The notes beneath the pieces were generated by a model. The model saw only the letters and a list, made by a program, of their open reading frames with translations, had not been told where the DNA came from and did not search any database. Shown here one piece after another: positions 1-32,000 of a stretch of DNA of 32,000 nucleotides. The translations under genes were made by a program, and so were the position numbers. The stretch spans positions 1,980,001 to 2,012,000 of the forward strand of contig NZ_CP088239.1 of the NCBI RefSeq assembly GCF_021054785.1, written 5' to 3'. Positions within the stretch are counted from its first letter, which is position 1. Each line of letters opens with the position of its first letter. The DNA is from Tannockella kyphosi. GTDB lineage: Bacteria; Bacillota_I; Bacilli_A; Erysipelotrichales; Coprobacillaceae.

Positions 1-199
1 CTGCTTGAATAAATTCAGGGATTGGTACTCCTACTGGACAACCTTTTTTACAAGGTTGATGTTTACAATTTAAACATCTTGTTGCTTCTTCTATTGCTTG
101 TTCTGGAGTATATCCTAATGATACTTCTTCAAAGTTTTTATTTCTGATATTTGGATCTTGTTCAGGCATTTTTACCTTATCCATTGACATGTTTGGCAT
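1..199 (-). CDS. N-terminal 66 codons (cut by the window edge) of an NADPH-dependent glutamate synthase-type FAD/FeS oxidoreductase (homotetrameric GltA / NfnB / SudA-like)
   Basis: My translation of the reverse strand from the ATG at 199 gives MPNMSMDKVKMPEQDPNIRNKNFEEVSLGYTPEQAIEEATRCLNCKHQPCKKGCPVGVPIPEFIQA. The Cys-rich N-terminus is typical of this family. The ATG overlaps the stop of the preceding PyrK-like gene (TAATG), which is the usual NfnA-NfnB pairing. Confidence 0.8.
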   Translation of the reverse strand, partial: MPNMSMDKVKMPEQDPNIRNKNFEEVSLGYTPEQAIEEATRCLNCKHQPCKKGCPVGVPIPEFIQA

Positions 200-1026
200 T
201 ATCTTTTCACCCCCGTTAAATTACAAATGTGTCCTTCTTCATGTTTGAACATTTTTTGACGATTAGTTAATTCATCGAAATCAACTAGTAATCCATCAAA
301 ATCTGGTCCATCTACACAAGCAAAACGAACTTTTCCATCTACTGTAACACGGCAACATCCACACATCCCTGTTCCATCAATCATGATTGGATTTAATGAT
401 ACAGATGTTTTTAATTCTAATGGTTTTGTAACTCCAACAACTGCTTTCATCATTGGTACAGGACCAATAGCAATTACTTCATCATATACTTCCCCTTTTT
501 CTAATAAATCGCTTAAGATAGTAGTAACAAATCCTTTTGTTCCTAAAGTTCCATCATCTGTAGCAATATATACGTTTTTACAGACATCTGCAAACTTATC
601 AGCCCATAAAACATATTCAGCACTACGACCTCCTATGATAACATCACACTCTACGCCACTAGCAGCCAATGCAGCGATTTGTGGATATAATGGAGCACTT
701 CCTACTCCACCAGCAACACCAATAACACGTTTTGTTTCATGGAATTCTGTTGGTACACCTAATGGTCCTACAAAATCCAATACAGAATCACCTTCATTTA
801 ACTTTGCAAGTTCTTTTGTTGAATATCCAACAATTTGATAAATGATAGTGATTGTTTCTTCTTCACGATTGAAATCAGCAATAGTTAAAGGAATTCTTTC
901 TCCTGCTTCATCCACTCTTAGAATAATGAATTGTCCTGCTTCGCATTTTTTAGCCACAAACGGAGCATGAACTTCCATTAATTCTACTACTTCATTCAAC
1001 TTCTCTTTTTTTACAATCTTGTACAT
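199..1026 (-). CDS. Sulfide/dihydroorotate dehydrogenase-like FAD/NAD-binding protein (PyrK fold; NfnA/SudB-like ferredoxin-NADP+ reductase subunit)
   Basis: 275-aa ORF. It has flavin/NAD fold motifs (RIPLTIAD, GVAGGVGSAP) and a C-terminal Cys cluster (GMCGCCRV...FACVDGP) typical of PyrK-type 2Fe-2S proteins. It is translationally coupled to the GltA-like gene. Confidence 0.85.
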   Translation of the reverse strand: MYKIVKKEKLNEVVELMEVHAPFVAKKCEAGQFIILRVDEAGERIPLTIADFNREEETITIIYQIVGYSTKELAKLNEGDSVLDFVGPLGVPTEFHETKRVIGVAGGVGSAPLYPQIAALAASGVECDVIIGGRSAEYVLWADKFADVCKNVYIATDDGTLGTKGFVTTILSDLLEKGEVYDEVIAIGPVPMMKAVVGVTKPLELKTSVSLNPIMIDGTGMCGCCRVTVDGKVRFACVDGPDFDGLLVDFDELTNRQKMFKHEEGHICNLTGVKR

Positions 1027-1180
1027 AAATACCCTCCTCTATCTATAGATACACATACATATATCTTAAGCTTTTCTTGTATAAAATACAATTGTTTTTG
1101 CACAGATAGAAAAATATTGCCTTCCAACAGTTTTGGTTTTATAATATTTCTATTAAAAGCATTCTTATGGGGAGAAATAA

Positions 1181-1969
1181 ATGGAAAATAAAAAAATACT
1201 CTTTTTTGATATTGATGGAACACTTACCGATGAACAAACTCATACTGTTCCAGATAGTTGTAAAGTAGCTTTATTAAAAGCAAAAGAAAAAGGCCATATT
1301 TTAATTGTTAATACTGGTAGACCTTTTTCTATTTTAGATAGTTATTTATTTGATTTAGGATTTGATGGATTTGTTTGTGGTTGTGGTACAAATATATATT
1401 TTAAAGATGAAGAATTATTTCATTTTACATTAACTTCTAAAAGATGTAAGGAGCTTGTTGAAAGTACTAGAAAATATAAGCTAGATGGTGTTTTTGAAGG
1501 AAGAAATATTATTTATTTTACTGATAATCATCGTATTGAAAAAGCAAAAATTATTTCTACTAGTTTACAATCAAGAGGTTTTAAAGTAGGTAATTTAGAA
1601 GATGAAATAATTGATTTTGATAAAGGAGTTGTCTTCTTTGATGAACAGTCAGATTATGAATCTTTTGCTAAAGAAGTAACTGATTTTGATTGTATTGAAA
1701 GAGGTCCAGGATTTAGAGAACTAGTTCCTGCTCCTTATAGTAAAGCAACAGGAATACAATTTATTGCGGATTACTTAGGTATCAGTGTTGATGATTGTTA
1801 TGTGTTTGGTGATAGTAACAATGACTTAGCTATGTTAAAGTATGTAAAGCATTCTGTTGTAATGGGGAATGCAGAAGATCCTAGTTTAAAAGAACTAGCT
1901 TATTTTGTTACAAAAGATATTAATGATGATGGTATTGCATATGCTTTAGAACAATTAAAGATTATATAA
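1181..1969 (+). CDS. Cof-type HAD-IIB family phosphatase
   Basis: 262-aa ORF with the HAD motifs FFDIDGTL, NTGRP and GDSNNDLAML. Confidence 0.85.
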   Translation: MENKKILFFDIDGTLTDEQTHTVPDSCKVALLKAKEKGHILIVNTGRPFSILDSYLFDLGFDGFVCGCGTNIYFKDEELFHFTLTSKRCKELVESTRKYKLDGVFEGRNIIYFTDNHRIEKAKIISTSLQSRGFKVGNLEDEIIDFDKGVVFFDEQSDYESFAKEVTDFDCIERGPGFRELVPAPYSKATGIQFIADYLGISVDDCYVFGDSNNDLAMLKYVKHSVVMGNAEDPSLKELAYFVTKDINDDGIAYALEQLKII

Positions 1970-1971
1970 AA

Positions 1972-2000
1972 ATAAGGTCCTTAGGAACCTTATTTTTTTT
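1972..2000. terminator. Bidirectional intrinsic terminator between the convergent HAD gene and acpP
   Basis: Hairpin ataaggtcc-tta-gga(a)ccttat is followed by T8 on the plus strand and preceded by an A-rich run. It overlaps the acpP stop codon. Confidence 0.7.
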
Positions 2001-2214
2001 CTAAATATTCTACAAAATCTCTTACTGTTTTAATTTCTACTGCTACTTCATCATCAATTTCAACATCAAATTCTTCTTCAATCGCCATAATTAATTCAAT
2101 AGCATCTAAAGAGTCTGCATTTAAATCTTCTCTTAGGTTTGTATCTAATGTAATTTCTACATCATCTTTTTTTAATACATCTACAATAATTTTCTTAACT
2201 TTATCTAATTCCAT
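1990..2214 (-). CDS. acpP: Acyl carrier protein (copy 1, last gene of the fab operon)
   Basis: 74 aa, acidic, with the phosphopantetheine attachment motif LNADSLDAIELIMAIEEEF. Confidence 0.95.
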   Translation of the reverse strand: MELDKVKKIIVDVLKKDDVEITLDTNLREDLNADSLDAIELIMAIEEEFDVEIDDEVAVEIKTVRDFVEYLEKK

Positions 2215-2237
2215 GGTTCTTCCTCCTAGATAAGATG

Positions 2238-2266
2238 ATTATACCCTAGGTTATTTTAAAAGTAAA
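2238..2266 (-). promoter_or_regulatory. Putative internal sigma-A promoter for acpP (TTTACT-17-TATAAT)
   Basis: The minus strand reads tatTTTACTtttaaaataacctagggTATAATcatc. It aligns with the promoter-like sequence upstream of the second acp gene at 12905-12933. Confidence 0.5.
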
Positions 2267-2268
2267 TA

Positions 2269-2694
2269 TTATTGTATTGCAAACATTAACTCTGCTTTTA
2301 CTACCGTTTTCCCATCTACTTTGGCAATCGCTTCACCAATACCAATTGGTCCTTTTTGTTTTATTAATGTACAACTTAATTCAACAACATCACCAGGAAT
2401 CACTTGTCCTTTAAAACGACATCCGTTAATCCCAGCAAAGAAAACTAACTTCCCTTTGTTTTCTTCTTTTGTAAGAATAGCGATACAACCTACTTGTGCT
2501 AATGCTTCTACCAATAAGACCCCAGGCATCACATGATGTTGTGGAAAGTGTCCACAAAATTGAGCTTCATTTACACTAATACATTTTATCCCTTTGGCAT
2601 ATTCCCCAGGCTGATAGTCATCAATGCGATCGACTAGTGCAAAAGGATAACGATGAGGATTGATTTCTTGTATTTGATTACTAGTTAGTTTCAT
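2269..2694 (-). CDS. fabZ: 3-hydroxyacyl-ACP dehydratase
   Basis: 141 aa with hot-dog fold motifs (RYPFALVDRI, FCGHFPQHHVMPGVLLVEALAQ). Confidence 0.95.
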   Translation of the reverse strand: MKLTSNQIQEINPHRYPFALVDRIDDYQPGEYAKGIKCISVNEAQFCGHFPQHHVMPGVLLVEALAQVGCIAILTKEENKGKLVFFAGINGCRFKGQVIPGDVVELSCTLIKQKGPIGIGEAIAKVDGKTVVKAELMFAIQ

Positions 2695-2706
2695 TATTTC
2701 TCCCTC

Positions 2707-3939
2707 CTACTTCTTAAATAAGATCGATGCATTATGTCCACCAAAACCTAATGAGTTACTCATTGTTATTTGGATATCTTGTTTTCTATTTACATTAGGA
2801 ACAATATCTAAATCACAATTATCATCTTTTTCTTGATAATTAATAGTTGCTGGAATTAATGAATCTTGCATAGCTTTTATACATACTATTGCTTCAATAC
2901 CTCCAGCAGCTCCTAAACAATGTCCCATATTCGACTTTGTAGAAGATACTGCTACTTGATAAGCATGTTCTTTTAATGCGATTTTAATCGCACTTGTTTC
3001 ACATTGATCATTTAAAGGTGTACTAGTACCATGGGCATTAATATAGTCTATTTGATTTGCTTCTATATTCGCTTCTTGAATAGCATTGATCATTGCTTTT
3101 GCTCCACCACTACCATCTGGCAAAGGTGCCGTAATATGATTCGCATCACAACTTACACCATACCCTATTATTTCTCCATAAATTTTAGCACCTCTATTCA
3201 TAGCATGTTGATACTCTTCTAATACTAACATACCTGCTCCTTCTCCCATTACAAATCCTGCTCTTTGTTTATCAAAAGGAATAGAAGCACGTGATTTATC
3301 TGTTGTTTCATTTAAGGCTTTCATGGAAGCAAATCCTCCAACACCTAAAGGAGTAATGGTTGCTTCACATCCTCCTGCTAATGCAATATCACTATAACCA
3401 TCTTTAATAGAACGATAAGCATCACCTATCGCATTCGTTCCTCCAGCACAAGCAGTAACTGGACATGTACACATTCCTCTAGCATCTAGTTCAATTGCAA
3501 TGGTTCCAGCTGCTAAATTTACAATAACCATTGGTACAAAGAAAGGTGATACTCGATCATATCCTTTCTCTAATGCTTTACTATGATCTGTTTCAATAGT
3601 ACCCAAACCACCGATACCACTAGATACATAAACAGAAAAACGATCACGATCAATAATTGCATCTTCTAAATTAGCGTCATGATATGCTTCTTTTGCTGCT
3701 ATTAAACCAAACTGTGTAAAACGATCCATTCTTCTTGCTGACTTACGATCTAAAAAATTAGTAACATCAAAGTCTTTTACTTCTGCTGCTAGTTTTACTT
3801 TTGTTAGATTGACATCATAATTCGTAATTTCATCTATCCCACATACTCCATCTTGAATACTTTGCCAAGTTTGTTCTACATTATGTCCAATTGCATTAAT
3901 TGTCCCTAATCCCGTTATAACAACTCTTCTCTTTTCCAT
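2707..3939 (-). CDS. fabF: Beta-ketoacyl-ACP synthase II
   Basis: KAS II motifs are present: RVVITGLG, an active-site Cys in VTACAGG, NAHGTSTP and GHCLGAAG. I trimmed the ORF-track start (4011) to the ATG at 3939 (MEKRRVVITGLG), which has a GGAGAAGG RBS and no overlap with fabG. Confidence 0.93.
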   Translation of the reverse strand: MEKRRVVITGLGTINAIGHNVEQTWQSIQDGVCGIDEITNYDVNLTKVKLAAEVKDFDVTNFLDRKSARRMDRFTQFGLIAAKEAYHDANLEDAIIDRDRFSVYVSSGIGGLGTIETDHSKALEKGYDRVSPFFVPMVIVNLAAGTIAIELDARGMCTCPVTACAGGTNAIGDAYRSIKDGYSDIALAGGCEATITPLGVGGFASMKALNETTDKSRASIPFDKQRAGFVMGEGAGMLVLEEYQHAMNRGAKIYGEIIGYGVSCDANHITAPLPDGSGGAKAMINAIQEANIEANQIDYINAHGTSTPLNDQCETSAIKIALKEHAYQVAVSSTKSNMGHCLGAAGGIEAIVCIKAMQDSLIPATINYQEKDDNCDLDIVPNVNRKQDIQITMSNSLGFGGHNASILFKK

Positions 3940-3949
3940 TATCCTTCTC

Positions 3950-4699
3950 CTATAACCCCATACCACCATCAACATAAATAGTTTGTCCAGTAATATATTT
4001 TGCTTTCTCACTTGTTAAAAACACGACTGCATTTGCAATATCTTCCACATTACCAAGTTTCCCCAATGGGATTTGTTTTACTAATTGTTGTTTTATTTCT
4101 TCACTTAACCCCTGTGTCATATCTGTATCAATAAACCCAGGTGCTAACGTATTTACCGTGATTCCTCTAGTTCCTAATTCTTTAGCCAAAGCAACACTCA
4201 TCCCAATAATTCCTGCTTTTGAAGCACAATAATTTACTTGTCCTGCATTACCATGTAATGCAACAACAGAGGACATAGATAGAATTGATCCACAACGTTG
4301 TTTTAACATAATTTTAGAAACACATTTCATACAATTCCATGTTCCTTTTAAATTAACATCTATTACTTCATCAAATGCTTCTTCTTTCATTTTCAATAAT
4401 AAGTTATCCTTTGTAATACCTGCATTATTTACTAAAACATCTATTCTTCCAAACACTTTTATTACTTCATCAAACATGATTTGTGTATCTTTAAAAGAAG
4501 CTATATTTGTTTTAATAGAAAATACTTCTACTCCATATTCTTCTATTAATTGTTTTGTTTTTATTACATTTGGGTTTGTTTCATCTCCACTAACATAATT
4601 AAATCCAATATGATAACCTTCTTTTGCAAGAGCAATACAAATTGCTTGTCCAATTCCTCTACTACCACCTGTAATAAAAGCTACTTTTCTTTGTTCCAT
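3950..4699 (-). CDS. fabG: 3-oxoacyl-ACP reductase (SDR)
   Basis: 249 aa with TGGSRGIG, NNAG and the YCASKAG catalytic motif. Its position between fabD and fabF supports the call. Confidence 0.93.
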   Translation of the reverse strand: MEQRKVAFITGGSRGIGQAICIALAKEGYHIGFNYVSGDETNPNVIKTKQLIEEYGVEVFSIKTNIASFKDTQIMFDEVIKVFGRIDVLVNNAGITKDNLLLKMKEEAFDEVIDVNLKGTWNCMKCVSKIMLKQRCGSILSMSSVVALHGNAGQVNYCASKAGIIGMSVALAKELGTRGITVNTLAPGFIDTDMTQGLSEEIKQQLVKQIPLGKLGNVEDIANAVVFLTSEKAKYITGQTIYVDGGMGL

Positions 4700-5622
4700 T
4701 CGTTATCTCCTTTTATTAGAGAAATAGTTTTCTCTAATGAGTCTTTATCTTCTACTTGATAACAAGTAATTTCTTTGTTTATCTTTTTAACAAAACCACT
4801 TAATACTTTCCCTGGTCCTATTTCAATAATTGTATCAATTCCATAATCTATCATTTTATAAATACTATCCTCAAAATAAACACTTGTCATTACTTGTTTT
4901 TCTAATAAGTTAGGGATTGATTGGTTCTCTTGTAAAAGAGTAGCCGTACTATTAAATATTACTGGTATTTTCATTGTTTGAAAGTGAACTGTTTCCAACT
5001 TTTCTTTTAATCTTTCACTAGCTTGTTGTAACAATGAGGTATGAAAAGGTCCACTTGTATTAAGAGCAATTACTCTTCTAGCACCTAATTCTTTACAATA
5101 ATTAGATGCTTCTTCGACTGCTTCTATTTGCCCACCTATCACAATTTGTCCAGGACAATTATAGTTAGCCACTTCCACTATTCCTGAAGAAACCTTTGTT
5201 ATTGCTTCTAATACTAGTTCTCTTTGTAACCCTATTACAGCAACCATTTTACTTTTCATTCCTGCTACTGCTTCTTCCATTACTTGTCCTCGATAGTTTA
5301 CTAAATCTAGTACTGTATCTTCATCAAATACCCCACTAGCATATAATGCAGAGTATTCTCCTAAACTTAAACCACATGTTATTATTGGTTCAATACCTGC
5401 TTGTTTTAGTAATTTTGTAGCAATAATAGCAGTTGTAACCATACAAGGTTGTGTATTGCTTGTTTTAGATAATTCTTCTATTGGACCATGAAAACATAAT
5501 TGTTTAATAGAAGGATTAATTCTATTTAATAATTGTTTTGCTTGTTCATAGTTATCATAAAATGATTGGTTCATTCCTACATATTGACTCCCTTGTCCTG
5601 CATATATAAATCCTATCTTCAT
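4681..5622 (-). CDS. fabD: Malonyl-CoA:ACP transacylase
   Basis: Contains FIYAGQGSQ and the GLSLGEYSA active-site serine motif. I placed the start at the ATG at 5622, which forms an ATGA overlap with the upstream stop. Confidence 0.93.
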   Translation of the reverse strand: MKIGFIYAGQGSQYVGMNQSFYDNYEQAKQLLNRINPSIKQLCFHGPIEELSKTSNTQPCMVTTAIIATKLLKQAGIEPIITCGLSLGEYSALYASGVFDEDTVLDLVNYRGQVMEEAVAGMKSKMVAVIGLQRELVLEAITKVSSGIVEVANYNCPGQIVIGGQIEAVEEASNYCKELGARRVIALNTSGPFHTSLLQQASERLKEKLETVHFQTMKIPVIFNSTATLLQENQSIPNLLEKQVMTSVYFEDSIYKMIDYGIDTIIEIGPGKVLSGFVKKINKEITCYQVEDKDSLEKTISLIKGDNEWNKEK

Positions 5623-6671
5623 GAATAACATTCCTCCATTAGTTGTTTTATTAATCTTTTTACTGAAATAATTTCTTTATTTAAATATCCATTACTTCCA
5701 CTAAAAAACAATCCTTCTTCTTTATTTCCTTTCACTGCATCTATCAATGCTCCAGATATACAATAAGGTGTTGTTTTAGGATCACATGGTATTAAACATT
5801 GGAAACAATGTTTAATCGGTATTCTTTGGCCTTTTTCTAACTTTTCAGTTAGTTTATTTTTAATTGCTCTTCCTGGCATACCTACTGGTGATTTAACTAA
5901 ATCAATGTCTTTGGTTGTTGCTTGTAAGAAAGCTTGTTTATAAGCTAAACTTGCATCACATTCATTTGTTGTTATAAAACGGGTTGCCATTTGTACGCCT
6001 GTTGCACCTAAGTCTATATATTTACGAATATCTTGACCCGTATATATTCCACCAGCTACAAAGACTGGTATGCATAAATCTAGTTGTTTTAGTAGTTCTA
6101 AAACATCTATTAAAATAGCTTCTAATGATTGTACTTTACCCTCTAATAAATCTTCTTTATGAAAACCTAAATGTCCTCCAGCAAGAGCTCCTTCAATAAC
6201 AATAAAATCAGGTACTCTTTGATGTTTTCTTTGCCATGATTTTAATATAACTGCTAATGCCTTTTTACTAGAAACAATAGGTGCAATTAATACATCATGT
6301 CCTTTTACTAAAGCTGGTAGATTAAGAGGTAATCCTGCTCCTGAAATAATAGCATCTACTTTTGCATCTAATGCTGCTTTTATCATTAATTCATAATCTC
6401 TAATAGCAACCATTGCATTAATAGCAACAATCCCATTGTTATTCGCTATTTCTTTTGCTTTTTTTATTTCTACTTGTAATTCTCTTACATTTGCTTCTTT
6501 TGTATTTTTTAAAAAGTCATCAGCTCGATAGCCTGGATGAGCCGTTGATATCACTCCCATCCCTCCATTCAATGCAACATGTCCTGCTAAATTCCCTAAA
6601 GATACCCCTACTCCCATTCCACCTTGAATAATAGGAATAGTCATTGTATGTTGATTTAATTGAATTTTCAT
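5619..6671 (-). CDS. Second nitronate-monooxygenase (NPD) family FMN protein, a FabK-like paralog with a C-terminal CX2CX3CX7C motif
   Basis: TIM-barrel NPD motifs are present (IIQGGMGVG, EGALAGGH, VAGGI, GATGVQMATRF), plus KHCFQCLIPCDPKTTPYC near the C-terminus. I trimmed the start to the ATG at 6671 (MKIQLNQ), directly after the fabK stop. Confidence 0.75.
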   Translation of the reverse strand: MKIQLNQHTMTIPIIQGGMGVGVSLGNLAGHVALNGGMGVISTAHPGYRADDFLKNTKEANVRELQVEIKKAKEIANNNGIVAINAMVAIRDYELMIKAALDAKVDAIISGAGLPLNLPALVKGHDVLIAPIVSSKKALAVILKSWQRKHQRVPDFIVIEGALAGGHLGFHKEDLLEGKVQSLEAILIDVLELLKQLDLCIPVFVAGGIYTGQDIRKYIDLGATGVQMATRFITTNECDASLAYKQAFLQATTKDIDLVKSPVGMPGRAIKNKLTEKLEKGQRIPIKHCFQCLIPCDPKTTPYCISGALIDAVKGNKEEGLFFSGSNGYLNKEIISVKRLIKQLMEECYS

Positions 6672-6672
6672 C

Positions 6673-7605
6673 TTATACCTCACTAGCCAATAGTTGATAA
6701 GTTTCTTTATATTCTTTAAATAATTGTTCAATAATTTCTTTAACTGGTTTACATTCTGTAATTAATCCAGCTACTTGTCCTGCCATTAAAGAACCATTTA
6801 TAATATCTCCTTCTACTACTGCTTTTTTTAGAGAACCTAATGTATATATTTCTAGTTCTTCTAAGGTTGCACCTTCTTTTTCTTTGCGTACATATTCTTT
6901 TGACATTTTGTTTTTTAAAATACGAACTGGTGTTCCACCAATTCTTCCAGTAACAATTGTATCACTGTCTTTTGCTTTTAAAATAGCTTGTTTATAGTTT
7001 TCATGGATAGGACATTCATCACTTGTTAGTAAACAAGTTCCTACTTGTACTCCACTTGCACCTAAGGCAAAAGCTGCTAACATTTGTTTTCCGGAAGCTA
7101 TTCCGCCAGCTGCAATAACTGGAATATCCACGGCATTTACTACTTGTGGTACTAATGCCATTGTTGTTAATTCACCAATATGTCCACCTGCTTCACAACC
7201 TTCTACAATAATTCCATCTACACCATTTCTTGCTACTCTTTTGGCTAGTGCTACTGTTGGAACTACTGGTAAAACAAGGATCCCTGCTTCTTTCCAAGCT
7301 TTGACATAAGGACCAGGATTCCCGGCACCGGTAGTAACAATAGGTACTTCCATATCAATAACTACTTGAGCCATCTCACTTGCAAAAGGATTTAATAACA
7401 TAATATTAACACCAAAAGGTTTATCTGTTAGCCTGCGACATTCTTGAATGTTTTCTTTTAACGTTGCTACGTCCATTCCTCCTGCCCCAATTAAACCTAA
7501 TCCTCCTGCATTACTAACGCTAGCTGCAAATGCTCCTGTTGCAATATTTGCCATTCCCCCTTGAATTAAGGGATACTTTATATGTAATAGTTCATTAATA
7601 TTCAT
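6673..7605 (-). CDS. fabK: Enoyl-ACP reductase II (FMN-dependent, FabK type)
   Basis: 310 aa. It matches the streptococcal FabK pattern as I recall it: YPLIQGGMA, KPFGVNIMLL, VTTGAGNP, EGCEAGGHIGELTTM, IPVIAAGGIA, GSLMAGQVAGL. Confidence 0.9.
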   Translation of the reverse strand: MNINELLHIKYPLIQGGMANIATGAFAASVSNAGGLGLIGAGGMDVATLKENIQECRRLTDKPFGVNIMLLNPFASEMAQVVIDMEVPIVTTGAGNPGPYVKAWKEAGILVLPVVPTVALAKRVARNGVDGIIVEGCEAGGHIGELTTMALVPQVVNAVDIPVIAAGGIASGKQMLAAFALGASGVQVGTCLLTSDECPIHENYKQAILKAKDSDTIVTGRIGGTPVRILKNKMSKEYVRKEKEGATLEELEIYTLGSLKKAVVEGDIINGSLMAGQVAGLITECKPVKEIIEQLFKEYKETYQLLASEV

Positions 7606-7614
7606 CTTTTCTCC

Positions 7615-8535
7615 TTACCACTCATGTAGAGTTGCTCCCCATGTTAAACCTGCTCCAAAACCAATACACATTACTTTATCGCCTTTTTTTATAAGCTTTT
7701 GTTCATTCATTTGAGCTAATGCAATTGGTATACTGGCTCCTGATGTGTTACCAAATTCTTGTACGTTGATGTAAAACTTTTGGGGATCAATTTTCATTTT
7801 CTTATAAACATAATGGATAATTCGATAATTTGCTTGATGGCAAACAAAATGATCAATATCCTCTATCTTTAGATTTGATTTTTCTAATAACTTTTCTATG
7901 CATTTTGGAATGATTCTTGTTGCAAACTTAAATACTTCCGTCCCATTCATTGTTAAATAACCATCCTTTGATGTACATAATACCTCTTTATTTCCTTTTG
8001 CATCTAAATAACTATACATCTTATTATTAGATGCTTGGACTACTACTGCTCCTGATCCATCTCCAAATAAGATACAAGTACTACGATCTGTATAGTCTAT
8101 TAATTTAGAAAGAACTTCACTTCCTACAACCAATGCATATTTATCTTCTAACGAATTTAACAGTCCTCTTGCTATTTCTAACCCATATACAAATCCACTA
8201 CAAGCAACATTAATATCAAAAGCAATTACTTCTTGATCATTTAATCCTAATTTTTCTTGTAACATACAAGCAACACTAGGTGTCTTATTTTCATTAGACA
8301 TCGTAGCTACTAAGATAATACCAATCTTCTTTTTATCAATCCCTTGAATTGCTTGTTTGCTAGCAAGATAAGCAATATCGATATTGTTTTGAGTATCCAC
8401 AACATGTCTAGTATGAATACCTGTTCTTTCTTGAATCCATTCATCACTAGTATCCACTAGTTTTTCTAAATCTTTATTTGTTAGTTTTTTAGGTGGTACA
8501 TAGTACCCCGTAGAAAGTATCTCTATTCCCATCAT
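7615..8535 (-). CDS. fabH: Beta-ketoacyl-ACP synthase III
   Basis: 306 aa with the active-site Cys in NVACSGFVY, plus HQANYRI and GNTSGASIP. The start codon forms an ATGA overlap with the fabT stop. Confidence 0.93.
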   Translation of the reverse strand: MMGIEILSTGYYVPPKKLTNKDLEKLVDTSDEWIQERTGIHTRHVVDTQNNIDIAYLASKQAIQGIDKKKIGIILVATMSNENKTPSVACMLQEKLGLNDQEVIAFDINVACSGFVYGLEIARGLLNSLEDKYALVVGSEVLSKLIDYTDRSTCILFGDGSGAVVVQASNNKMYSYLDAKGNKEVLCTSKDGYLTMNGTEVFKFATRIIPKCIEKLLEKSNLKIEDIDHFVCHQANYRIIHYVYKKMKIDPQKFYINVQEFGNTSGASIPIALAQMNEQKLIKKGDKVMCIGFGAGLTWGATLHEW

Positions 8536-9005
8536 TTTAATTTATCCCTAATTTCTTCAAAGAAATAACATAACTTACGTAATGACTCAATCAAATGTTC
8601 ATCTTGCAATGAATCTGTATCCTCACAAATACTACCAATCATTTCATCATGAAAAGCTTGATGTACTCGACATGCATTGGCTCCTTTGCTTGTTACCATT
8701 ACTCGTATAATACGTTTATCATGTTTATCTTTGATTCTTTCTACACAATTTTTTTCTTCTAGTTTTTTAATAGCCGTTGTGACTGTTCCATTGGTTAGTG
8801 TCGCTTTTTTAGCGATAGAAGACATTGTTGGAGTAGGGATACTACTAATTAATCCTAATAAATGAACTTCTATTACACTAAGATCTTTTATGCCTCTATC
8901 TTTCATAAAGACTTGTTCAATATCTAATATTTCATTAAATAAGTGTACTAATAGTTCATTAATTACTTCTCGATTGATAATATCTCTATTTAACAATATC
9001 CTCAC
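8532..9005 (-). CDS. fabT: MarR-family transcriptional repressor of fatty-acid synthesis (FabT-like), copy 1
   Basis: About 155 aa with a winged HTH (PTMSSIAKKATLTNGTVTTAIKKLEEKNCVERIKD). It sits directly before fabH, as in streptococci and enterococci. The start is uncertain: GTG at 9005 lies directly against the AGGAGG, while TTG at 8996 has better spacing. Both overlap the end of accA. Confidence 0.8.
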   Translation of the reverse strand: MRILLNRDIINREVINELLVHLFNEILDIEQVFMKDRGIKDLSVIEVHLLGLISSIPTPTMSSIAKKATLTNGTVTTAIKKLEEKNCVERIKDKHDKRIIRVMVTSKGANACRVHQAFHDEMIGSICEDTDSLQDEHLIESLRKLCYFFEEIRDKLK

Positions 9006-9933
9006 CTCCTATTTTTCTAAACTTTTCATAACGTTTTTCTATTAAAGTCTTAGTAGATAACTGTCGTAATGAAAGAATATTTTCTTCAATATACTTTCTA
9101 ATCGTTAAGAAAACTTCTGTATCTTGGATAGTAATACCTGTTGTTGGTTCTAAGATGATATCATCAATAATTTGCATCTCTTTTAAATCTTTGGCTGTAA
9201 GCTTCATTAGTTCTGCTGCTTCACTGGCTCTAGAGCCATCTTTCCATAAAATCGATGCAAATCCCTCTGGTGATAAAATAGAATAAACACTATTTTCTAA
9301 CATTACAATTTTATCTCCAACACTAAGAGCTAAAGCTCCTCCACTACCACCTTCTCCAATTACTACTACAATAATAGGTACTTCTAAGGTACTCATTTCC
9401 ATTAGATTTCTTGCAATCGCTTCTCCAATTCCATTTTCTTCTGCTTGTTTACCTGGATACGCACCAGGAGTATCAATAAAGGTAATAATCGGTCGATGAA
9501 ACTTATTTGCTTGATGCATTAAACGCAATGCTTTACGATATCCTTCTGGTCTGGACATCCCAAAATTACATTCCATATTCTCTTCTAATGTTCTTCCTTT
9601 ACGATGACCAATCACGGTAACAGGCATATTCCCTAACAACGCTAATCCTGTAACTAAAGAGCTATCTTCTTGATTTAGACGATCACCATGTAATTCAATA
9701 AAATCATCAAAAATAGCTTCAATATATTCATAAACATTTGGTCTTGTTGTTTTTCTTGCTAAATAAACACGATCATAATTAGATAAATGAAGATAAGCAT
9801 CTTTTGTTTTAAGTTCTACTACTTGTTTTAATGCATGGATAGTATCTATATTTGAGTCTTTGTTTTCTTGTTGTAAATATTCTATTTGTTGCATTATTTT
9901 GTTTATTTCTTTTTCTTTTTCTTGTAAGGACAT
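8986..9933 (-). CDS. accA: Acetyl-CoA carboxylase carboxyltransferase alpha subunit
   Basis: 315 aa with the motifs FIDTPGAYPG and GEGGSGGALA. Confidence 0.93.
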   Translation of the reverse strand: MSLQEKEKEINKIMQQIEYLQQENKDSNIDTIHALKQVVELKTKDAYLHLSNYDRVYLARKTTRPNVYEYIEAIFDDFIELHGDRLNQEDSSLVTGLALLGNMPVTVIGHRKGRTLEENMECNFGMSRPEGYRKALRLMHQANKFHRPIITFIDTPGAYPGKQAEENGIGEAIARNLMEMSTLEVPIIVVVIGEGGSGGALALSVGDKIVMLENSVYSILSPEGFASILWKDGSRASEAAELMKLTAKDLKEMQIIDDIILEPTTGITIQDTEVFLTIRKYIEENILSLRQLSTKTLIEKRYEKFRKIGGEDIVK

Positions 9934-9935
9934 TG

Positions 9936-10802
9936 TTATTTACCTACCTTATGCATTCTCAAGATTCGAATTAGTACATCTCTCATTTCATCTCTTGATA
10001 CAATCTTATCAATAAACCCTTGTTTTTTCATAAACTCACTACTTTGAAAATCTTCAGGTAATGTTTGTTTAATCGTTGTTTCTATTACCCTAGCTCCTGC
10101 AAAACCAATCAATGCTTTTGGTTCAGCTAAAATAATATCCCCTAACATCGCAAAAGAAGCAGTAACTCCTCCTGTTGTAGGATGCGTAATATACGATATA
10201 TATAATTGTCCTGCTTGATGATGACGTTGCAAGGCAGCTGATGTTTTTGCCATTTGCATCAAAGAAACAATGCCCTCTTGCATTCTTGCTCCTCCACTAG
10301 TACAAAAGATAATAATCGGTCTTTTTCTTTTGGTTGCATATTCAATCGCTCTTGTTATTTTTTCTCCCACAACACTTCCCATACTAGCCATAAAGAAGTT
10401 ACTATCCATAACACAAACTACACATCGTTGATTATCTATTTTTCCTAAAGCTACTACTACTGCTTCATCTAAGTTTGTTTTTTCTTGTTGAAGTTTTAAC
10501 TTATCCATATATCCTGGAAATAACAAAGGATCACTTGTTTCTAAGTTTTGGTAAGATACACGATATTTTTGATGATCAAAAACCATCTTTAGTCGGGTAT
10601 GAGCACTTATTTTTTGATGATACATACATTTAGGACAAATATAGTAATTACTAGTTACTGTTTCTGTTAAAATCATTTCTTTACAACTACTACATGTCGT
10701 ATATATTCCTTCTGGTACATCGATACTATTCTTTGTTTTTGCTTTTCTTCTTTGTTTAAATATTTTTAGTTTTTCTTTTCTTATATTAAATATATTTTCC
10801 AT
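9936..10802 (-). CDS. accD: Acetyl-CoA carboxylase carboxyltransferase beta subunit
   Basis: 288 aa with an N-terminal Zn ribbon (CSSC-x15-CPKC) and the SGGARMQEG motif. Confidence 0.93.
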   Translation of the reverse strand: MENIFNIRKEKLKIFKQRRKAKTKNSIDVPEGIYTTCSSCKEMILTETVTSNYYICPKCMYHQKISAHTRLKMVFDHQKYRVSYQNLETSDPLLFPGYMDKLKLQQEKTNLDEAVVVALGKIDNQRCVVCVMDSNFFMASMGSVVGEKITRAIEYATKRKRPIIIFCTSGGARMQEGIVSLMQMAKTSAALQRHHQAGQLYISYITHPTTGGVTASFAMLGDIILAEPKALIGFAGARVIETTIKQTLPEDFQSSEFMKKQGFIDKIVSRDEMRDVLIRILRMHKVGK

Positions 10803-12157
10803 TATTCATCCACCAAACTATCTAAATGAGCCTCTATAAATCCCGTATCAAAATTACCTTTGACATACTCATTATGATGTAAAATCATATATTGTAATTC
10901 TTGATTGGTATCAATTCCATCAATAACTAATTCAGATAATACTCGACGCATTCTTCTAATTGCCTCTAAACGATTGGTTCCATGAACAATCACTTTAGCA
11001 ACCATCGAATCATAGTGTGGCGATACAAGATATCCTTGATAGAGTGTCGTATCAATACGAACACCTAAACCACCTGGTAAATGTACTCCCTTTACTAGCC
11101 CCGGGCTAGGACGGAAGTTTTCACTAGGTTTTTCTGCATTAATACGACACTCAATTGCATGTCCTTGTAACATAACATTTGCTTGTTTCAACCCTAATCG
11201 TTGTCCTGCTGCAATTCGTATTTGTTCTCGGATTAAATCAACCCCTGTTACCATTTCTGTTACAGGATGTTCCACTTGAATTCTTGTATTCATTTCAATG
11301 AAATAATAATTCCCTTCACTATCTAAAACATACTCTATCGTTCCAGCATTGGTATAACCGGCACCTTTGGCAGCACGGACTGCATCATTCCCCATCTTTT
11401 CTCGCAAACTAGCTGTTAATGCTTTACTAGGAGACTCTTCAATCATTTTTTGATTTCTTCTTTGTATCGAACAATCTCTTTCTCCCAAATGAATTACATT
11501 CCCATAAGTATCTGCTAAAATTTGAAATTCTATATGCTTTGGATTTAAAATCAATTTTTCTAAATACATCGCATCATCATTGAAACAAGCTTTTGCTTCT
11601 GCTTTTGCAGTAGCAAAGGCTTGTTCAAATTCTTCTGGAGAGAATGCTTTTCGCATCCCTCTTCCTCCACCACCAGCAGAAGCTTTAATTAAAATAGGAT
11701 AACCTATTTTCATTGCGACATCTTTTGCTTCTTGCACATCCTTTACAATTCCTTGACTCCCTGGTACTACTGGTACCCCTGCCTCTATCATAATTTGACG
11801 AGCCATTGCTTTATTCCCCATCTTATCAATGACACTTCCTTTAGGACCTATAAACTTCATTCCACATTCTTCTACTAATCTTGCAAATTGCGCATTCTCC
11901 GATAAAAAGCCAAACCCTGGATGAATTGCATCACAATGTAAACTAGTAGCAGCTGCTAAGATATTTTGAATATTTAAATAACTCTCACTTGCTTTTGAAG
12001 AACCTATACATATGGCATGATCTGCAAGTTTCACATGCAAAGAAGATGCATCCACATCGGAATAAATCGCAACAGCCTCAATCCCTAACTCTTTACAAGT
12101 ACGAATAATACGAACCGCTATCTCTCCTCGATTTGCGATTAATATTCTTTTAAACAT
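10802..12157 (-). CDS. accC: Biotin carboxylase
   Basis: ATP-grasp motifs are present (ILIANRGEIAVRI, GGGGRGMR, EMNTRIQVEHPVTE). I placed the start at the ATG at 12157 (MFKRILIANRGE), which has a GAGG 7 nt upstream. The ORF-track start at 12163 has no RBS spacing. Confidence 0.93.
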   Translation of the reverse strand: MFKRILIANRGEIAVRIIRTCKELGIEAVAIYSDVDASSLHVKLADHAICIGSSKASESYLNIQNILAAATSLHCDAIHPGFGFLSENAQFARLVEECGMKFIGPKGSVIDKMGNKAMARQIMIEAGVPVVPGSQGIVKDVQEAKDVAMKIGYPILIKASAGGGGRGMRKAFSPEEFEQAFATAKAEAKACFNDDAMYLEKLILNPKHIEFQILADTYGNVIHLGERDCSIQRRNQKMIEESPSKALTASLREKMGNDAVRAAKGAGYTNAGTIEYVLDSEGNYYFIEMNTRIQVEHPVTEMVTGVDLIREQIRIAAGQRLGLKQANVMLQGHAIECRINAEKPSENFRPSPGLVKGVHLPGGLGVRIDTTLYQGYLVSPHYDSMVAKVIVHGTNRLEAIRRMRRVLSELVIDGIDTNQELQYMILHHNEYVKGNFDTGFIEAHLDSLVDE

Positions 12158-12578
12158 AATCATCCTCTAACAACATAATAGCTTGGTCGTATTCTACTAC
12201 CTCACTATCCTTTATCAATATCTTTGAAACAATACCATCTTGAGGAGCTTTTATTTCATTCATTACTTTCATCGCTTCAATAATACAAATAACTTGTCCT
12301 GCTTTAACACTTTGTCCCACTTCTACAAAAGCTTTTGCATCAGGTGAACTAGCACTATAGAATACCCCCACAATTGGAGACTTTACTTCTGTTCCTTTGA
12401 AAACATCTTCTACCACTTTCATTTCTTTTGTTTCTTGAATGACTGGTTGTTTTACTATTTCTTGAACTATCGTTGCTTTTTCTAGTTCTAATTTGATATC
12501 TTCTATTTCTATTTTCATTTTAGCTACAGATGAGCTTTCAAATTGTTCGAATAAATCTTTTACTAAGTCTAGTTTCAT
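12150..12578 (-). CDS. accB: Biotin carboxyl carrier protein
   Basis: 142 aa with the biotinyl-lysine motif IIEAMKVMNEI. Confidence 0.93.
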   Translation of the reverse strand: MKLDLVKDLFEQFESSSVAKMKIEIEDIKLELEKATIVQEIVKQPVIQETKEMKVVEDVFKGTEVKSPIVGVFYSASSPDAKAFVEVGQSVKAGQVICIIEAMKVMNEIKAPQDGIVSKILIKDSEVVEYDQAIMLLEDDYV

Positions 12579-12593
12579 CTTTATCTCCTTAAT

Positions 12594-12610
12594 CCTTTGA
12601 ATGTCAAAAT
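12594..12610 (-). promoter_or_regulatory. FabT-box-like palindrome TTTGA-atg-TCAAA, 17 nt upstream of the accB start
   Basis: The plus strand reads cCTTTGAATGTCAAAAT. It has the same 13-nt core (TTTGAATGTCAAA) as the bioY promoter palindrome. It fits the published streptococcal FabT palindrome as I recall it (ANTTTGATTATCAAATT). Confidence 0.55.
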
Positions 12611-12621
12611 AATTTTATGCG

Positions 12622-12651
12622 AAAAGAAAGACCCAGAGATCTGGGTTTCTT
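12622..12651 (-). terminator. Intrinsic terminator or attenuator between acp(2) and accB
   Basis: The minus strand reads aagaAACCCAGatctCTGGGTcTTTCTTTTcg. This is a GC-containing stem followed by a U-rich tail, directly after the acp stop codon. Confidence 0.65.
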
Positions 12652-12877
12652 ATTGTTTTGATGCTACATAATCAACAATATCTTTTACTGTTTTTAATGT
12701 AACAGCTGTTTCATCATCGATTTCAATCCCTAATTTTTCTTCTACTGCCATTACTAATTCTACTGCATCTAAAGAGTCAGCTTCTAAATCTTCTTTTAAA
12801 CTTGCATCTAATGTAACAAGTGTTTCATCCACACTTAATGAGTCTACAATAATTTCCTTAATTTCATCGAATAACAT
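12650..12877 (-). CDS. Acyl carrier protein (copy 2, own transcription unit upstream of accB)
   Basis: 75 aa with the motif [19 protein letters not shown]. By my hand alignment, 42 of 74 positions are identical to copy 1. Confidence 0.92.
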
Positions 12878-12904
12878 TTTCTATTCCTCCTTGATTTTGT
12901 GATG

Positions 12905-12951
12905 ATTATATACTATGTATTCTAAAATGTAAATAGTTTGATAATCAAAAT
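12905..12951 (-). promoter_or_regulatory. acp(2) promoter (TTTACA-17-TATAAT) with an adjacent FabT-box palindrome (12935-12951)
   Basis: The minus strand reads ATTTTGATTATCAAACtaTTTACAttttagaatacatagtaTATAATcatc. The palindrome TTTGAT-a-ATCAAA abuts the -35. Confidence 0.6.
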
Positions 12952-12963
12952 AATGTTTTTTTA

Positions 12964-13473
12964 TTAATACACCCTCTTTATTTTATGATAAAGAAAACAA
13001 GCTATCATTATTTTAATAGCGTCTCCAAACAAAAATGGATATACACATAAAGCCAAACTTGCTTGTAATGTTTGCTCTGTATAATACATAAACCACACTG
13101 TTCCAAAACTGTAACATAAAACAGTTCCTAAAAAATACGCTAACACGATATTTACTCTTTTATGTATTAGATAACTAATACTGGCTGCCATAAATGGAAA
13201 TATGATTAAATATCCCCCTGTCATACCAAACAATGATCCAAGACCACTACCAAAATTAGAAAAGACTGGAAGTCCAATCGCCCCTATTACTAAATAACCT
13301 GACAAACAAAAGAATGCTGGTTGAGGTTTTAAGATACCCCCGATAAGATAGATCGCTAATGTTTGTAATGTAATTGGTACAAATCCTGTTATATTAATTT
13401 TTAATTGTGCAAACACACAAATGATGGCTATAAACAATGCCGCCGTTGTCATATCTTTTACTTTTGTATTCAT
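12964..13473 (-). CDS. bioY: Biotin transporter S-component BioY
   Basis: 169 aa with about six TM segments. The BioY-like pattern is FVPITLQTLAIYLIGGILKP...GLPVFS...GGYLIIFP. It neighbours birA and the acc genes. No ecfAAT genes lie in the window. Confidence 0.88.
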   Translation of the reverse strand: MNTKVKDMTTAALFIAIICVFAQLKINITGFVPITLQTLAIYLIGGILKPQPAFFCLSGYLVIGAIGLPVFSNFGSGLGSLFGMTGGYLIIFPFMAASISYLIHKRVNIVLAYFLGTVLCYSFGTVWFMYYTEQTLQASLALCVYPFLFGDAIKIMIACFLYHKIKRVY

Positions 13474-13493
13474 ATTTTCCCTCCTGGTTGAAT

Positions 13494-13555
13494 ATTATAC
13501 TTATTTTGTTTTGAATGTCAAAACAAATTGCATAAATACTTTCCCATGTTATAAT
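13494..13555. promoter_or_regulatory. Divergent bioY / birA promoter region containing a perfect 10-3-10 palindrome (13505-13527)
   Basis: The bioY promoter on the minus strand is TTGACA (13516-13521), a 16-nt spacer, then TATAAT (13494-13499). The birA promoter on the plus strand is TTGCAT (13528-13533), a 16-nt spacer, then an extended -10 TGtTATAAT (13547-13555). The palindrome tttgttttga-atg-tcaaaacaaa covers the bioY -35 and abuts the birA -35. Confidence 0.6.
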
Positions 13556-13571
13556 AAACAGAGGTGAAAAA

Positions 13572-14492
13572 ATGAAAAGAAAAGTAATTAGTTATTTATA
13601 TGACCATGTAAAAGAAAGTATTCCTAATCATTATTTAGAAAATAAATATCTTCTTTCCTCTCCTCAATTCGTTACTATTTTACAAGAACTAATTGATGAT
13701 GGTTTTTTAATAACGTACTCACTAGATACTTGTTGTTTGCACTCTTTGGTTACAACGCTTTGTAAAGAAGCTATTTGTAGTTATCTAGATTCTGATTATT
13801 CTATTGAAATATTTGATTCCATTGATTCTACAAACAGCTATGCAAAAAGAACACCATCTCCTTATAAAAGATTACTAATAACAAATCATCAAACATCAGG
13901 AAAAGGAAGGGGTAATCATTCCTTCTATTCTCCTAAGGATAGTGGTATCTATATGAGTTTGGTATATCCAAAATCATTTATTTATTTAGAACAATATCAA
14001 TATCCTATTCTAGCTTCTTGCGCCATTTATACGGCATTGCAAGAATTGTTTGATATCGAAGTGAAACTAAAATGGGTAAATGATATTTATTATGATAATG
14101 CAAAGGTTGGGGGAATTTTAGTAGAAGATGACGAAGAACAATTAATTATTGGAATTGGTTTAAATATTTTAAATGATATCAAAGATTTAAAAGAAAATAC
14201 TCGTCAAGATATTAGTAGTTTACAATTATATGGTTGTAGTAGAAATGAAATAATTGCTTGTATTATAAAGCAATTTGAATTACTTTGTAACCAATCTTGG
14301 CAGTCGATTCTTACGCTATATAAGCAACAATCTTGTTTACTTGATCGTGCTATTTATTTTCAAGTGAACCAACAAACTTTTTATGGAAAAGTAGTAGATA
14401 TTGATCATATGGGACGTTTAGTAGTAGAAGTAAATAATCAAAAACAGGTACTACAGAGTGGTGAAGTACATATTGGAAGCATAAAAAAATAA
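13572..14492 (+). CDS. birA: Biotin-[acetyl-CoA-carboxylase] ligase, with an N-terminal extension of about 80 aa that may be a divergent wHTH
   Basis: 306 aa with the motifs SGKGRGNHSFYSPKDSGIYMS and KWVNDIYYDNAKVGGILVE. Confidence 0.88.
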   Translation: MKRKVISYLYDHVKESIPNHYLENKYLLSSPQFVTILQELIDDGFLITYSLDTCCLHSLVTTLCKEAICSYLDSDYSIEIFDSIDSTNSYAKRTPSPYKRLLITNHQTSGKGRGNHSFYSPKDSGIYMSLVYPKSFIYLEQYQYPILASCAIYTALQELFDIEVKLKWVNDIYYDNAKVGGILVEDDEEQLIIGIGLNILNDIKDLKENTRQDISSLQLYGCSRNEIIACIIKQFELLCNQSWQSILTLYKQQSCLLDRAIYFQVNQQTFYGKVVDIDHMGRLVVEVNNQKQVLQSGEVHIGSIKK

Positions 14493-14512
14493 CGGATAAC
14501 TCCGTTATTTTT
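14485..14512. terminator. Bidirectional terminator between the convergent birA and kdgK
   Basis: The sequence aaaaaaTAACGGAtaacTCCGTTAttttt is a 7-bp stem flanked by an A-run and a T-run. Confidence 0.7.
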
Positions 14513-14514
14513 CA

Positions 14515-15537
14515 TTATCTAGTCATTTCACTAGTATCATTTGTATCTTGATGAGAAGCAATAATAGCTTCGATTTCATTTAATTCTAAAGCTTGCATAT
14601 CACCAGGAATTGTATTTTTTACAGCTCCTGTTGCATTCCCGAATTCTAATGCTTTTTGGCAATCTCCATCATATTTAATTAGTCCATAAAGAGCTCCAGA
14701 AATATAAGCATCTCCACTACCAATACGATCAACTACTTCAATATTAGCGTAATCATCTTCTTTGTAGTATGTATCTTTCAAAGCGTCATAGAATACAGAT
14801 CCAAAGGTATGTACTTTTGGACTATGTACGATTCTAGTAGTTGAGGCTACATAAGAGATAGGATATTCTTCTGTAAAGCTTTTCATAATTTGTTCTAAAG
14901 TACCTTCTTTTAAGAAAGTTAATTGTGCTGTACTTTCTGAACAGAAGAACATGTCTACATAAGGAAGAATTTCTTCAATGTATTGTTTTGCTTGTGGTCC
15001 TGTCCATAAGTTACTTCTAAAGTTAACATCAAAAGATATTTTAGCTCCAGCAGCTTTGAATTTTTTTATTAGTTCTTTTGTTAGGTCACGAACTTCTGGT
15101 GTTAGGGCTAATGTGATTCCTGTTGTATGGAACCATTTTGTAGAAGTGAACATTTCTTCTGGGAAATCTTCTAACTTCACTTTTAACATCGAAGAATGTT
15201 TACGATCATAGACAACTCTAGGTTTTCTAGGATATGCTCCATTTTCATAGTAATAAAGTCCTAATCTAGCATCTGATTCATTGTCATACGCTAAATATTC
15301 ATCACTTATTCCTACTCCACGCATTTTATTTCTTGAAAATATACCAATATCATTTCCTGGTACTTTAGAAATAATTCCTGTTTTTAAACCTAATAATGCT
15401 ATTCCACTTAGTACATTTAATTCTGCACCACCAACTTGTTTTTCTAAAAAATCACCACGAGTTAACTTTTCATTTGTAGGAGGAGAAAGTCTCATTAAGA
15501 CTTCTCCTAAAGATAATACATCATATTTCTTTTCCAT
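14515..15537 (-). CDS. kdgK: PfkB-family sugar kinase, 2-dehydro-3-deoxygluconokinase-like
   Basis: 340 aa with ribokinase-fold motifs (GGAELNV, DRIGSGDAYISG, GAVKNTIPGD). It is adjacent to eda. Confidence 0.8.
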   Translation of the reverse strand: MEKKYDVLSLGEVLMRLSPPTNEKLTRGDFLEKQVGGAELNVLSGIALLGLKTGIISKVPGNDIGIFSRNKMRGVGISDEYLAYDNESDARLGLYYYENGAYPRKPRVVYDRKHSSMLKVKLEDFPEEMFTSTKWFHTTGITLALTPEVRDLTKELIKKFKAAGAKISFDVNFRSNLWTGPQAKQYIEEILPYVDMFFCSESTAQLTFLKEGTLEQIMKSFTEEYPISYVASTTRIVHSPKVHTFGSVFYDALKDTYYKEDDYANIEVVDRIGSGDAYISGALYGLIKYDGDCQKALEFGNATGAVKNTIPGDMQALELNEIEAIIASHQDTNDTSEMTR

Positions 15538-15546
15538 GATATTCTC

Positions 15547-16506
15547 CTATTTTTGAATTAAATGAATTGCAAATCCTGCAACTTCATGTTTGAAATAAAT
15601 AGTAATTAGTTTGTCTCCATTATATAAAGCAGCATCCATATTAAACTCAAAACCTTGGTTTTCTAAATATGCTTTTGCACGATTTGCATCATTTGTAGCA
15701 ATCGCAATATGTCCTTTTGTTCCTAAATAAGGGCTTTTCATTGCTTCAATCGCACTACCTGCAAAATAAGAAGCTTTCTTTTCTGTTGCAGTAAATCCAA
15801 ACATTGCCTCAAACATTTTTACTGTTTGTTTTGCTTGATCATCATTTTCACAGTTAATCCCTACATGACGTAATTCAAAACCAAACATCGTCATTAAGGC
15901 TTCTTTTGTAAGTCTTGTGATTTCATCAAATTTACCAGCTTTTACTAAGTCTCCACTTACCATCCAGCTTCCACCACAACATAAGATTTTATTAAACGCT
16001 AAATATTCATTTACATTATTAGGATTGATTCCACCTGTCGGCATGAATTTCATATTTGTATAGGCTGCAGCCATTGATTTAATCATATTTAATCCTCCAG
16101 CAGCTTCTGCTGGGAAGAATTTTACAGTATCTAAACCTAATTCAATTGCTTGTTCTACTTGACTAGGACTAGTAACACCAGGTGTTACAGGGATTCCTTT
16201 TTCTACACAGTATTGAACCACTTTTGGGTTTAATCCTGGACTTACAATAAATTTTGCTCCTGCTGCCACTGCAATATCCACTTGTTCTACTGTTAAAATA
16301 GTACCTGCTCCAATTAACATGTCAGGATATTCTGTTGCCATAATACGAGTTGCTTCCACTGCTGCTTCTGTACGGAAAGTAATTTCTGCACAAGGTAACC
16401 CTCCATCGCATAATGCTTTTGCAAGAGGTGCTGCATCTTTTACATCATCTATTACGACTACTGGTACAATTCCGATTTGTTGTAATCTAGTTAACACTTC
16501 GTTCAT
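15547..16506 (-). CDS. eda: KDPG/KHG aldolase (Eda) fused to a C-terminal glyoxalase/VOC-like domain of about 105 aa
   Basis: Residues 1 to about 210 carry Eda motifs (CAEITFRT; the Schiff-base lysine context DTVKFFPAEAAGG; PTGGINP). Residues from about 212 to 319 (FELRHVGINCEND...GHIAIATNDANRAKAYLENQGFEF...FAIHLIQK) look like a single VOC module. Confidence 0.8.
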   Translation of the reverse strand: MNEVLTRLQQIGIVPVVVIDDVKDAAPLAKALCDGGLPCAEITFRTEAAVEATRIMATEYPDMLIGAGTILTVEQVDIAVAAGAKFIVSPGLNPKVVQYCVEKGIPVTPGVTSPSQVEQAIELGLDTVKFFPAEAAGGLNMIKSMAAAYTNMKFMPTGGINPNNVNEYLAFNKILCCGGSWMVSGDLVKAGKFDEITRLTKEALMTMFGFELRHVGINCENDDQAKQTVKMFEAMFGFTATEKKASYFAGSAIEAMKSPYLGTKGHIAIATNDANRAKAYLENQGFEFNMDAALYNGDKLITIYFKHEVAGFAIHLIQK

Positions 16507-16522
16507 TTGTCTTCTCCTTGAC

Positions 16523-16861
16523 CTATTTCTTTAAAAAGTCTTCTCTTTGTGGTGTGAAAATATCTAAAAGAACTGTGTCTTCTAAACATACACATCCATG
16601 TAATGATTCAATTGGCATAAATACAGAGTCTCCACCTTTAATAATTTGTTTCTCTCCATTTACTTCAAACTCTAAACATCCACTGATACAATAAGATACT
16701 TGTTCATGAATATGGTGATGTAAATCTCCAATAGCACCTTTTTGAAAATGTACTTCCACAATCATCATATCTCCACCACGAGCTACAATTTTTCTTTTAA
16801 TTAAGTCATTCACTTGTTCAAATTCAATTTCTTCATTAATAAAATAATAATCTCTGTTCAT
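16523..16861 (-). CDS. kdgF: Small single-domain cupin, KdgF-like (unsaturated uronate linearisation)
   Basis: 112 aa counted from the ATG at 16861, which has an AAGGAG RBS. Cupin motifs are GDLHHHIHEQVSYCISG and GDSVFMPIESLHG. The context is lyase, SDR, kdgK and eda. Confidence 0.65.
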   Translation of the reverse strand: MNRDYYFINEEIEFEQVNDLIKRKIVARGGDMMIVEVHFQKGAIGDLHHHIHEQVSYCISGCLEFEVNGEKQIIKGGDSVFMPIESLHGCVCLEDTVLLDIFTPQREDFLKK

Positions 16862-16871
16862 CTTATTCTCC

Positions 16872-18752
16872 TTATTTTTCAATTTCCCATACAGCATTAA
16901 ATGTAGCTGTTTTATTTTTTGTTCTTAAAATAATCGCTGTTCTAAATCTAGATACTGGATTATCATAAGTTTGTGCCATAAATACATCTTTATCTTTTGT
17001 ATCAATGATAGAAGTTAATGTTACTTTTCCTAATTTCCATTGTAATCTTAATTCATCACTACTTACTACTTTACGGACATCTTTTAAATGTTCATATCCA
17101 AATGCATCATATTCAATCTTTGCAGGAGTAGATGCTACTTCTGTTAATAATGTTGCTTCACTATGGAAAATCCAATCTAATTGATGTTCTTCTTTTGATT
17201 CTACTCCAAAACTATCTGTAAATCCATGATCACTAATTTCTACACGTCTTTGATAATCAACACCTTCATAAACATCTTCTACTAAAGAATGACAGATTGT
17301 ATCATTAAATTCAACAATTTTTCCACCTTCTGTAGAAACATGATTTTTCCCATCTACTAATACCGTATTATGAGATAATGAATGTCTATGCCATTCATTA
17401 CAAAGCTTTGATCCATAACCTGTATTTGATAAATCTCTTGATAATGATAATCCTTCTACCATTACTTCAATATTCATTTTATCAGGATGAGCATGAGAAG
17501 GTCCTCTATGACCATATTTCATAAAGACATTTATATGATCATTTTTAAGCATTCCAAAATATGAATTTTCAAAACAAGTAGAAGTTCTTTTGATTTCACT
17601 ACGATTGTTTATATCTAAATCTGGTAAACAAGACATACGTTCAAAACTAATTTCATTGTTATAATAGAAAGGTTTTGATAATGGGAACTCGACTCTTTCA
17701 CTTGGATTTGCACAAATATTTTTATAAATATTTCCTACTTCACTATCTTCTCCAAATACTTTAGTAGCTAAACAGTAAATATATTCATATGATTTTAATG
17801 TTACATTTGGCCATCCATCATTTGGATTTGGTAAGATATCGTTATCAAATGCATAATGATAAGCACGGATTAACATTTCTTCTACTAATCCTTTTGATGC
17901 GAATTCTTGTCCATGTAACTGAGCAAATGCCATTAAGTCTACTACACCTTCTAATAAGAAGAAGTTATAATGAATTGATCCTTCATACCAGAATTTATCT
18001 CCTGTAACACCTTGTTTTAATTGTTCATTAATACCAAATTCACCTTTGAATACTAAATCAATAAATGATTGATTTTGTGTATATAAACCAATAACACCTA
18101 CTGCTGCATTTAACCAACAAGGGATGTTATGAATATGTGTGATTTGAGGAATTAAGATATCAGTAATCGGAATAAATAAGTTTTTATTTAAACCTTCTAA
18201 GAATTCTTCTTCTAATTCACCTTTTAATAATTCTAAAGAAATAATAATACGAATAGCAACAATTGCTTCATTTAATCCTTGAGGCATTAAACGAGCTGCT
18301 CCACCAACATCAACTGTTAAACCACTTTCATCTACAATTTTATCTTTGGCATGTAATGCGAATTCTACATAATGATCAGAATAGAAACCTAAGATTTTTT
18401 TATATTCTGTTAAATATTTAGAATCTTTTTCAACACGATATAATGTCGCTAATTTCATTAATGTTAAAATTGCTGTATTACGGTAAAAATATCTCCATAC
18501 ATTATCAAATGTTTTATTTTGATATACTGTATGACATAATTGACAAACATGTTCATGTGGTTTATCTAAATCAAAGATCAGTCTTTCTCCATCTTCAGGA
18601 CAGAAATAATTATGTCCCCATTCACTTAAATATTCAGGTGAATCATGAAATTCATTACAAAACTTTTCTGCTTCTTTTTTCATTGATTCTAACATTTCCA
18701 TATATTTAGGATTCGTTGTTAGAATTTGTTCATTTATATCAAATATTTTCAT
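16872..18752 (-). CDS. Heparinase II/III-fold polysaccharide/oligo-uronate lyase A, cytoplasmic (no signal peptide)
   Basis: 626 aa. The C-terminal Hepar_II_III signature is GHRGPSHAHPDKMNIEV...HNTVLVDGKNH. The N-terminal half reads as helical, with WYEGSIHYNFF. There is an unusual FCPEDG...HEHVCQLCH cluster. The N-terminus MKIFDINEQIL is not hydrophobic. Confidence 0.7.
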   Translation of the reverse strand: MKIFDINEQILTTNPKYMEMLESMKKEAEKFCNEFHDSPEYLSEWGHNYFCPEDGERLIFDLDKPHEHVCQLCHTVYQNKTFDNVWRYFYRNTAILTLMKLATLYRVEKDSKYLTEYKKILGFYSDHYVEFALHAKDKIVDESGLTVDVGGAARLMPQGLNEAIVAIRIIISLELLKGELEEEFLEGLNKNLFIPITDILIPQITHIHNIPCWLNAAVGVIGLYTQNQSFIDLVFKGEFGINEQLKQGVTGDKFWYEGSIHYNFFLLEGVVDLMAFAQLHGQEFASKGLVEEMLIRAYHYAFDNDILPNPNDGWPNVTLKSYEYIYCLATKVFGEDSEVGNIYKNICANPSERVEFPLSKPFYYNNEISFERMSCLPDLDINNRSEIKRTSTCFENSYFGMLKNDHINVFMKYGHRGPSHAHPDKMNIEVMVEGLSLSRDLSNTGYGSKLCNEWHRHSLSHNTVLVDGKNHVSTEGGKIVEFNDTICHSLVEDVYEGVDYQRRVEISDHGFTDSFGVESKEEHQLDWIFHSEATLLTEVASTPAKIEYDAFGYEHLKDVRKVVSSDELRLQWKLGKVTLTSIIDTKDKDVFMAQTYDNPVSRFRTAIILRTKNKTATFNAVWEIEK

Positions 18753-18761
18753 TTATTGCTC

Positions 18762-20159
18762 CTATTCGAACACTACTTGTTCTTCTTTTATTTCTATACT
18801 TTTATTTTTCTCTATTCTACCATCAATGATTGTCTTTTTCATGAACAAATACAAACCAATTGAAAATAGTCCACTTAATATATTACTTACCAACATTGCA
18901 TACCAAATACCATATTCACCAATCCCCCAAATAGGTTGAGAGAAAATAATAACAACTGGTACTCTAAACACATAAATTCTCATTAAACTAACAAATAAAT
19001 TAAACTTTGTATCCCCTGTTCCTTGGAAAATACCCATTGCACATTCTGTCATTCCCCAGGGAATAATAGATGCACTATAGATACCCATTGCATTAATAAT
19101 ATGTTGATACGTTGGATCACTAGTATCCACAAATAATGCTGCAATCGATGATCTAAATGGCAGTAAGAATGCTATAAAAATAATAGCTAACGTTAATCCA
19201 AAACCTAAGGATTTCCATACTGCTTTTTTAACACGTTCTGGTTGGTTTGCACCCATGTTTTGAGCTACAATTACCGATAAACCTGTACCAAATGCGGTTA
19301 CAGCTTTAAAGAAAACAGAGTTTACTTTGTTTGTGATTCCATAAGCTGCTAAAACTGGTTCTCCAAAAGCAAGTACATACTTGTTAATAATTATAAAACC
19401 CATTGATATTAATGATTTTTCAAATATTAATGGTAATGCTGTTACTAATAATATTTTAGTTGAAATAGAGTTTATTTTGTATTCACTTATTTCTAATTTT
19501 CTTTCATTTTTCTTAGAGAAAAAACTAATTAAACAAGTAGTAGCACAAATTCCTTGTGCTAATATTGTTGCTAGTCCAATCCCTGTAATTTCCCAATTTA
19601 CTACAATCGTAAATAGGTAACAGAAAATGATTTTCATTATTAAAGAAAACATATTAATAGATATTGCTTTCTTTGTATTTCCTTGAGCTCTTTCAATTGC
19701 GAGATAAAGAACAGTAATAAAATTAAATACTACACCCCATGCTGTTAACATCAAATAACGACTTGAATCAGCTAATAAAGTATCTGTAATACCTGCTAAA
19801 AGTAATACTTCATTTGAAAAAACAAATGTTACGGCACTTATTATAAACCCAATCGTTACTCCAATGACAAATACATGGCCAATCATTCTACGTGCTTTTT
19901 GTTCATCATTAGCACCAATATAACGTGCTATTAAACTACACCCAGCTACCGATAGACCTGTTGCTACTGCATTTAATGTATCCTGAATAGGTCCTACAAA
20001 GGCAACACTTGCTACTGCTAAACTACCTACATTCGCAACAAAAAGACTATCTATAATACCATACATACCCTCTACCATATTGGTAATGATAATTGGTAAA
20101 GTTATCATCCAGATAACTGCGTCTAGTCTACCATTTAATATATTTACTTTCTCTTTCAA
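18762..20159 (-). CDS. MATE-family efflux transporter
   Basis: 465 aa with about 12 TM segments and a typical MATE N-terminus (ITLPIIITNMVEGMYGIIDSLFV). It starts at a TTG, preceded by AGGAGAGGGG. Confidence 0.85.
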   Translation of the reverse strand: MKEKVNILNGRLDAVIWMITLPIIITNMVEGMYGIIDSLFVANVGSLAVASVAFVGPIQDTLNAVATGLSVAGCSLIARYIGANDEQKARRMIGHVFVIGVTIGFIISAVTFVFSNEVLLLAGITDTLLADSSRYLMLTAWGVVFNFITVLYLAIERAQGNTKKAISINMFSLIMKIIFCYLFTIVVNWEITGIGLATILAQGICATTCLISFFSKKNERKLEISEYKINSISTKILLVTALPLIFEKSLISMGFIIINKYVLAFGEPVLAAYGITNKVNSVFFKAVTAFGTGLSVIVAQNMGANQPERVKKAVWKSLGFGLTLAIIFIAFLLPFRSSIAALFVDTSDPTYQHIINAMGIYSASIIPWGMTECAMGIFQGTGDTKFNLFVSLMRIYVFRVPVVIIFSQPIWGIGEYGIWYAMLVSNILSGLFSIGLYLFMKKTIIDGRIEKNKSIEIKEEQVVFE

Positions 20160-20209
20160 GATTTTCCCCTCTCCTAAACAATTTTTTATAAATCGCTCAC
20201 TTTAAATAG

Positions 20210-20246
20210 TATAGTAGGTAAGCGAGGAATTCATTTACCTACTATA
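20210..20246. promoter_or_regulatory. 12-bp perfect inverted repeat (tatagtaggtaa-N13-ttacctactata) in the SDR-MATE intergenic region
   Basis: Read directly from the sequence. It lies about 50 nt upstream of the MATE start and is not followed by a U-tract on either strand. Confidence 0.4.
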
Positions 20247-20272
20247 TGTGTAAAATTACTAATTCATTTATT

Positions 20273-20344
20273 AAAAAAACTGGAAATTTATTTTCTTTTC
20301 GTTTTCCTTGCGGAATTCACAAATGAAAACTTCCTTTCCAGTTT
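20273..20344 (-). terminator. Long irregular hairpin plus U7 downstream of the SDR gene (probable terminator or attenuator)
   Basis: On the minus strand, AAACTGGAAA...TTTCCAGTTT forms a 10-bp outer stem and GTTTTC/GAAAAC an inner stem, followed by TTTTTTT. Confidence 0.5.
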
Positions 20345-20356
20345 GTTTAAATCTTC

Positions 20357-21109
20357 TTATAAGAAGTCTTGTCCACCATTAACTTGGATAATTTCTCCTG
20401 TTAAGAAAGAAGCTTTTTCACTACATAAGAATGAAATTACTGATGCTACTTCTTCAGGTTGACCAAAACGTTTCATTAAGATATTGTTTTTCCAAGATTC
20501 AAATACTTGAGGATTTGTTTTCTTAATGTTGTCATGGAATGGAGTATCGATAGTTCCTGGGCTTACTGCGTTAGAACGGATACCGTATTCTGCTAAATCT
20601 TTTGCAAATGCTCTTGTTAAAGTAACGATTGCTGCTTTACTTACACCATAGATACCAGCTCCTGGACCACCTGCATTCCATGCAGCATTTGATGCAAAGT
20701 TAACGATTGAAGCATTTTCACTTTTCTTTAAGAAAGGAATTGCTGCTCTTGTTACGAAGAATGCGCTATCTACATTTAATGCCATTACATTACGGTAGAA
20801 ATCAGTAGTCATTTCTTCAAAACGAGAACGTCCTCCAAGTCCACCAGCGTTGTTTACAACAACGTCGATAACTCCGTATTTTTCACCAATTGCAGCTACA
20901 CTTGATGCTACTGCAGCTTCGTTTGTTACGTCAAAGTTAACGTACTCACATTCTGCTCCTACTTCTTTTAATGATGCAATTGCAGTTGCTGCTTGTGCGT
21001 CATCAATTCCGTTAATTACTACTGTATAACCATCTTTTGCTAATGCTGTTGCAGTTGCTAAACCAATACCACCTGTTGCTCCTGTAACTAATGCTACTTT
21101 TTTACTCAT
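20357..21109 (-). CDS. SDR-family oxidoreductase, DEH-reductase/KduD-like (4-deoxy-L-erythro-5-hexoseulose uronate to KDG)
   Basis: 250 aa with TGATGGIG, NNAGGLGGRSRFEEM, GGPGAGIYGVSKAA and SPGTIDTPFH. These motifs resemble what I recall of the Sphingomonas A1-R DEH reductase; I have not verified this. The gene is co-operonic with a lyase. Confidence 0.65.
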   Translation of the reverse strand: MSKKVALVTGATGGIGLATATALAKDGYTVVINGIDDAQAATAIASLKEVGAECEYVNFDVTNEAAVASSVAAIGEKYGVIDVVVNNAGGLGGRSRFEEMTTDFYRNVMALNVDSAFFVTRAAIPFLKKSENASIVNFASNAAWNAGGPGAGIYGVSKAAIVTLTRAFAKDLAEYGIRSNAVSPGTIDTPFHDNIKKTNPQVFESWKNNILMKRFGQPEEVASVISFLCSEKASFLTGEIIQVNGGQDFL

Positions 21110-21129
21110 TTTAATTTCTCCTTTTATTT

Positions 21130-23121
21130 TTAAATTTCAAATGTTGTTTCTGTTTGACCATCATGTATGATTACATACATACTGGCGTTACTTGTGATAC
21201 CATATTGTTCAAATCCTTCTCTAGCAATACATTCATATTGCTTTTTAGCATGGATTGTTACTTTATGGTGATCTTGTACTACTTTTATATTTGCAGGAAC
21301 AAAGCATTCAAACATAACTGCTTTTTTGCAGGCTTGCTTTGTTTCAAAATATAACGATTTAATTTCTACTCTACATACTTTGTCAGGCTCTTGTGTTGTC
21401 ATTACTCCGACAACATCTTGATCGTATTGTTTTTCTGTTATTTCTACATCACTATGGATAACATACCCTAATTGCTTATTGTTTAATGCATAAGTATAAG
21501 CATTTTCAAAGTTCTTTGTTGCATGATTGTTTGTATTTGAGATAACTGAGAACTTATGGTCCTCTTCACTTACAAAACGGTCTAAGAATACCATGAATTC
21601 TAAATCATCACTAAAGACTGTTCTACTAACTTCTGTCATTTTTGCAGCTTCTTTATAGATTTTAGTTGTATCTCCATAGTACCCAACCATATCATCTTGA
21701 TGAACATAATTCATTACATCACCACGATATTCATTAACAATATCAAAGTCAGGGTTTTGTGCTAATCTAGCTTTTGCTGAATCAACATAAACATCATTAC
21801 AATCAAATACATCTGTGTATTGACCATCTACTAATAACACATTGTGATTGTCAGGCATAATATTTCTATTATAACCATCTTCACATGTTAAGAATTCACT
21901 TCCTTCAACATAGATATAAGCTAAGTTATCAGGATGATGATGTGATAATGATAAACAATCAATATTTTCTTTATAATACAATTCCCAAGCTTTATCCCAT
22001 TGTTTTTTACCACCAGGAGCGCTACATTTAATTGTAAATACTTTTCCATCACGATCCCAAGTATTACGCATACTTAGTAATCCTAAATCTGGGAAATATT
22101 TTACTTTTGGTAACTCTGCTAAAGGTTTTGCTTCTACTTTTGGGCTAAACCATAAGAATTCAAATACTGCTTCTGGTAAAATACCAGGCTTCACTTTACT
22201 ATTATTTGCTTCTATTTCTAAGAATTCATCTAAAACAATATTCGCAAATGTTTGTGCATACCCGTTATTGTACTCTGCAGCCACTTTATAATAAACACAA
22301 GCTGTATGTCCACTATGGCGATCATGTGCATCTCCATAGTTTAATTGCTGTGCTAGATCTGGTGCTGATTGATATAAACGATAATCGAATGTATTTCTTA
22401 AATACTCACTTGTTTCGAAGTAATTAATACCTTCTTGTACATTTAATAAGTGAGCATATACAAATAACCACATTCCACCATAACGCCAATAAACAACACC
22501 TTCATAATTAGAACCATCTTCTGGCATATATTCATATACTCTTTTAAAGTTTTCTTTGGCACTATCAATATATACTTGTCCATTTAAGCCATCTGCTTGT
22601 AATACATAACCAGCAGTAGCTAATCCATTTAAGTTGATCCAGTTATGGTTTTGATAGTATTGTGTTGCCCATCCTTCACCAGCTGTTTCTTCTTTGTAGT
22701 CATACATGATTTTTGCATGATGTTCTATTTTATTTGTGATTGTTTCTCTTAGTTCTTGATCTAAGTCTGCTTTTAACCAATCATAACCAAGTGATAATCC
22801 AAATAAAATCCAAGAAGCACTTAAATCTACATTTACTAAATGAGCGAATCCCCATTTTTCATAATTCAATACAGTATTAATAAATCTTTTTGCTTCCTTT
22901 AAATATTTATCTTCTTTTGTTAAGTTATACGCTAATGCTAAGTTTACAATTGCAATCCCCATATAAGTAGTACTTCCATCTGGATGTACTTCTGGTAATT
23001 CAAAAGTCGCATAACGATTTGCTTCTTCTAGAAGACGATTTAATTGTTCTTTCCTTTCATTGTGGGCTTGAGCCTTAAATGGCTCTAAGTCCCCAATGAA
23101 CACATAATTTGTTTTTTGCAT
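21130..23121 (-). CDS. Heparinase II/III-fold polysaccharide/oligo-uronate lyase B, cytoplasmic (no signal peptide)
   Basis: 663 aa. The alpha/alpha-toroid-type N-terminal half carries YYQNHNW and YEGVVYWRYG. The C-terminal signature is SLSHHHPDNLAYIYVEG...NHNVLLVDGQ. The N-terminus MQKTNYVFIGD is not a leader peptide. Confidence 0.7.
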   Translation of the reverse strand: MQKTNYVFIGDLEPFKAQAHNERKEQLNRLLEEANRYATFELPEVHPDGSTTYMGIAIVNLALAYNLTKEDKYLKEAKRFINTVLNYEKWGFAHLVNVDLSASWILFGLSLGYDWLKADLDQELRETITNKIEHHAKIMYDYKEETAGEGWATQYYQNHNWINLNGLATAGYVLQADGLNGQVYIDSAKENFKRVYEYMPEDGSNYEGVVYWRYGGMWLFVYAHLLNVQEGINYFETSEYLRNTFDYRLYQSAPDLAQQLNYGDAHDRHSGHTACVYYKVAAEYNNGYAQTFANIVLDEFLEIEANNSKVKPGILPEAVFEFLWFSPKVEAKPLAELPKVKYFPDLGLLSMRNTWDRDGKVFTIKCSAPGGKKQWDKAWELYYKENIDCLSLSHHHPDNLAYIYVEGSEFLTCEDGYNRNIMPDNHNVLLVDGQYTDVFDCNDVYVDSAKARLAQNPDFDIVNEYRGDVMNYVHQDDMVGYYGDTTKIYKEAAKMTEVSRTVFSDDLEFMVFLDRFVSEEDHKFSVISNTNNHATKNFENAYTYALNNKQLGYVIHSDVEITEKQYDQDVVGVMTTQEPDKVCRVEIKSLYFETKQACKKAVMFECFVPANIKVVQDHHKVTIHAKKQYECIAREGFEQYGITSNASMYVIIHDGQTETTFEI

Positions 23122-23139
23122 TTATAATTCCTCGTTTTT

Positions 23140-24891
23140 TTACGCTATTTTTGTCTTTTTCGCTGTCCAATATAATCCGATACCTGCTAATAATACGACT
23201 GCTCCTACTGCTACAAATACAAATCTACTTGCAAATTCATTTGGTATAAATACCATGAATGATATTGCTAATCCTGCTGCTATTAATAATCCACCTAATG
23301 TTTTTCTTTGTCTACAATCAGATTCAACTACTTTAGGATCCTCTTCATTTACAATTACTGGTGTTGCAATATTTGTAAAGAATAAGTCAACTTCTTTTTG
23401 TCTTTCTGGAGTAAACCCTTTAAAGAATAACATCGTGATAAAGAAGAATGGTGTTGTAATACATCCATGTAATACAATAGGTATCGTAAGAGAAGCCATA
23501 TCACTATATTCTGCTGCTGTTAGTGAAATACCCATAAATGCACTTACCATATCAATATTACAAATAAATGCGATAAAGTATGATACTGCCATACCTACTA
23601 CTAATGTTGCCCATCCAGCCCAGTCTGGTGTTTTCTTAACAAAGAATCCTAATACTGTTGGAATCATCATTGGCATTGCCAATAAAGAACCAACCATTAC
23701 TGTTGCATTAAATAAGCTTGTATTTTCTAAACTATTAATAAATATTCCTACTGCAATAATGATTGCACCAAATAATAACGTCATTGCTTTTCCAAGTTTT
23801 AACATTGATTCATCAGATGCATCTTTATTAATAAATACTTTATAAACACTACGTACAAAGATAGCTGAATTTTTATTCAAAGCTGAATCCATTGATGACA
23901 TCGTTGCTGCAAACATAGCCGACATCATTAACCCAACCATTCCTACTGGCATAAAGTCACGAACAAATACATAATATGTTGCATCCGTAATACTACTTCC
24001 TAATGCATCTAATCCCCATGCTGCTGTATCAGGACTAAATGCTGCCATAAACCAAGAAGGAACAAACCATAACAATGGTCCTACTGTCATTAATGCACAA
24101 GCTAATAAAGCAGCCTTTCTAGCATTTTTAGTATCTTTAGCACAAATATAACGATAAGATCCAATCATGTTATTAGTAGAAATAAATTGTTTTACAAAAG
24201 AACATAAAACCCATGCCCAAAATAACCACATATAATTATAATCAGAACCTGTTACTATTTTTTCTGGTAATCCTTGTGCAAAAATAACACTAAGTCCACC
24301 AGCTTTTACTACTGCTACAACAGTTGCTACAACTGATACCGCCATAATGATAACCATTTGTAAGAAGTCAGAAGCTACTACAGCCCAAGCTCCTCCACTA
24401 ACAGACATTAAAACTACGATTAATCCTGTAATTACTATTGTTATATTCATTTCTACATTGAATACTGCTGCTGCAAATATCGCTAACCCATTTAACCAAA
24501 TACCTGCTTGAATGATATTAATAGGTAGTGAAGCTAACGTAAAAGCTTGCTCATTTACTTTACCAAATCTCATTCTAACTCCATCAATTGGAGTTGTTAC
24601 ACGCATCTGTCTTGATTTTGCTGCAAAGAATAAATAGTTTCCAAAATAACCAACTGCATTACCAAAGAAAATAGCTGTTACTGCAAAACCATCTGTAAAA
24701 CCTTTTCCGGCTGCACCTGTAAAAGTCCAAGCACTAAACTGAGTCATAAAGGCTGTGGCACCTACCATCCACCACAACATTTTTCCTCCACCTTTAAAAT
24801 AATCACTTGTTGAATTAGAGAAAGTTCTAAAAATCCAACCTATCGCCATTAAAAATACGAAATACACACATACAACTAGAATATCTATCAT
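23140..24891 (-). CDS. Sodium:solute symporter (SSS) family transporter, paralog B
   Basis: 583 aa with about 13-14 TM segments and an SSS-type N-terminus (SDYFKGGGKMLWWMVGATAFMTQFSAWTFTGAAGK). Confidence 0.8.
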   Translation of the reverse strand: MIDILVVCVYFVFLMAIGWIFRTFSNSTSDYFKGGGKMLWWMVGATAFMTQFSAWTFTGAAGKGFTDGFAVTAIFFGNAVGYFGNYLFFAAKSRQMRVTTPIDGVRMRFGKVNEQAFTLASLPINIIQAGIWLNGLAIFAAAVFNVEMNITIVITGLIVVLMSVSGGAWAVVASDFLQMVIIMAVSVVATVVAVVKAGGLSVIFAQGLPEKIVTGSDYNYMWLFWAWVLCSFVKQFISTNNMIGSYRYICAKDTKNARKAALLACALMTVGPLLWFVPSWFMAAFSPDTAAWGLDALGSSITDATYYVFVRDFMPVGMVGLMMSAMFAATMSSMDSALNKNSAIFVRSVYKVFINKDASDESMLKLGKAMTLLFGAIIIAVGIFINSLENTSLFNATVMVGSLLAMPMMIPTVLGFFVKKTPDWAGWATLVVGMAVSYFIAFICNIDMVSAFMGISLTAAEYSDMASLTIPIVLHGCITTPFFFITMLFFKGFTPERQKEVDLFFTNIATPVIVNEEDPKVVESDCRQRKTLGGLLIAAGLAISFMVFIPNEFASRFVFVAVGAVVLLAGIGLYWTAKKTKIA

Positions 24892-24918
24892 GATATTTCC
24901 TCCCTATATTTTCTTATT

Positions 24919-24941
24919 CGTTCACATATAAGAACTTGGTT
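24919..24941 (-). promoter_or_regulatory. Composite operator O2 of symporter B (GTTC-N8-GAAC-N4-GTTT)
   Basis: The plus strand reads gttcacatataagaacttggttt. It ends 27 nt upstream of the start codon. Confidence 0.55.
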
Positions 24942-24996
24942 TTGTTGTTGGTACAAAAAATAATTGCTGTTTGTCGTTGTATTGATAATACGCTAG

Positions 24997-25063
24997 GTTT
25001 ATATATATAAACTAAGTTTATTAATTACACATAGAGTATATTCAATCTTGTTTTGTTTGTCAA
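24997..25063 (-). promoter_or_regulatory. Symporter B promoter (TTGACA-17-TATACT, 25035-25063) plus operator O1 (24997-25019)
   Basis: The minus strand reads cTTGACAaacaaaacaagattgaaTATACTctatgtgtaattaatAAACTTAGTTTATATATATAAAC. Confidence 0.55.
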
Positions 25064-25129
25064 TGAGTTTCCAATTATTTCATGTACAATTCATTGATTT
25101 CATCGTGCTTTTTACTTCATTTTTATTTA

Positions 25130-25158
25130 ACATATTAGGAGCTATGCTCCCAATATGT
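25130..25158 (-). other. 13-bp stem hairpin just after the symporter A stop codon (weak terminator or mRNA-processing/stability element)
   Basis: The stem is acatattaggagc-tat-gctcccaatatgt. The single mismatch becomes a G-U pair only in the minus-strand RNA. On the minus strand the hairpin is followed by UUAAAUAAAAA rather than a U-run. Confidence 0.45.
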
Positions 25159-25169
25159 TTTTTTATTTT

Positions 25170-26924
25170 TTAAACATGTTTTTTAGAGTTTTTAGCAGAA
25201 ATAATTAATCCCATTCCAGCTACGAATACTACTACTCCTACTGCTACAAATACAAATCTACTTGCAAACTCATTTGGTATAAAGAACATACACGTTATAG
25301 CAACCCCTGCTGTAGCTAATAATCCGCCTAATGTTTTTCTTTGTCTACAATCAGATTCAATTACTTCTGGATCTTCTTCATCTACAACTACTGGCGTATT
25401 TGTATTTTCGAAGAATAAATCAACTTCTTTTTGACGTTCTGGAGAATATCCTTTAAAGAATAATTGACTTAATAAGAAGAATGGTGTTGTAATACATCCA
25501 TGTAATACTACTCCTAAAGTAAGAGAAGACATATCACTATACTCTGCTGCAGTTAAAGGTATACCAATTACTGCACTTACCATATCTGCATTACATACAA
25601 ATGCAATAAAGTAAGATACTGCCATACCTACTACTAATGTTCCCCATCCAGCCCAATCAGGTGTTTTCTTAATAAAGAATCCTAATAAAGATGGAATTAA
25701 CATTGGTAAAGCTAATAAAGAACCAACCATTGTTGTAACATTAAATAAACTAGTATTTTCTAAACTATTAATAAATATCCCTACTGCAATAATAGTAATA
25801 CCAAATAATAAAGTCATTACTTTTCCTAATTTCAACATATGTTCATCTGATGCATTTTCATTAATAAATACTTTATATACATTACGTACAATAATACCAG
25901 CATTTTTATTTAATGCTGAATCCATTGATGACATAGTTGCCGCAAACATAGCCGACATCATTAACCCAACCATTCCGACTGGCATAAAGTCACGAACAAA
26001 TACATAATATGTTGCATCTGTAATACTACTTCCTAATGCTTCTAATCCCCATGTTGCTGTATCAGGATTAAATGCTGCTACAAACCAAGCTGGTACAAAC
26101 CATAACAAAGGTCCTACAAACATTAAAGTACATGCTAGTAATGCTGCTTTTTTTGCATTTTTTGTATCTTTTGCACACATATAACGATAAGAATCAATCA
26201 TATTGTTTGTTGATAAGAATTGTTTTACAAAAGAACATAATACCCATGCCCAGAATAACCACATATAGTTATAATCTGATCCTGTTACAATTCCTGCTGG
26301 TAAACCTTCTGCAAAAATAACACTAATTCCACCTGCTTTAATAACTGCAACTACTGTTGCTACTACTGATACTGCCATAATGATAACCATCTGTAAGAAG
26401 TCAGAAGCTACTACCGCCCAAGCTCCACCTGTTACTGACATTAATACTACAATTGCACCAGTGATAACGATTGTTATATTCATTTCTACATTGAATACTG
26501 CTGCTGCAAACACTGCTAAACCATTTAGCCAAATACCAGCTTGAATAATACTAATTGGTAATGACGCTAATGTGAAAGCTTGTTCATTTACTTTACCATA
26601 ACGTAAACGAATTCCTTCAATTGGAGTAACCACTCGAAGTTGTCTTGACTTCGCTGCAAAGAATAAATAATTTCCTAAATAACCTACTGCATTTCCAAAG
26701 AAAATTGCTAATACAGCAAATCCATCTGTAAATGCTTTTCCTGCTGCACCTGTAAAAGTCCAAGCACTAAATTGTGTCATAAACGCTGTAGCACCTACCA
26801 TCCACCACAACATCTTTCCACCACCTTTGAAATAGTCACTAGTTGAACTTGAGAAAGTTCGAAAAATCCAACCAATTGCCATTAAAAAGACAAAATAAAC
26901 GCATACTACTAGAATATCAATCAC
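25170..26924 (-). CDS. Sodium:solute symporter (SSS) family transporter, paralog A
   Basis: About 85 percent aa identity to paralog B by eye. I placed the start at the GTG at 26924 (VIDILVVCVYF, aligning with MIDILVVCVYF of paralog B), which has an AGGAGG 7 nt upstream. The 18-codon ORF-track extension to 26978 is not conserved. Confidence 0.8.
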   Translation of the reverse strand: MIDILVVCVYFVFLMAIGWIFRTFSSSTSDYFKGGGKMLWWMVGATAFMTQFSAWTFTGAAGKAFTDGFAVLAIFFGNAVGYLGNYLFFAAKSRQLRVVTPIEGIRLRYGKVNEQAFTLASLPISIIQAGIWLNGLAVFAAAVFNVEMNITIVITGAIVVLMSVTGGAWAVVASDFLQMVIIMAVSVVATVVAVIKAGGISVIFAEGLPAGIVTGSDYNYMWLFWAWVLCSFVKQFLSTNNMIDSYRYMCAKDTKNAKKAALLACTLMFVGPLLWFVPAWFVAAFNPDTATWGLEALGSSITDATYYVFVRDFMPVGMVGLMMSAMFAATMSSMDSALNKNAGIIVRNVYKVFINENASDEHMLKLGKVMTLLFGITIIAVGIFINSLENTSLFNVTTMVGSLLALPMLIPSLLGFFIKKTPDWAGWGTLVVGMAVSYFIAFVCNADMVSAVIGIPLTAAEYSDMSSLTLGVVLHGCITTPFFLLSQLFFKGYSPERQKEVDLFFENTNTPVVVDEEDPEVIESDCRQRKTLGGLLATAGVAITCMFFIPNEFASRFVFVAVGVVVFVAGMGLIISAKNSKKHV

Positions 26925-26986
26925 GATAATTCCTCCTAAATTTTCTTTTCTACCATTGAAATCAAAAGACATTCTCATTGTCTATA

Positions 26987-27009
26987 ATTCATATATATGA
27001 ACTAAGTTT
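26987..27009 (-). promoter_or_regulatory. Composite operator O2 of symporter A
   Basis: The plus strand reads attcatatatatgaactaagttt. It lies 63 nt upstream of the GTG start. Confidence 0.55.
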
Positions 27010-27139
27010 TACAATGTCTACAAAAAATAAATTATTGAATGAATACTTACTGCCATAAGTATTCTATTGAATAATCTTTTGATCCCGTTTCTTAAACTTT
27101 ATACACCGGTATGTATCAGTTAAACGTTGATGATAAATT

Positions 27140-27206
27140 GTTCACATATACGAACCTGGTTTATCATTTACAACTAAAGTATAGTATGTCCTTTTTCTTT
27201 TGTCAA
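27140..27206 (-). promoter_or_regulatory. Symporter A promoter (TTGACA-17-TATACT, 27178-27206) plus operator O1 (27140-27162)
   Basis: The minus strand reads aTTGACAaaagaaaaaggacatacTATACTttagttgtaaatgatAAACCAGGTTCGTATATGTGAAC. Confidence 0.55.
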
Positions 27207-27372
27207 TGAGTTATAGTTACTTTTGTGCACTTTTTCTCAAGGGATTTTTTTATAACCGTTTTCAATATCCTATTTTTCTTTATATTATATGTATTTTTTG
27301 ACTTTTTTATGAACCTTTATTTTTTAAATTTTTTTTCATTCATTTATACAATATATCGTATTTTCCTATACA

Positions 27373-27428
27373 AAAATGTAAGGACTTACATTTTAGATAA
27401 AATAAAAACTAGAAGTGTTCTAGTTTTT
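27373..27428. terminator. Two tandem hairpins downstream of the IclR gene (terminators)
   Basis: The first is aaaaactagaa-gtg-ttctagttttt (27404-27428), which overlaps the iclR stop and is followed by a U-rich tail on the minus strand. The second is aaaatgtaag-ga-cttacatttt (27373-27394). Confidence 0.7.
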
Positions 27429-28176
27429 ATCCTCTGTACCCTAATGATTTCGATACATTATTCGCTATTAATTGTAATTCATTTGCCATTGCTTCATTGT
27501 CCATTTTCTCGTTATATACATCAGAAAGTGAAAGCGCCACGACTACTTTTCCAGTATAGTCAAATACTGGTACACCACAACAACTAGAAATACTACGATC
27601 TTCTTGCATCTCTATTGCATACCCTCTTTGTCTAGTAATATCTAATTCTTTGATCAATTTTTCTTTATCATTAATCGTATGTTCTGTTAAATGTTTAAAT
27701 TCAATTTTATCAAGGATAACTTGTCTTTCTTTTTCTGGTAAAAACGCTAAAATAGCTTTTCCACTAGCAGTTGCATAGACATCTTTTCTAGCACCTAACG
27801 CACATGTTGCAAGCACTGCTTTAGGGGCAACATATTTACCCATGAAAACTAAATCTGTTCCATCTAAAATACTTACAAATGCTGTTTTATCATATTTATC
27901 AGCAATTGGTTTTAAACCTGCAAGACACTGATCTACGACATCTAACCCATTATAATATTTCATACCTAATGAAAAAGCTTTTACACCTAAACAGTATTTC
28001 TTTTCATTATAAGGCATTGTTCTTACGTAATTTAATTCATGCAATGACTGCACTATTACAAAGACACTACTTTTAGGATATCCGAATTCATTGACGATAT
28101 CTTGTAATGTTACTCCTTCTTTTTTTTCACTAATATATTCTAGTATTTGCATGCTTCTAAATATTGTATTATTCAT
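27427..28176 (-). CDS. IclR-family transcriptional regulator (KdgR-like by context)
   Basis: 249 aa with an N-terminal wHTH (FRSMQILEYISEKKEGVTLQDIVNEFGYPKSSVFVIVQSLHELNYV) and a C-terminal IclR effector domain. Confidence 0.85.
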   Translation of the reverse strand: MNNTIFRSMQILEYISEKKEGVTLQDIVNEFGYPKSSVFVIVQSLHELNYVRTMPYNEKKYCLGVKAFSLGMKYYNGLDVVDQCLAGLKPIADKYDKTAFVSILDGTDLVFMGKYVAPKAVLATCALGARKDVYATASGKAILAFLPEKERQVILDKIEFKHLTEHTINDKEKLIKELDITRQRGYAIEMQEDRSISSCCGVPVFDYTGKVVVALSLSDVYNEKMDNEAMANELQLIANNVSKSLGYRG

Positions 28177-28190
28177 CTTAACCTCCCAAT

Positions 28191-28251
28191 AAACTTAGTT
28201 CATAAATAAGAACTCCTATGTTATTGTATGTCTTTAAGGGCGGAAAGTCAA
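28191..28251 (-). promoter_or_regulatory. iclR promoter (TTGACT-17-TACAAT, 28223-28251) with one composite operator downstream of the -10 (28191-28213)
   Basis: The plus strand at 28191 reads aaacttagttcataaataagaac. It is the same 23-bp motif as at the symporter genes, but inverted relative to the direction of transcription. Confidence 0.55.
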
Positions 28252-28320
28252 TCACTAACAACTAATTTTTTAATAAATACAACCGCTTTCAATATTCTTC
28301 TTTTATTTATCTTTTTAGAC

Positions 28321-28361
28321 AAAAAAAAGGATAGAGAAATTATGTTTCTTTGTCCTTTTTT
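28321..28361. terminator. Terminator downstream of the second FabT-like gene
   Basis: The sequence A8-ggatagagaaa-ttatg-tttctttgtcc-T6 forms a 13-position stem with 11 pairs, flanked by A and T runs. Confidence 0.65.
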
Positions 28362-28365
28362 ATTA

Positions 28366-28833
28366 TTATGATTTGTTTTTTTCTTTAAATCCTTTAAAGA
28401 ATACAGTTAGATTCCTTAAGGAATCAATAAGATGTTTATCTTCTAGAGAAGATGTATCACTACATATACTATCAATCATTTCTTGATGGAATTTAGTATG
28501 AATTGCAATTGCTTTTTTACCTTTTTCAGTGAGAATAACACGCATAATACGACGATCTCTTTCATCTTTTATTCTTTGAACACATTTTTTTTCTTCTAAT
28601 TTTTTAATTGCTGTTGTAACAGTTCCATTTGTTAGAGTTGCTTTTTTAGCTAATGAAGACATTGTTGGATTTTCAATACTTTCTATTGTTTCTAACATAT
28701 GTATTTCTGTTACAGTTAAATTCTTTACTCCGTGTTCTTGTAAATAATCTTCTTCTATATCTAATATTTCATTAAATAATGTTACTAGTAACTCATTTAT
28801 GATTTGTCTTTGATTTTCATCATGATTTGACAT
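28366..28833 (-). CDS. MarR-family regulator, FabT-like paralog (copy 2)
   Basis: 155 aa, roughly 60 percent identical by eye to the fab-operon FabT. The wHTH segment PTMSSLAKKATLTNGTVTTAIKKLEEKKCV matches copy 1 at 28 of 30 residues. A promoter candidate TTTACT-17-TATAAT lies upstream. Confidence 0.8.
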   Translation of the reverse strand: MSNHDENQRQIINELLVTLFNEILDIEEDYLQEHGVKNLTVTEIHMLETIESIENPTMSSLAKKATLTNGTVTTAIKKLEEKKCVQRIKDERDRRIMRVILTEKGKKAIAIHTKFHQEMIDSICSDTSSLEDKHLIDSLRNLTVFFKGFKEKNKS

Positions 28834-28936
28834 AATGTGCCTCCTATCGATGCTTTTCTATTTTTAATTATAGCCTATCCATTCCTTCAAGTAAATAGAT
28901 ACACTTTTTAATAGAACTTATTATGTCAAATTAAGT

Positions 28937-28960
28937 AAAAAAAATAGCCTTTCGACTATT
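28937..28960 (-). terminator. Terminator overlapping the permease stop codon
   Basis: The minus strand reads AATAGTCgaaaGGCTATTTTTTTTT, a 7-bp stem (one G-U pair), a GAAA loop and a U8 tail. Confidence 0.6.
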
Positions 28961-30236
28961 CTTCTTCTATATCATCTCTAAATAATAAGTTTAATACAAC
29001 TCCTACAATTGCTGATAAAGCTGTACCTGATAAAGTAGCACTTCCTGCAATAGGGAATACTGCTCCTCCTAAACCAACTACTAACATTGCCGAAGCAATA
29101 ATTAAGTTTCTTGATTTTGAGAAATCAATTTTGTTATCAACTAAGATTCTTAAACCATTACTTGCAATAACACCATATAATAAAATACTCATCCCACCTA
29201 ATACACAAGTTGGAATTGAATTAATAATAACTGTTACATAATCTAAACATGATAATAAGATTGCGATACAGGCAGCTCCACAAGTTACATAAACAGAACC
29301 TATTTTTGTCATACCAATAACACCTGTATTTTCACCATAAGTAGTATTTGCAGGTCCTCCTAAGAATGCAGAGAATGCCGTTGCTACACCATCACCAATT
29401 AAAGTTTTATCAATACCTGGATCTTTTAAGAAGTTTTTACCACAGATTTTACCTAATACAGTATGATCTCCAATATGTTCAGAAATAGTTACAATTGCTA
29501 CTGGTAAAATAGCTAATGTTTCTGGTCCAAAATAGAATTCATATTGTCTGAATCCTTCCACATAGAATGGGAAAGCAAAATCAGGAATTGCAAAGAAACT
29601 AGCTGTAGCTAATCCACTTAAATCAACTAAACCTAATACCCATGCTACTAAATATCCTACAACAATAGCTGCTAAAAAAGGAATAATTTTTAAGAATCCT
29701 TTTGCATAAACAGATACACCTGCAGCTACTAAGAAAGTAATAATTGCTACTACCATTTGAGGTACTGTCCCATCACTTGTAAATCCAGCATTTGATACAG
29801 CAGAACTTGCTAAACTTAATCCAATAACTGCAATCATAGGACCAATTACAATAGGAGGTAATAATTTATCCACCCATGCTGTTCCAACAAACTTAATAAT
29901 AATGGCTACAATAATATAAATTAACCCTACTAACATTAATCCTGTTTGAGCAGCTGAAATATTTCCACCCATCGCTTCTACTGCTAAAACAACTGCAGTA
30001 ATATAAGCAAATGATGATCCTAAATAAACAGGAACTTTTCCTTTTGTACAAATAGTATAAATGATTGTTCCACATCCAGAAGCAAATAATGCTACTGATA
30101 CTGGAAAACCAGTTAAGATAGGTACTAATACAGTTGCTCCAAACATTGCAAATACATGTTGGAAACTTAATAATAACCATAATCCTGCTTTTGGTTTTTC
30201 ATTTACATCAACGATTAAATTCTTTTTTTCTTCCAT
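28956..30236 (-). CDS. Uracil/xanthine permease (NCS2 family)
   Basis: About 426 aa with 12-14 TM segments and NCS2 patterns (FQHVFAMFGATVLVP, GENTGVIGMTK). I prefer the ATG at 30236 for its RBS spacing (AGGAGA plus 7 nt). The ORF-track start is 30242. Confidence 0.85.
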   Translation of the reverse strand: MEEKKNLIVDVNEKPKAGLWLLLSFQHVFAMFGATVLVPILTGFPVSVALFASGCGTIIYTICTKGKVPVYLGSSFAYITAVVLAVEAMGGNISAAQTGLMLVGLIYIIVAIIIKFVGTAWVDKLLPPIVIGPMIAVIGLSLASSAVSNAGFTSDGTVPQMVVAIITFLVAAGVSVYAKGFLKIIPFLAAIVVGYLVAWVLGLVDLSGLATASFFAIPDFAFPFYVEGFRQYEFYFGPETLAILPVAIVTISEHIGDHTVLGKICGKNFLKDPGIDKTLIGDGVATAFSAFLGGPANTTYGENTGVIGMTKIGSVYVTCGAACIAILLSCLDYVTVIINSIPTCVLGGMSILLYGVIASNGLRILVDNKIDFSKSRNLIIASAMLVVGLGGAVFPIAGSATLSGTALSAIVGVVLNLLFRDDIEEE

Positions 30237-30257
30237 CTTCATCTCTCCTTTATTCTT

Positions 30258-30284
30258 AAAAAAAAAGACCAGAAAAGGTCTTTT
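30258..30284 (-). terminator. Intrinsic terminator between rpsR and the permease gene
   Basis: The minus strand reads AAAAGACCttttctGGTCTTTTTTTTTaag, an 8-bp stem with a U9 tail. It fills nearly all of the 46-nt gap. Confidence 0.75.
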
Positions 30285-30288
30285 CTAA

Positions 30289-30519
30289 TTATTCACCAAC
30301 GTATGGTAATAAAGCCATTTGTCTAGAACGTTTGATAGCAGTAGCTAACATTCTTTGGTATTTAGCGCTTGTACCAGTTACACGTCTAGGGATAATTTTC
30401 CCATTAGCTGAGATAAATCTTTTTAATAACTCAACATCTTTATAATCAATATAAGTTACTTTATTTTTAGTGAAGAAACATACTTTTTTTCTTCCCATTC
30501 TTTGTCTTTTGAATGCCAT
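30289..30519 (-). CDS. rpsR: 30S ribosomal protein S18
   Basis: 76 aa. The pattern is [42 protein letters not shown]. Confidence 0.97.
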
Positions 30520-30537
30520 TTTGAAATTCTCCTTTCG

Positions 30538-31068
30538 TTAAAATGGTAAATCATCTTCCATGATTGCATATGAATTATCAGAATTTCCAAATTCTTCTTG
30601 TAAATTCCTTGTTGGTTGTACAGGTTGTGCCTGTGCTACCGGTGGTGCATCATAGTAATTGTTGTTATTTTGTGGTTGTTGTTGGTATCCACCTTGAGGT
30701 TGTTGATAACCTTGTTGGTATCCGCCTTGTTGTTGGTTTGCTTCTCTAGCCCCTTTTGTTTCAAGGAATTGAACAGAGTCACATACAACTTCTACAACAT
30801 ACACTTTTTGTCCTTGAGCATTATCATATGATCTTGATTGAAGTCTTCCTTCAACCCCTACCAATGAACCCTTAGAACAATATTTTTTTACATTTTCTGC
30901 TACTTTATTCCAAACAGTACAATTAATAAAGTCTGCTTGTTGTCCGTTTGTAGAATTATAATTTCTATTCATTGCTAAGGTAAAGCTAGTTACAGAGGCG
31001 TTATTACCTACTGTTCTTAGTTCAGGATCTCTTGTCATCCTTCCTACTAATACTACTCTGTTTATCAT
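30538..31068 (-). CDS. ssb: Single-stranded DNA-binding protein
   Basis: 176 aa with an OB fold (MINRVVLVGRMTRDPELR), a Gly/Gln/Tyr-rich linker and an acidic tip DDLPF. Confidence 0.97.
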   Translation of the reverse strand: MINRVVLVGRMTRDPELRTVGNNASVTSFTLAMNRNYNSTNGQQADFINCTVWNKVAENVKKYCSKGSLVGVEGRLQSRSYDNAQGQKVYVVEVVCDSVQFLETKGAREANQQQGGYQQGYQQPQGGYQQQPQNNNNYYDAPPVAQAQPVQPTRNLQEEFGNSDNSYAIMEDDLPF

Positions 31069-31081
31069 TGTTAGCTCCTCC

Positions 31082-31363
31082 TTATTTGCGAAGAGTTAAT
31101 TGACGTAGAACAGAATCATTGATTTTAGAAATACGATCAAATTCTTTAATGTTAGCTGGTGTAGTTGTTGTTTCAATAACTACATAGTAACCTTTTGAGA
31201 ATTTTTTTACTTCGTAAGCTAAATCACGTAATCCCCATTCGTTAACTGAATCAATAGTACCGTTATCTGTAGCTAAAATTGCTTTTAACGTTTCGATAAC
31301 TGTATTTCTTGCTTCTTCTTCAACGTCAGGTTTTACAATAAACATAATTTCATACTTGTTCAT
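31082..31363 (-). CDS. rpsF: 30S ribosomal protein S6
   Basis: 93 aa with the motifs MNKYEIMFIVKPD and WGLRDLAYEV. Confidence 0.97.
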   Translation of the reverse strand: MNKYEIMFIVKPDVEEEARNTVIETLKAILATDNGTIDSVNEWGLRDLAYEVKKFSKGYYVVIETTTTPANIKEFDRISKINDSVLRQLTLRK

Positions 31364-31468
31364 TTTTATACCTCCTATGGTCTATTGGCCTATTCTCTTT
31401 TGGAATAGACAGGCAGTAAATTTTTTTACATGCTCAACGATTATAGCATACTTTATTTTAATTATCAA
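31364..31468 (-). promoter_or_regulatory. rpsF promoter (TTGATA-17-TATAAT, 31440-31468) and a structured 5' leader of about 70 nt
   Basis: In the leader RNA, the segment GUCUAUUC can pair with GAAUAG, or with AAUAGAC next to the RBS (CAUAGGAGG). Three AUAG repeats are present. Confidence 0.5.
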
Positions 31469-31569
31469 TATTATATTGGAAAATAGGCACTTTTTTACAT
31501 TCTATTTTTCATTAATAAATCATCATCCTTCCATCTATTTATGATATACTCTTTTGTGAGGTGAAAACA

Positions 31570-32000
31570 ATGATAAAAGCAGTGTTATTTGATATGGATG
31601 GAGTATTAATTGAAAGTGAAATAGAGTATATGAAGCGTTTTGTTGAAGTTTTTCGTAGTAAAAATATTATTGTAAGGGAAGAAGATTTTTACTGCCTAGT
31701 TGGGGCTAGTTCTCCAGATAGTTTAGAAACTTTTGATAAGCTTGCAAAGCCTATTAGTGGTGCTAAAATGATGAGTTTATGTGCGCAAAGTATTCTTGAT
31801 AATCCATTTGCGTATAAGGAAATAAGAACAGAAAATATTTATGAATTATTGCGTGATTTAAAAGAAGATGGTTATAAGATTGCAGTAGCTTCTGCAACAA
31901 GTAGGCAAGGTATTCAACTTGCCTTAAAAGAAACTTCTTTAGATCAGTTTGTGGATGTTTATTATTCTGGAGATGATTGTCCTAGAAGCAAACCTTTTCC
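31570..32000 (+). CDS. HAD-IA family hydrolase (beta-phosphoglucomutase/phosphatase-like), 3' end cut by the window edge
   Basis: My translation from the ATG at 31570 gives MIKAVLFDMDGVLIESEIEYMKRF...YKIAVASATSRQGIQLALKE...YSGDDCPRSKPFP. HAD motifs I-III are visible, and a GAGGTG RBS lies upstream. Confidence 0.85.
   Translation, partial: MIKAVLFDMDGVLIESEIEYMKRFVEVFRSKNIIVREEDFYCLVGASSPDSLETFDKLAKPISGAKMMSLCAQSILDNPFAYKEIRTENIYELLRDLKEDGYKIAVASATSRQGIQLALKETSLDQFVDVYYSGDDCPRSKPF

Follow-up and report, generated by a model that had tools for sequence, protein, structure and literature searches.

Which regulator reads the three similar palindromes that lie upstream of accB, acp2, and bioY in this locus, and what would it mean for one of them to sit on the promoter of a biotin transporter? 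FabT is the master switch that shuts down fatty-acid synthesis in Lactobacillales when host lipids are available, and work on it has addressed its role in determining virulence and FASII-inhibitor resistance. An initial annotation of the 32 kb of DNA analyzed here (the window) placed FabT-type operators before acp2, accB, and bioY, and named the biotin protein ligase BirA as the alternative binder of the accB and bioY sites. Our analysis supports the first proposal. We consider it likely, from the sequence comparisons described below, that the three palindromes are operators of a FabT-family MarR repressor, the binder being the FabT encoded in the fatty-acid synthesis cluster, its paralog, or both. 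The FabT regulon is predicted to be extended, in a lineage-specific manner, to bioY and probably also to birA, and biotin uptake in this lineage is probably tied to fatty-acid status rather than to biotin sensing by BirA.

Palindromes and promoters upstream of accB, acp2, and bioY

The cluster begins with accB (12150–12578, minus strand), which encodes the biotin carboxyl carrier protein (Pfam biotinyl domain), and continues in the order accBCDA-fabT-fabH-fabK-fabK-fabD-fabG-fabF-fabZ-acp1. On the same strand lie two further proposed FabT targets, the acyl carrier protein gene acp2 (12650–12877; Pfam PP-binding) and bioY (12964–13473), which encodes the S component of a biotin ECF transporter (Pfam BioY, 3e-37; PDB 4DVE). 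A possible target, the biotin protein ligase gene birA (13572–14492, plus strand), diverges from bioY and encodes a protein of class II architecture with a degenerate recognition helix. Pfam confirmed the identities of BioY, ACP, AccB, biotin ligase, AccC/D/A, MarR, and FabH.

The positions of the three TTTGA-N3-TCAAA palindromes, none of which is assigned to a strand, agree to the base with those given initially. The accB box (12594–12610) reads ccTTTGAATGTCAAAat, with the core TTTGAATGTCAAA at 12596–12608, and 17 nt separate this core from the accB ATG at 12578. It is placed between the accB ribosome-binding site and a terminator-like hairpin that follows acp2 (12629–12648, minus strand); similar hairpins are found in related loci L002 and L167. 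The acp2 box (12935–12951) reads agTTTGATAATCAAAat, with the core TTTGATAATCAAA at 12937–12949, and lies 3 nt upstream of the −35 hexamer TTTACA of the acp2 promoter (12905–12933, minus strand; TTTACA-17-TATAAT, 11/12 consensus matches).

The third site, at 13505–13527 in the divergent bioY-birA intergenic region, is a perfect 10-3-10 palindrome (tttgttttga-atg-tcaaaacaaa) with the core TTTGAATGTCAAA at 13510–13522. The bioY promoter (13494–13521, minus strand) matches the consensus at 12/12 positions (TTGACA-16-TATAAT; −35 at 13521–13516, −10 at 13499–13494), its −35 hexamer falls inside the palindrome core, and both hexamers are kept in L002. On the other side, the palindrome ends 1 nt short of TTGCAT (13528–13533), so the description of this site as covering the −35 of bioY and touching that of birA holds. 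The putative birA promoter (13528–13555, plus strand; TTGCAT-16-(TGt)TATAAT, extended −10 at 13547–13555) was read directly from the sequence and is also kept in L002 (aaattgcataaat...atgttataat). It was missed by our promoter scan because its −35 matches at just 3/6 positions, and its reading as an extended −10 promoter for birA is plausible.

Exact matches to TTTGANNNTCAAA occur four times in the 32 kb, compared to 0.24 expected, and four copies were reached in 0/100 shuffles. The fourth copy, inside accD (10568–10580), has poor flanks and is probably there by chance. We scored the window with a position weight matrix (PWM) built from the boxes of related loci. Only the three intergenic sites reached a score of at least 10; the acp2 box was the best in the window (24.7), followed by the accB box (21.7) and the bioY box (18.2), and the accD copy stayed below 10. 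As a side observation, the accD copy recurs only in the near-identical locus L001. Two bases outside the core, the acp2 and accB sites both have the conserved A. The bioY site departs from the A/T consensus with G/C at this position, which in the bioY site of L002 is A/T.

That the accB and bioY sites share a 13-nt core had been pointed out initially. This is true of the present genome, but it is not a conserved feature, as the L002 cores are TTTGATTATCAAA at accB and TTTGAATGTCAAA at bioY. We considered the shared core as the mark of a separate regulator and rejected it, both because the L002 cores differ and because the spacer bases are uninformative: across 36 related sites, the central three bases of the box carry almost zero information.

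FabT proteins and boxes in related loci

The candidate binder encoded in the cluster is a MarR-family protein (8532–9005, minus strand; Pfam MarR) whose gene lies between accA and fabH. Its top PDB match is S. pneumoniae FabT (6JBX, E = 1.5e-23), and the next MarR protein scores 1e-8. The window encodes a second FabT paralog (28366–28833, minus strand) that is 62% identical to the in-cluster protein, matches 6JBX at E = 4e-23, and may be an alternative or additional binder. For both proteins, the match to 6JBX surpasses that to other MarRs by some 13–15 orders of magnitude. The in-cluster FabT has the recognition-helix motif T(N/L)GT(V/I)TT in common with pneumococcal FabT and the proteins of relatives, and the recognition-helix stretch AKKATLTNGTVTTAIKKLEEK is identical in the two paralogs. 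The sites agree with the published FabT consensus sequences, 5′-ANTTTGATTATCAAATT (PMC11452403) and ANTTTGACTGTNAAATT (PMC8406281), as the initial comparison to the streptococcal operator had suggested: all three contain an exact TTTGA-N3-TCAAA core of the palindrome ANTTTGA-N3-TCAAATT, a cognate MarR-family fabT is present in the FASII cluster (8532–9005), and the boxes lie at promoters or 5′ to FASII genes and are conserved in relatives.

This conservation was measured in 80 related loci (1.31 Mb), which contain 43 exact boxes compared to 3.6 expected, a 12-fold enrichment. Nearly all of these (40/43) lie no more than 130 nt upstream of acp, accB, fabT, fabH, fabD, or fabK. Nineteen boxes, in 18 loci, precede accB, mostly at 9–26 nt from its start, and 15 precede acp, at 43–101 nt from its start with a mode of 63; the TCAAActaTTTACA arrangement at acp recurs in more than 10 related loci. 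Boxes also track with the gene, as 13 of the 14 loci with a FabT-like gene contain a box and 53 of the 80 loci have neither. All three sites of the window are kept in L002, where identity is 44% for BirA and 71% for BioY and the intergenic sequence around the sites has changed; the annotation had named such conservation as a check. Positional orthologs of the accB box are also found in L001, L002, L167, and L170, and the bioY palindrome is kept in L001 and L002 (ttattttga-atg-tcaaaataa in L002). Together with the consensus match, the FabT encoded in the cluster, and bioY boxes in other genera (see below), this positional conservation within Erysipelotrichales supports the assignment of FabT-type operators to acp2, accB, and bioY.

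Could the palindromes instead be chance symmetry in AT-rich DNA combined with TTGACA promoter hexamers, with no dedicated regulator? The genome is AT-rich, TTGACA is contained in 2/3 cores, and the copy in accD has no obvious role. Because TTGACA lies inside the bioY and accB cores, part of their conservation could reflect promoter function. However, neither the left half-site nor the accB position can be explained in this way. We rejected a promoter at accB that would employ the TTGACA inside the box, since a −10 at a spacing of 16–17 nt would start transcription inside the ORF. Given this unusable site, the shuffles, the 12-fold enrichment in related loci, the fixed positions at acp and accB, and the association with FabT genes, we regard an origin by chance as the least probable of the explanations considered here, and as extremely improbable.

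If FabT proteins read these sites, do both paralogs read all of them? One possibility is a division of labor, in which the in-cluster FabT acts at acp2 and accB and the unlinked paralog encoded at 28366–28833 governs a separate small regulon through the 10-3-10 site between bioY and birA. The window contains two ACPs as well as two FabT paralogs, and the ligand could be different, for example the second ACP. The perfect 10-nt arm is unique to the bioY site, its two arms show matching G/C-to-A/T changes when the window is compared to L002, and a second FabT-like MarR gene adjoins birA or bioY in L009, L014, L015, and L170. However, the symmetric change in L002 merely restores the A/T of the family consensus, and the bioY boxes of Faecalibacillus have ordinary FabT flanks. 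Moreover, since the recognition-helix stretch is the same in both paralogs, they are not expected to differ in DNA specificity. We therefore view such a division as unlikely, and prefer FabT-type operators that either or both paralogs may bind.

BirA and the bioY-birA spacer

In Firmicutes, bioY is under the control of BirA, and the same target, the same birA-bioY neighborhood, and the three-domain class II fold are all retained here. This raises an alternative in which the N-terminal winged helix of BirA binds the accB and bioY palindromes in response to biotin, leaving FabT with the acp2 site only. The N-terminal extension had been proposed to be a divergent winged helix-turn-helix (wHTH), and its fold bears this out: in the AlphaFold model, residues 1–56 form an H-H-H-beta-beta winged helix (pLDDT 94–97) fused to the ligase core, and the closest PDB structures are the BirAs of S. 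aureus and E. coli, both full-length repressors of class II. A divergent birA-bioY region is also the classical location for a BirA operator, and in this genome accB and bioY have the same core sequence.

What the extension has lost are the residues of a repressor. The recognition signature (V/I)SR.A(V/I)(W/N)K is replaced by LSSPQFVT in the window and by ISLEILLS in P0002. Neither stretch contains a basic residue, and the two lineages do not agree in it, although they have the same bioY core. Pfam HTH_11 was not significant in the window BirA (E ~0.1 at best). Among relatives, the extension is present only in those that are 98% and 44% identical. Relatives with boxes at acp and accB have BirA proteins of 222–232 aa that lack any DNA-binding domain, and BirA therefore cannot be the binder of the boxes there; the accB box of the window is orthologous in position to these.

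The DNA points in the same direction. A canonical BirA operator has half-sites TGTNAACC/GGTTNACA that are ~13–16 nt apart and span ~30–40 bp, a two-half-site architecture verified by EMSA in S. suis (PMC4877710). At up to two mismatches, no such operator was found in the whole window; as positive controls, the same operator was detected before bioY in L023, L083–L086, and L173. Within the bioY-birA spacer, there is no inverted repeat besides the 10-3-10 palindrome, and the identity of the accB and bioY cores is not conserved in L002. The earlier suggestion that BirA binds the accB and bioY sites is thus not supported, given the missing operator, the missing recognition signature, and the domain-less BirA proteins of relatives. 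The BirA of the window is unlikely to bind the palindromes, and we consider a biotin-responsive BirA acting at accB and bioY very improbable.

A proposed coupling of biotin uptake to fatty-acid synthesis

How might FabT act at these sites? By analogy with streptococcal and enterococcal FabT, we infer that the sites are bound, which way regulation goes, and what the ligand is: a FabT dimer bound to long-chain acyl-ACP would bind TTTGA-N3-TCAAA and lower transcription. At bioY, the −35 hexamer lies within the operator, so that RNA polymerase would be shut out by bound FabT, and since the operator abuts the divergent birA −35, it may dampen birA as well. At acp2, the operator would act from a position 3 nt upstream of the −35, centered near −45. 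The accB operator, downstream of the acp2 terminator and just upstream of the ribosome-binding site, could stop read-through as a roadblock or could govern a weak internal start; we were unable to assign a promoter to this site. Import of biotin, and perhaps its ligation, would then be set by the same acyl-ACP signal that sets the levels of acetyl-CoA carboxylase and FASII, and control of bioY by BirA and biotinyl-AMP would have been replaced in this lineage.

Independent sites at bioY are also found in other genera. The bioY TTG start codon of Faecalibacillus faecis and F. intestinalis is overlapped by an exact box whose flanks are fully palindromic (TTACTTTGAACTTCAAAGTAA), and no fab gene lies closer than 4 kb. 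A box with one mismatch occupies the same place at bioY in Thomasclavelia saccharogumia. The T. saccharogumia and Catenibacterium sites, at one mismatch each, are weaker evidence, and our FabT search returned no Faecalibacillus entry; loci L019 and L020, considered as candidates for the Faecalibacillus fab cluster, proved to belong to Beduini. The link between box and bioY is not universal among relatives: in the L170 lineage, acp and accB have boxes but the bioY promoter has none, and no box was found upstream of the marR-bioY pair of L009. We also looked for a FabT box at bioY in organisms with a characterized FabT, and this candidate was rejected. The box is absent in the L. lactis-like, S. 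agalactiae, S. pasteurianus/gallolyticus, and S. mutans-like loci and in one further streptococcal locus; the bioY genes of this Lactobacillales set carry BirA boxes instead.

Compared to FabT of Streptococcus, Enterococcus, and Lactococcus, the system described here has the same core palindrome and an ortholog inside the fab cluster that abuts fabH. Predicted operators are present at an ACP gene and within the cluster, the latter comparable to the promoter between acpA and fabK that FabT regulates in streptococci (PMC13046290). It differs in its host, a member of the Coprobacillaceae (Erysipelotrichales), in its acp-accBCDA-fabT-fabH gene order with fabT mid-operon rather than first, and in its two paralogs. 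[quoted passage not shown]

The annotation had regarded a link between FabT and bioY as undescribed. A FabT operator at bioY is indeed not reported in the literature that we searched, but co-variation of bioY with FASII is known from streptococci. In S. pneumoniae and S. mitis, bioY varies together with FASII genes, which includes a rise upon fabT deletion and a fall with arachidonic acid, serum, or Cd, and in S. pneumoniae bioY drops along with FASII under exogenous fatty acids (PMC8406281, PMC5958418, PMC7678824, PMC10269507). Since pneumococcal bioY follows FASII, a coupling of the two is physiologically sensible. Its mechanism in these species is stated to be unknown (PMC10269507), and could be indirect, through BirA sensing apo-AccB; the cis-element described here would make the coupling direct.

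A broader possibility, which we put forward tentatively, is that control over biotin acquisition has passed from BirA to FabT in some of the Erysipelotrichales. Acyl-ACP would switch bioY, and also birA where it is divergent from bioY or inside a fab operon; the BirA wHTH would be functionally decayed in the window and is missing altogether in others, which would make this genome an intermediate in the transition from class II to class I BirA. Set against control of bioY by BirA in Firmicutes, the locus lacks the operator architecture, its BirA has a degenerate recognition helix, its close relatives encode BirA of class I, and acyl-ACP would take the place of biotinyl-AMP and apo-BCCP as the signal. 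Some bacteria whose BirA has no DNA-binding domain control their biotin genes through dedicated regulators, such as BioR (GntR family) in alpha-proteobacteria and BioQ (TetR family) in Actinobacteria. These likewise control biotin uptake in place of a BirA that does not act as a repressor; here no dedicated biotin regulator would take part, and bioY has apparently been recruited into the regulon of FASII and acetyl-CoA carboxylase, the pathway that consumes biotin. If so, biotin genes would have a third way, after BioR and BioQ, of being regulated in the absence of a repressor BirA, one that connects a cofactor transporter to the pathway using the cofactor and not to the cofactor itself.

If these predictions are correct, abundant Erysipelotrichales of the gut, such as Faecalibacillus, Thomasclavelia, Catenibacterium, Beduini, and their relatives, also possess the FabT system with its operator grammar. 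A biotin importer would belong directly to the FabT regulon, a testable rewiring from cofactor sensing by BirA to product sensing through acyl-ACP, and a mechanism would be available to set beside the unexplained co-variation of bioY and FASII in pneumococci. The BirA of the window, with a repressor fold that lacks the recognition residues, offers material on the role of the N-terminal domain in ligase function after the loss of DNA binding. Finally, exogenous fatty acids would be predicted to lower both the demand for biotin and its uptake in these gut bacteria.

Gene map and palindromes of the fab cluster

Pfam searches confirmed the gene map, with birA on the forward strand (13572-14492) and bioY, acp2, accB, accC, accD, accA, a MarR gene, fabH, two fabK-like genes, fabD, fabG, fabF, fabZ and acp1 on the reverse strand. 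A second MarR gene lies further along the reverse strand (28366-28833). The fab cluster is bracketed by two acyl carrier protein (ACP) genes, acp2 at its head (12650-12877, -), served by a promoter and terminator of its own, and acp1 at its tail (1990-2214, -), an arrangement that recalls the enterococcal and streptococcal AcpA/AcpB pairs tied to FabT co-repression. The tandem NMO/FabK-like enoyl-ACP reductase genes (5619-7605, -; 310 and 370 aa) are kept as a pair in most related loci. The neighboring block (14515-28176) has the appearance of a uronate/glycosaminoglycan utilization island, containing a PfkB kinase, a KDPG aldolase, a cupin, a heparinase II/III-like protein, a DUF4962 protein, two SSF symporters, an SDR and an IclR regulator.

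The initial annotation had placed FabT-box-like palindromes before accB, acp2 and bioY, and direct re-reading of the region showed their coordinates to be exact: ccTTTGAATGTCAAAat at 12594-12610, with 17 nt between its core and the accB ATG; agTTTGATAATCAAAat at 12935-12951 before acp2; and the perfect 10-3-10 palindrome tttgttttga-atg-tcaaaacaaa at 13505-13527 before bioY. The 32-kb window has four exact copies of TTTGANNNTCAAA versus 0.24 expected, and none of 100 shuffles reached four. Since the count in the window was not above chance when one mismatch was allowed, only exact sites carry weight. The fourth copy (TTTGATGATCAAA, 10568-10580) lies within the accD coding region, has poor flanks and is present also in the near-identical locus L001; it is probably a chance occurrence. 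With a matrix built from related-locus flanks, no window sites apart from the three intergenic ones scored >10.

To collect relatives, we scanned for AccC, keeping one genome per species, which gave 80 loci (1.31 Mb) in which genes were annotated by tblastn and all exact boxes located. The nearest loci, with AccC identities of 70-82%, belong to Erysipelotrichales/Coprobacillaceae (Thomasclavelia, Catenibacterium, Beduini and other MAGs). The 80 loci contain 43 exact boxes, compared to 3.6 expected from base composition, and 40 of the 43 lie ≤130 nt upstream of acp, accB, fabT, fabH, fabD or fabK. At accB there are 19 boxes in 18 loci, mostly 9-26 nt before the start codon, and 15 boxes lie upstream of acp at a modal distance of 63 nt, with the recurring arrangement TCAAActaTTTACA, in which the -35 directly follows the box. 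The flank consensus is TA(C/G)TTTGA-N3-TCAAA(G/C)TA, the three central bases being uninformative. The box is present in 13 of 14 loci with a FabT-like gene, while 53 loci, mostly Clostridia, have neither a box nor a FabT-like gene nearby. Two loci from further lineages, found through FabT homologs (L167 and L170), have the same acp and accB sites. In L002, whose BirA is 44% identical to that of the window, all three palindromes are at the same positions (accB, TTTGATTATCAAA; acp, TTTGAATATCAAA; bioY, ttattttga-atg-tcaaaataa), although the surrounding spacer has diverged. Their positions and conservation across relatives mark the acp2 and accB sites as ordinary, well-conserved predicted FabT-type operators of this bacterial order. 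In streptococci, enterococci and lactococci, FabT boxes before FASII genes are textbook knowledge; our literature search found no paper on FabT in Erysipelotrichales.

FabT and BirA as candidate binders

Among solved structures, the closest relative of the in-cluster MarR protein is S. pneumoniae FabT (PDB 6JBX; E=1.5e-23, with the next MarR protein at 1e-8), which is also the best match of the second MarR protein. The two are 62% identical, and the stretch AKKATLTNGTVTTAIKKLEEK over the recognition helix is the same in both, which argues against different DNA specificities. The recognition-helix motif T(N/L)GT(V/I)TT is common to the window MarR, pneumococcal FabT and the FabT proteins of related loci. 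The core of the published FabT box, given as 5'-ANTTTGATTATCAAATT (PMC11452403) or ANTTTGACTGTNAAATT (PMC8406281), is also the core of the three window sites. Upstream of the second paralog is a xanthine/uracil permease gene, and a PWM scan found no FabT box near the paralog. In L009, L014, L015 and L170, a different FabT-like MarR gene adjoins birA or bioY.

Could BirA instead bind the accB and bioY palindromes, as the initial annotation also considered? The window BirA is an orphan, in that its N-terminal extension is shared by only two proteins of a large database (98% and 44% identity), both encoded on contigs with the same birA / bioY-acp-accB synteny. The guess that this extension is a winged helix-turn-helix was right: in a confident AlphaFold model (40-sequence alignment; pLDDT 94), residues 1-56 form a winged helix, and the PDB structures matching the model best are full-length class II BirAs, from S. 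aureus and E. coli. However, this folded domain (residues 1-60, encoded by 13572-13750) has lost the recognition-helix signature of the repressor BirAs in the alignment, (V/I)SR.A(V/I)(W/N)K. The same positions read LSSPQFVT in the window and ISLEILLS in the 44% relative, with no basic residues in either, and the two helices differ though the bioY cores are identical. Pfam HTH_11 gave no significant match to the window BirA.

The canonical BirA operator has two half-sites, TGTNAACC/GGTTNACA, 13-16 nt apart, an architecture that gel shifts established for bioY of S. suis, L. lactis and E. faecalis (PMC4877710). No such operator occurs in the whole window at ≤2 mismatches. An inverted repeat at the 3' end of the acp2 coding sequence (TATTGTT-N16-AACAATA, 12651-12680) is loosely similar in spacing, but its arms are only 7 nt and it lies within an ORF; we judged it to be chance. 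As a positive control, L023, an Oscillospiraceae MAG with a normal class II BirA, has a textbook operator (TGTCAACC-N14-GGTGAACA, 1872-1901) between its birA-bioY operon and a divergent acp-accB cluster, so that acp/acc genes adjoin the BirA site. BirA operators also immediately precede bioY or birA-bioY in L. lactis-like, S. agalactiae, S. pasteurianus-group, S. mutans-like and another streptococcal loci, and none of these loci, L023 included, contains a FabT box. In the relatives with acp and accB boxes, BirA (222-232 aa) is usually encoded by the last gene of the fab operon and has no DNA-binding domain, so it cannot bind those boxes, of which the window accB site is a positional ortholog. 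The degenerate helix, the lack of a canonical operator in the window and the domain-less BirAs of relatives thus count against BirA as the binder of these sites. With sister lineages carrying class I enzymes, the window BirA appears to be partway through losing its repressor function.

The site at bioY in other genomes

Beyond L002, a metagenome scan with a BioY alignment identified seven contigs in which bioY carries an exact box at its 5' end (L088, L091, L092, L094, L095, L103 and L109; for example, L095 1699-1711), none with fab genes within 4 kb of bioY. Exact protein lookup assigned them to two diverged lineages, Faecalibacillus intestinalis and F. faecis. In Faecalibacillus, the box lies downstream of a TTGACA-17-TAATAT promoter and overlaps the bioY TTG start codon (T, then TTG AAC TTC AAA, encoding M N F K). 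The operator thus doubles as the first four codons of bioY, a possible reason for the unusual start codon. The F. faecis palindrome, which extends to TTACTTTGAACTTCAAAGTAA, outscores every other site seen. A box with one mismatch occupies the same place in Thomasclavelia saccharogumia.

In Catenibacterium (L013-L015), bioY heads the cluster bioY-acp-accBCDA-fab...-fabZ-birA-(FabT-like). Over its promoter lies a TTTGATTTT-T-AAAATCAAA palindrome (TTTGA-N9-TCAAA), 4 nt upstream of the -10 (in L015, about 8665-8683), with half-sites 9 rather than 3 nt apart. This palindrome may represent two imperfect boxes that overlap, or else a separate spacing class; a one-mismatch box is also present at -33. 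In L018, bioY and birA are placed after accA in the operon. The link between the FabT box and bioY is not universal: in the L170 lineage bioY is directly upstream of acp, yet there is no box in its own promoter, and we saw none upstream of the marR-bioY pair of L009. Taken as a prediction, the FabT operator at bioY is well supported by this comparative evidence.

Predicted regulation of biotin uptake

The site-by-site steps of our proposed mechanism follow sequence position; that FabT binds, in which direction it regulates and with which ligand, we infer from what is established for Lactobacillales FabT (PMC13046290; PMC11452403). Dimers of FabT, from either paralog, would occupy the boxes when carrying long-chain acyl-ACP. 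A promoter scan placed the -35 of the bioY promoter (TTGACA-16-TATAAT, 12/12 consensus) within the palindrome, where FabT would cover the hexamer and block initiation. The same complex would touch the -35 of the divergent birA, whose putative promoter (TTGCAT-16-TGtTATAAT), by our reading, begins 1 nt past the palindrome. At acp2 (TTTACA-17-TATAAT), where the scan placed 3 nt between the -35 and the box, FabT would be centered near -45 and reach over the upstream edge of the -35. The accB box follows a terminator-like hairpin after acp2 and just precedes the ribosome-binding site. As no convincing promoter could be assigned at this site, FabT could act either as a roadblock to transcription reading through from the acp2 promoter or as a repressor of a weak internal start.

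In four studies of pneumococcus and S. mitis, bioY tracks FASII expression; it is up 2.25 (tabulated value) in a fabT deletion (PMC8406281) and down with arachidonic acid (PMC5958418) and cadmium (PMC7678824). The S. pyogenes FabT regulon is reported as FASII plus fakB4 (PMC11452403), and a FabT operator at bioY is described in none of the literature we searched. Under the classical BirA model, the streptococcal coupling may be indirect, with extra apo-AccB draining biotinyl-AMP and so releasing BirA. The window contains a predicted cis-element, new relative to that literature, through which bioY would be coupled to FASII directly; in this lineage BirA is not a repressor, or has ceased to be one.

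Follow-up and report, generated by a model that had tools for sequence, protein, structure and literature searches.

The closest described counterparts of the locus reported here are systems for alginate utilisation. In Bacillus weihaiensis Alg07, a Firmicute like Tannockella kyphosi, clusters II and III (Bw800-807 together with KdgK and KDPG aldolase; PMC5128808) bring together an importer, a PL15 oligoalginate lyase that is leaderless, cytoplasmic and of heparinase II/III fold, the SDR DehR and a KdgF-type 'pectin degradation protein'. Kelp induces the genes for lyase, DehR and KdgF-type protein, and the enzymes are active, acting on oligoalginate and DEH in a route that runs from DEH through KDG to KDPG (PMC5128808). 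The 'scattered', or AUL, system of Vibrio consists of the SSS transporters ToaABC, OalA (PL15), OalB/C (PL17), KdgF, DehR, KdgK and Eda, and combines inner-membrane import by SSS proteins with exolysis by PL15 and PL17 enzymes in the cytoplasm, which leads into the DEH route (PMC8286568, PMC13390454). A delta-sss mutant grows very poorly on alginate, and there is genetic evidence for SSS-mediated oligoalginate uptake in Vibrio sp. C42 (PMC13390454). Defluviitalea phaphyphila grows on alginate (PMC4818487, PMC8286568) and on kelp (PMC4818487). At least two oligoalginate lyases are usually needed (PMC12336832).

T. kyphosi is an isolate of the Erysipelotrichaceae from the hindgut of the kelp-eating fish Kyphosus sydneyanus, whose diet includes brown and red macroalgae; oligo-alginate lyase genes are common across taxa in this gut, and in metatranscriptomics the CAZyme transcripts of Bacilli mainly indicate alginate (PMC11333855). 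Use of mannitol has been reported for T. kyphosi, and no documentation of growth on alginate was found in the literature searched. We analysed a 32-kb stretch of its genome, here called the window; one product of this DNA, lyase A, has 100% identity to a T. kyphosi protein. An earlier note on this DNA had described a catabolic island of eleven co-oriented genes at 14515-28176, with no assignable substrate. The genes are real, correctly placed and co-oriented, all on the minus strand, but they number ten:

14515-15537, minus strand: PfkB-family kinase, predicted KdgK (Pfam PfkB, 1.9e-30)
15547-16506, minus strand: Eda (KDPG aldolase) fused to a VOC-like C-terminal domain of about 115 aa (Pfam Aldolase, 5.6e-72)
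16523-16897, minus strand: KdgF-type cupin (PDB sequence matches 7zyb, 8.5e-35, and KdgF structures 5fpx and 5fq0, 1e-25 to 1e-27)
16872-18752, minus strand: lyase A, 626 aa (Pfam Hepar_II_III_C)
18762-20159, minus strand: MATE transporter, 465 aa, TTG start (Pfam MatE, 5e-53)
20357-21109, minus strand: SDR, 250 aa (best solved relatives the Sphingomonas DEH reductases A1-R', 4tkl, 1.2e-45, and A1-R, 3afm)
21130-23121, minus strand: lyase B, 663 aa (Pfam DSE-like_N, 51.3 bits)
23140-24891, minus strand: SSS symporter 2 (SSS2), 583 aa (Pfam SSF)
25170-26978, minus strand: SSS symporter 1 (SSS1) (Pfam SSF, 1.5e-34)
27427-28176, minus strand: IclR-family, KdgR-like regulator, 249 aa (Pfam HTH_IclR and IclR_C)

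The gene list of the earlier note itself holds ten names. Across the island Pfam assigned IclR, two SSF, DUF4962/DSE-like_N (lyase B), SDR, MatE, Hepar_II_III_C (lyase A), Cupin_2, KDPG aldolase and PfkB domains. One flank of the island holds a fab/acc cluster, bioY and birA; the other holds marR, a xanthine/uracil permease gene, ssb and rpsF. GH88/GH105 enzymes, KduI, an ABC binding protein, a PTS and a secreted lyase, which the earlier note had found missing from the island, are absent from the whole 32-kb window too, and neither island nor window contains KduD, a sulfatase, or rhamnose or amino-sugar catabolic genes. A substrate can nevertheless be assigned. Lyase folds, family profiles, synteny, transporter homology, and host diet with published metatranscriptomics are five lines of evidence that point to alginate oligosaccharides, and the island is in our judgement probably a Firmicute-type alginate-oligosaccharide utilisation locus.

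Both lyase ORFs have an in-frame stop codon immediately upstream of the start, and the N-termini contain no hydrophobic or transmembrane-like segment (maximum Kyte-Doolittle 12-mer 0.28 and 0.47). By this hydropathy heuristic the lyases are leaderless, as had been proposed. BLASTP aligned them with each other solely over the SHxHPD...HNxL(L)VDG signature (E = 0.08), the only pairwise similarity that had been noticed. They are not unrelated, however, since profile-profile comparison gave E = 3.4e-5 over 384 columns and Foldseek retrieved one common set of lyase folds with the AlphaFold models of both.

The family profile of lyase A strongly matched PL17 alginate lyases only (7.5e-33 to 1.4e-19; PL17 structures 7.5e-33 to 6e-24). 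The ten best PDB matches of its AF2 model (pLDDT 92.3) were all PL17 (TM 0.74-0.77, identity 15-16%, E about 1e-27), with the next fold families at 1e-19 or worse. The two-domain fold is that of the PL17 lyases Alg17c (4NEI), AlyA3 (7BJT) and AlgL17 (9IRQ). The residues of lyase A that correspond to Asn201 of Alg17c and to its interdomain metal ligands His415, Asp433 and His464 are invariant in all 40 homologues; His208, Asn209, Tyr262 and the metal site of lyase A are likewise invariant. The position of Alg17c His202 is occupied by Ile210 in lyase A, and in the family by Ile (35 of 40) or Lys (5 of 40). The register around the catalytic Tyr258 of Alg17c is ambiguous: two gapless alignments, obtained independently, place His261 opposite Tyr258, and the invariant Tyr262 is the next residue. 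Two of the 40 homologues have Tyr or Phe instead of His261, which fits equivalence to Alg17c Tyr257 with a shift of one residue; Tyr262 would then be the catalytic tyrosine. Lyase A also differs from the PL17 lyases in lacking a signal peptide, in a shorter loop at the position of Tyr450, and in some 90 additional N-terminal residues with the cluster C51/D54/H68/C70/C73. The earlier note had seen this cluster in lyase A and could not place it in a characterised PL family; it is family-wide, C51, C70 and C73 being present in 40 of 40 homologues, and the spacing is FCPEDG-x10-HEHVCQLCH (G55 to H66) rather than x17. We describe lyase A as a remote PL17-type leaderless lyase and predict from fold and residues that it is an oligoalginate lyase. 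With about 16% identity to PL17, no His202 and His261 at the Tyr258 position, its chemistry may differ from that of PL17. That the family of lyase A conserves a Cys/Asp/His/Cys/Cys cluster and lacks His at the PL17 His202 position is modestly new.

For lyase B the family profile matched human dermatan-sulfate epimerase 1 (DSE1, 6HZN; 1.6e-31) and the PL15 lyase Atu3025 (3A0O; 5.5e-26), and Foldseek with the AF2 model (pLDDT 92.3) ranked them in the same order (TM 0.78 and 0.71). The top single match is thus an epimerase rather than a lyase. Lyase B shares the fold and the His/Tyr/His set of both proteins at 16-18% identity: H311, Y365 and H531 of Atu3025 correspond to H159, Y211 and H394, each kept in 34 of 34 homologues. 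About 150 N-terminal residues of Atu3025 are missing, the alignment starting at Atu3025 residue 211 and lyase B residue 56; an N-terminal beta-sheet separates subfamily PL15_1 from PL15_3 (PMC11921355). On the basis of fold and residues, lyase B is predicted to be a PL15/DSE-like leaderless exolyase acting on oligoalginate.

The remaining enzymes support the view of the earlier note that the locus follows a DEH-type rather than a KduI/KduD logic: a KdgF cupin, a single SDR nearest to DEH reductases, KdgK and Eda. For the cupin, whose homologues have 106-120 aa, the probable start is at 16861 (Met13), which makes it 112 aa long. The SDR is a predicted DEH reductase (DehR), with 56-68% identity to the SDRs of seven related loci; its margin over generic SDRs is small (1.2e-45 versus 2.4e-44). 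The PfkB-family kinase scored 3e-67 against the NCBIfam KDG/KDGal kinase models, under the equivalog cut-off, and is a predicted KDG kinase. Eda exceeded the cut-off of the NCBIfam eda model (272 bits). The VOC assignment of its C-terminus is weak, as Glyoxalase_4 (E = 0.002) fails the Pfam cut-off and the family profile gave E = 5e-4 against methylmalonyl-CoA epimerase.

SSS1 and SSS2 are 85% identical. SSS1 has about 10 transmembrane-like segments and probably starts at 26924, as the NCBI protein has 584 aa and the start at 26978 lacks a ribosome-binding site. Homologues of SSS2 are found in a Lachnospiraceae MAG (78% identity, on the same contig as locus L005), Epulopiscium (69%) and Vibrio (51-54%), where one of the SSS genes lies two genes away from that for a 735-aa DSE-like_N plus Hepar_II_III_C (PL15-type) protein. 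By homology, SSS2 is a predicted Na+-coupled importer of alginate oligosaccharides.

A core set of genes, those for lyase B, lyase A, KdgF, SDR, MATE and IclR, recurs elsewhere. A search for synteny, as the earlier note had proposed, found it in the alginolytic Firmicutes Defluviitalea phaphyphila and Clostridium grantii, and in Epulopiscium, a Lachnospiraceae MAG, Acholeplasma granularum and gut-metagenome loci. The cupin gene adjoins the lyase A homologue in loci L003-L007, and an IclR gene is present in L003, L004, L005, L008 and L010. In A. granularum a PF05426 alginate-lyase gene lies within the cluster, and in a gut-metagenome locus a gene for a 1321-aa PF08787 (PL7-type) alginate lyase adjoins it. 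The cluster of D. phaphyphila Alg1 (L003, JWID01000004.1) contains co-oriented genes for IclR, lyase B (41% identity), lyase A (49%), cupin, SDR (65%) and MATE (38%); it lacks Eda and KdgK, and SSS is replaced by an ABC transporter, accompanied by a lipoprotein binding protein of 671 aa and four small membrane proteins. B. weihaiensis, likened here by description, differs from T. kyphosi in having an ABC transporter and a two-component regulator instead of SSS and IclR, one functional lyase in the cluster instead of two, and KdgK and Eda in a separate cluster. The likeness to ToaA, ToaB and ToaC is also one of description. Vibrio differs in being Gram-negative, with a porin step, secreted PL6/PL7 lyases, canonical PL15 and PL17 lyases and regulators of several families (LysR, GntR, IclR, KdgR). 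The novelty implied for the architecture is thus not upheld, as the B. weihaiensis clusters (PMC5128808) and SSS uptake in Vibrio (PMC13390454) are already published.

The same pathway might serve another uronate oligomer, such as green-algal ulvan or glucuronan, or heparosan, hyaluronan or chondroitin fragments from host or diet. Both lyase folds also occur among GAG and ulvan lyases: lyase A matches the PL40 ulvan lyase Uly1040 (profile 6e-8; TM 0.65) and PL12 heparinase III, and lyase B matches PL35 GAGases and the PL15_2 exo-heparinase. Non-marine gut Lachnospiraceae carry lyase B homologues, and close ones are present in Lacrimispora saccharolytica-type gut bacteria, which are not known to be alginate users. 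We consider a substrate of this kind unlikely, because the best lyase matches are clearly PL17 and PL15 alginate enzymes, the SDR is nearest to DEH reductases, the sulfatase, rhamnose and amino-sugar catabolic, GH88/GH105 and KduI/KduD genes are absent from island and window, and the related loci, found in cultured alginolytic species, hold PL7- and PL5-type alginate lyase genes.

That one of the two enzymes is not a lyase seems very improbable. Given its DSE1 matches, lyase B might instead epimerise uronates at C5 as DSE does, acting on imported oligomers and converting, for instance, G and M into each other; lyase A might be a non-canonical enzyme, given its departures from PL17 at two catalytic positions, Ile210 and His261. 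The His/Tyr/His triad is, however, common to DSE and lyases, so that the DSE match does not discriminate, and the term DSE-like_N (formerly DUF4962) occurs in the paper on the PL15 lyase AlyPB2 (PMC6827250). In lyase A the invariant residues and metal site argue for a working active site, and the Tyr/Phe replacements of His261 fit Tyr262 as catalytic residue. Moreover, KdgF and DehR need a lyase product.

Utilisation of alginate oligosaccharides would proceed as follows, along a pathway whose logic, as set out in the earlier note, is supported by homology. Oligomers would be freed outside the cell by endo-lyases, either of other community members, as had been suggested and is plausible, or of T. 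kyphosi itself, since its 2.26-Mb genome could encode a secreted lyase outside the window. The two tandem Na+/solute symporters would import short, maybe unsaturated, oligomers, from which the two cytoplasmic exolytic lyases would release 4,5-unsaturated monouronates. KdgF would turn these into DEH, DehR would reduce DEH to KDG, KdgK would phosphorylate KDG to KDPG, and Eda would split KDPG into pyruvate and glyceraldehyde-3-phosphate. Such a cluster is of an ordinary type, by which a gut bacterium of a seaweed-eating fish would import and digest brown-algal alginate fragments intracellularly.

Promoter and pattern searches revealed a set of sites upstream of the regulator and symporter genes:

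24920-24935, no strand: palindrome GTTCTTATATGTGAAC, candidate operator O2 of SSS2 (pattern search)
24997-25012, no strand: perfect palindrome GTTTATATATATAAAC, candidate operator O1 of SSS2 (0 mismatches)
25035-25063, minus strand: promoter-like site TTGACA-17-TATACT preceding SSS2 and the catabolic genes that follow it (promoter search, alignment)
26987-27002, no strand: palindrome GTTCATATATATGAAT, candidate operator O2 of SSS1 (pattern search)
27140-27155, no strand: palindrome GTTCGTATATGTGAAC, candidate operator O1 of SSS1 (0 or 1 mismatch)
27178-27206, minus strand: promoter-like site TTGACA-17-TATACT preceding SSS1 (consensus matched at 11 of 12 positions)
28198-28213, no strand: palindrome GTTCTTATTTATGAAC, candidate IclR operator at the iclR promoter (pattern search, 2 mismatches)

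The palindrome search gave 12 strand-matches against 1.1 expected by chance. The SSS1 and SSS2 promoter-like sites have identical hexamers and spacing within a block conserved in the alignment, and GTTCGTATATGTGAAC and GTTTATATATATAAAC each lie 23 nt downstream of the respective -10 hexamer. The SSS gene is duplicated along with its promoter and operator, which is modestly new, as is the palindrome as a candidate IclR operator. GTTCTTATTTATGAAC lies 10 nt downstream of a promoter-like site at 28251-28223, and as a candidate operator it would imply autoregulation of iclR. The regulator matched the NCBIfam KdgR model with E = 7.6e-35, under the equivalog cut-off. It may repress the three promoters through GTTC-N8-GAAC palindromes just downstream of the -10 hexamers, with derepression when an inducer binds, for which KDG, DEH and unsaturated oligomers are candidates.

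The proposed pathway assigns no role to the MATE transporter or to the VOC-like part of Eda. MATE proteins of the related loci L005, L003 and L007 are 64%, 38% and 33% identical to that of T. kyphosi.

ORFs were called from a six-frame listing and assigned to families with Pfam and NCBIfam. Ten co-oriented ORFs were found on the minus strand at 14515-28176. The earlier note had given eleven co-oriented genes; the shared orientation stands, but there are ten ORFs, to which the note's own list also sums.

ORFs of the island in order of transcription (window positions; assigned by Pfam/NCBIfam unless a domain is named)
27427-28176, minus strand, first: IclR regulator
25170-26978, minus strand, second: SSS symporter 1 (SSS1)
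23140-24891, minus strand, third: SSS symporter 2 (SSS2)
21130-23121, minus strand, fourth: lyase B, DUF4962/DSE-like_N
20357-21109, minus strand, fifth: SDR
18762-20159, minus strand, sixth: MATE transporter
16872-18752, minus strand, seventh: lyase A, Hepar_II_III_C
16523-16897, minus strand, eighth: cupin
15547-16506, minus strand, ninth: KDPG aldolase (Eda) with a C-terminal extension
14515-15537, minus strand, tenth: PfkB kinase

Two of these ORFs are probably called too long at the start. SSS1 has no ribosome-binding site at 26978 (excess 26924-26978), and the NCBI model has 584 aa. The cupin (excess 16861-16897) would begin at Met13, giving 112 aa, as in its homologues, and its 26-nt overlap with lyase A thereby disappears. 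The rest of the window contains a fab/acc cluster, BioY, BirA, a MarR regulator, a xanthine/uracil permease, SSB and S6. The fab/acc cluster, upstream of the island at 199-12578, is complete for type II fatty-acid synthesis and acetyl-CoA carboxylase (FabZ, FabF, FabG, FabD, two FabK-like NMO proteins, FabH, a MarR-type regulator, AccA, AccD, AccC and AccB), with bioY and a divergently oriented birA after it. From this gene content, the absence of GH88/GH105, KduI, PTS, binding-protein and secreted-lyase genes, previously noted for the island, extends to the whole window. Acquisition of the island by horizontal transfer was considered and is unsupported: GC content is about 0.31 both inside and outside it, housekeeping genes flank it, and no genes of mobile elements were detected.

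To place lyase B (663 aa), we used a family profile, an AlphaFold model (pLDDT 92.3) and residue counts over 34 homologues. The profile matched human dermatan-sulfate epimerase 1 (DSE1) at 1.6e-31, the PL15 reference Atu3025 at 5.5e-26, PL35 at 7e-15 and the PL39 enzyme Dp0100 at 2e-7. Foldseek gave the same first two, with TM scores of 0.78 for DSE1 and 0.71 for Atu3025 (E = 1e-26), and further matches to PL35 GAGases, a PL15_2 exo-heparinase and PL39. PF16332 (DUF4962/DSE-like_N) scored 51.3 bits against a cut-off of 28.7, and orthologues also score for PF07940; domain architecture and fold agree with PL15. The PL15 catalytic residues, His311, Tyr365 and His531 in Atu3025 (PMC11921355), correspond to His159, Tyr211 and His394, each present in all 34 homologues. 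Lyase B is shorter than Atu3025 (776 aa) and does not contain the PL15_1 N-terminal beta-sheet domain, the alignment opening with residue 56 of lyase B opposite residue 211 of Atu3025. The top rank of DSE1 is no argument for epimerase activity, because DSE has the same triad; KdgF and DehR, encoded downstream, need the product of a lyase.

Lyase A (626 aa) matched PL17 alginate lyases weakly as a single sequence, and scored 25 bits with the NCBIfam olalg_lyase equivalog against a cut-off of 1400, short of PL17 membership at the sequence level. A family profile of 40 homologues matched the PL17 structures AlyA3 (7.5e-33), AlgL17 (1.4e-30) and Alg17c (6e-24), followed by PL40 (6e-8) and heparinase III (6e-7). 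With the AlphaFold (AF2) model (pLDDT 92.3), the ten best PDB matches in Foldseek were all PL17 (TMq 0.74-0.77, 15-16% identity, E ~1e-27), and every non-PL17 lyase family was at 1e-19 or worse. [quoted passage not shown] Judged by these profiles, lyase A shows remote homology to PL17.

The active-site residues of Alg17c, as named in PMC8600288, were transferred to lyase A by HMM alignment and counted in the 40 homologues. The interdomain metal site His415/Asp433/His464 corresponds to His422, Asp440 and His461, each conserved in 40/40. Of the charge-neutralising pair Asn201/His202 (PMC8600288), only the first residue is retained: Asn201 corresponds to Asn209 (40/40), and His202 to Ile210, a position occupied by Ile in 35 homologues, Lys in five and His in none. 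The neighbouring His208, counterpart of Alg17c His200, is conserved. In a gapless alignment His261 falls at the position of the catalytic acid Tyr258, next to an invariant Tyr262, and alignment of lyase A to lyase B gives the same register. A one-residue shift, pairing His261 with Tyr257 and Tyr262 with Tyr258, would fit the replacement of His261 by Tyr or Phe in two family members. The loop of the catalytic base Tyr450 is shorter in lyase A, where the invariant Tyr446 is a candidate equivalent. In this fold His is thought to serve guluronate and Tyr mannuronate, and some activity remains in the Alg17c H202A mutant (PMC11921355). The lyase A family, with no His at position 202, may be mannuronate-specific.

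A Cys/His cluster had been described in lyase A with a 17-residue spacer. The cluster is real and family-wide, with Cys51, Cys70 and Cys73 in 40/40 homologues and Asp54 and His68 in 39/40; the spacer is of 10 residues. In the AF2 model it sits on a pair of short beta-hairpins, at residues 57-59 and 68-70, and the N-terminal segment that holds it, about 90 residues long, is outside the PL17-aligning region. These residues probably form a structural zinc site.

The pairwise alignment of lyases A and B is limited to SHxHPD...HNxLVDG, as the earlier note observed in calling them unrelated. The family profiles, however, match each other with E = 3.4e-5 and both models match the same lyase folds; the two enzymes are distant homologues. 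Membership of PL39 was rejected: the match of Dp0100 to lyase B reaches no more than 2e-7, and to lyase A there is no sequence match. Hydrophobic N-termini and transmembrane-like segments are absent from both lyases, and an in-frame stop codon directly precedes each ORF. By this heuristic both are leaderless, in agreement with the first reading.

The remaining enzymes were compared with sequences of known structure and with NCBIfam models. The cupin, a small single-domain protein like YeKdgF and HaKdgF, matched the KdgF crystal structures 7zyb (8.5e-35), 5fpx (2.9e-27) and 5fq0 (4.5e-25) in PDB sequence searches; its sequence contains the His/Glu motif GDLHHHIHEQ, and it adjoins the lyase A homologue in L003-L007, five of the related loci listed below. 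The best PDB match of the SDR was A1-R' (4tkl, 1.2e-45), followed by 4w7i and 3afm (A1-R); A1-R' and A1-R are the DEH reductases of alginate-assimilating Sphingomonas sp. A1. Seven related loci encode SDRs with 56-68% identity to this one, which is a predicted DEH reductase (DehR), with a small margin over generic SDRs. Eda scored above its NCBIfam cut-off, and the PfkB kinase resembles KDG kinases but falls below the equivalog cut-offs. The C-terminal 115 aa of Eda (15550-15894) belong to a family of 832 cluster representatives, whose members include Eda fusions of about 320 aa as well as stand-alone proteins of about 115-140 aa. Its likeness to VOC/glyoxalase proteins is weak, and His10, Glu50, His62 and His111 are conserved. 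The size of the family, its fused and free occurrence, the weak likeness and the conserved His/Glu/His/His set together make an 'Eda-VOC' fusion probable, and common. The KduI/KduD logic of glycosaminoglycan and pectin breakdown was rejected for this locus, as neither gene is present in the window.

A core of lyase B, lyase A, cupin, SDR, MATE and IclR genes is conserved in related loci from other genomes and metagenomes.

Related loci carrying the core
L003: Defluviitalea phaphyphila
L004: Clostridium grantii
L005: Lachnospiraceae MAG
L006: Epulopiscium
L007: Acholeplasma granularum, with a PF05426 alginate-lyase gene inside the cluster
L008 and L009: Lacrimispora-type gut contigs
L010: gut contig, with a 1321-aa PF08787 (PL7-type) alginate lyase after the cluster

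D. phaphyphila grows on alginate and kelp (PMC4818487; PMC8286568); a separate LacI-KduI-KduD unit lies downstream of its locus. The PF08787 (Alginate_lyase2) protein of L010, which also carries Big_2, is encoded at 15816-19781, immediately downstream of the cluster of lyase B, lyase A, SDR and cupin genes, and suggests complete alginate loci in gut Lachnospiraceae. All of L003-L010 have an ABC transporter, whereas T. kyphosi has two tandem SSS genes, and KdgK and Eda attached. In the ABC-type loci four conserved, small multi-pass membrane proteins of about 135-180 aa, with no Pfam matches, flank a MalK-type ATPase gene (L003 6966-7944 and 9058-9983; likewise L007, L008 and L010), and these loci also encode a lipoprotein-like binding protein of very large size (560-700 aa); T. 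kyphosi has none of these.

The two SSS proteins, members of the Pfam SSF family, are 85% identical to each other. Homologues are found on the contig that carries the Lachnospiraceae locus (78% identity), in Epulopiscium (69%), in Clostridium sediminicola (63%, two copies) and in many Vibrio species (51-54%), in one of which the gene lies two genes from a 735-aa PL15-type gene. In this Vibrio (sp. E150_018, L012 10001-14610) the SSS homologue (52%) is followed by a hexapeptide-repeat protein and then by the 735-aa DSE-like_N plus Hepar_II_III_C protein, and a divergent LysR regulator gene lies upstream. SSS proteins also include the ToaABC transporters of Vibrio; in Vibrio sp. C42, loss of the SSS gene by deletion was severely detrimental to growth on alginate, and its product bound unsaturated oligomers (PMC13390454). 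SSS-mediated import of oligoalginate is therefore a known mode.

In Bacillus weihaiensis Alg07 a single kelp-induced cluster encodes an importer, a DehR with activity on DEH, a PL15 oligoalginate lyase that is leaderless and converts oligoalginate to monosaccharides, and a 'pectin degradation protein' (KdgF); KdgK and KDPG aldolase are in a separate cluster (PMC5128808). PMC12336832 describes the need for at least two oligoalginate lyases as usual. Proteins of T. kyphosi encoded on a 2.26-Mb contig match lyase A and both SSS symporters at 100% identity. This member of the Erysipelotrichaceae was isolated from the hindgut of Kyphosus sydneyanus, a fish that feeds on brown and red macroalgae; oligo-alginate lyase genes occur across many Kyphosus gut taxa, a Bacilli MAG included, and Bacilli CAZyme transcripts in the gut point mainly to alginate (PMC11333855).

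The island is most probably a Firmicute-type alginate-oligosaccharide utilisation locus in which a predicted SSS importer replaces the ABC importer. The observation in the earlier note was largely correct. Its cytoplasmic depolymerisation pathway was rightly deduced and equals the published B. weihaiensis model (PMC5128808). The novelty that it implied for the architecture is lost, as both this route and SSS import (PMC13390454) were already described, and the substrate, for which it saw no assignment, can be named as alginate oligosaccharides from the PL17 and PL15 likeness, KdgF, DehR, synteny, SSS and the Vibrio and Firmicute precedents. These results leave the present picture of uronate catabolism unchallenged. 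A cultured member of the Kyphosus hindgut, until now known mainly for mannitol use, is here given a concrete substrate and pathway. This suggests that T. kyphosi is a scavenger of alginate fragments, perhaps relying on primary degraders like Alistipes and Clostridia. The widespread 'heparinase II/III' protein pair of Firmicutes and Mollicutes, human-gut Lachnospiraceae included, belongs to alginate-type loci.

MATE-family transporters recur in these catabolic loci in Clostridia, Erysipelotrichia and Mollicutes, with identities of 21-64%; in C. grantii only a 68-aa remnant is present.

MATE genes as conserved locus members (positions within each locus)
L003: 13179-14546
L005: 453-1829
L007: 14275-15633
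L010: 1290-2684

MATE proteins are nominally efflux transporters, and our guess is that this one exports reactive DEH. A wider proposal would join these elements: lyase A and its more than 500 homologues would be a distinct, biochemically uncharacterised PL17-related family or subfamily; its Cys51/Asp54/His68/Cys70/Cys73 module would bind zinc; its rearranged active site, lacking His at 202 and with a His261-Tyr262 pair at the catalytic-Tyr position, would carry out Tyr-only, mannuronate-specific exolysis or an undescribed chemistry; and MATE and the VOC-like Eda domain might handle reactive DEH overflow. As a whole we consider this proposal unlikely. For enzymology, a reasonable target is the divergent PL17-like family, whose metal-binding cluster is conserved and whose catalytic residues are ambiguous; the conserved MATE and the VOC-like Eda domain are likewise worth following up.

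Identical promoter-like sites, TTGACA-17-TATACT, were found upstream of SSS1 and SSS2. Intergenic copies of a 16-bp palindrome, GTTYRTATATRYRAAC, number five: each SSS promoter has two downstream of it, and the fifth lies at the iclR promoter.

Sites of the palindrome, all intergenic and just downstream of promoter-like sites
24920-24935
24997-25012
26987-27002
27140-27155
28198-28213

Alignment showed that the promoter block was duplicated along with the SSS gene, together with both copies of the candidate operator (24892-25169 and 26979-27426), the hexamers and the operator spacing being identical. Rfam and tRNA scans of the window were empty, and the long 5' leaders are not accounted for by any riboswitch. 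The IclR regulator has HTH and effector domains and scored 120 bits with the KdgR equivalog against a cut-off of 275. No exact match to the palindrome was found in 12 related loci. Both the identical SSS promoter-like sites and the palindrome, a candidate IclR operator, are new here, and their role would be regulatory. The palindrome gave 12 strand-matches where 1.1 were expected by chance, a number that no shuffle reached; a sixth site is weak and intragenic.

Follow-up and report, generated by a model that had tools for sequence, protein, structure and literature searches.

Predicted three-box operators of an IclR-family regulator at its own gene and at two symporter promoters in Tannockella kyphosi

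A 32-kb stretch of Tannockella kyphosi DNA (the window) carries an IclR-family regulator gene and two symporter genes whose upstream regions share a repeated 23-bp element. Are these elements the operators of the adjacent regulator, and if so, what does it control? The first-pass annotation listed five copies; all five 23-mers are present in the sequence, and we have examined their structure, their setting and their distribution in other genomes.

Genes, promoters and sites in the window

The regulator gene (27427..28176, minus strand) encodes a protein of 249 aa that belongs to the IclR family by its HTH_IclR (PF09339, E = 2e-11) and IclR_C (PF01614, E = 7e-35) domains; PDB entries 1MKM, 2IA2 and 2G7U and the protein TtgV are homologues, the best solved one being T. 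maritima TM0065 (1MKM, E = 3e-30). The protein reaches none of the NCBIfam equivalog cut-offs. In the window, the gene immediately upstream of iclR is MarR/FabT-like. Symporter A, an SSS-family protein by its Pfam SSF match (25170..26924, minus strand), probably starts at the GTG at 26924, which a strong RBS precedes. Unit B is an operon (20357..24891, minus strand; Pfam and PDB sequence matches) in which SSS symporter B (23140-24891) comes first, with a DUF4962/PL15-like lyase, lyase B (21130-23121), and an SDR reductase (20357-21109) behind it. The SDR is a candidate DEH reductase, and its comparison with NCBIfam gave no specific assignment. Directly 3' of the SDR gene is a long terminator-like hairpin with a U7 run (20272..20350, minus strand) that probably ends the operator-controlled unit-B transcript; the RNA fold of 20160-20356 has an MFE of -46.5 kcal/mol (z = -4.63). 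A simple terminator scan missed this hairpin because its loop is over-long for that scan. A distal group encoding a MATE protein, the PL17-like lyase A, a KdgF cupin, Eda and KdgK (14515..20159, minus strand; Pfam and PDB matches) is free of operators.

In front of unit B, on the minus strand, lie O2 at 24920..24942 (AAAC-CAA-GTTC-TTATATGT-GAAC, 18.3 bits against the weight matrix described below) and O1 at 24997..25019 (AAAC-TTA-GTTT-ATATATAT-AAAC, 26.4 bits, the best match in the window). Symporter A has the same pair on the same strand, O2 at 26987..27009 (AAAC-TTA-GTTC-ATATATAT-GAAT, 21.6 bits) and O1 at 27140..27162 (AAAC-CAG-GTTC-GTATATGT-GAAC, 24.7 bits), the latter with its third box promoter-proximal. 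The predicted autoregulatory three-box operator of iclR is at 28191..28213 on the plus strand (AAAC-TTA-GTTC-ATAAATAA-GAAC, 24.9 bits) and reads GTTC-N8-GAAC-N3-GTTT along iclR transcription, so that its third box is gene-proximal. Four of these positions (24997, 26987, 27140 and 28191) are as first annotated, while the site first placed at 24919 starts at 24920; likewise, the gap between GAAC and GTTT, given as four nucleotides, is three in the 23-bp strings (4+8+4+3+4 = 23). The centre-to-centre spacing of 153 bp in unit A stands, and that in unit B is 77 bp, not 78. An additional half-site proposed at 27309 is a lone ATGAAC at chance level, this hexamer occurring 29 times in the window with 21 +/- 5 expected.

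The core arrangement GTTC-N8-GAAC is seen in all five sites and in orthologous sites, and its exact form matches three times in the 32 kb, each time inside one of the three promoter regions. Its centre, ATATATAT, holds 0.7-1.7 bits of information per position. A degenerate 23-mer finds six matches in the window against 0.06 expected, a circular comparison in that the pattern was derived from these very sites.

In 20000-28600 the three top-ranking sigma-70 matches are the promoters of iclR, unit A and unit B, in keeping with the TTGACA-17-TATACT promoters first annotated before both symporter genes. These two, at 27178..27206 for symporter A (the best match) and 25035..25063 for unit B, agree with consensus at 11 of 12 positions, and the iclR promoter (TTGACT-17-TACAAT, 28223..28251) ranks third; all three are on the minus strand. 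From the -10 element to the start of O1 is 15 nt in both units. The description of O2 as close to the RBS holds for unit B, where 15 nt separate it from GGGAGG, and fails for unit A, where AGGAGG of the likely GTG start is 49 nt away. The single iclR site, correctly annotated as lying just past the -10 in reverse orientation, starts 9 nt beyond that element and ends 3 nt before a GGGAGG RBS; the same flipped autoregulatory layout occurs in the closest relative (L080), whose IclR protein is 80% identical.

Recurrence beside orthologous regulators

We trained a weight matrix of 26 columns on 54 unique sites, all from genomes other than T. kyphosi. Its top five matches in the window are exactly the five sites (26.4, 24.9, 24.7, 21.6 and 18.3 bits). 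In 200 windows simulated with a Markov model the highest score had a mean of 9.4 (sd 3.1) and once reached 22.3, with 0.06 scores of at least 15 per window. The gap upstream of the MATE group yields no operator, its best match (8.5 bits at 20315-20340) being within the null range, which bears out the annotation of the MATE-lyase A-kdgF-eda-kdgK group as lacking an intact copy.

Phylogenetic footprinting covered about 30 loci with iclR orthologues of 44-80% identity, including those of Lacrimispora, Hungatella, Oscillospiraceae and fish-gut MAGs. The operator motif occurs at matching positions in these genomes, and what had been described as a 16-bp AT-rich palindrome with a third half-site is found there as the same three-box motif. 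The orthologous loci hold 80 sites in 594 kb, each within about 1.2 kb of iclR. The 748 kb that surround IclR genes outside the orthologue set contain two sites, which share a single Chloroflexota locus. The site counts within the orthologue set are partly circular, the placement of the sites is not. That placement is conserved, with one site behind the iclR -10 and with O1 and O2 in front of the adjacent transporter/lyase operon. O1 lies 12-16 nt past the neighbouring operon's conserved TTGACA/TATAAT promoter, and O2, which frequently covers the RBS or the start codon, 64-296 bp beyond O1. The iclR orthologues have a conserved TTGACA-type -35 and a conserved -10 upstream, and every iclR promoter has a site. 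The motif was absent near orthologues of 44-52% identity in Sphaerochaetaceae, Anaeroplasmataceae and Cloacimonadota.

This conservation bears on whether the repeats have any regulatory role. Symporters A and B are 85% identical proteins that arose by tandem duplication, so the four symporter sites amount to two independent observations; their promoters and O1 sites align, and the window is AT-rich (32% GC), as would be expected if the repeats were leftovers of the duplication or chance palindromes. The iclR site is outside the duplication, however, and away from the promoters and operators the two upstream regions have diverged (68% mean column identity, with a large indel). Chance would rarely supply such sites, given the simulated frequency above, and genomes whose GC content ranges from 30 to 66% carry the motif at orthologous positions; on account of the cross-genome conservation we regard this explanation as effectively refuted.

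The neighbours of iclR also help to decide which protein might bind. The unit-B gene order follows iclR in two other loci (L001 and L002), where the regulated neighbour is an SSS symporter; in Lacrimispora and Hungatella it is an ABC transporter, and the DUF4962 lyase is retained. Since the neighbour is exchanged while the lyase stays, the sites follow the regulator and the pathway and not one particular gene. A different factor, such as a GntR- or LacI-type sugar regulator, CcpA or the product of the MarR/FabT-like gene, could in principle use the sites with IclR a mere bystander, and the position of the last of these genes next to iclR gives that idea some substance. Against it, the motif tracks iclR orthologues through about 30 genomes in which the other neighbours vary (a methyltransferase gene is upstream in L003), the presence of a site at every iclR promoter is what autoregulation predicts, and the box sequence and both spacings match published IclR-family motif types. 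We consider binding by another factor quite improbable.

Both O1 and O2 lie past the predicted transcription start sites and would be transcribed, and in Lachnospiraceae O2 spans the SD sequence and the start codon, features that also suit RNA leader hairpins acting on termination, stability or translation. The predicted hairpins are marginal (-1.3 to -3.3 kcal/mol), though, and the outer arms are perfectly complementary in just 21 of the 54 unique orthologous sites, so the half-sites drift independently without co-variation. Furthermore, the conserved third box has nothing to pair with, several autoregulatory sites border directly on the -10 and are thus partly upstream of the transcript, and there is no Rfam match. 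Action as RNA is accordingly less probable still than binding by another factor.

Together, the matrix trained on foreign sites, the co-occurrence at about 30 loci, the conserved layout, the third box and the published IclR motif types argue that the five sites are very probably operators of the adjacent IclR protein, predicted to act as a repressor of its own gene and of the two symporter promoters.

The third box and its polarity

The GTTT proposed as a third half-site could be assessed without circularity, the sites having been chosen on the core alone. A third box (RAAY-N3-RTTY) is present in all five window sites and in about 85% of the core-selected orthologous sites, where chance would give about 3% per flank. 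At the would-be position of a fourth box the training sites of the matrix hold only about 0.1 bit. The box also has a preferred side. Among 56 unique sites at the front of operons downstream of iclR it is 5' only in 49, on both sides in one and 3' only in none, and in five sites that face divergent operons it is 5' relative to those operons. The 26 autoregulatory sites have it 5' in 19, 3' in two and on both sides in one.

We tentatively suggest, with considerable doubt, that the third box works directionally, always facing the promoter at transporter-operon operators (about 20 lineages) and flipped at the autoregulatory site in the Tannockella lineage only. If this is true, operator polarity would be read by an asymmetric IclR oligomer in which three HTH domains are engaged or two alternative dimer interfaces exist, and the operator family would lend itself well to tests of the 'alternative dimerisation' hypothesis, for which experimental validation is still needed according to PMC8222616. 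On the same condition, no IclR-type regulon for the use of alginate oligomers would have been defined earlier in Gram-positive gut anaerobes.

A putative repressor of uronate oligosaccharide use

In the model that we favour, the operator would comprise three boxes of alternating direction, RAAY-N3-RTTY-N8-RAAY, the extra box being 3 nt beyond one side of the core. When no inducer is present, an oligomer of the regulator probably occupies the DNA; a tetramer that would engage three of its four HTH domains is the most likely form. Bound directly past its own -10 it would exert negative autoregulation; on O1, at about +8 to +30 of each symporter promoter, and on O2, farther along each 5' leader, it would block promoter escape or elongation. 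The genes so controlled would be the two SSS symporters, a PL15-like exolyase and the SDR. Release is presumed to be brought about by a pathway intermediate, an unsaturated uronate/DEH or KDG. In the IclR-type KdgR system of C. bescii, sites in 5' UTRs or overlapping promoter elements were likewise taken as a sign of repression (PMC8579813).

The family includes activators such as PobR and PcaU (PMC8222616), and the regulator might itself be an activator or have a dual role, or one tetramer might hold a DNA loop between O1 and O2. Two sites per promoter are conserved, and there is weak helical phasing at a period of 11.0 bp (Rayleigh p = 0.01, uncorrected and from non-independent lineages). 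All sites are nevertheless at or downstream of the -10, and near-consensus promoters should need no activation. The O1-O2 spacing ranges from 64 to 296 bp across lineages with no phasing at 10.0 bp (p = 0.73) or 10.5 bp (p = 0.30), so the looping suggested in the first-pass annotation gains no support from this quarter. Published tandem sites prefer a centre distance of 18-22 bp (PMC8222616), unlike the 77 and 153 bp here, and none of the sites has another palindrome at 18-22 bp, as a tandem IclR tetramer arrangement would have. Activation or looping is thus unlikely in our view, although less so than the alternatives weighed above, and simple repression by IclR remains the preferred reading.

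In PcaU, PobR and HmgR of Acinetobacter and Pseudomonas an IclR-family protein likewise recognises a palindrome plus one extra half-site, with the extra repeat about 10 bp away. Their boxes are GC-richer (GTNCG-N5-6-CGNAC) and serve aromatic catabolism, and PcaU and PobR are activators; the T. kyphosi sites have AT-rich boxes, with the third at a distance of 3 nt, and their positions point to repression. The extra repeat of PcaU, PobR and HmgR has been termed an 'external direct half-site repeat' (PMC8222616), and PcaU depends on it for binding (Popp et al. 2002, cited in PMC8222616). Three-box operators are already described: Suvorova and Gelfand (2021) reported 32 orthologous groups with three IclR boxes of alternating direction (PMC8222616), and the T. 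kyphosi sites extend them. Like those sites, ours are predicted by phylogenetic footprinting beside the regulator gene. GTTC-N8-GAAC resembles the group-1 subgroup iv motif 'NGT-12-ACN' (GTYCRAW4TYGRAC) and GAAC-N3-GTTC the group-2 motif TGRAACA-N1-2-TGTTYCA, the two overlapping as a three-box operator does (PMC8222616), except that the third box of our sites ('AAAC' or 'TGAAC') is shorter than TGRAAC by one base. The orthologous group of the present sites did not turn up in the searched part of the PMC8222616 supplements, which contains neither a TATATATGAAC nor a TATATATAAAC string and none of the host names looked for, and that paper does not discuss a fixed promoter-proximal third box or its autoregulatory flip.

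KdgR (Dickeya, E. coli, Thermotoga TM0065, Caldicellulosiruptor) is also a local IclR-family regulator of uronate-polysaccharide catabolism into KDG, with operators in promoters or 5' UTRs that imply repression. Its gammaproteobacterial motif is, by contrast, a two-box group-2 palindrome, RWWGAAACGNCGTTTCAKKA (PMC8222616). We rejected KdgR orthology on protein grounds (120 bits against the NCBIfam NF011671 cut-off of 275, and only about 29-33% identity to proteins named KDG-regulon repressor), and membership of the KdgR group by box on the grounds that the motif differs from the GAAA-N-TTTC type and the MATE-lyase A-kdgF-eda-kdgK group has no site. As a point against our model, kdgK, eda and kdgF, although hallmark targets of KdgR-type regulators, have no site here.

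The gene content of lyases, SDR, KdgF, KdgK, Eda and transporter fits an alginate utilisation locus, and the host fish of T. kyphosi eats brown seaweed. Matches of the lyases to oligoalginate lyases of PL15 and PL17 are weak (E = 1e-9 to 1e-12). Chondroitinase and dermatan-sulfate epimerase folds are further matches of lyase B, and the lyase matches include heparin-active folds as well. In one relative a sulfatase gene adjoins the locus. The operator-controlled genes most likely take up and begin to degrade uronate oligosaccharides, with alginate oligomers as the likeliest substrate. The SSS family includes the alginate-oligomer transporters ToaABC of Vibrio, whose alginate utilisation loci share with this one an SSS symporter, PL15/PL17-type lyases, a DEH-reductase-like SDR, kdgF, kdgK and eda; IclR genes have been noted in some of them (PMC13390454). 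Our literature searches on alginate loci, so far as the texts they covered go, returned no defined IclR operator, and the sole alginate regulator among their results was AusR of Zobellia, a GntR-family repressor (PMC7641319). The host of the present locus differs from Vibrio and Zobellia in being a Gram-positive gut anaerobe of the Erysipelotrichales.

These findings leave the general understanding of IclR regulators unchanged and amount to a sound, unexceptional case of a familiar type of switch. They enlarge the set of three-box IclR operators by an orthologous group that has many members and strict box polarity, and the motif can be used for regulon finding in gut bacteria such as Lacrimispora, Hungatella, Oscillospiraceae and their relatives. 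For T. kyphosi itself they offer a testable model of how a Gram-positive symbiont of seaweed-eating fish may switch on the uptake and first-step breakdown of uronate oligosaccharides, probably those of alginate.

Predicted operators and promoters of the iclR and symporter genes

Every gene of the region is carried on the minus strand, and a sigma-70 search of 20000-28600 puts the promoters that the first-pass annotation had named in its top three places: those of symporter A (TTGACA-17-TATACT, 27206-27178), unit B (TTGACA-17-TATACT, 25063-25035) and iclR (TTGACT-17-TACAAT, 28251-28223). The five 23-bp sequences that it had described as operators are all present. Four lie where it placed them (O1(B), 24997-25019; O2(A), 26987-27009; O1(A), 27140-27162; the autoregulatory iclR site, 28191-28213). 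The fifth, O2(B), occupies 24920-24942 and starts one base later than the 24919 that had been claimed, which makes the O1-O2 spacing in unit B 77 bp instead of 78 bp. The spacer ahead of the last box had been given as N4; the strings read GTTC-N8-GAAC-N3-GTTT (4+8+4+3+4 = 23). The exact GTTC-N8-GAAC pattern is found three times in 32 kb, on each occasion inside the three promoter regions, and a degenerate consensus, itself derived from the sites, is found six times in the window against an expected 0.06.

The iclR site starts 9 nt past the -10 element and ends 3 nt before the ribosome binding site (RBS) of iclR (27427-28176, minus strand). In units A and B alike O1 starts 15 nt past the -10; O2(B) ends 15 nt from the RBS of unit B, and O2(A) ends 49 nt from that of symporter A. 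Both symporters are of the SSS type and lie on the minus strand, B at 23140-24891 and A at 25170-26924. The GTG at 26924 is the likelier start of symporter A because it is preceded by an AGGAGG RBS and lines up with where symporter B begins (MIDILVV); the longest open reading frame begins at an ATG at 26978 that lacks an RBS, and with that start O2(A) would sit just upstream of the coding sequence. Since every site lies at or downstream of the -10 of a strong promoter, we infer that the regulator would act as a repressor; the same positional logic has been applied to the IclR-type KdgR of C. bescii, with mapped transcription starts (PMC8579813).

The two symporter units, A and B, form a tandem duplication (23140-27215: promoter, O1, O2 and symporter) whose proteins are 85% identical and whose promoter and O1 sequences align, so the four symporter sites amount to two independent observations within this genome. 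O1 and O2 lie about 76 bp farther apart in unit A than in unit B, and the part of unit A aligned to O2(B) is degenerate. L001 and L002, loci from fish-gut metagenome-assembled genomes, have one symporter each. Directly upstream of iclR is a MarR-family gene (28366-28833) whose best match is FabT, at 119 bits against a cut-off of 200; a gene resembling uracil permeases occupies 28956-30242. AccC, the acetyl-CoA carboxylase subunit with biotin carboxylase function, is encoded at 10802-12163 and is 100% identical to the Tannockella kyphosi protein; the neighbouring open reading frames at 2707-12578 are putative fatty-acid-synthesis genes.

The motif at iclR orthologues

The regulator belongs to a small family (34 proteins with more than 44% identity), and scanning one genome per species gave about 35 orthologous loci. 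The N4-spaced pattern produced background only, with 18 matches in these loci and 16 in others, unlike the N3-spaced pattern, which gave a signal across genomes. The motif can be seen in the raw sequence upstream of iclR orthologues, for example ATGAATyTrATTCGTATATATAAAC in Lacrimispora, and it is kept even in genomes of 62-66% GC (GTTCACGATTAGGAAC, GTTCATAATCAAGAAC). A position weight matrix of 26 columns, built from 54 unique sites of other genomes only, ranks the five sites first to fifth within the 32-kb window, at 26.4, 24.9, 24.7, 21.6 and 18.3 bits. The maximum score of 200 Markov-simulated windows was 9.4 on average (sd 3.1), with 0.06 scores of at least 15 bits per window; the next independent match in the real sequence, 8.5 bits at 20315-20340, is within that null range. 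An extra half-site had also been suggested at 27309. It is a lone ATGAAC, which occurs 29 times against 21 +/- 5 expected, and it was rejected as chance.

Phylogenetic footprinting, which the first-pass annotation had named as a check, bears the motif out. The orthologous loci, 594 kb in total, hold 80 sites of at least 16 bits, none farther than about 1.2 kb from iclR, and 748 kb around non-orthologous IclR genes holds two, both from one Chloroflexota locus; the counts in the loci that trained the matrix are partly circular, but the placement of the sites is not. This conservation excludes the reading of the sites as duplication debris or chance. The motif is absent from relatives of 44-52% identity in Sphaerochaetaceae, Anaeroplasmataceae and Cloacimonadota. 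It does reach beyond the orthologous group, for in L068, a locus of Candidatus Flexifilum affinis (Chloroflexota), two high-scoring copies of this same motif with its three boxes (GATGAACAGTGTTCATATATATGAAC; 8034-8059 and 10306-10331) flank an IclR protein only 30% identical to that of the window.

A common layout is shared across lineages: one site directly after the iclR -10, an O1 12-16 nt past the neighbouring operon's promoter, a near-consensus TTGACA/TATAAT, and an O2 64-296 bp beyond O1, often covering the Shine-Dalgarno sequence and start codon. The regulated neighbour varies. L001 and L002 have an SSS symporter in this position, with a DUF4962 lyase and a short-chain dehydrogenase (SDR) behind it. 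Lacrimispora, Hungatella and Clostridium have an ABC transporter there (two BPD_transp_1 permeases and a MalK-type ATPase), again ahead of a DUF4962 lyase. Operons that diverge from iclR have their sites within the intergenic region shared with it. A different transcription factor binding these sites is unlikely, given that the motif tracks iclR through its changing neighbourhoods and that every iclR promoter holds a site. Action at the RNA level is likewise unlikely: the hairpins are weak (-1.3 to -3.3 kcal/mol), the arms are perfectly complementary in only 21 of the 54 orthologous sites and show no covariation, nothing pairs with the third box, and no Rfam family was matched. The comparative evidence supports the claim that the five sites are operators of the adjacent IclR regulator, and we predict that they serve as such.

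In the O2 site of L003 (11033-11058) and its Lachnospiraceae equivalents the N3 spacer holds the Shine-Dalgarno sequence (GAAC-GAG-G / GAAC-GGA-G), and the last box of these Lachnospiraceae sites (ATGAAC) is the start codon and an Asn codon of the first gene in the operon, a 192-aa open reading frame with no Pfam match. When the O1-O2 distances were tested for helical phasing, periods of 10.0 and 10.5 bp gave nothing and 11 bp gave a signal that is marginal and uncorrected. Looping between O1 and O2, which had been raised as a possibility, may therefore occur but draws no support from these spacings.

A polar third box and its relation to known IclR operators

The existence of a third half-site beyond the palindrome was borne out in sites picked by the 16-bp core only, with flanks left unconstrained; a box was scored as 5' if RAAY stood 3 nt outside the core on the flank facing the direction in which iclR is transcribed. 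Against a chance expectation of about 3% per flank, the box was on the 5' flank only in 49 of 56 unique sites ahead of the operon downstream of iclR (3' flank only, none; both, one) and in 19 of 26 unique autoregulatory sites (3' flank only, two; both, one). At five sites facing divergent operons it lies 5' with respect to those operons, and in many lineages it is lengthened to tATGAAC. A symmetric 30-bp site with a fourth box was ruled out: the information content at that position is about 0.1 bit and only two unique sites are boxed on both flanks. The opposite orientation reported for the window's iclR site is real. There the third box is gene-proximal, as it is in L080 (338-363), the locus of the nearest relative, which is 80% identical; in relatives of 71% identity or less this arrangement was not seen and the box is promoter-proximal. 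On this distribution, the flip is read as a lineage-specific inversion of operator polarity. We regard only two features as mildly unusual: that the third box keeps strictly to the promoter-proximal side, and this flip at the autoregulatory site.

The three-box architecture is of a known kind. Suvorova and Gelfand (2021; PMC8222616) split IclR-family motifs into group 1 (GKTYCRYW3-4RYGRAMC, with subgroup iv NGTYCRAW4TYGRACN) and group 2 (TGRAACAN1-2TGTTYCA), and described 32 orthologous groups whose sites have three boxes that alternate in direction, with one pair matching each motif group. They propose alternative dimerisation, for which they say that experimental validation is still needed, and cite the third repeat as required for binding by PcaU. 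The present core, GTTCATATATATGAAC, fits subgroup iv and GAAC-N3-GTTC fits the group-2 arrangement, while the typical tandem spacing of 18-22 bp is absent. Judged by sequence, the sites belong to this already described operator class, in a new orthologous group; the group was not found in the searched part of the supplements to that paper, and a literature search found no IclR operator for alginate loci. The regulator carries both IclR domains and, among solved structures, has T. maritima TM0065/KdgR (1MKM, E = 3e-30) as its best homologue; it scores below every NCBIfam equivalog cut-off, including that of KdgR (120 bits against 275). The gammaproteobacterial KdgR box is a two-box motif, unlike the three-box sites described here, and kdgK and eda have no site in the window. 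The regulator is predicted to work like a KdgR-type local repressor outside the KdgR orthologous group.

Transcription units, pathway and habitat

P_A is predicted to transcribe symporter A only, and P_B symporter B, lyase B and the SDR gene. Between the symporter A stop codon and promoter B lies an inverted repeat with a 14-bp stem (AACATATTAGGAGC-TAT-GCTCCCAATATGTT, 25129-25171), with a T-run on the plus-strand side and an A-run on the gene-strand side, possibly a weak or bidirectional terminator dividing the two units. The 197-bp gap between the SDR and MATE genes (20160-20356, minus strand) is strongly structured (MFE -46.5 kcal/mol, z = -4.63) and matches no Rfam family; a long hairpin at 20272-20350, closing on a U7 run, looks like a terminator in the folding model, and a second hairpin with a 12-bp stem (20210-20246) lies just ahead of the MATE RBS. 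No operator precedes the MATE-lyA-kdgF-eda-kdgK group (14515-20159, minus strand): the best match there, the 8.5-bit one, falls inside the terminator-like hairpin and was rejected as a candidate. Nor is there a promoter match of at least 9/12 ahead of the group, so the suggestion that these genes may be controlled differently stands.

Lyase B matches the PL15 oligoalginate lyase Atu3025 (3A0O), and also PL35 chondroitinase and dermatan-sulfate epimerase, and lyase A matches PL17 alginate lyases; all these matches are weak. The cluster also encodes the SDR, a KdgF-type cupin, Eda and KdgK, and no KduI-type isomerase was found among the proteins scanned. In the 319-aa Eda (15547-16506) the KDPG-aldolase domain covers residues 7-199 only; no Pfam family matches the C-terminal ~120 aa, possibly an extra domain fused to the enzyme. 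ToaABC-type SSS transporters import alginate oligomers in Vibrio AULs, which also contain kdgF, dehR, kdgK and eda (PMC13390454). The lyase matches, the SDR, KdgF, Eda and KdgK genes and the likeness of the SSS transporters to those of Vibrio make alginate oligomers the most likely substrate; the matter is not settled, given these weak matches and a sulfatase gene next to iclR in one relative. That gene, at 4547-5836 of L083, is divergent from an iclR whose product is 67% identical, and hints that some members of the regulon would handle sulfated uronate polymers instead of or besides alginate.

Tannockella kyphosi (Coprobacillaceae, Erysipelotrichales) is an isolate from the hindgut of the fish Kyphosus sydneyanus, whose diet is mainly brown seaweeds (PMC11333855; PMC9306998). 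The nearest relatives of the IclR protein carry 'FM_' isolate names or derive from a single block of SRA runs, and may share this habitat. The sites described here probably define a regulon for the use of alginate oligomers in Gram-positive gut anaerobes.
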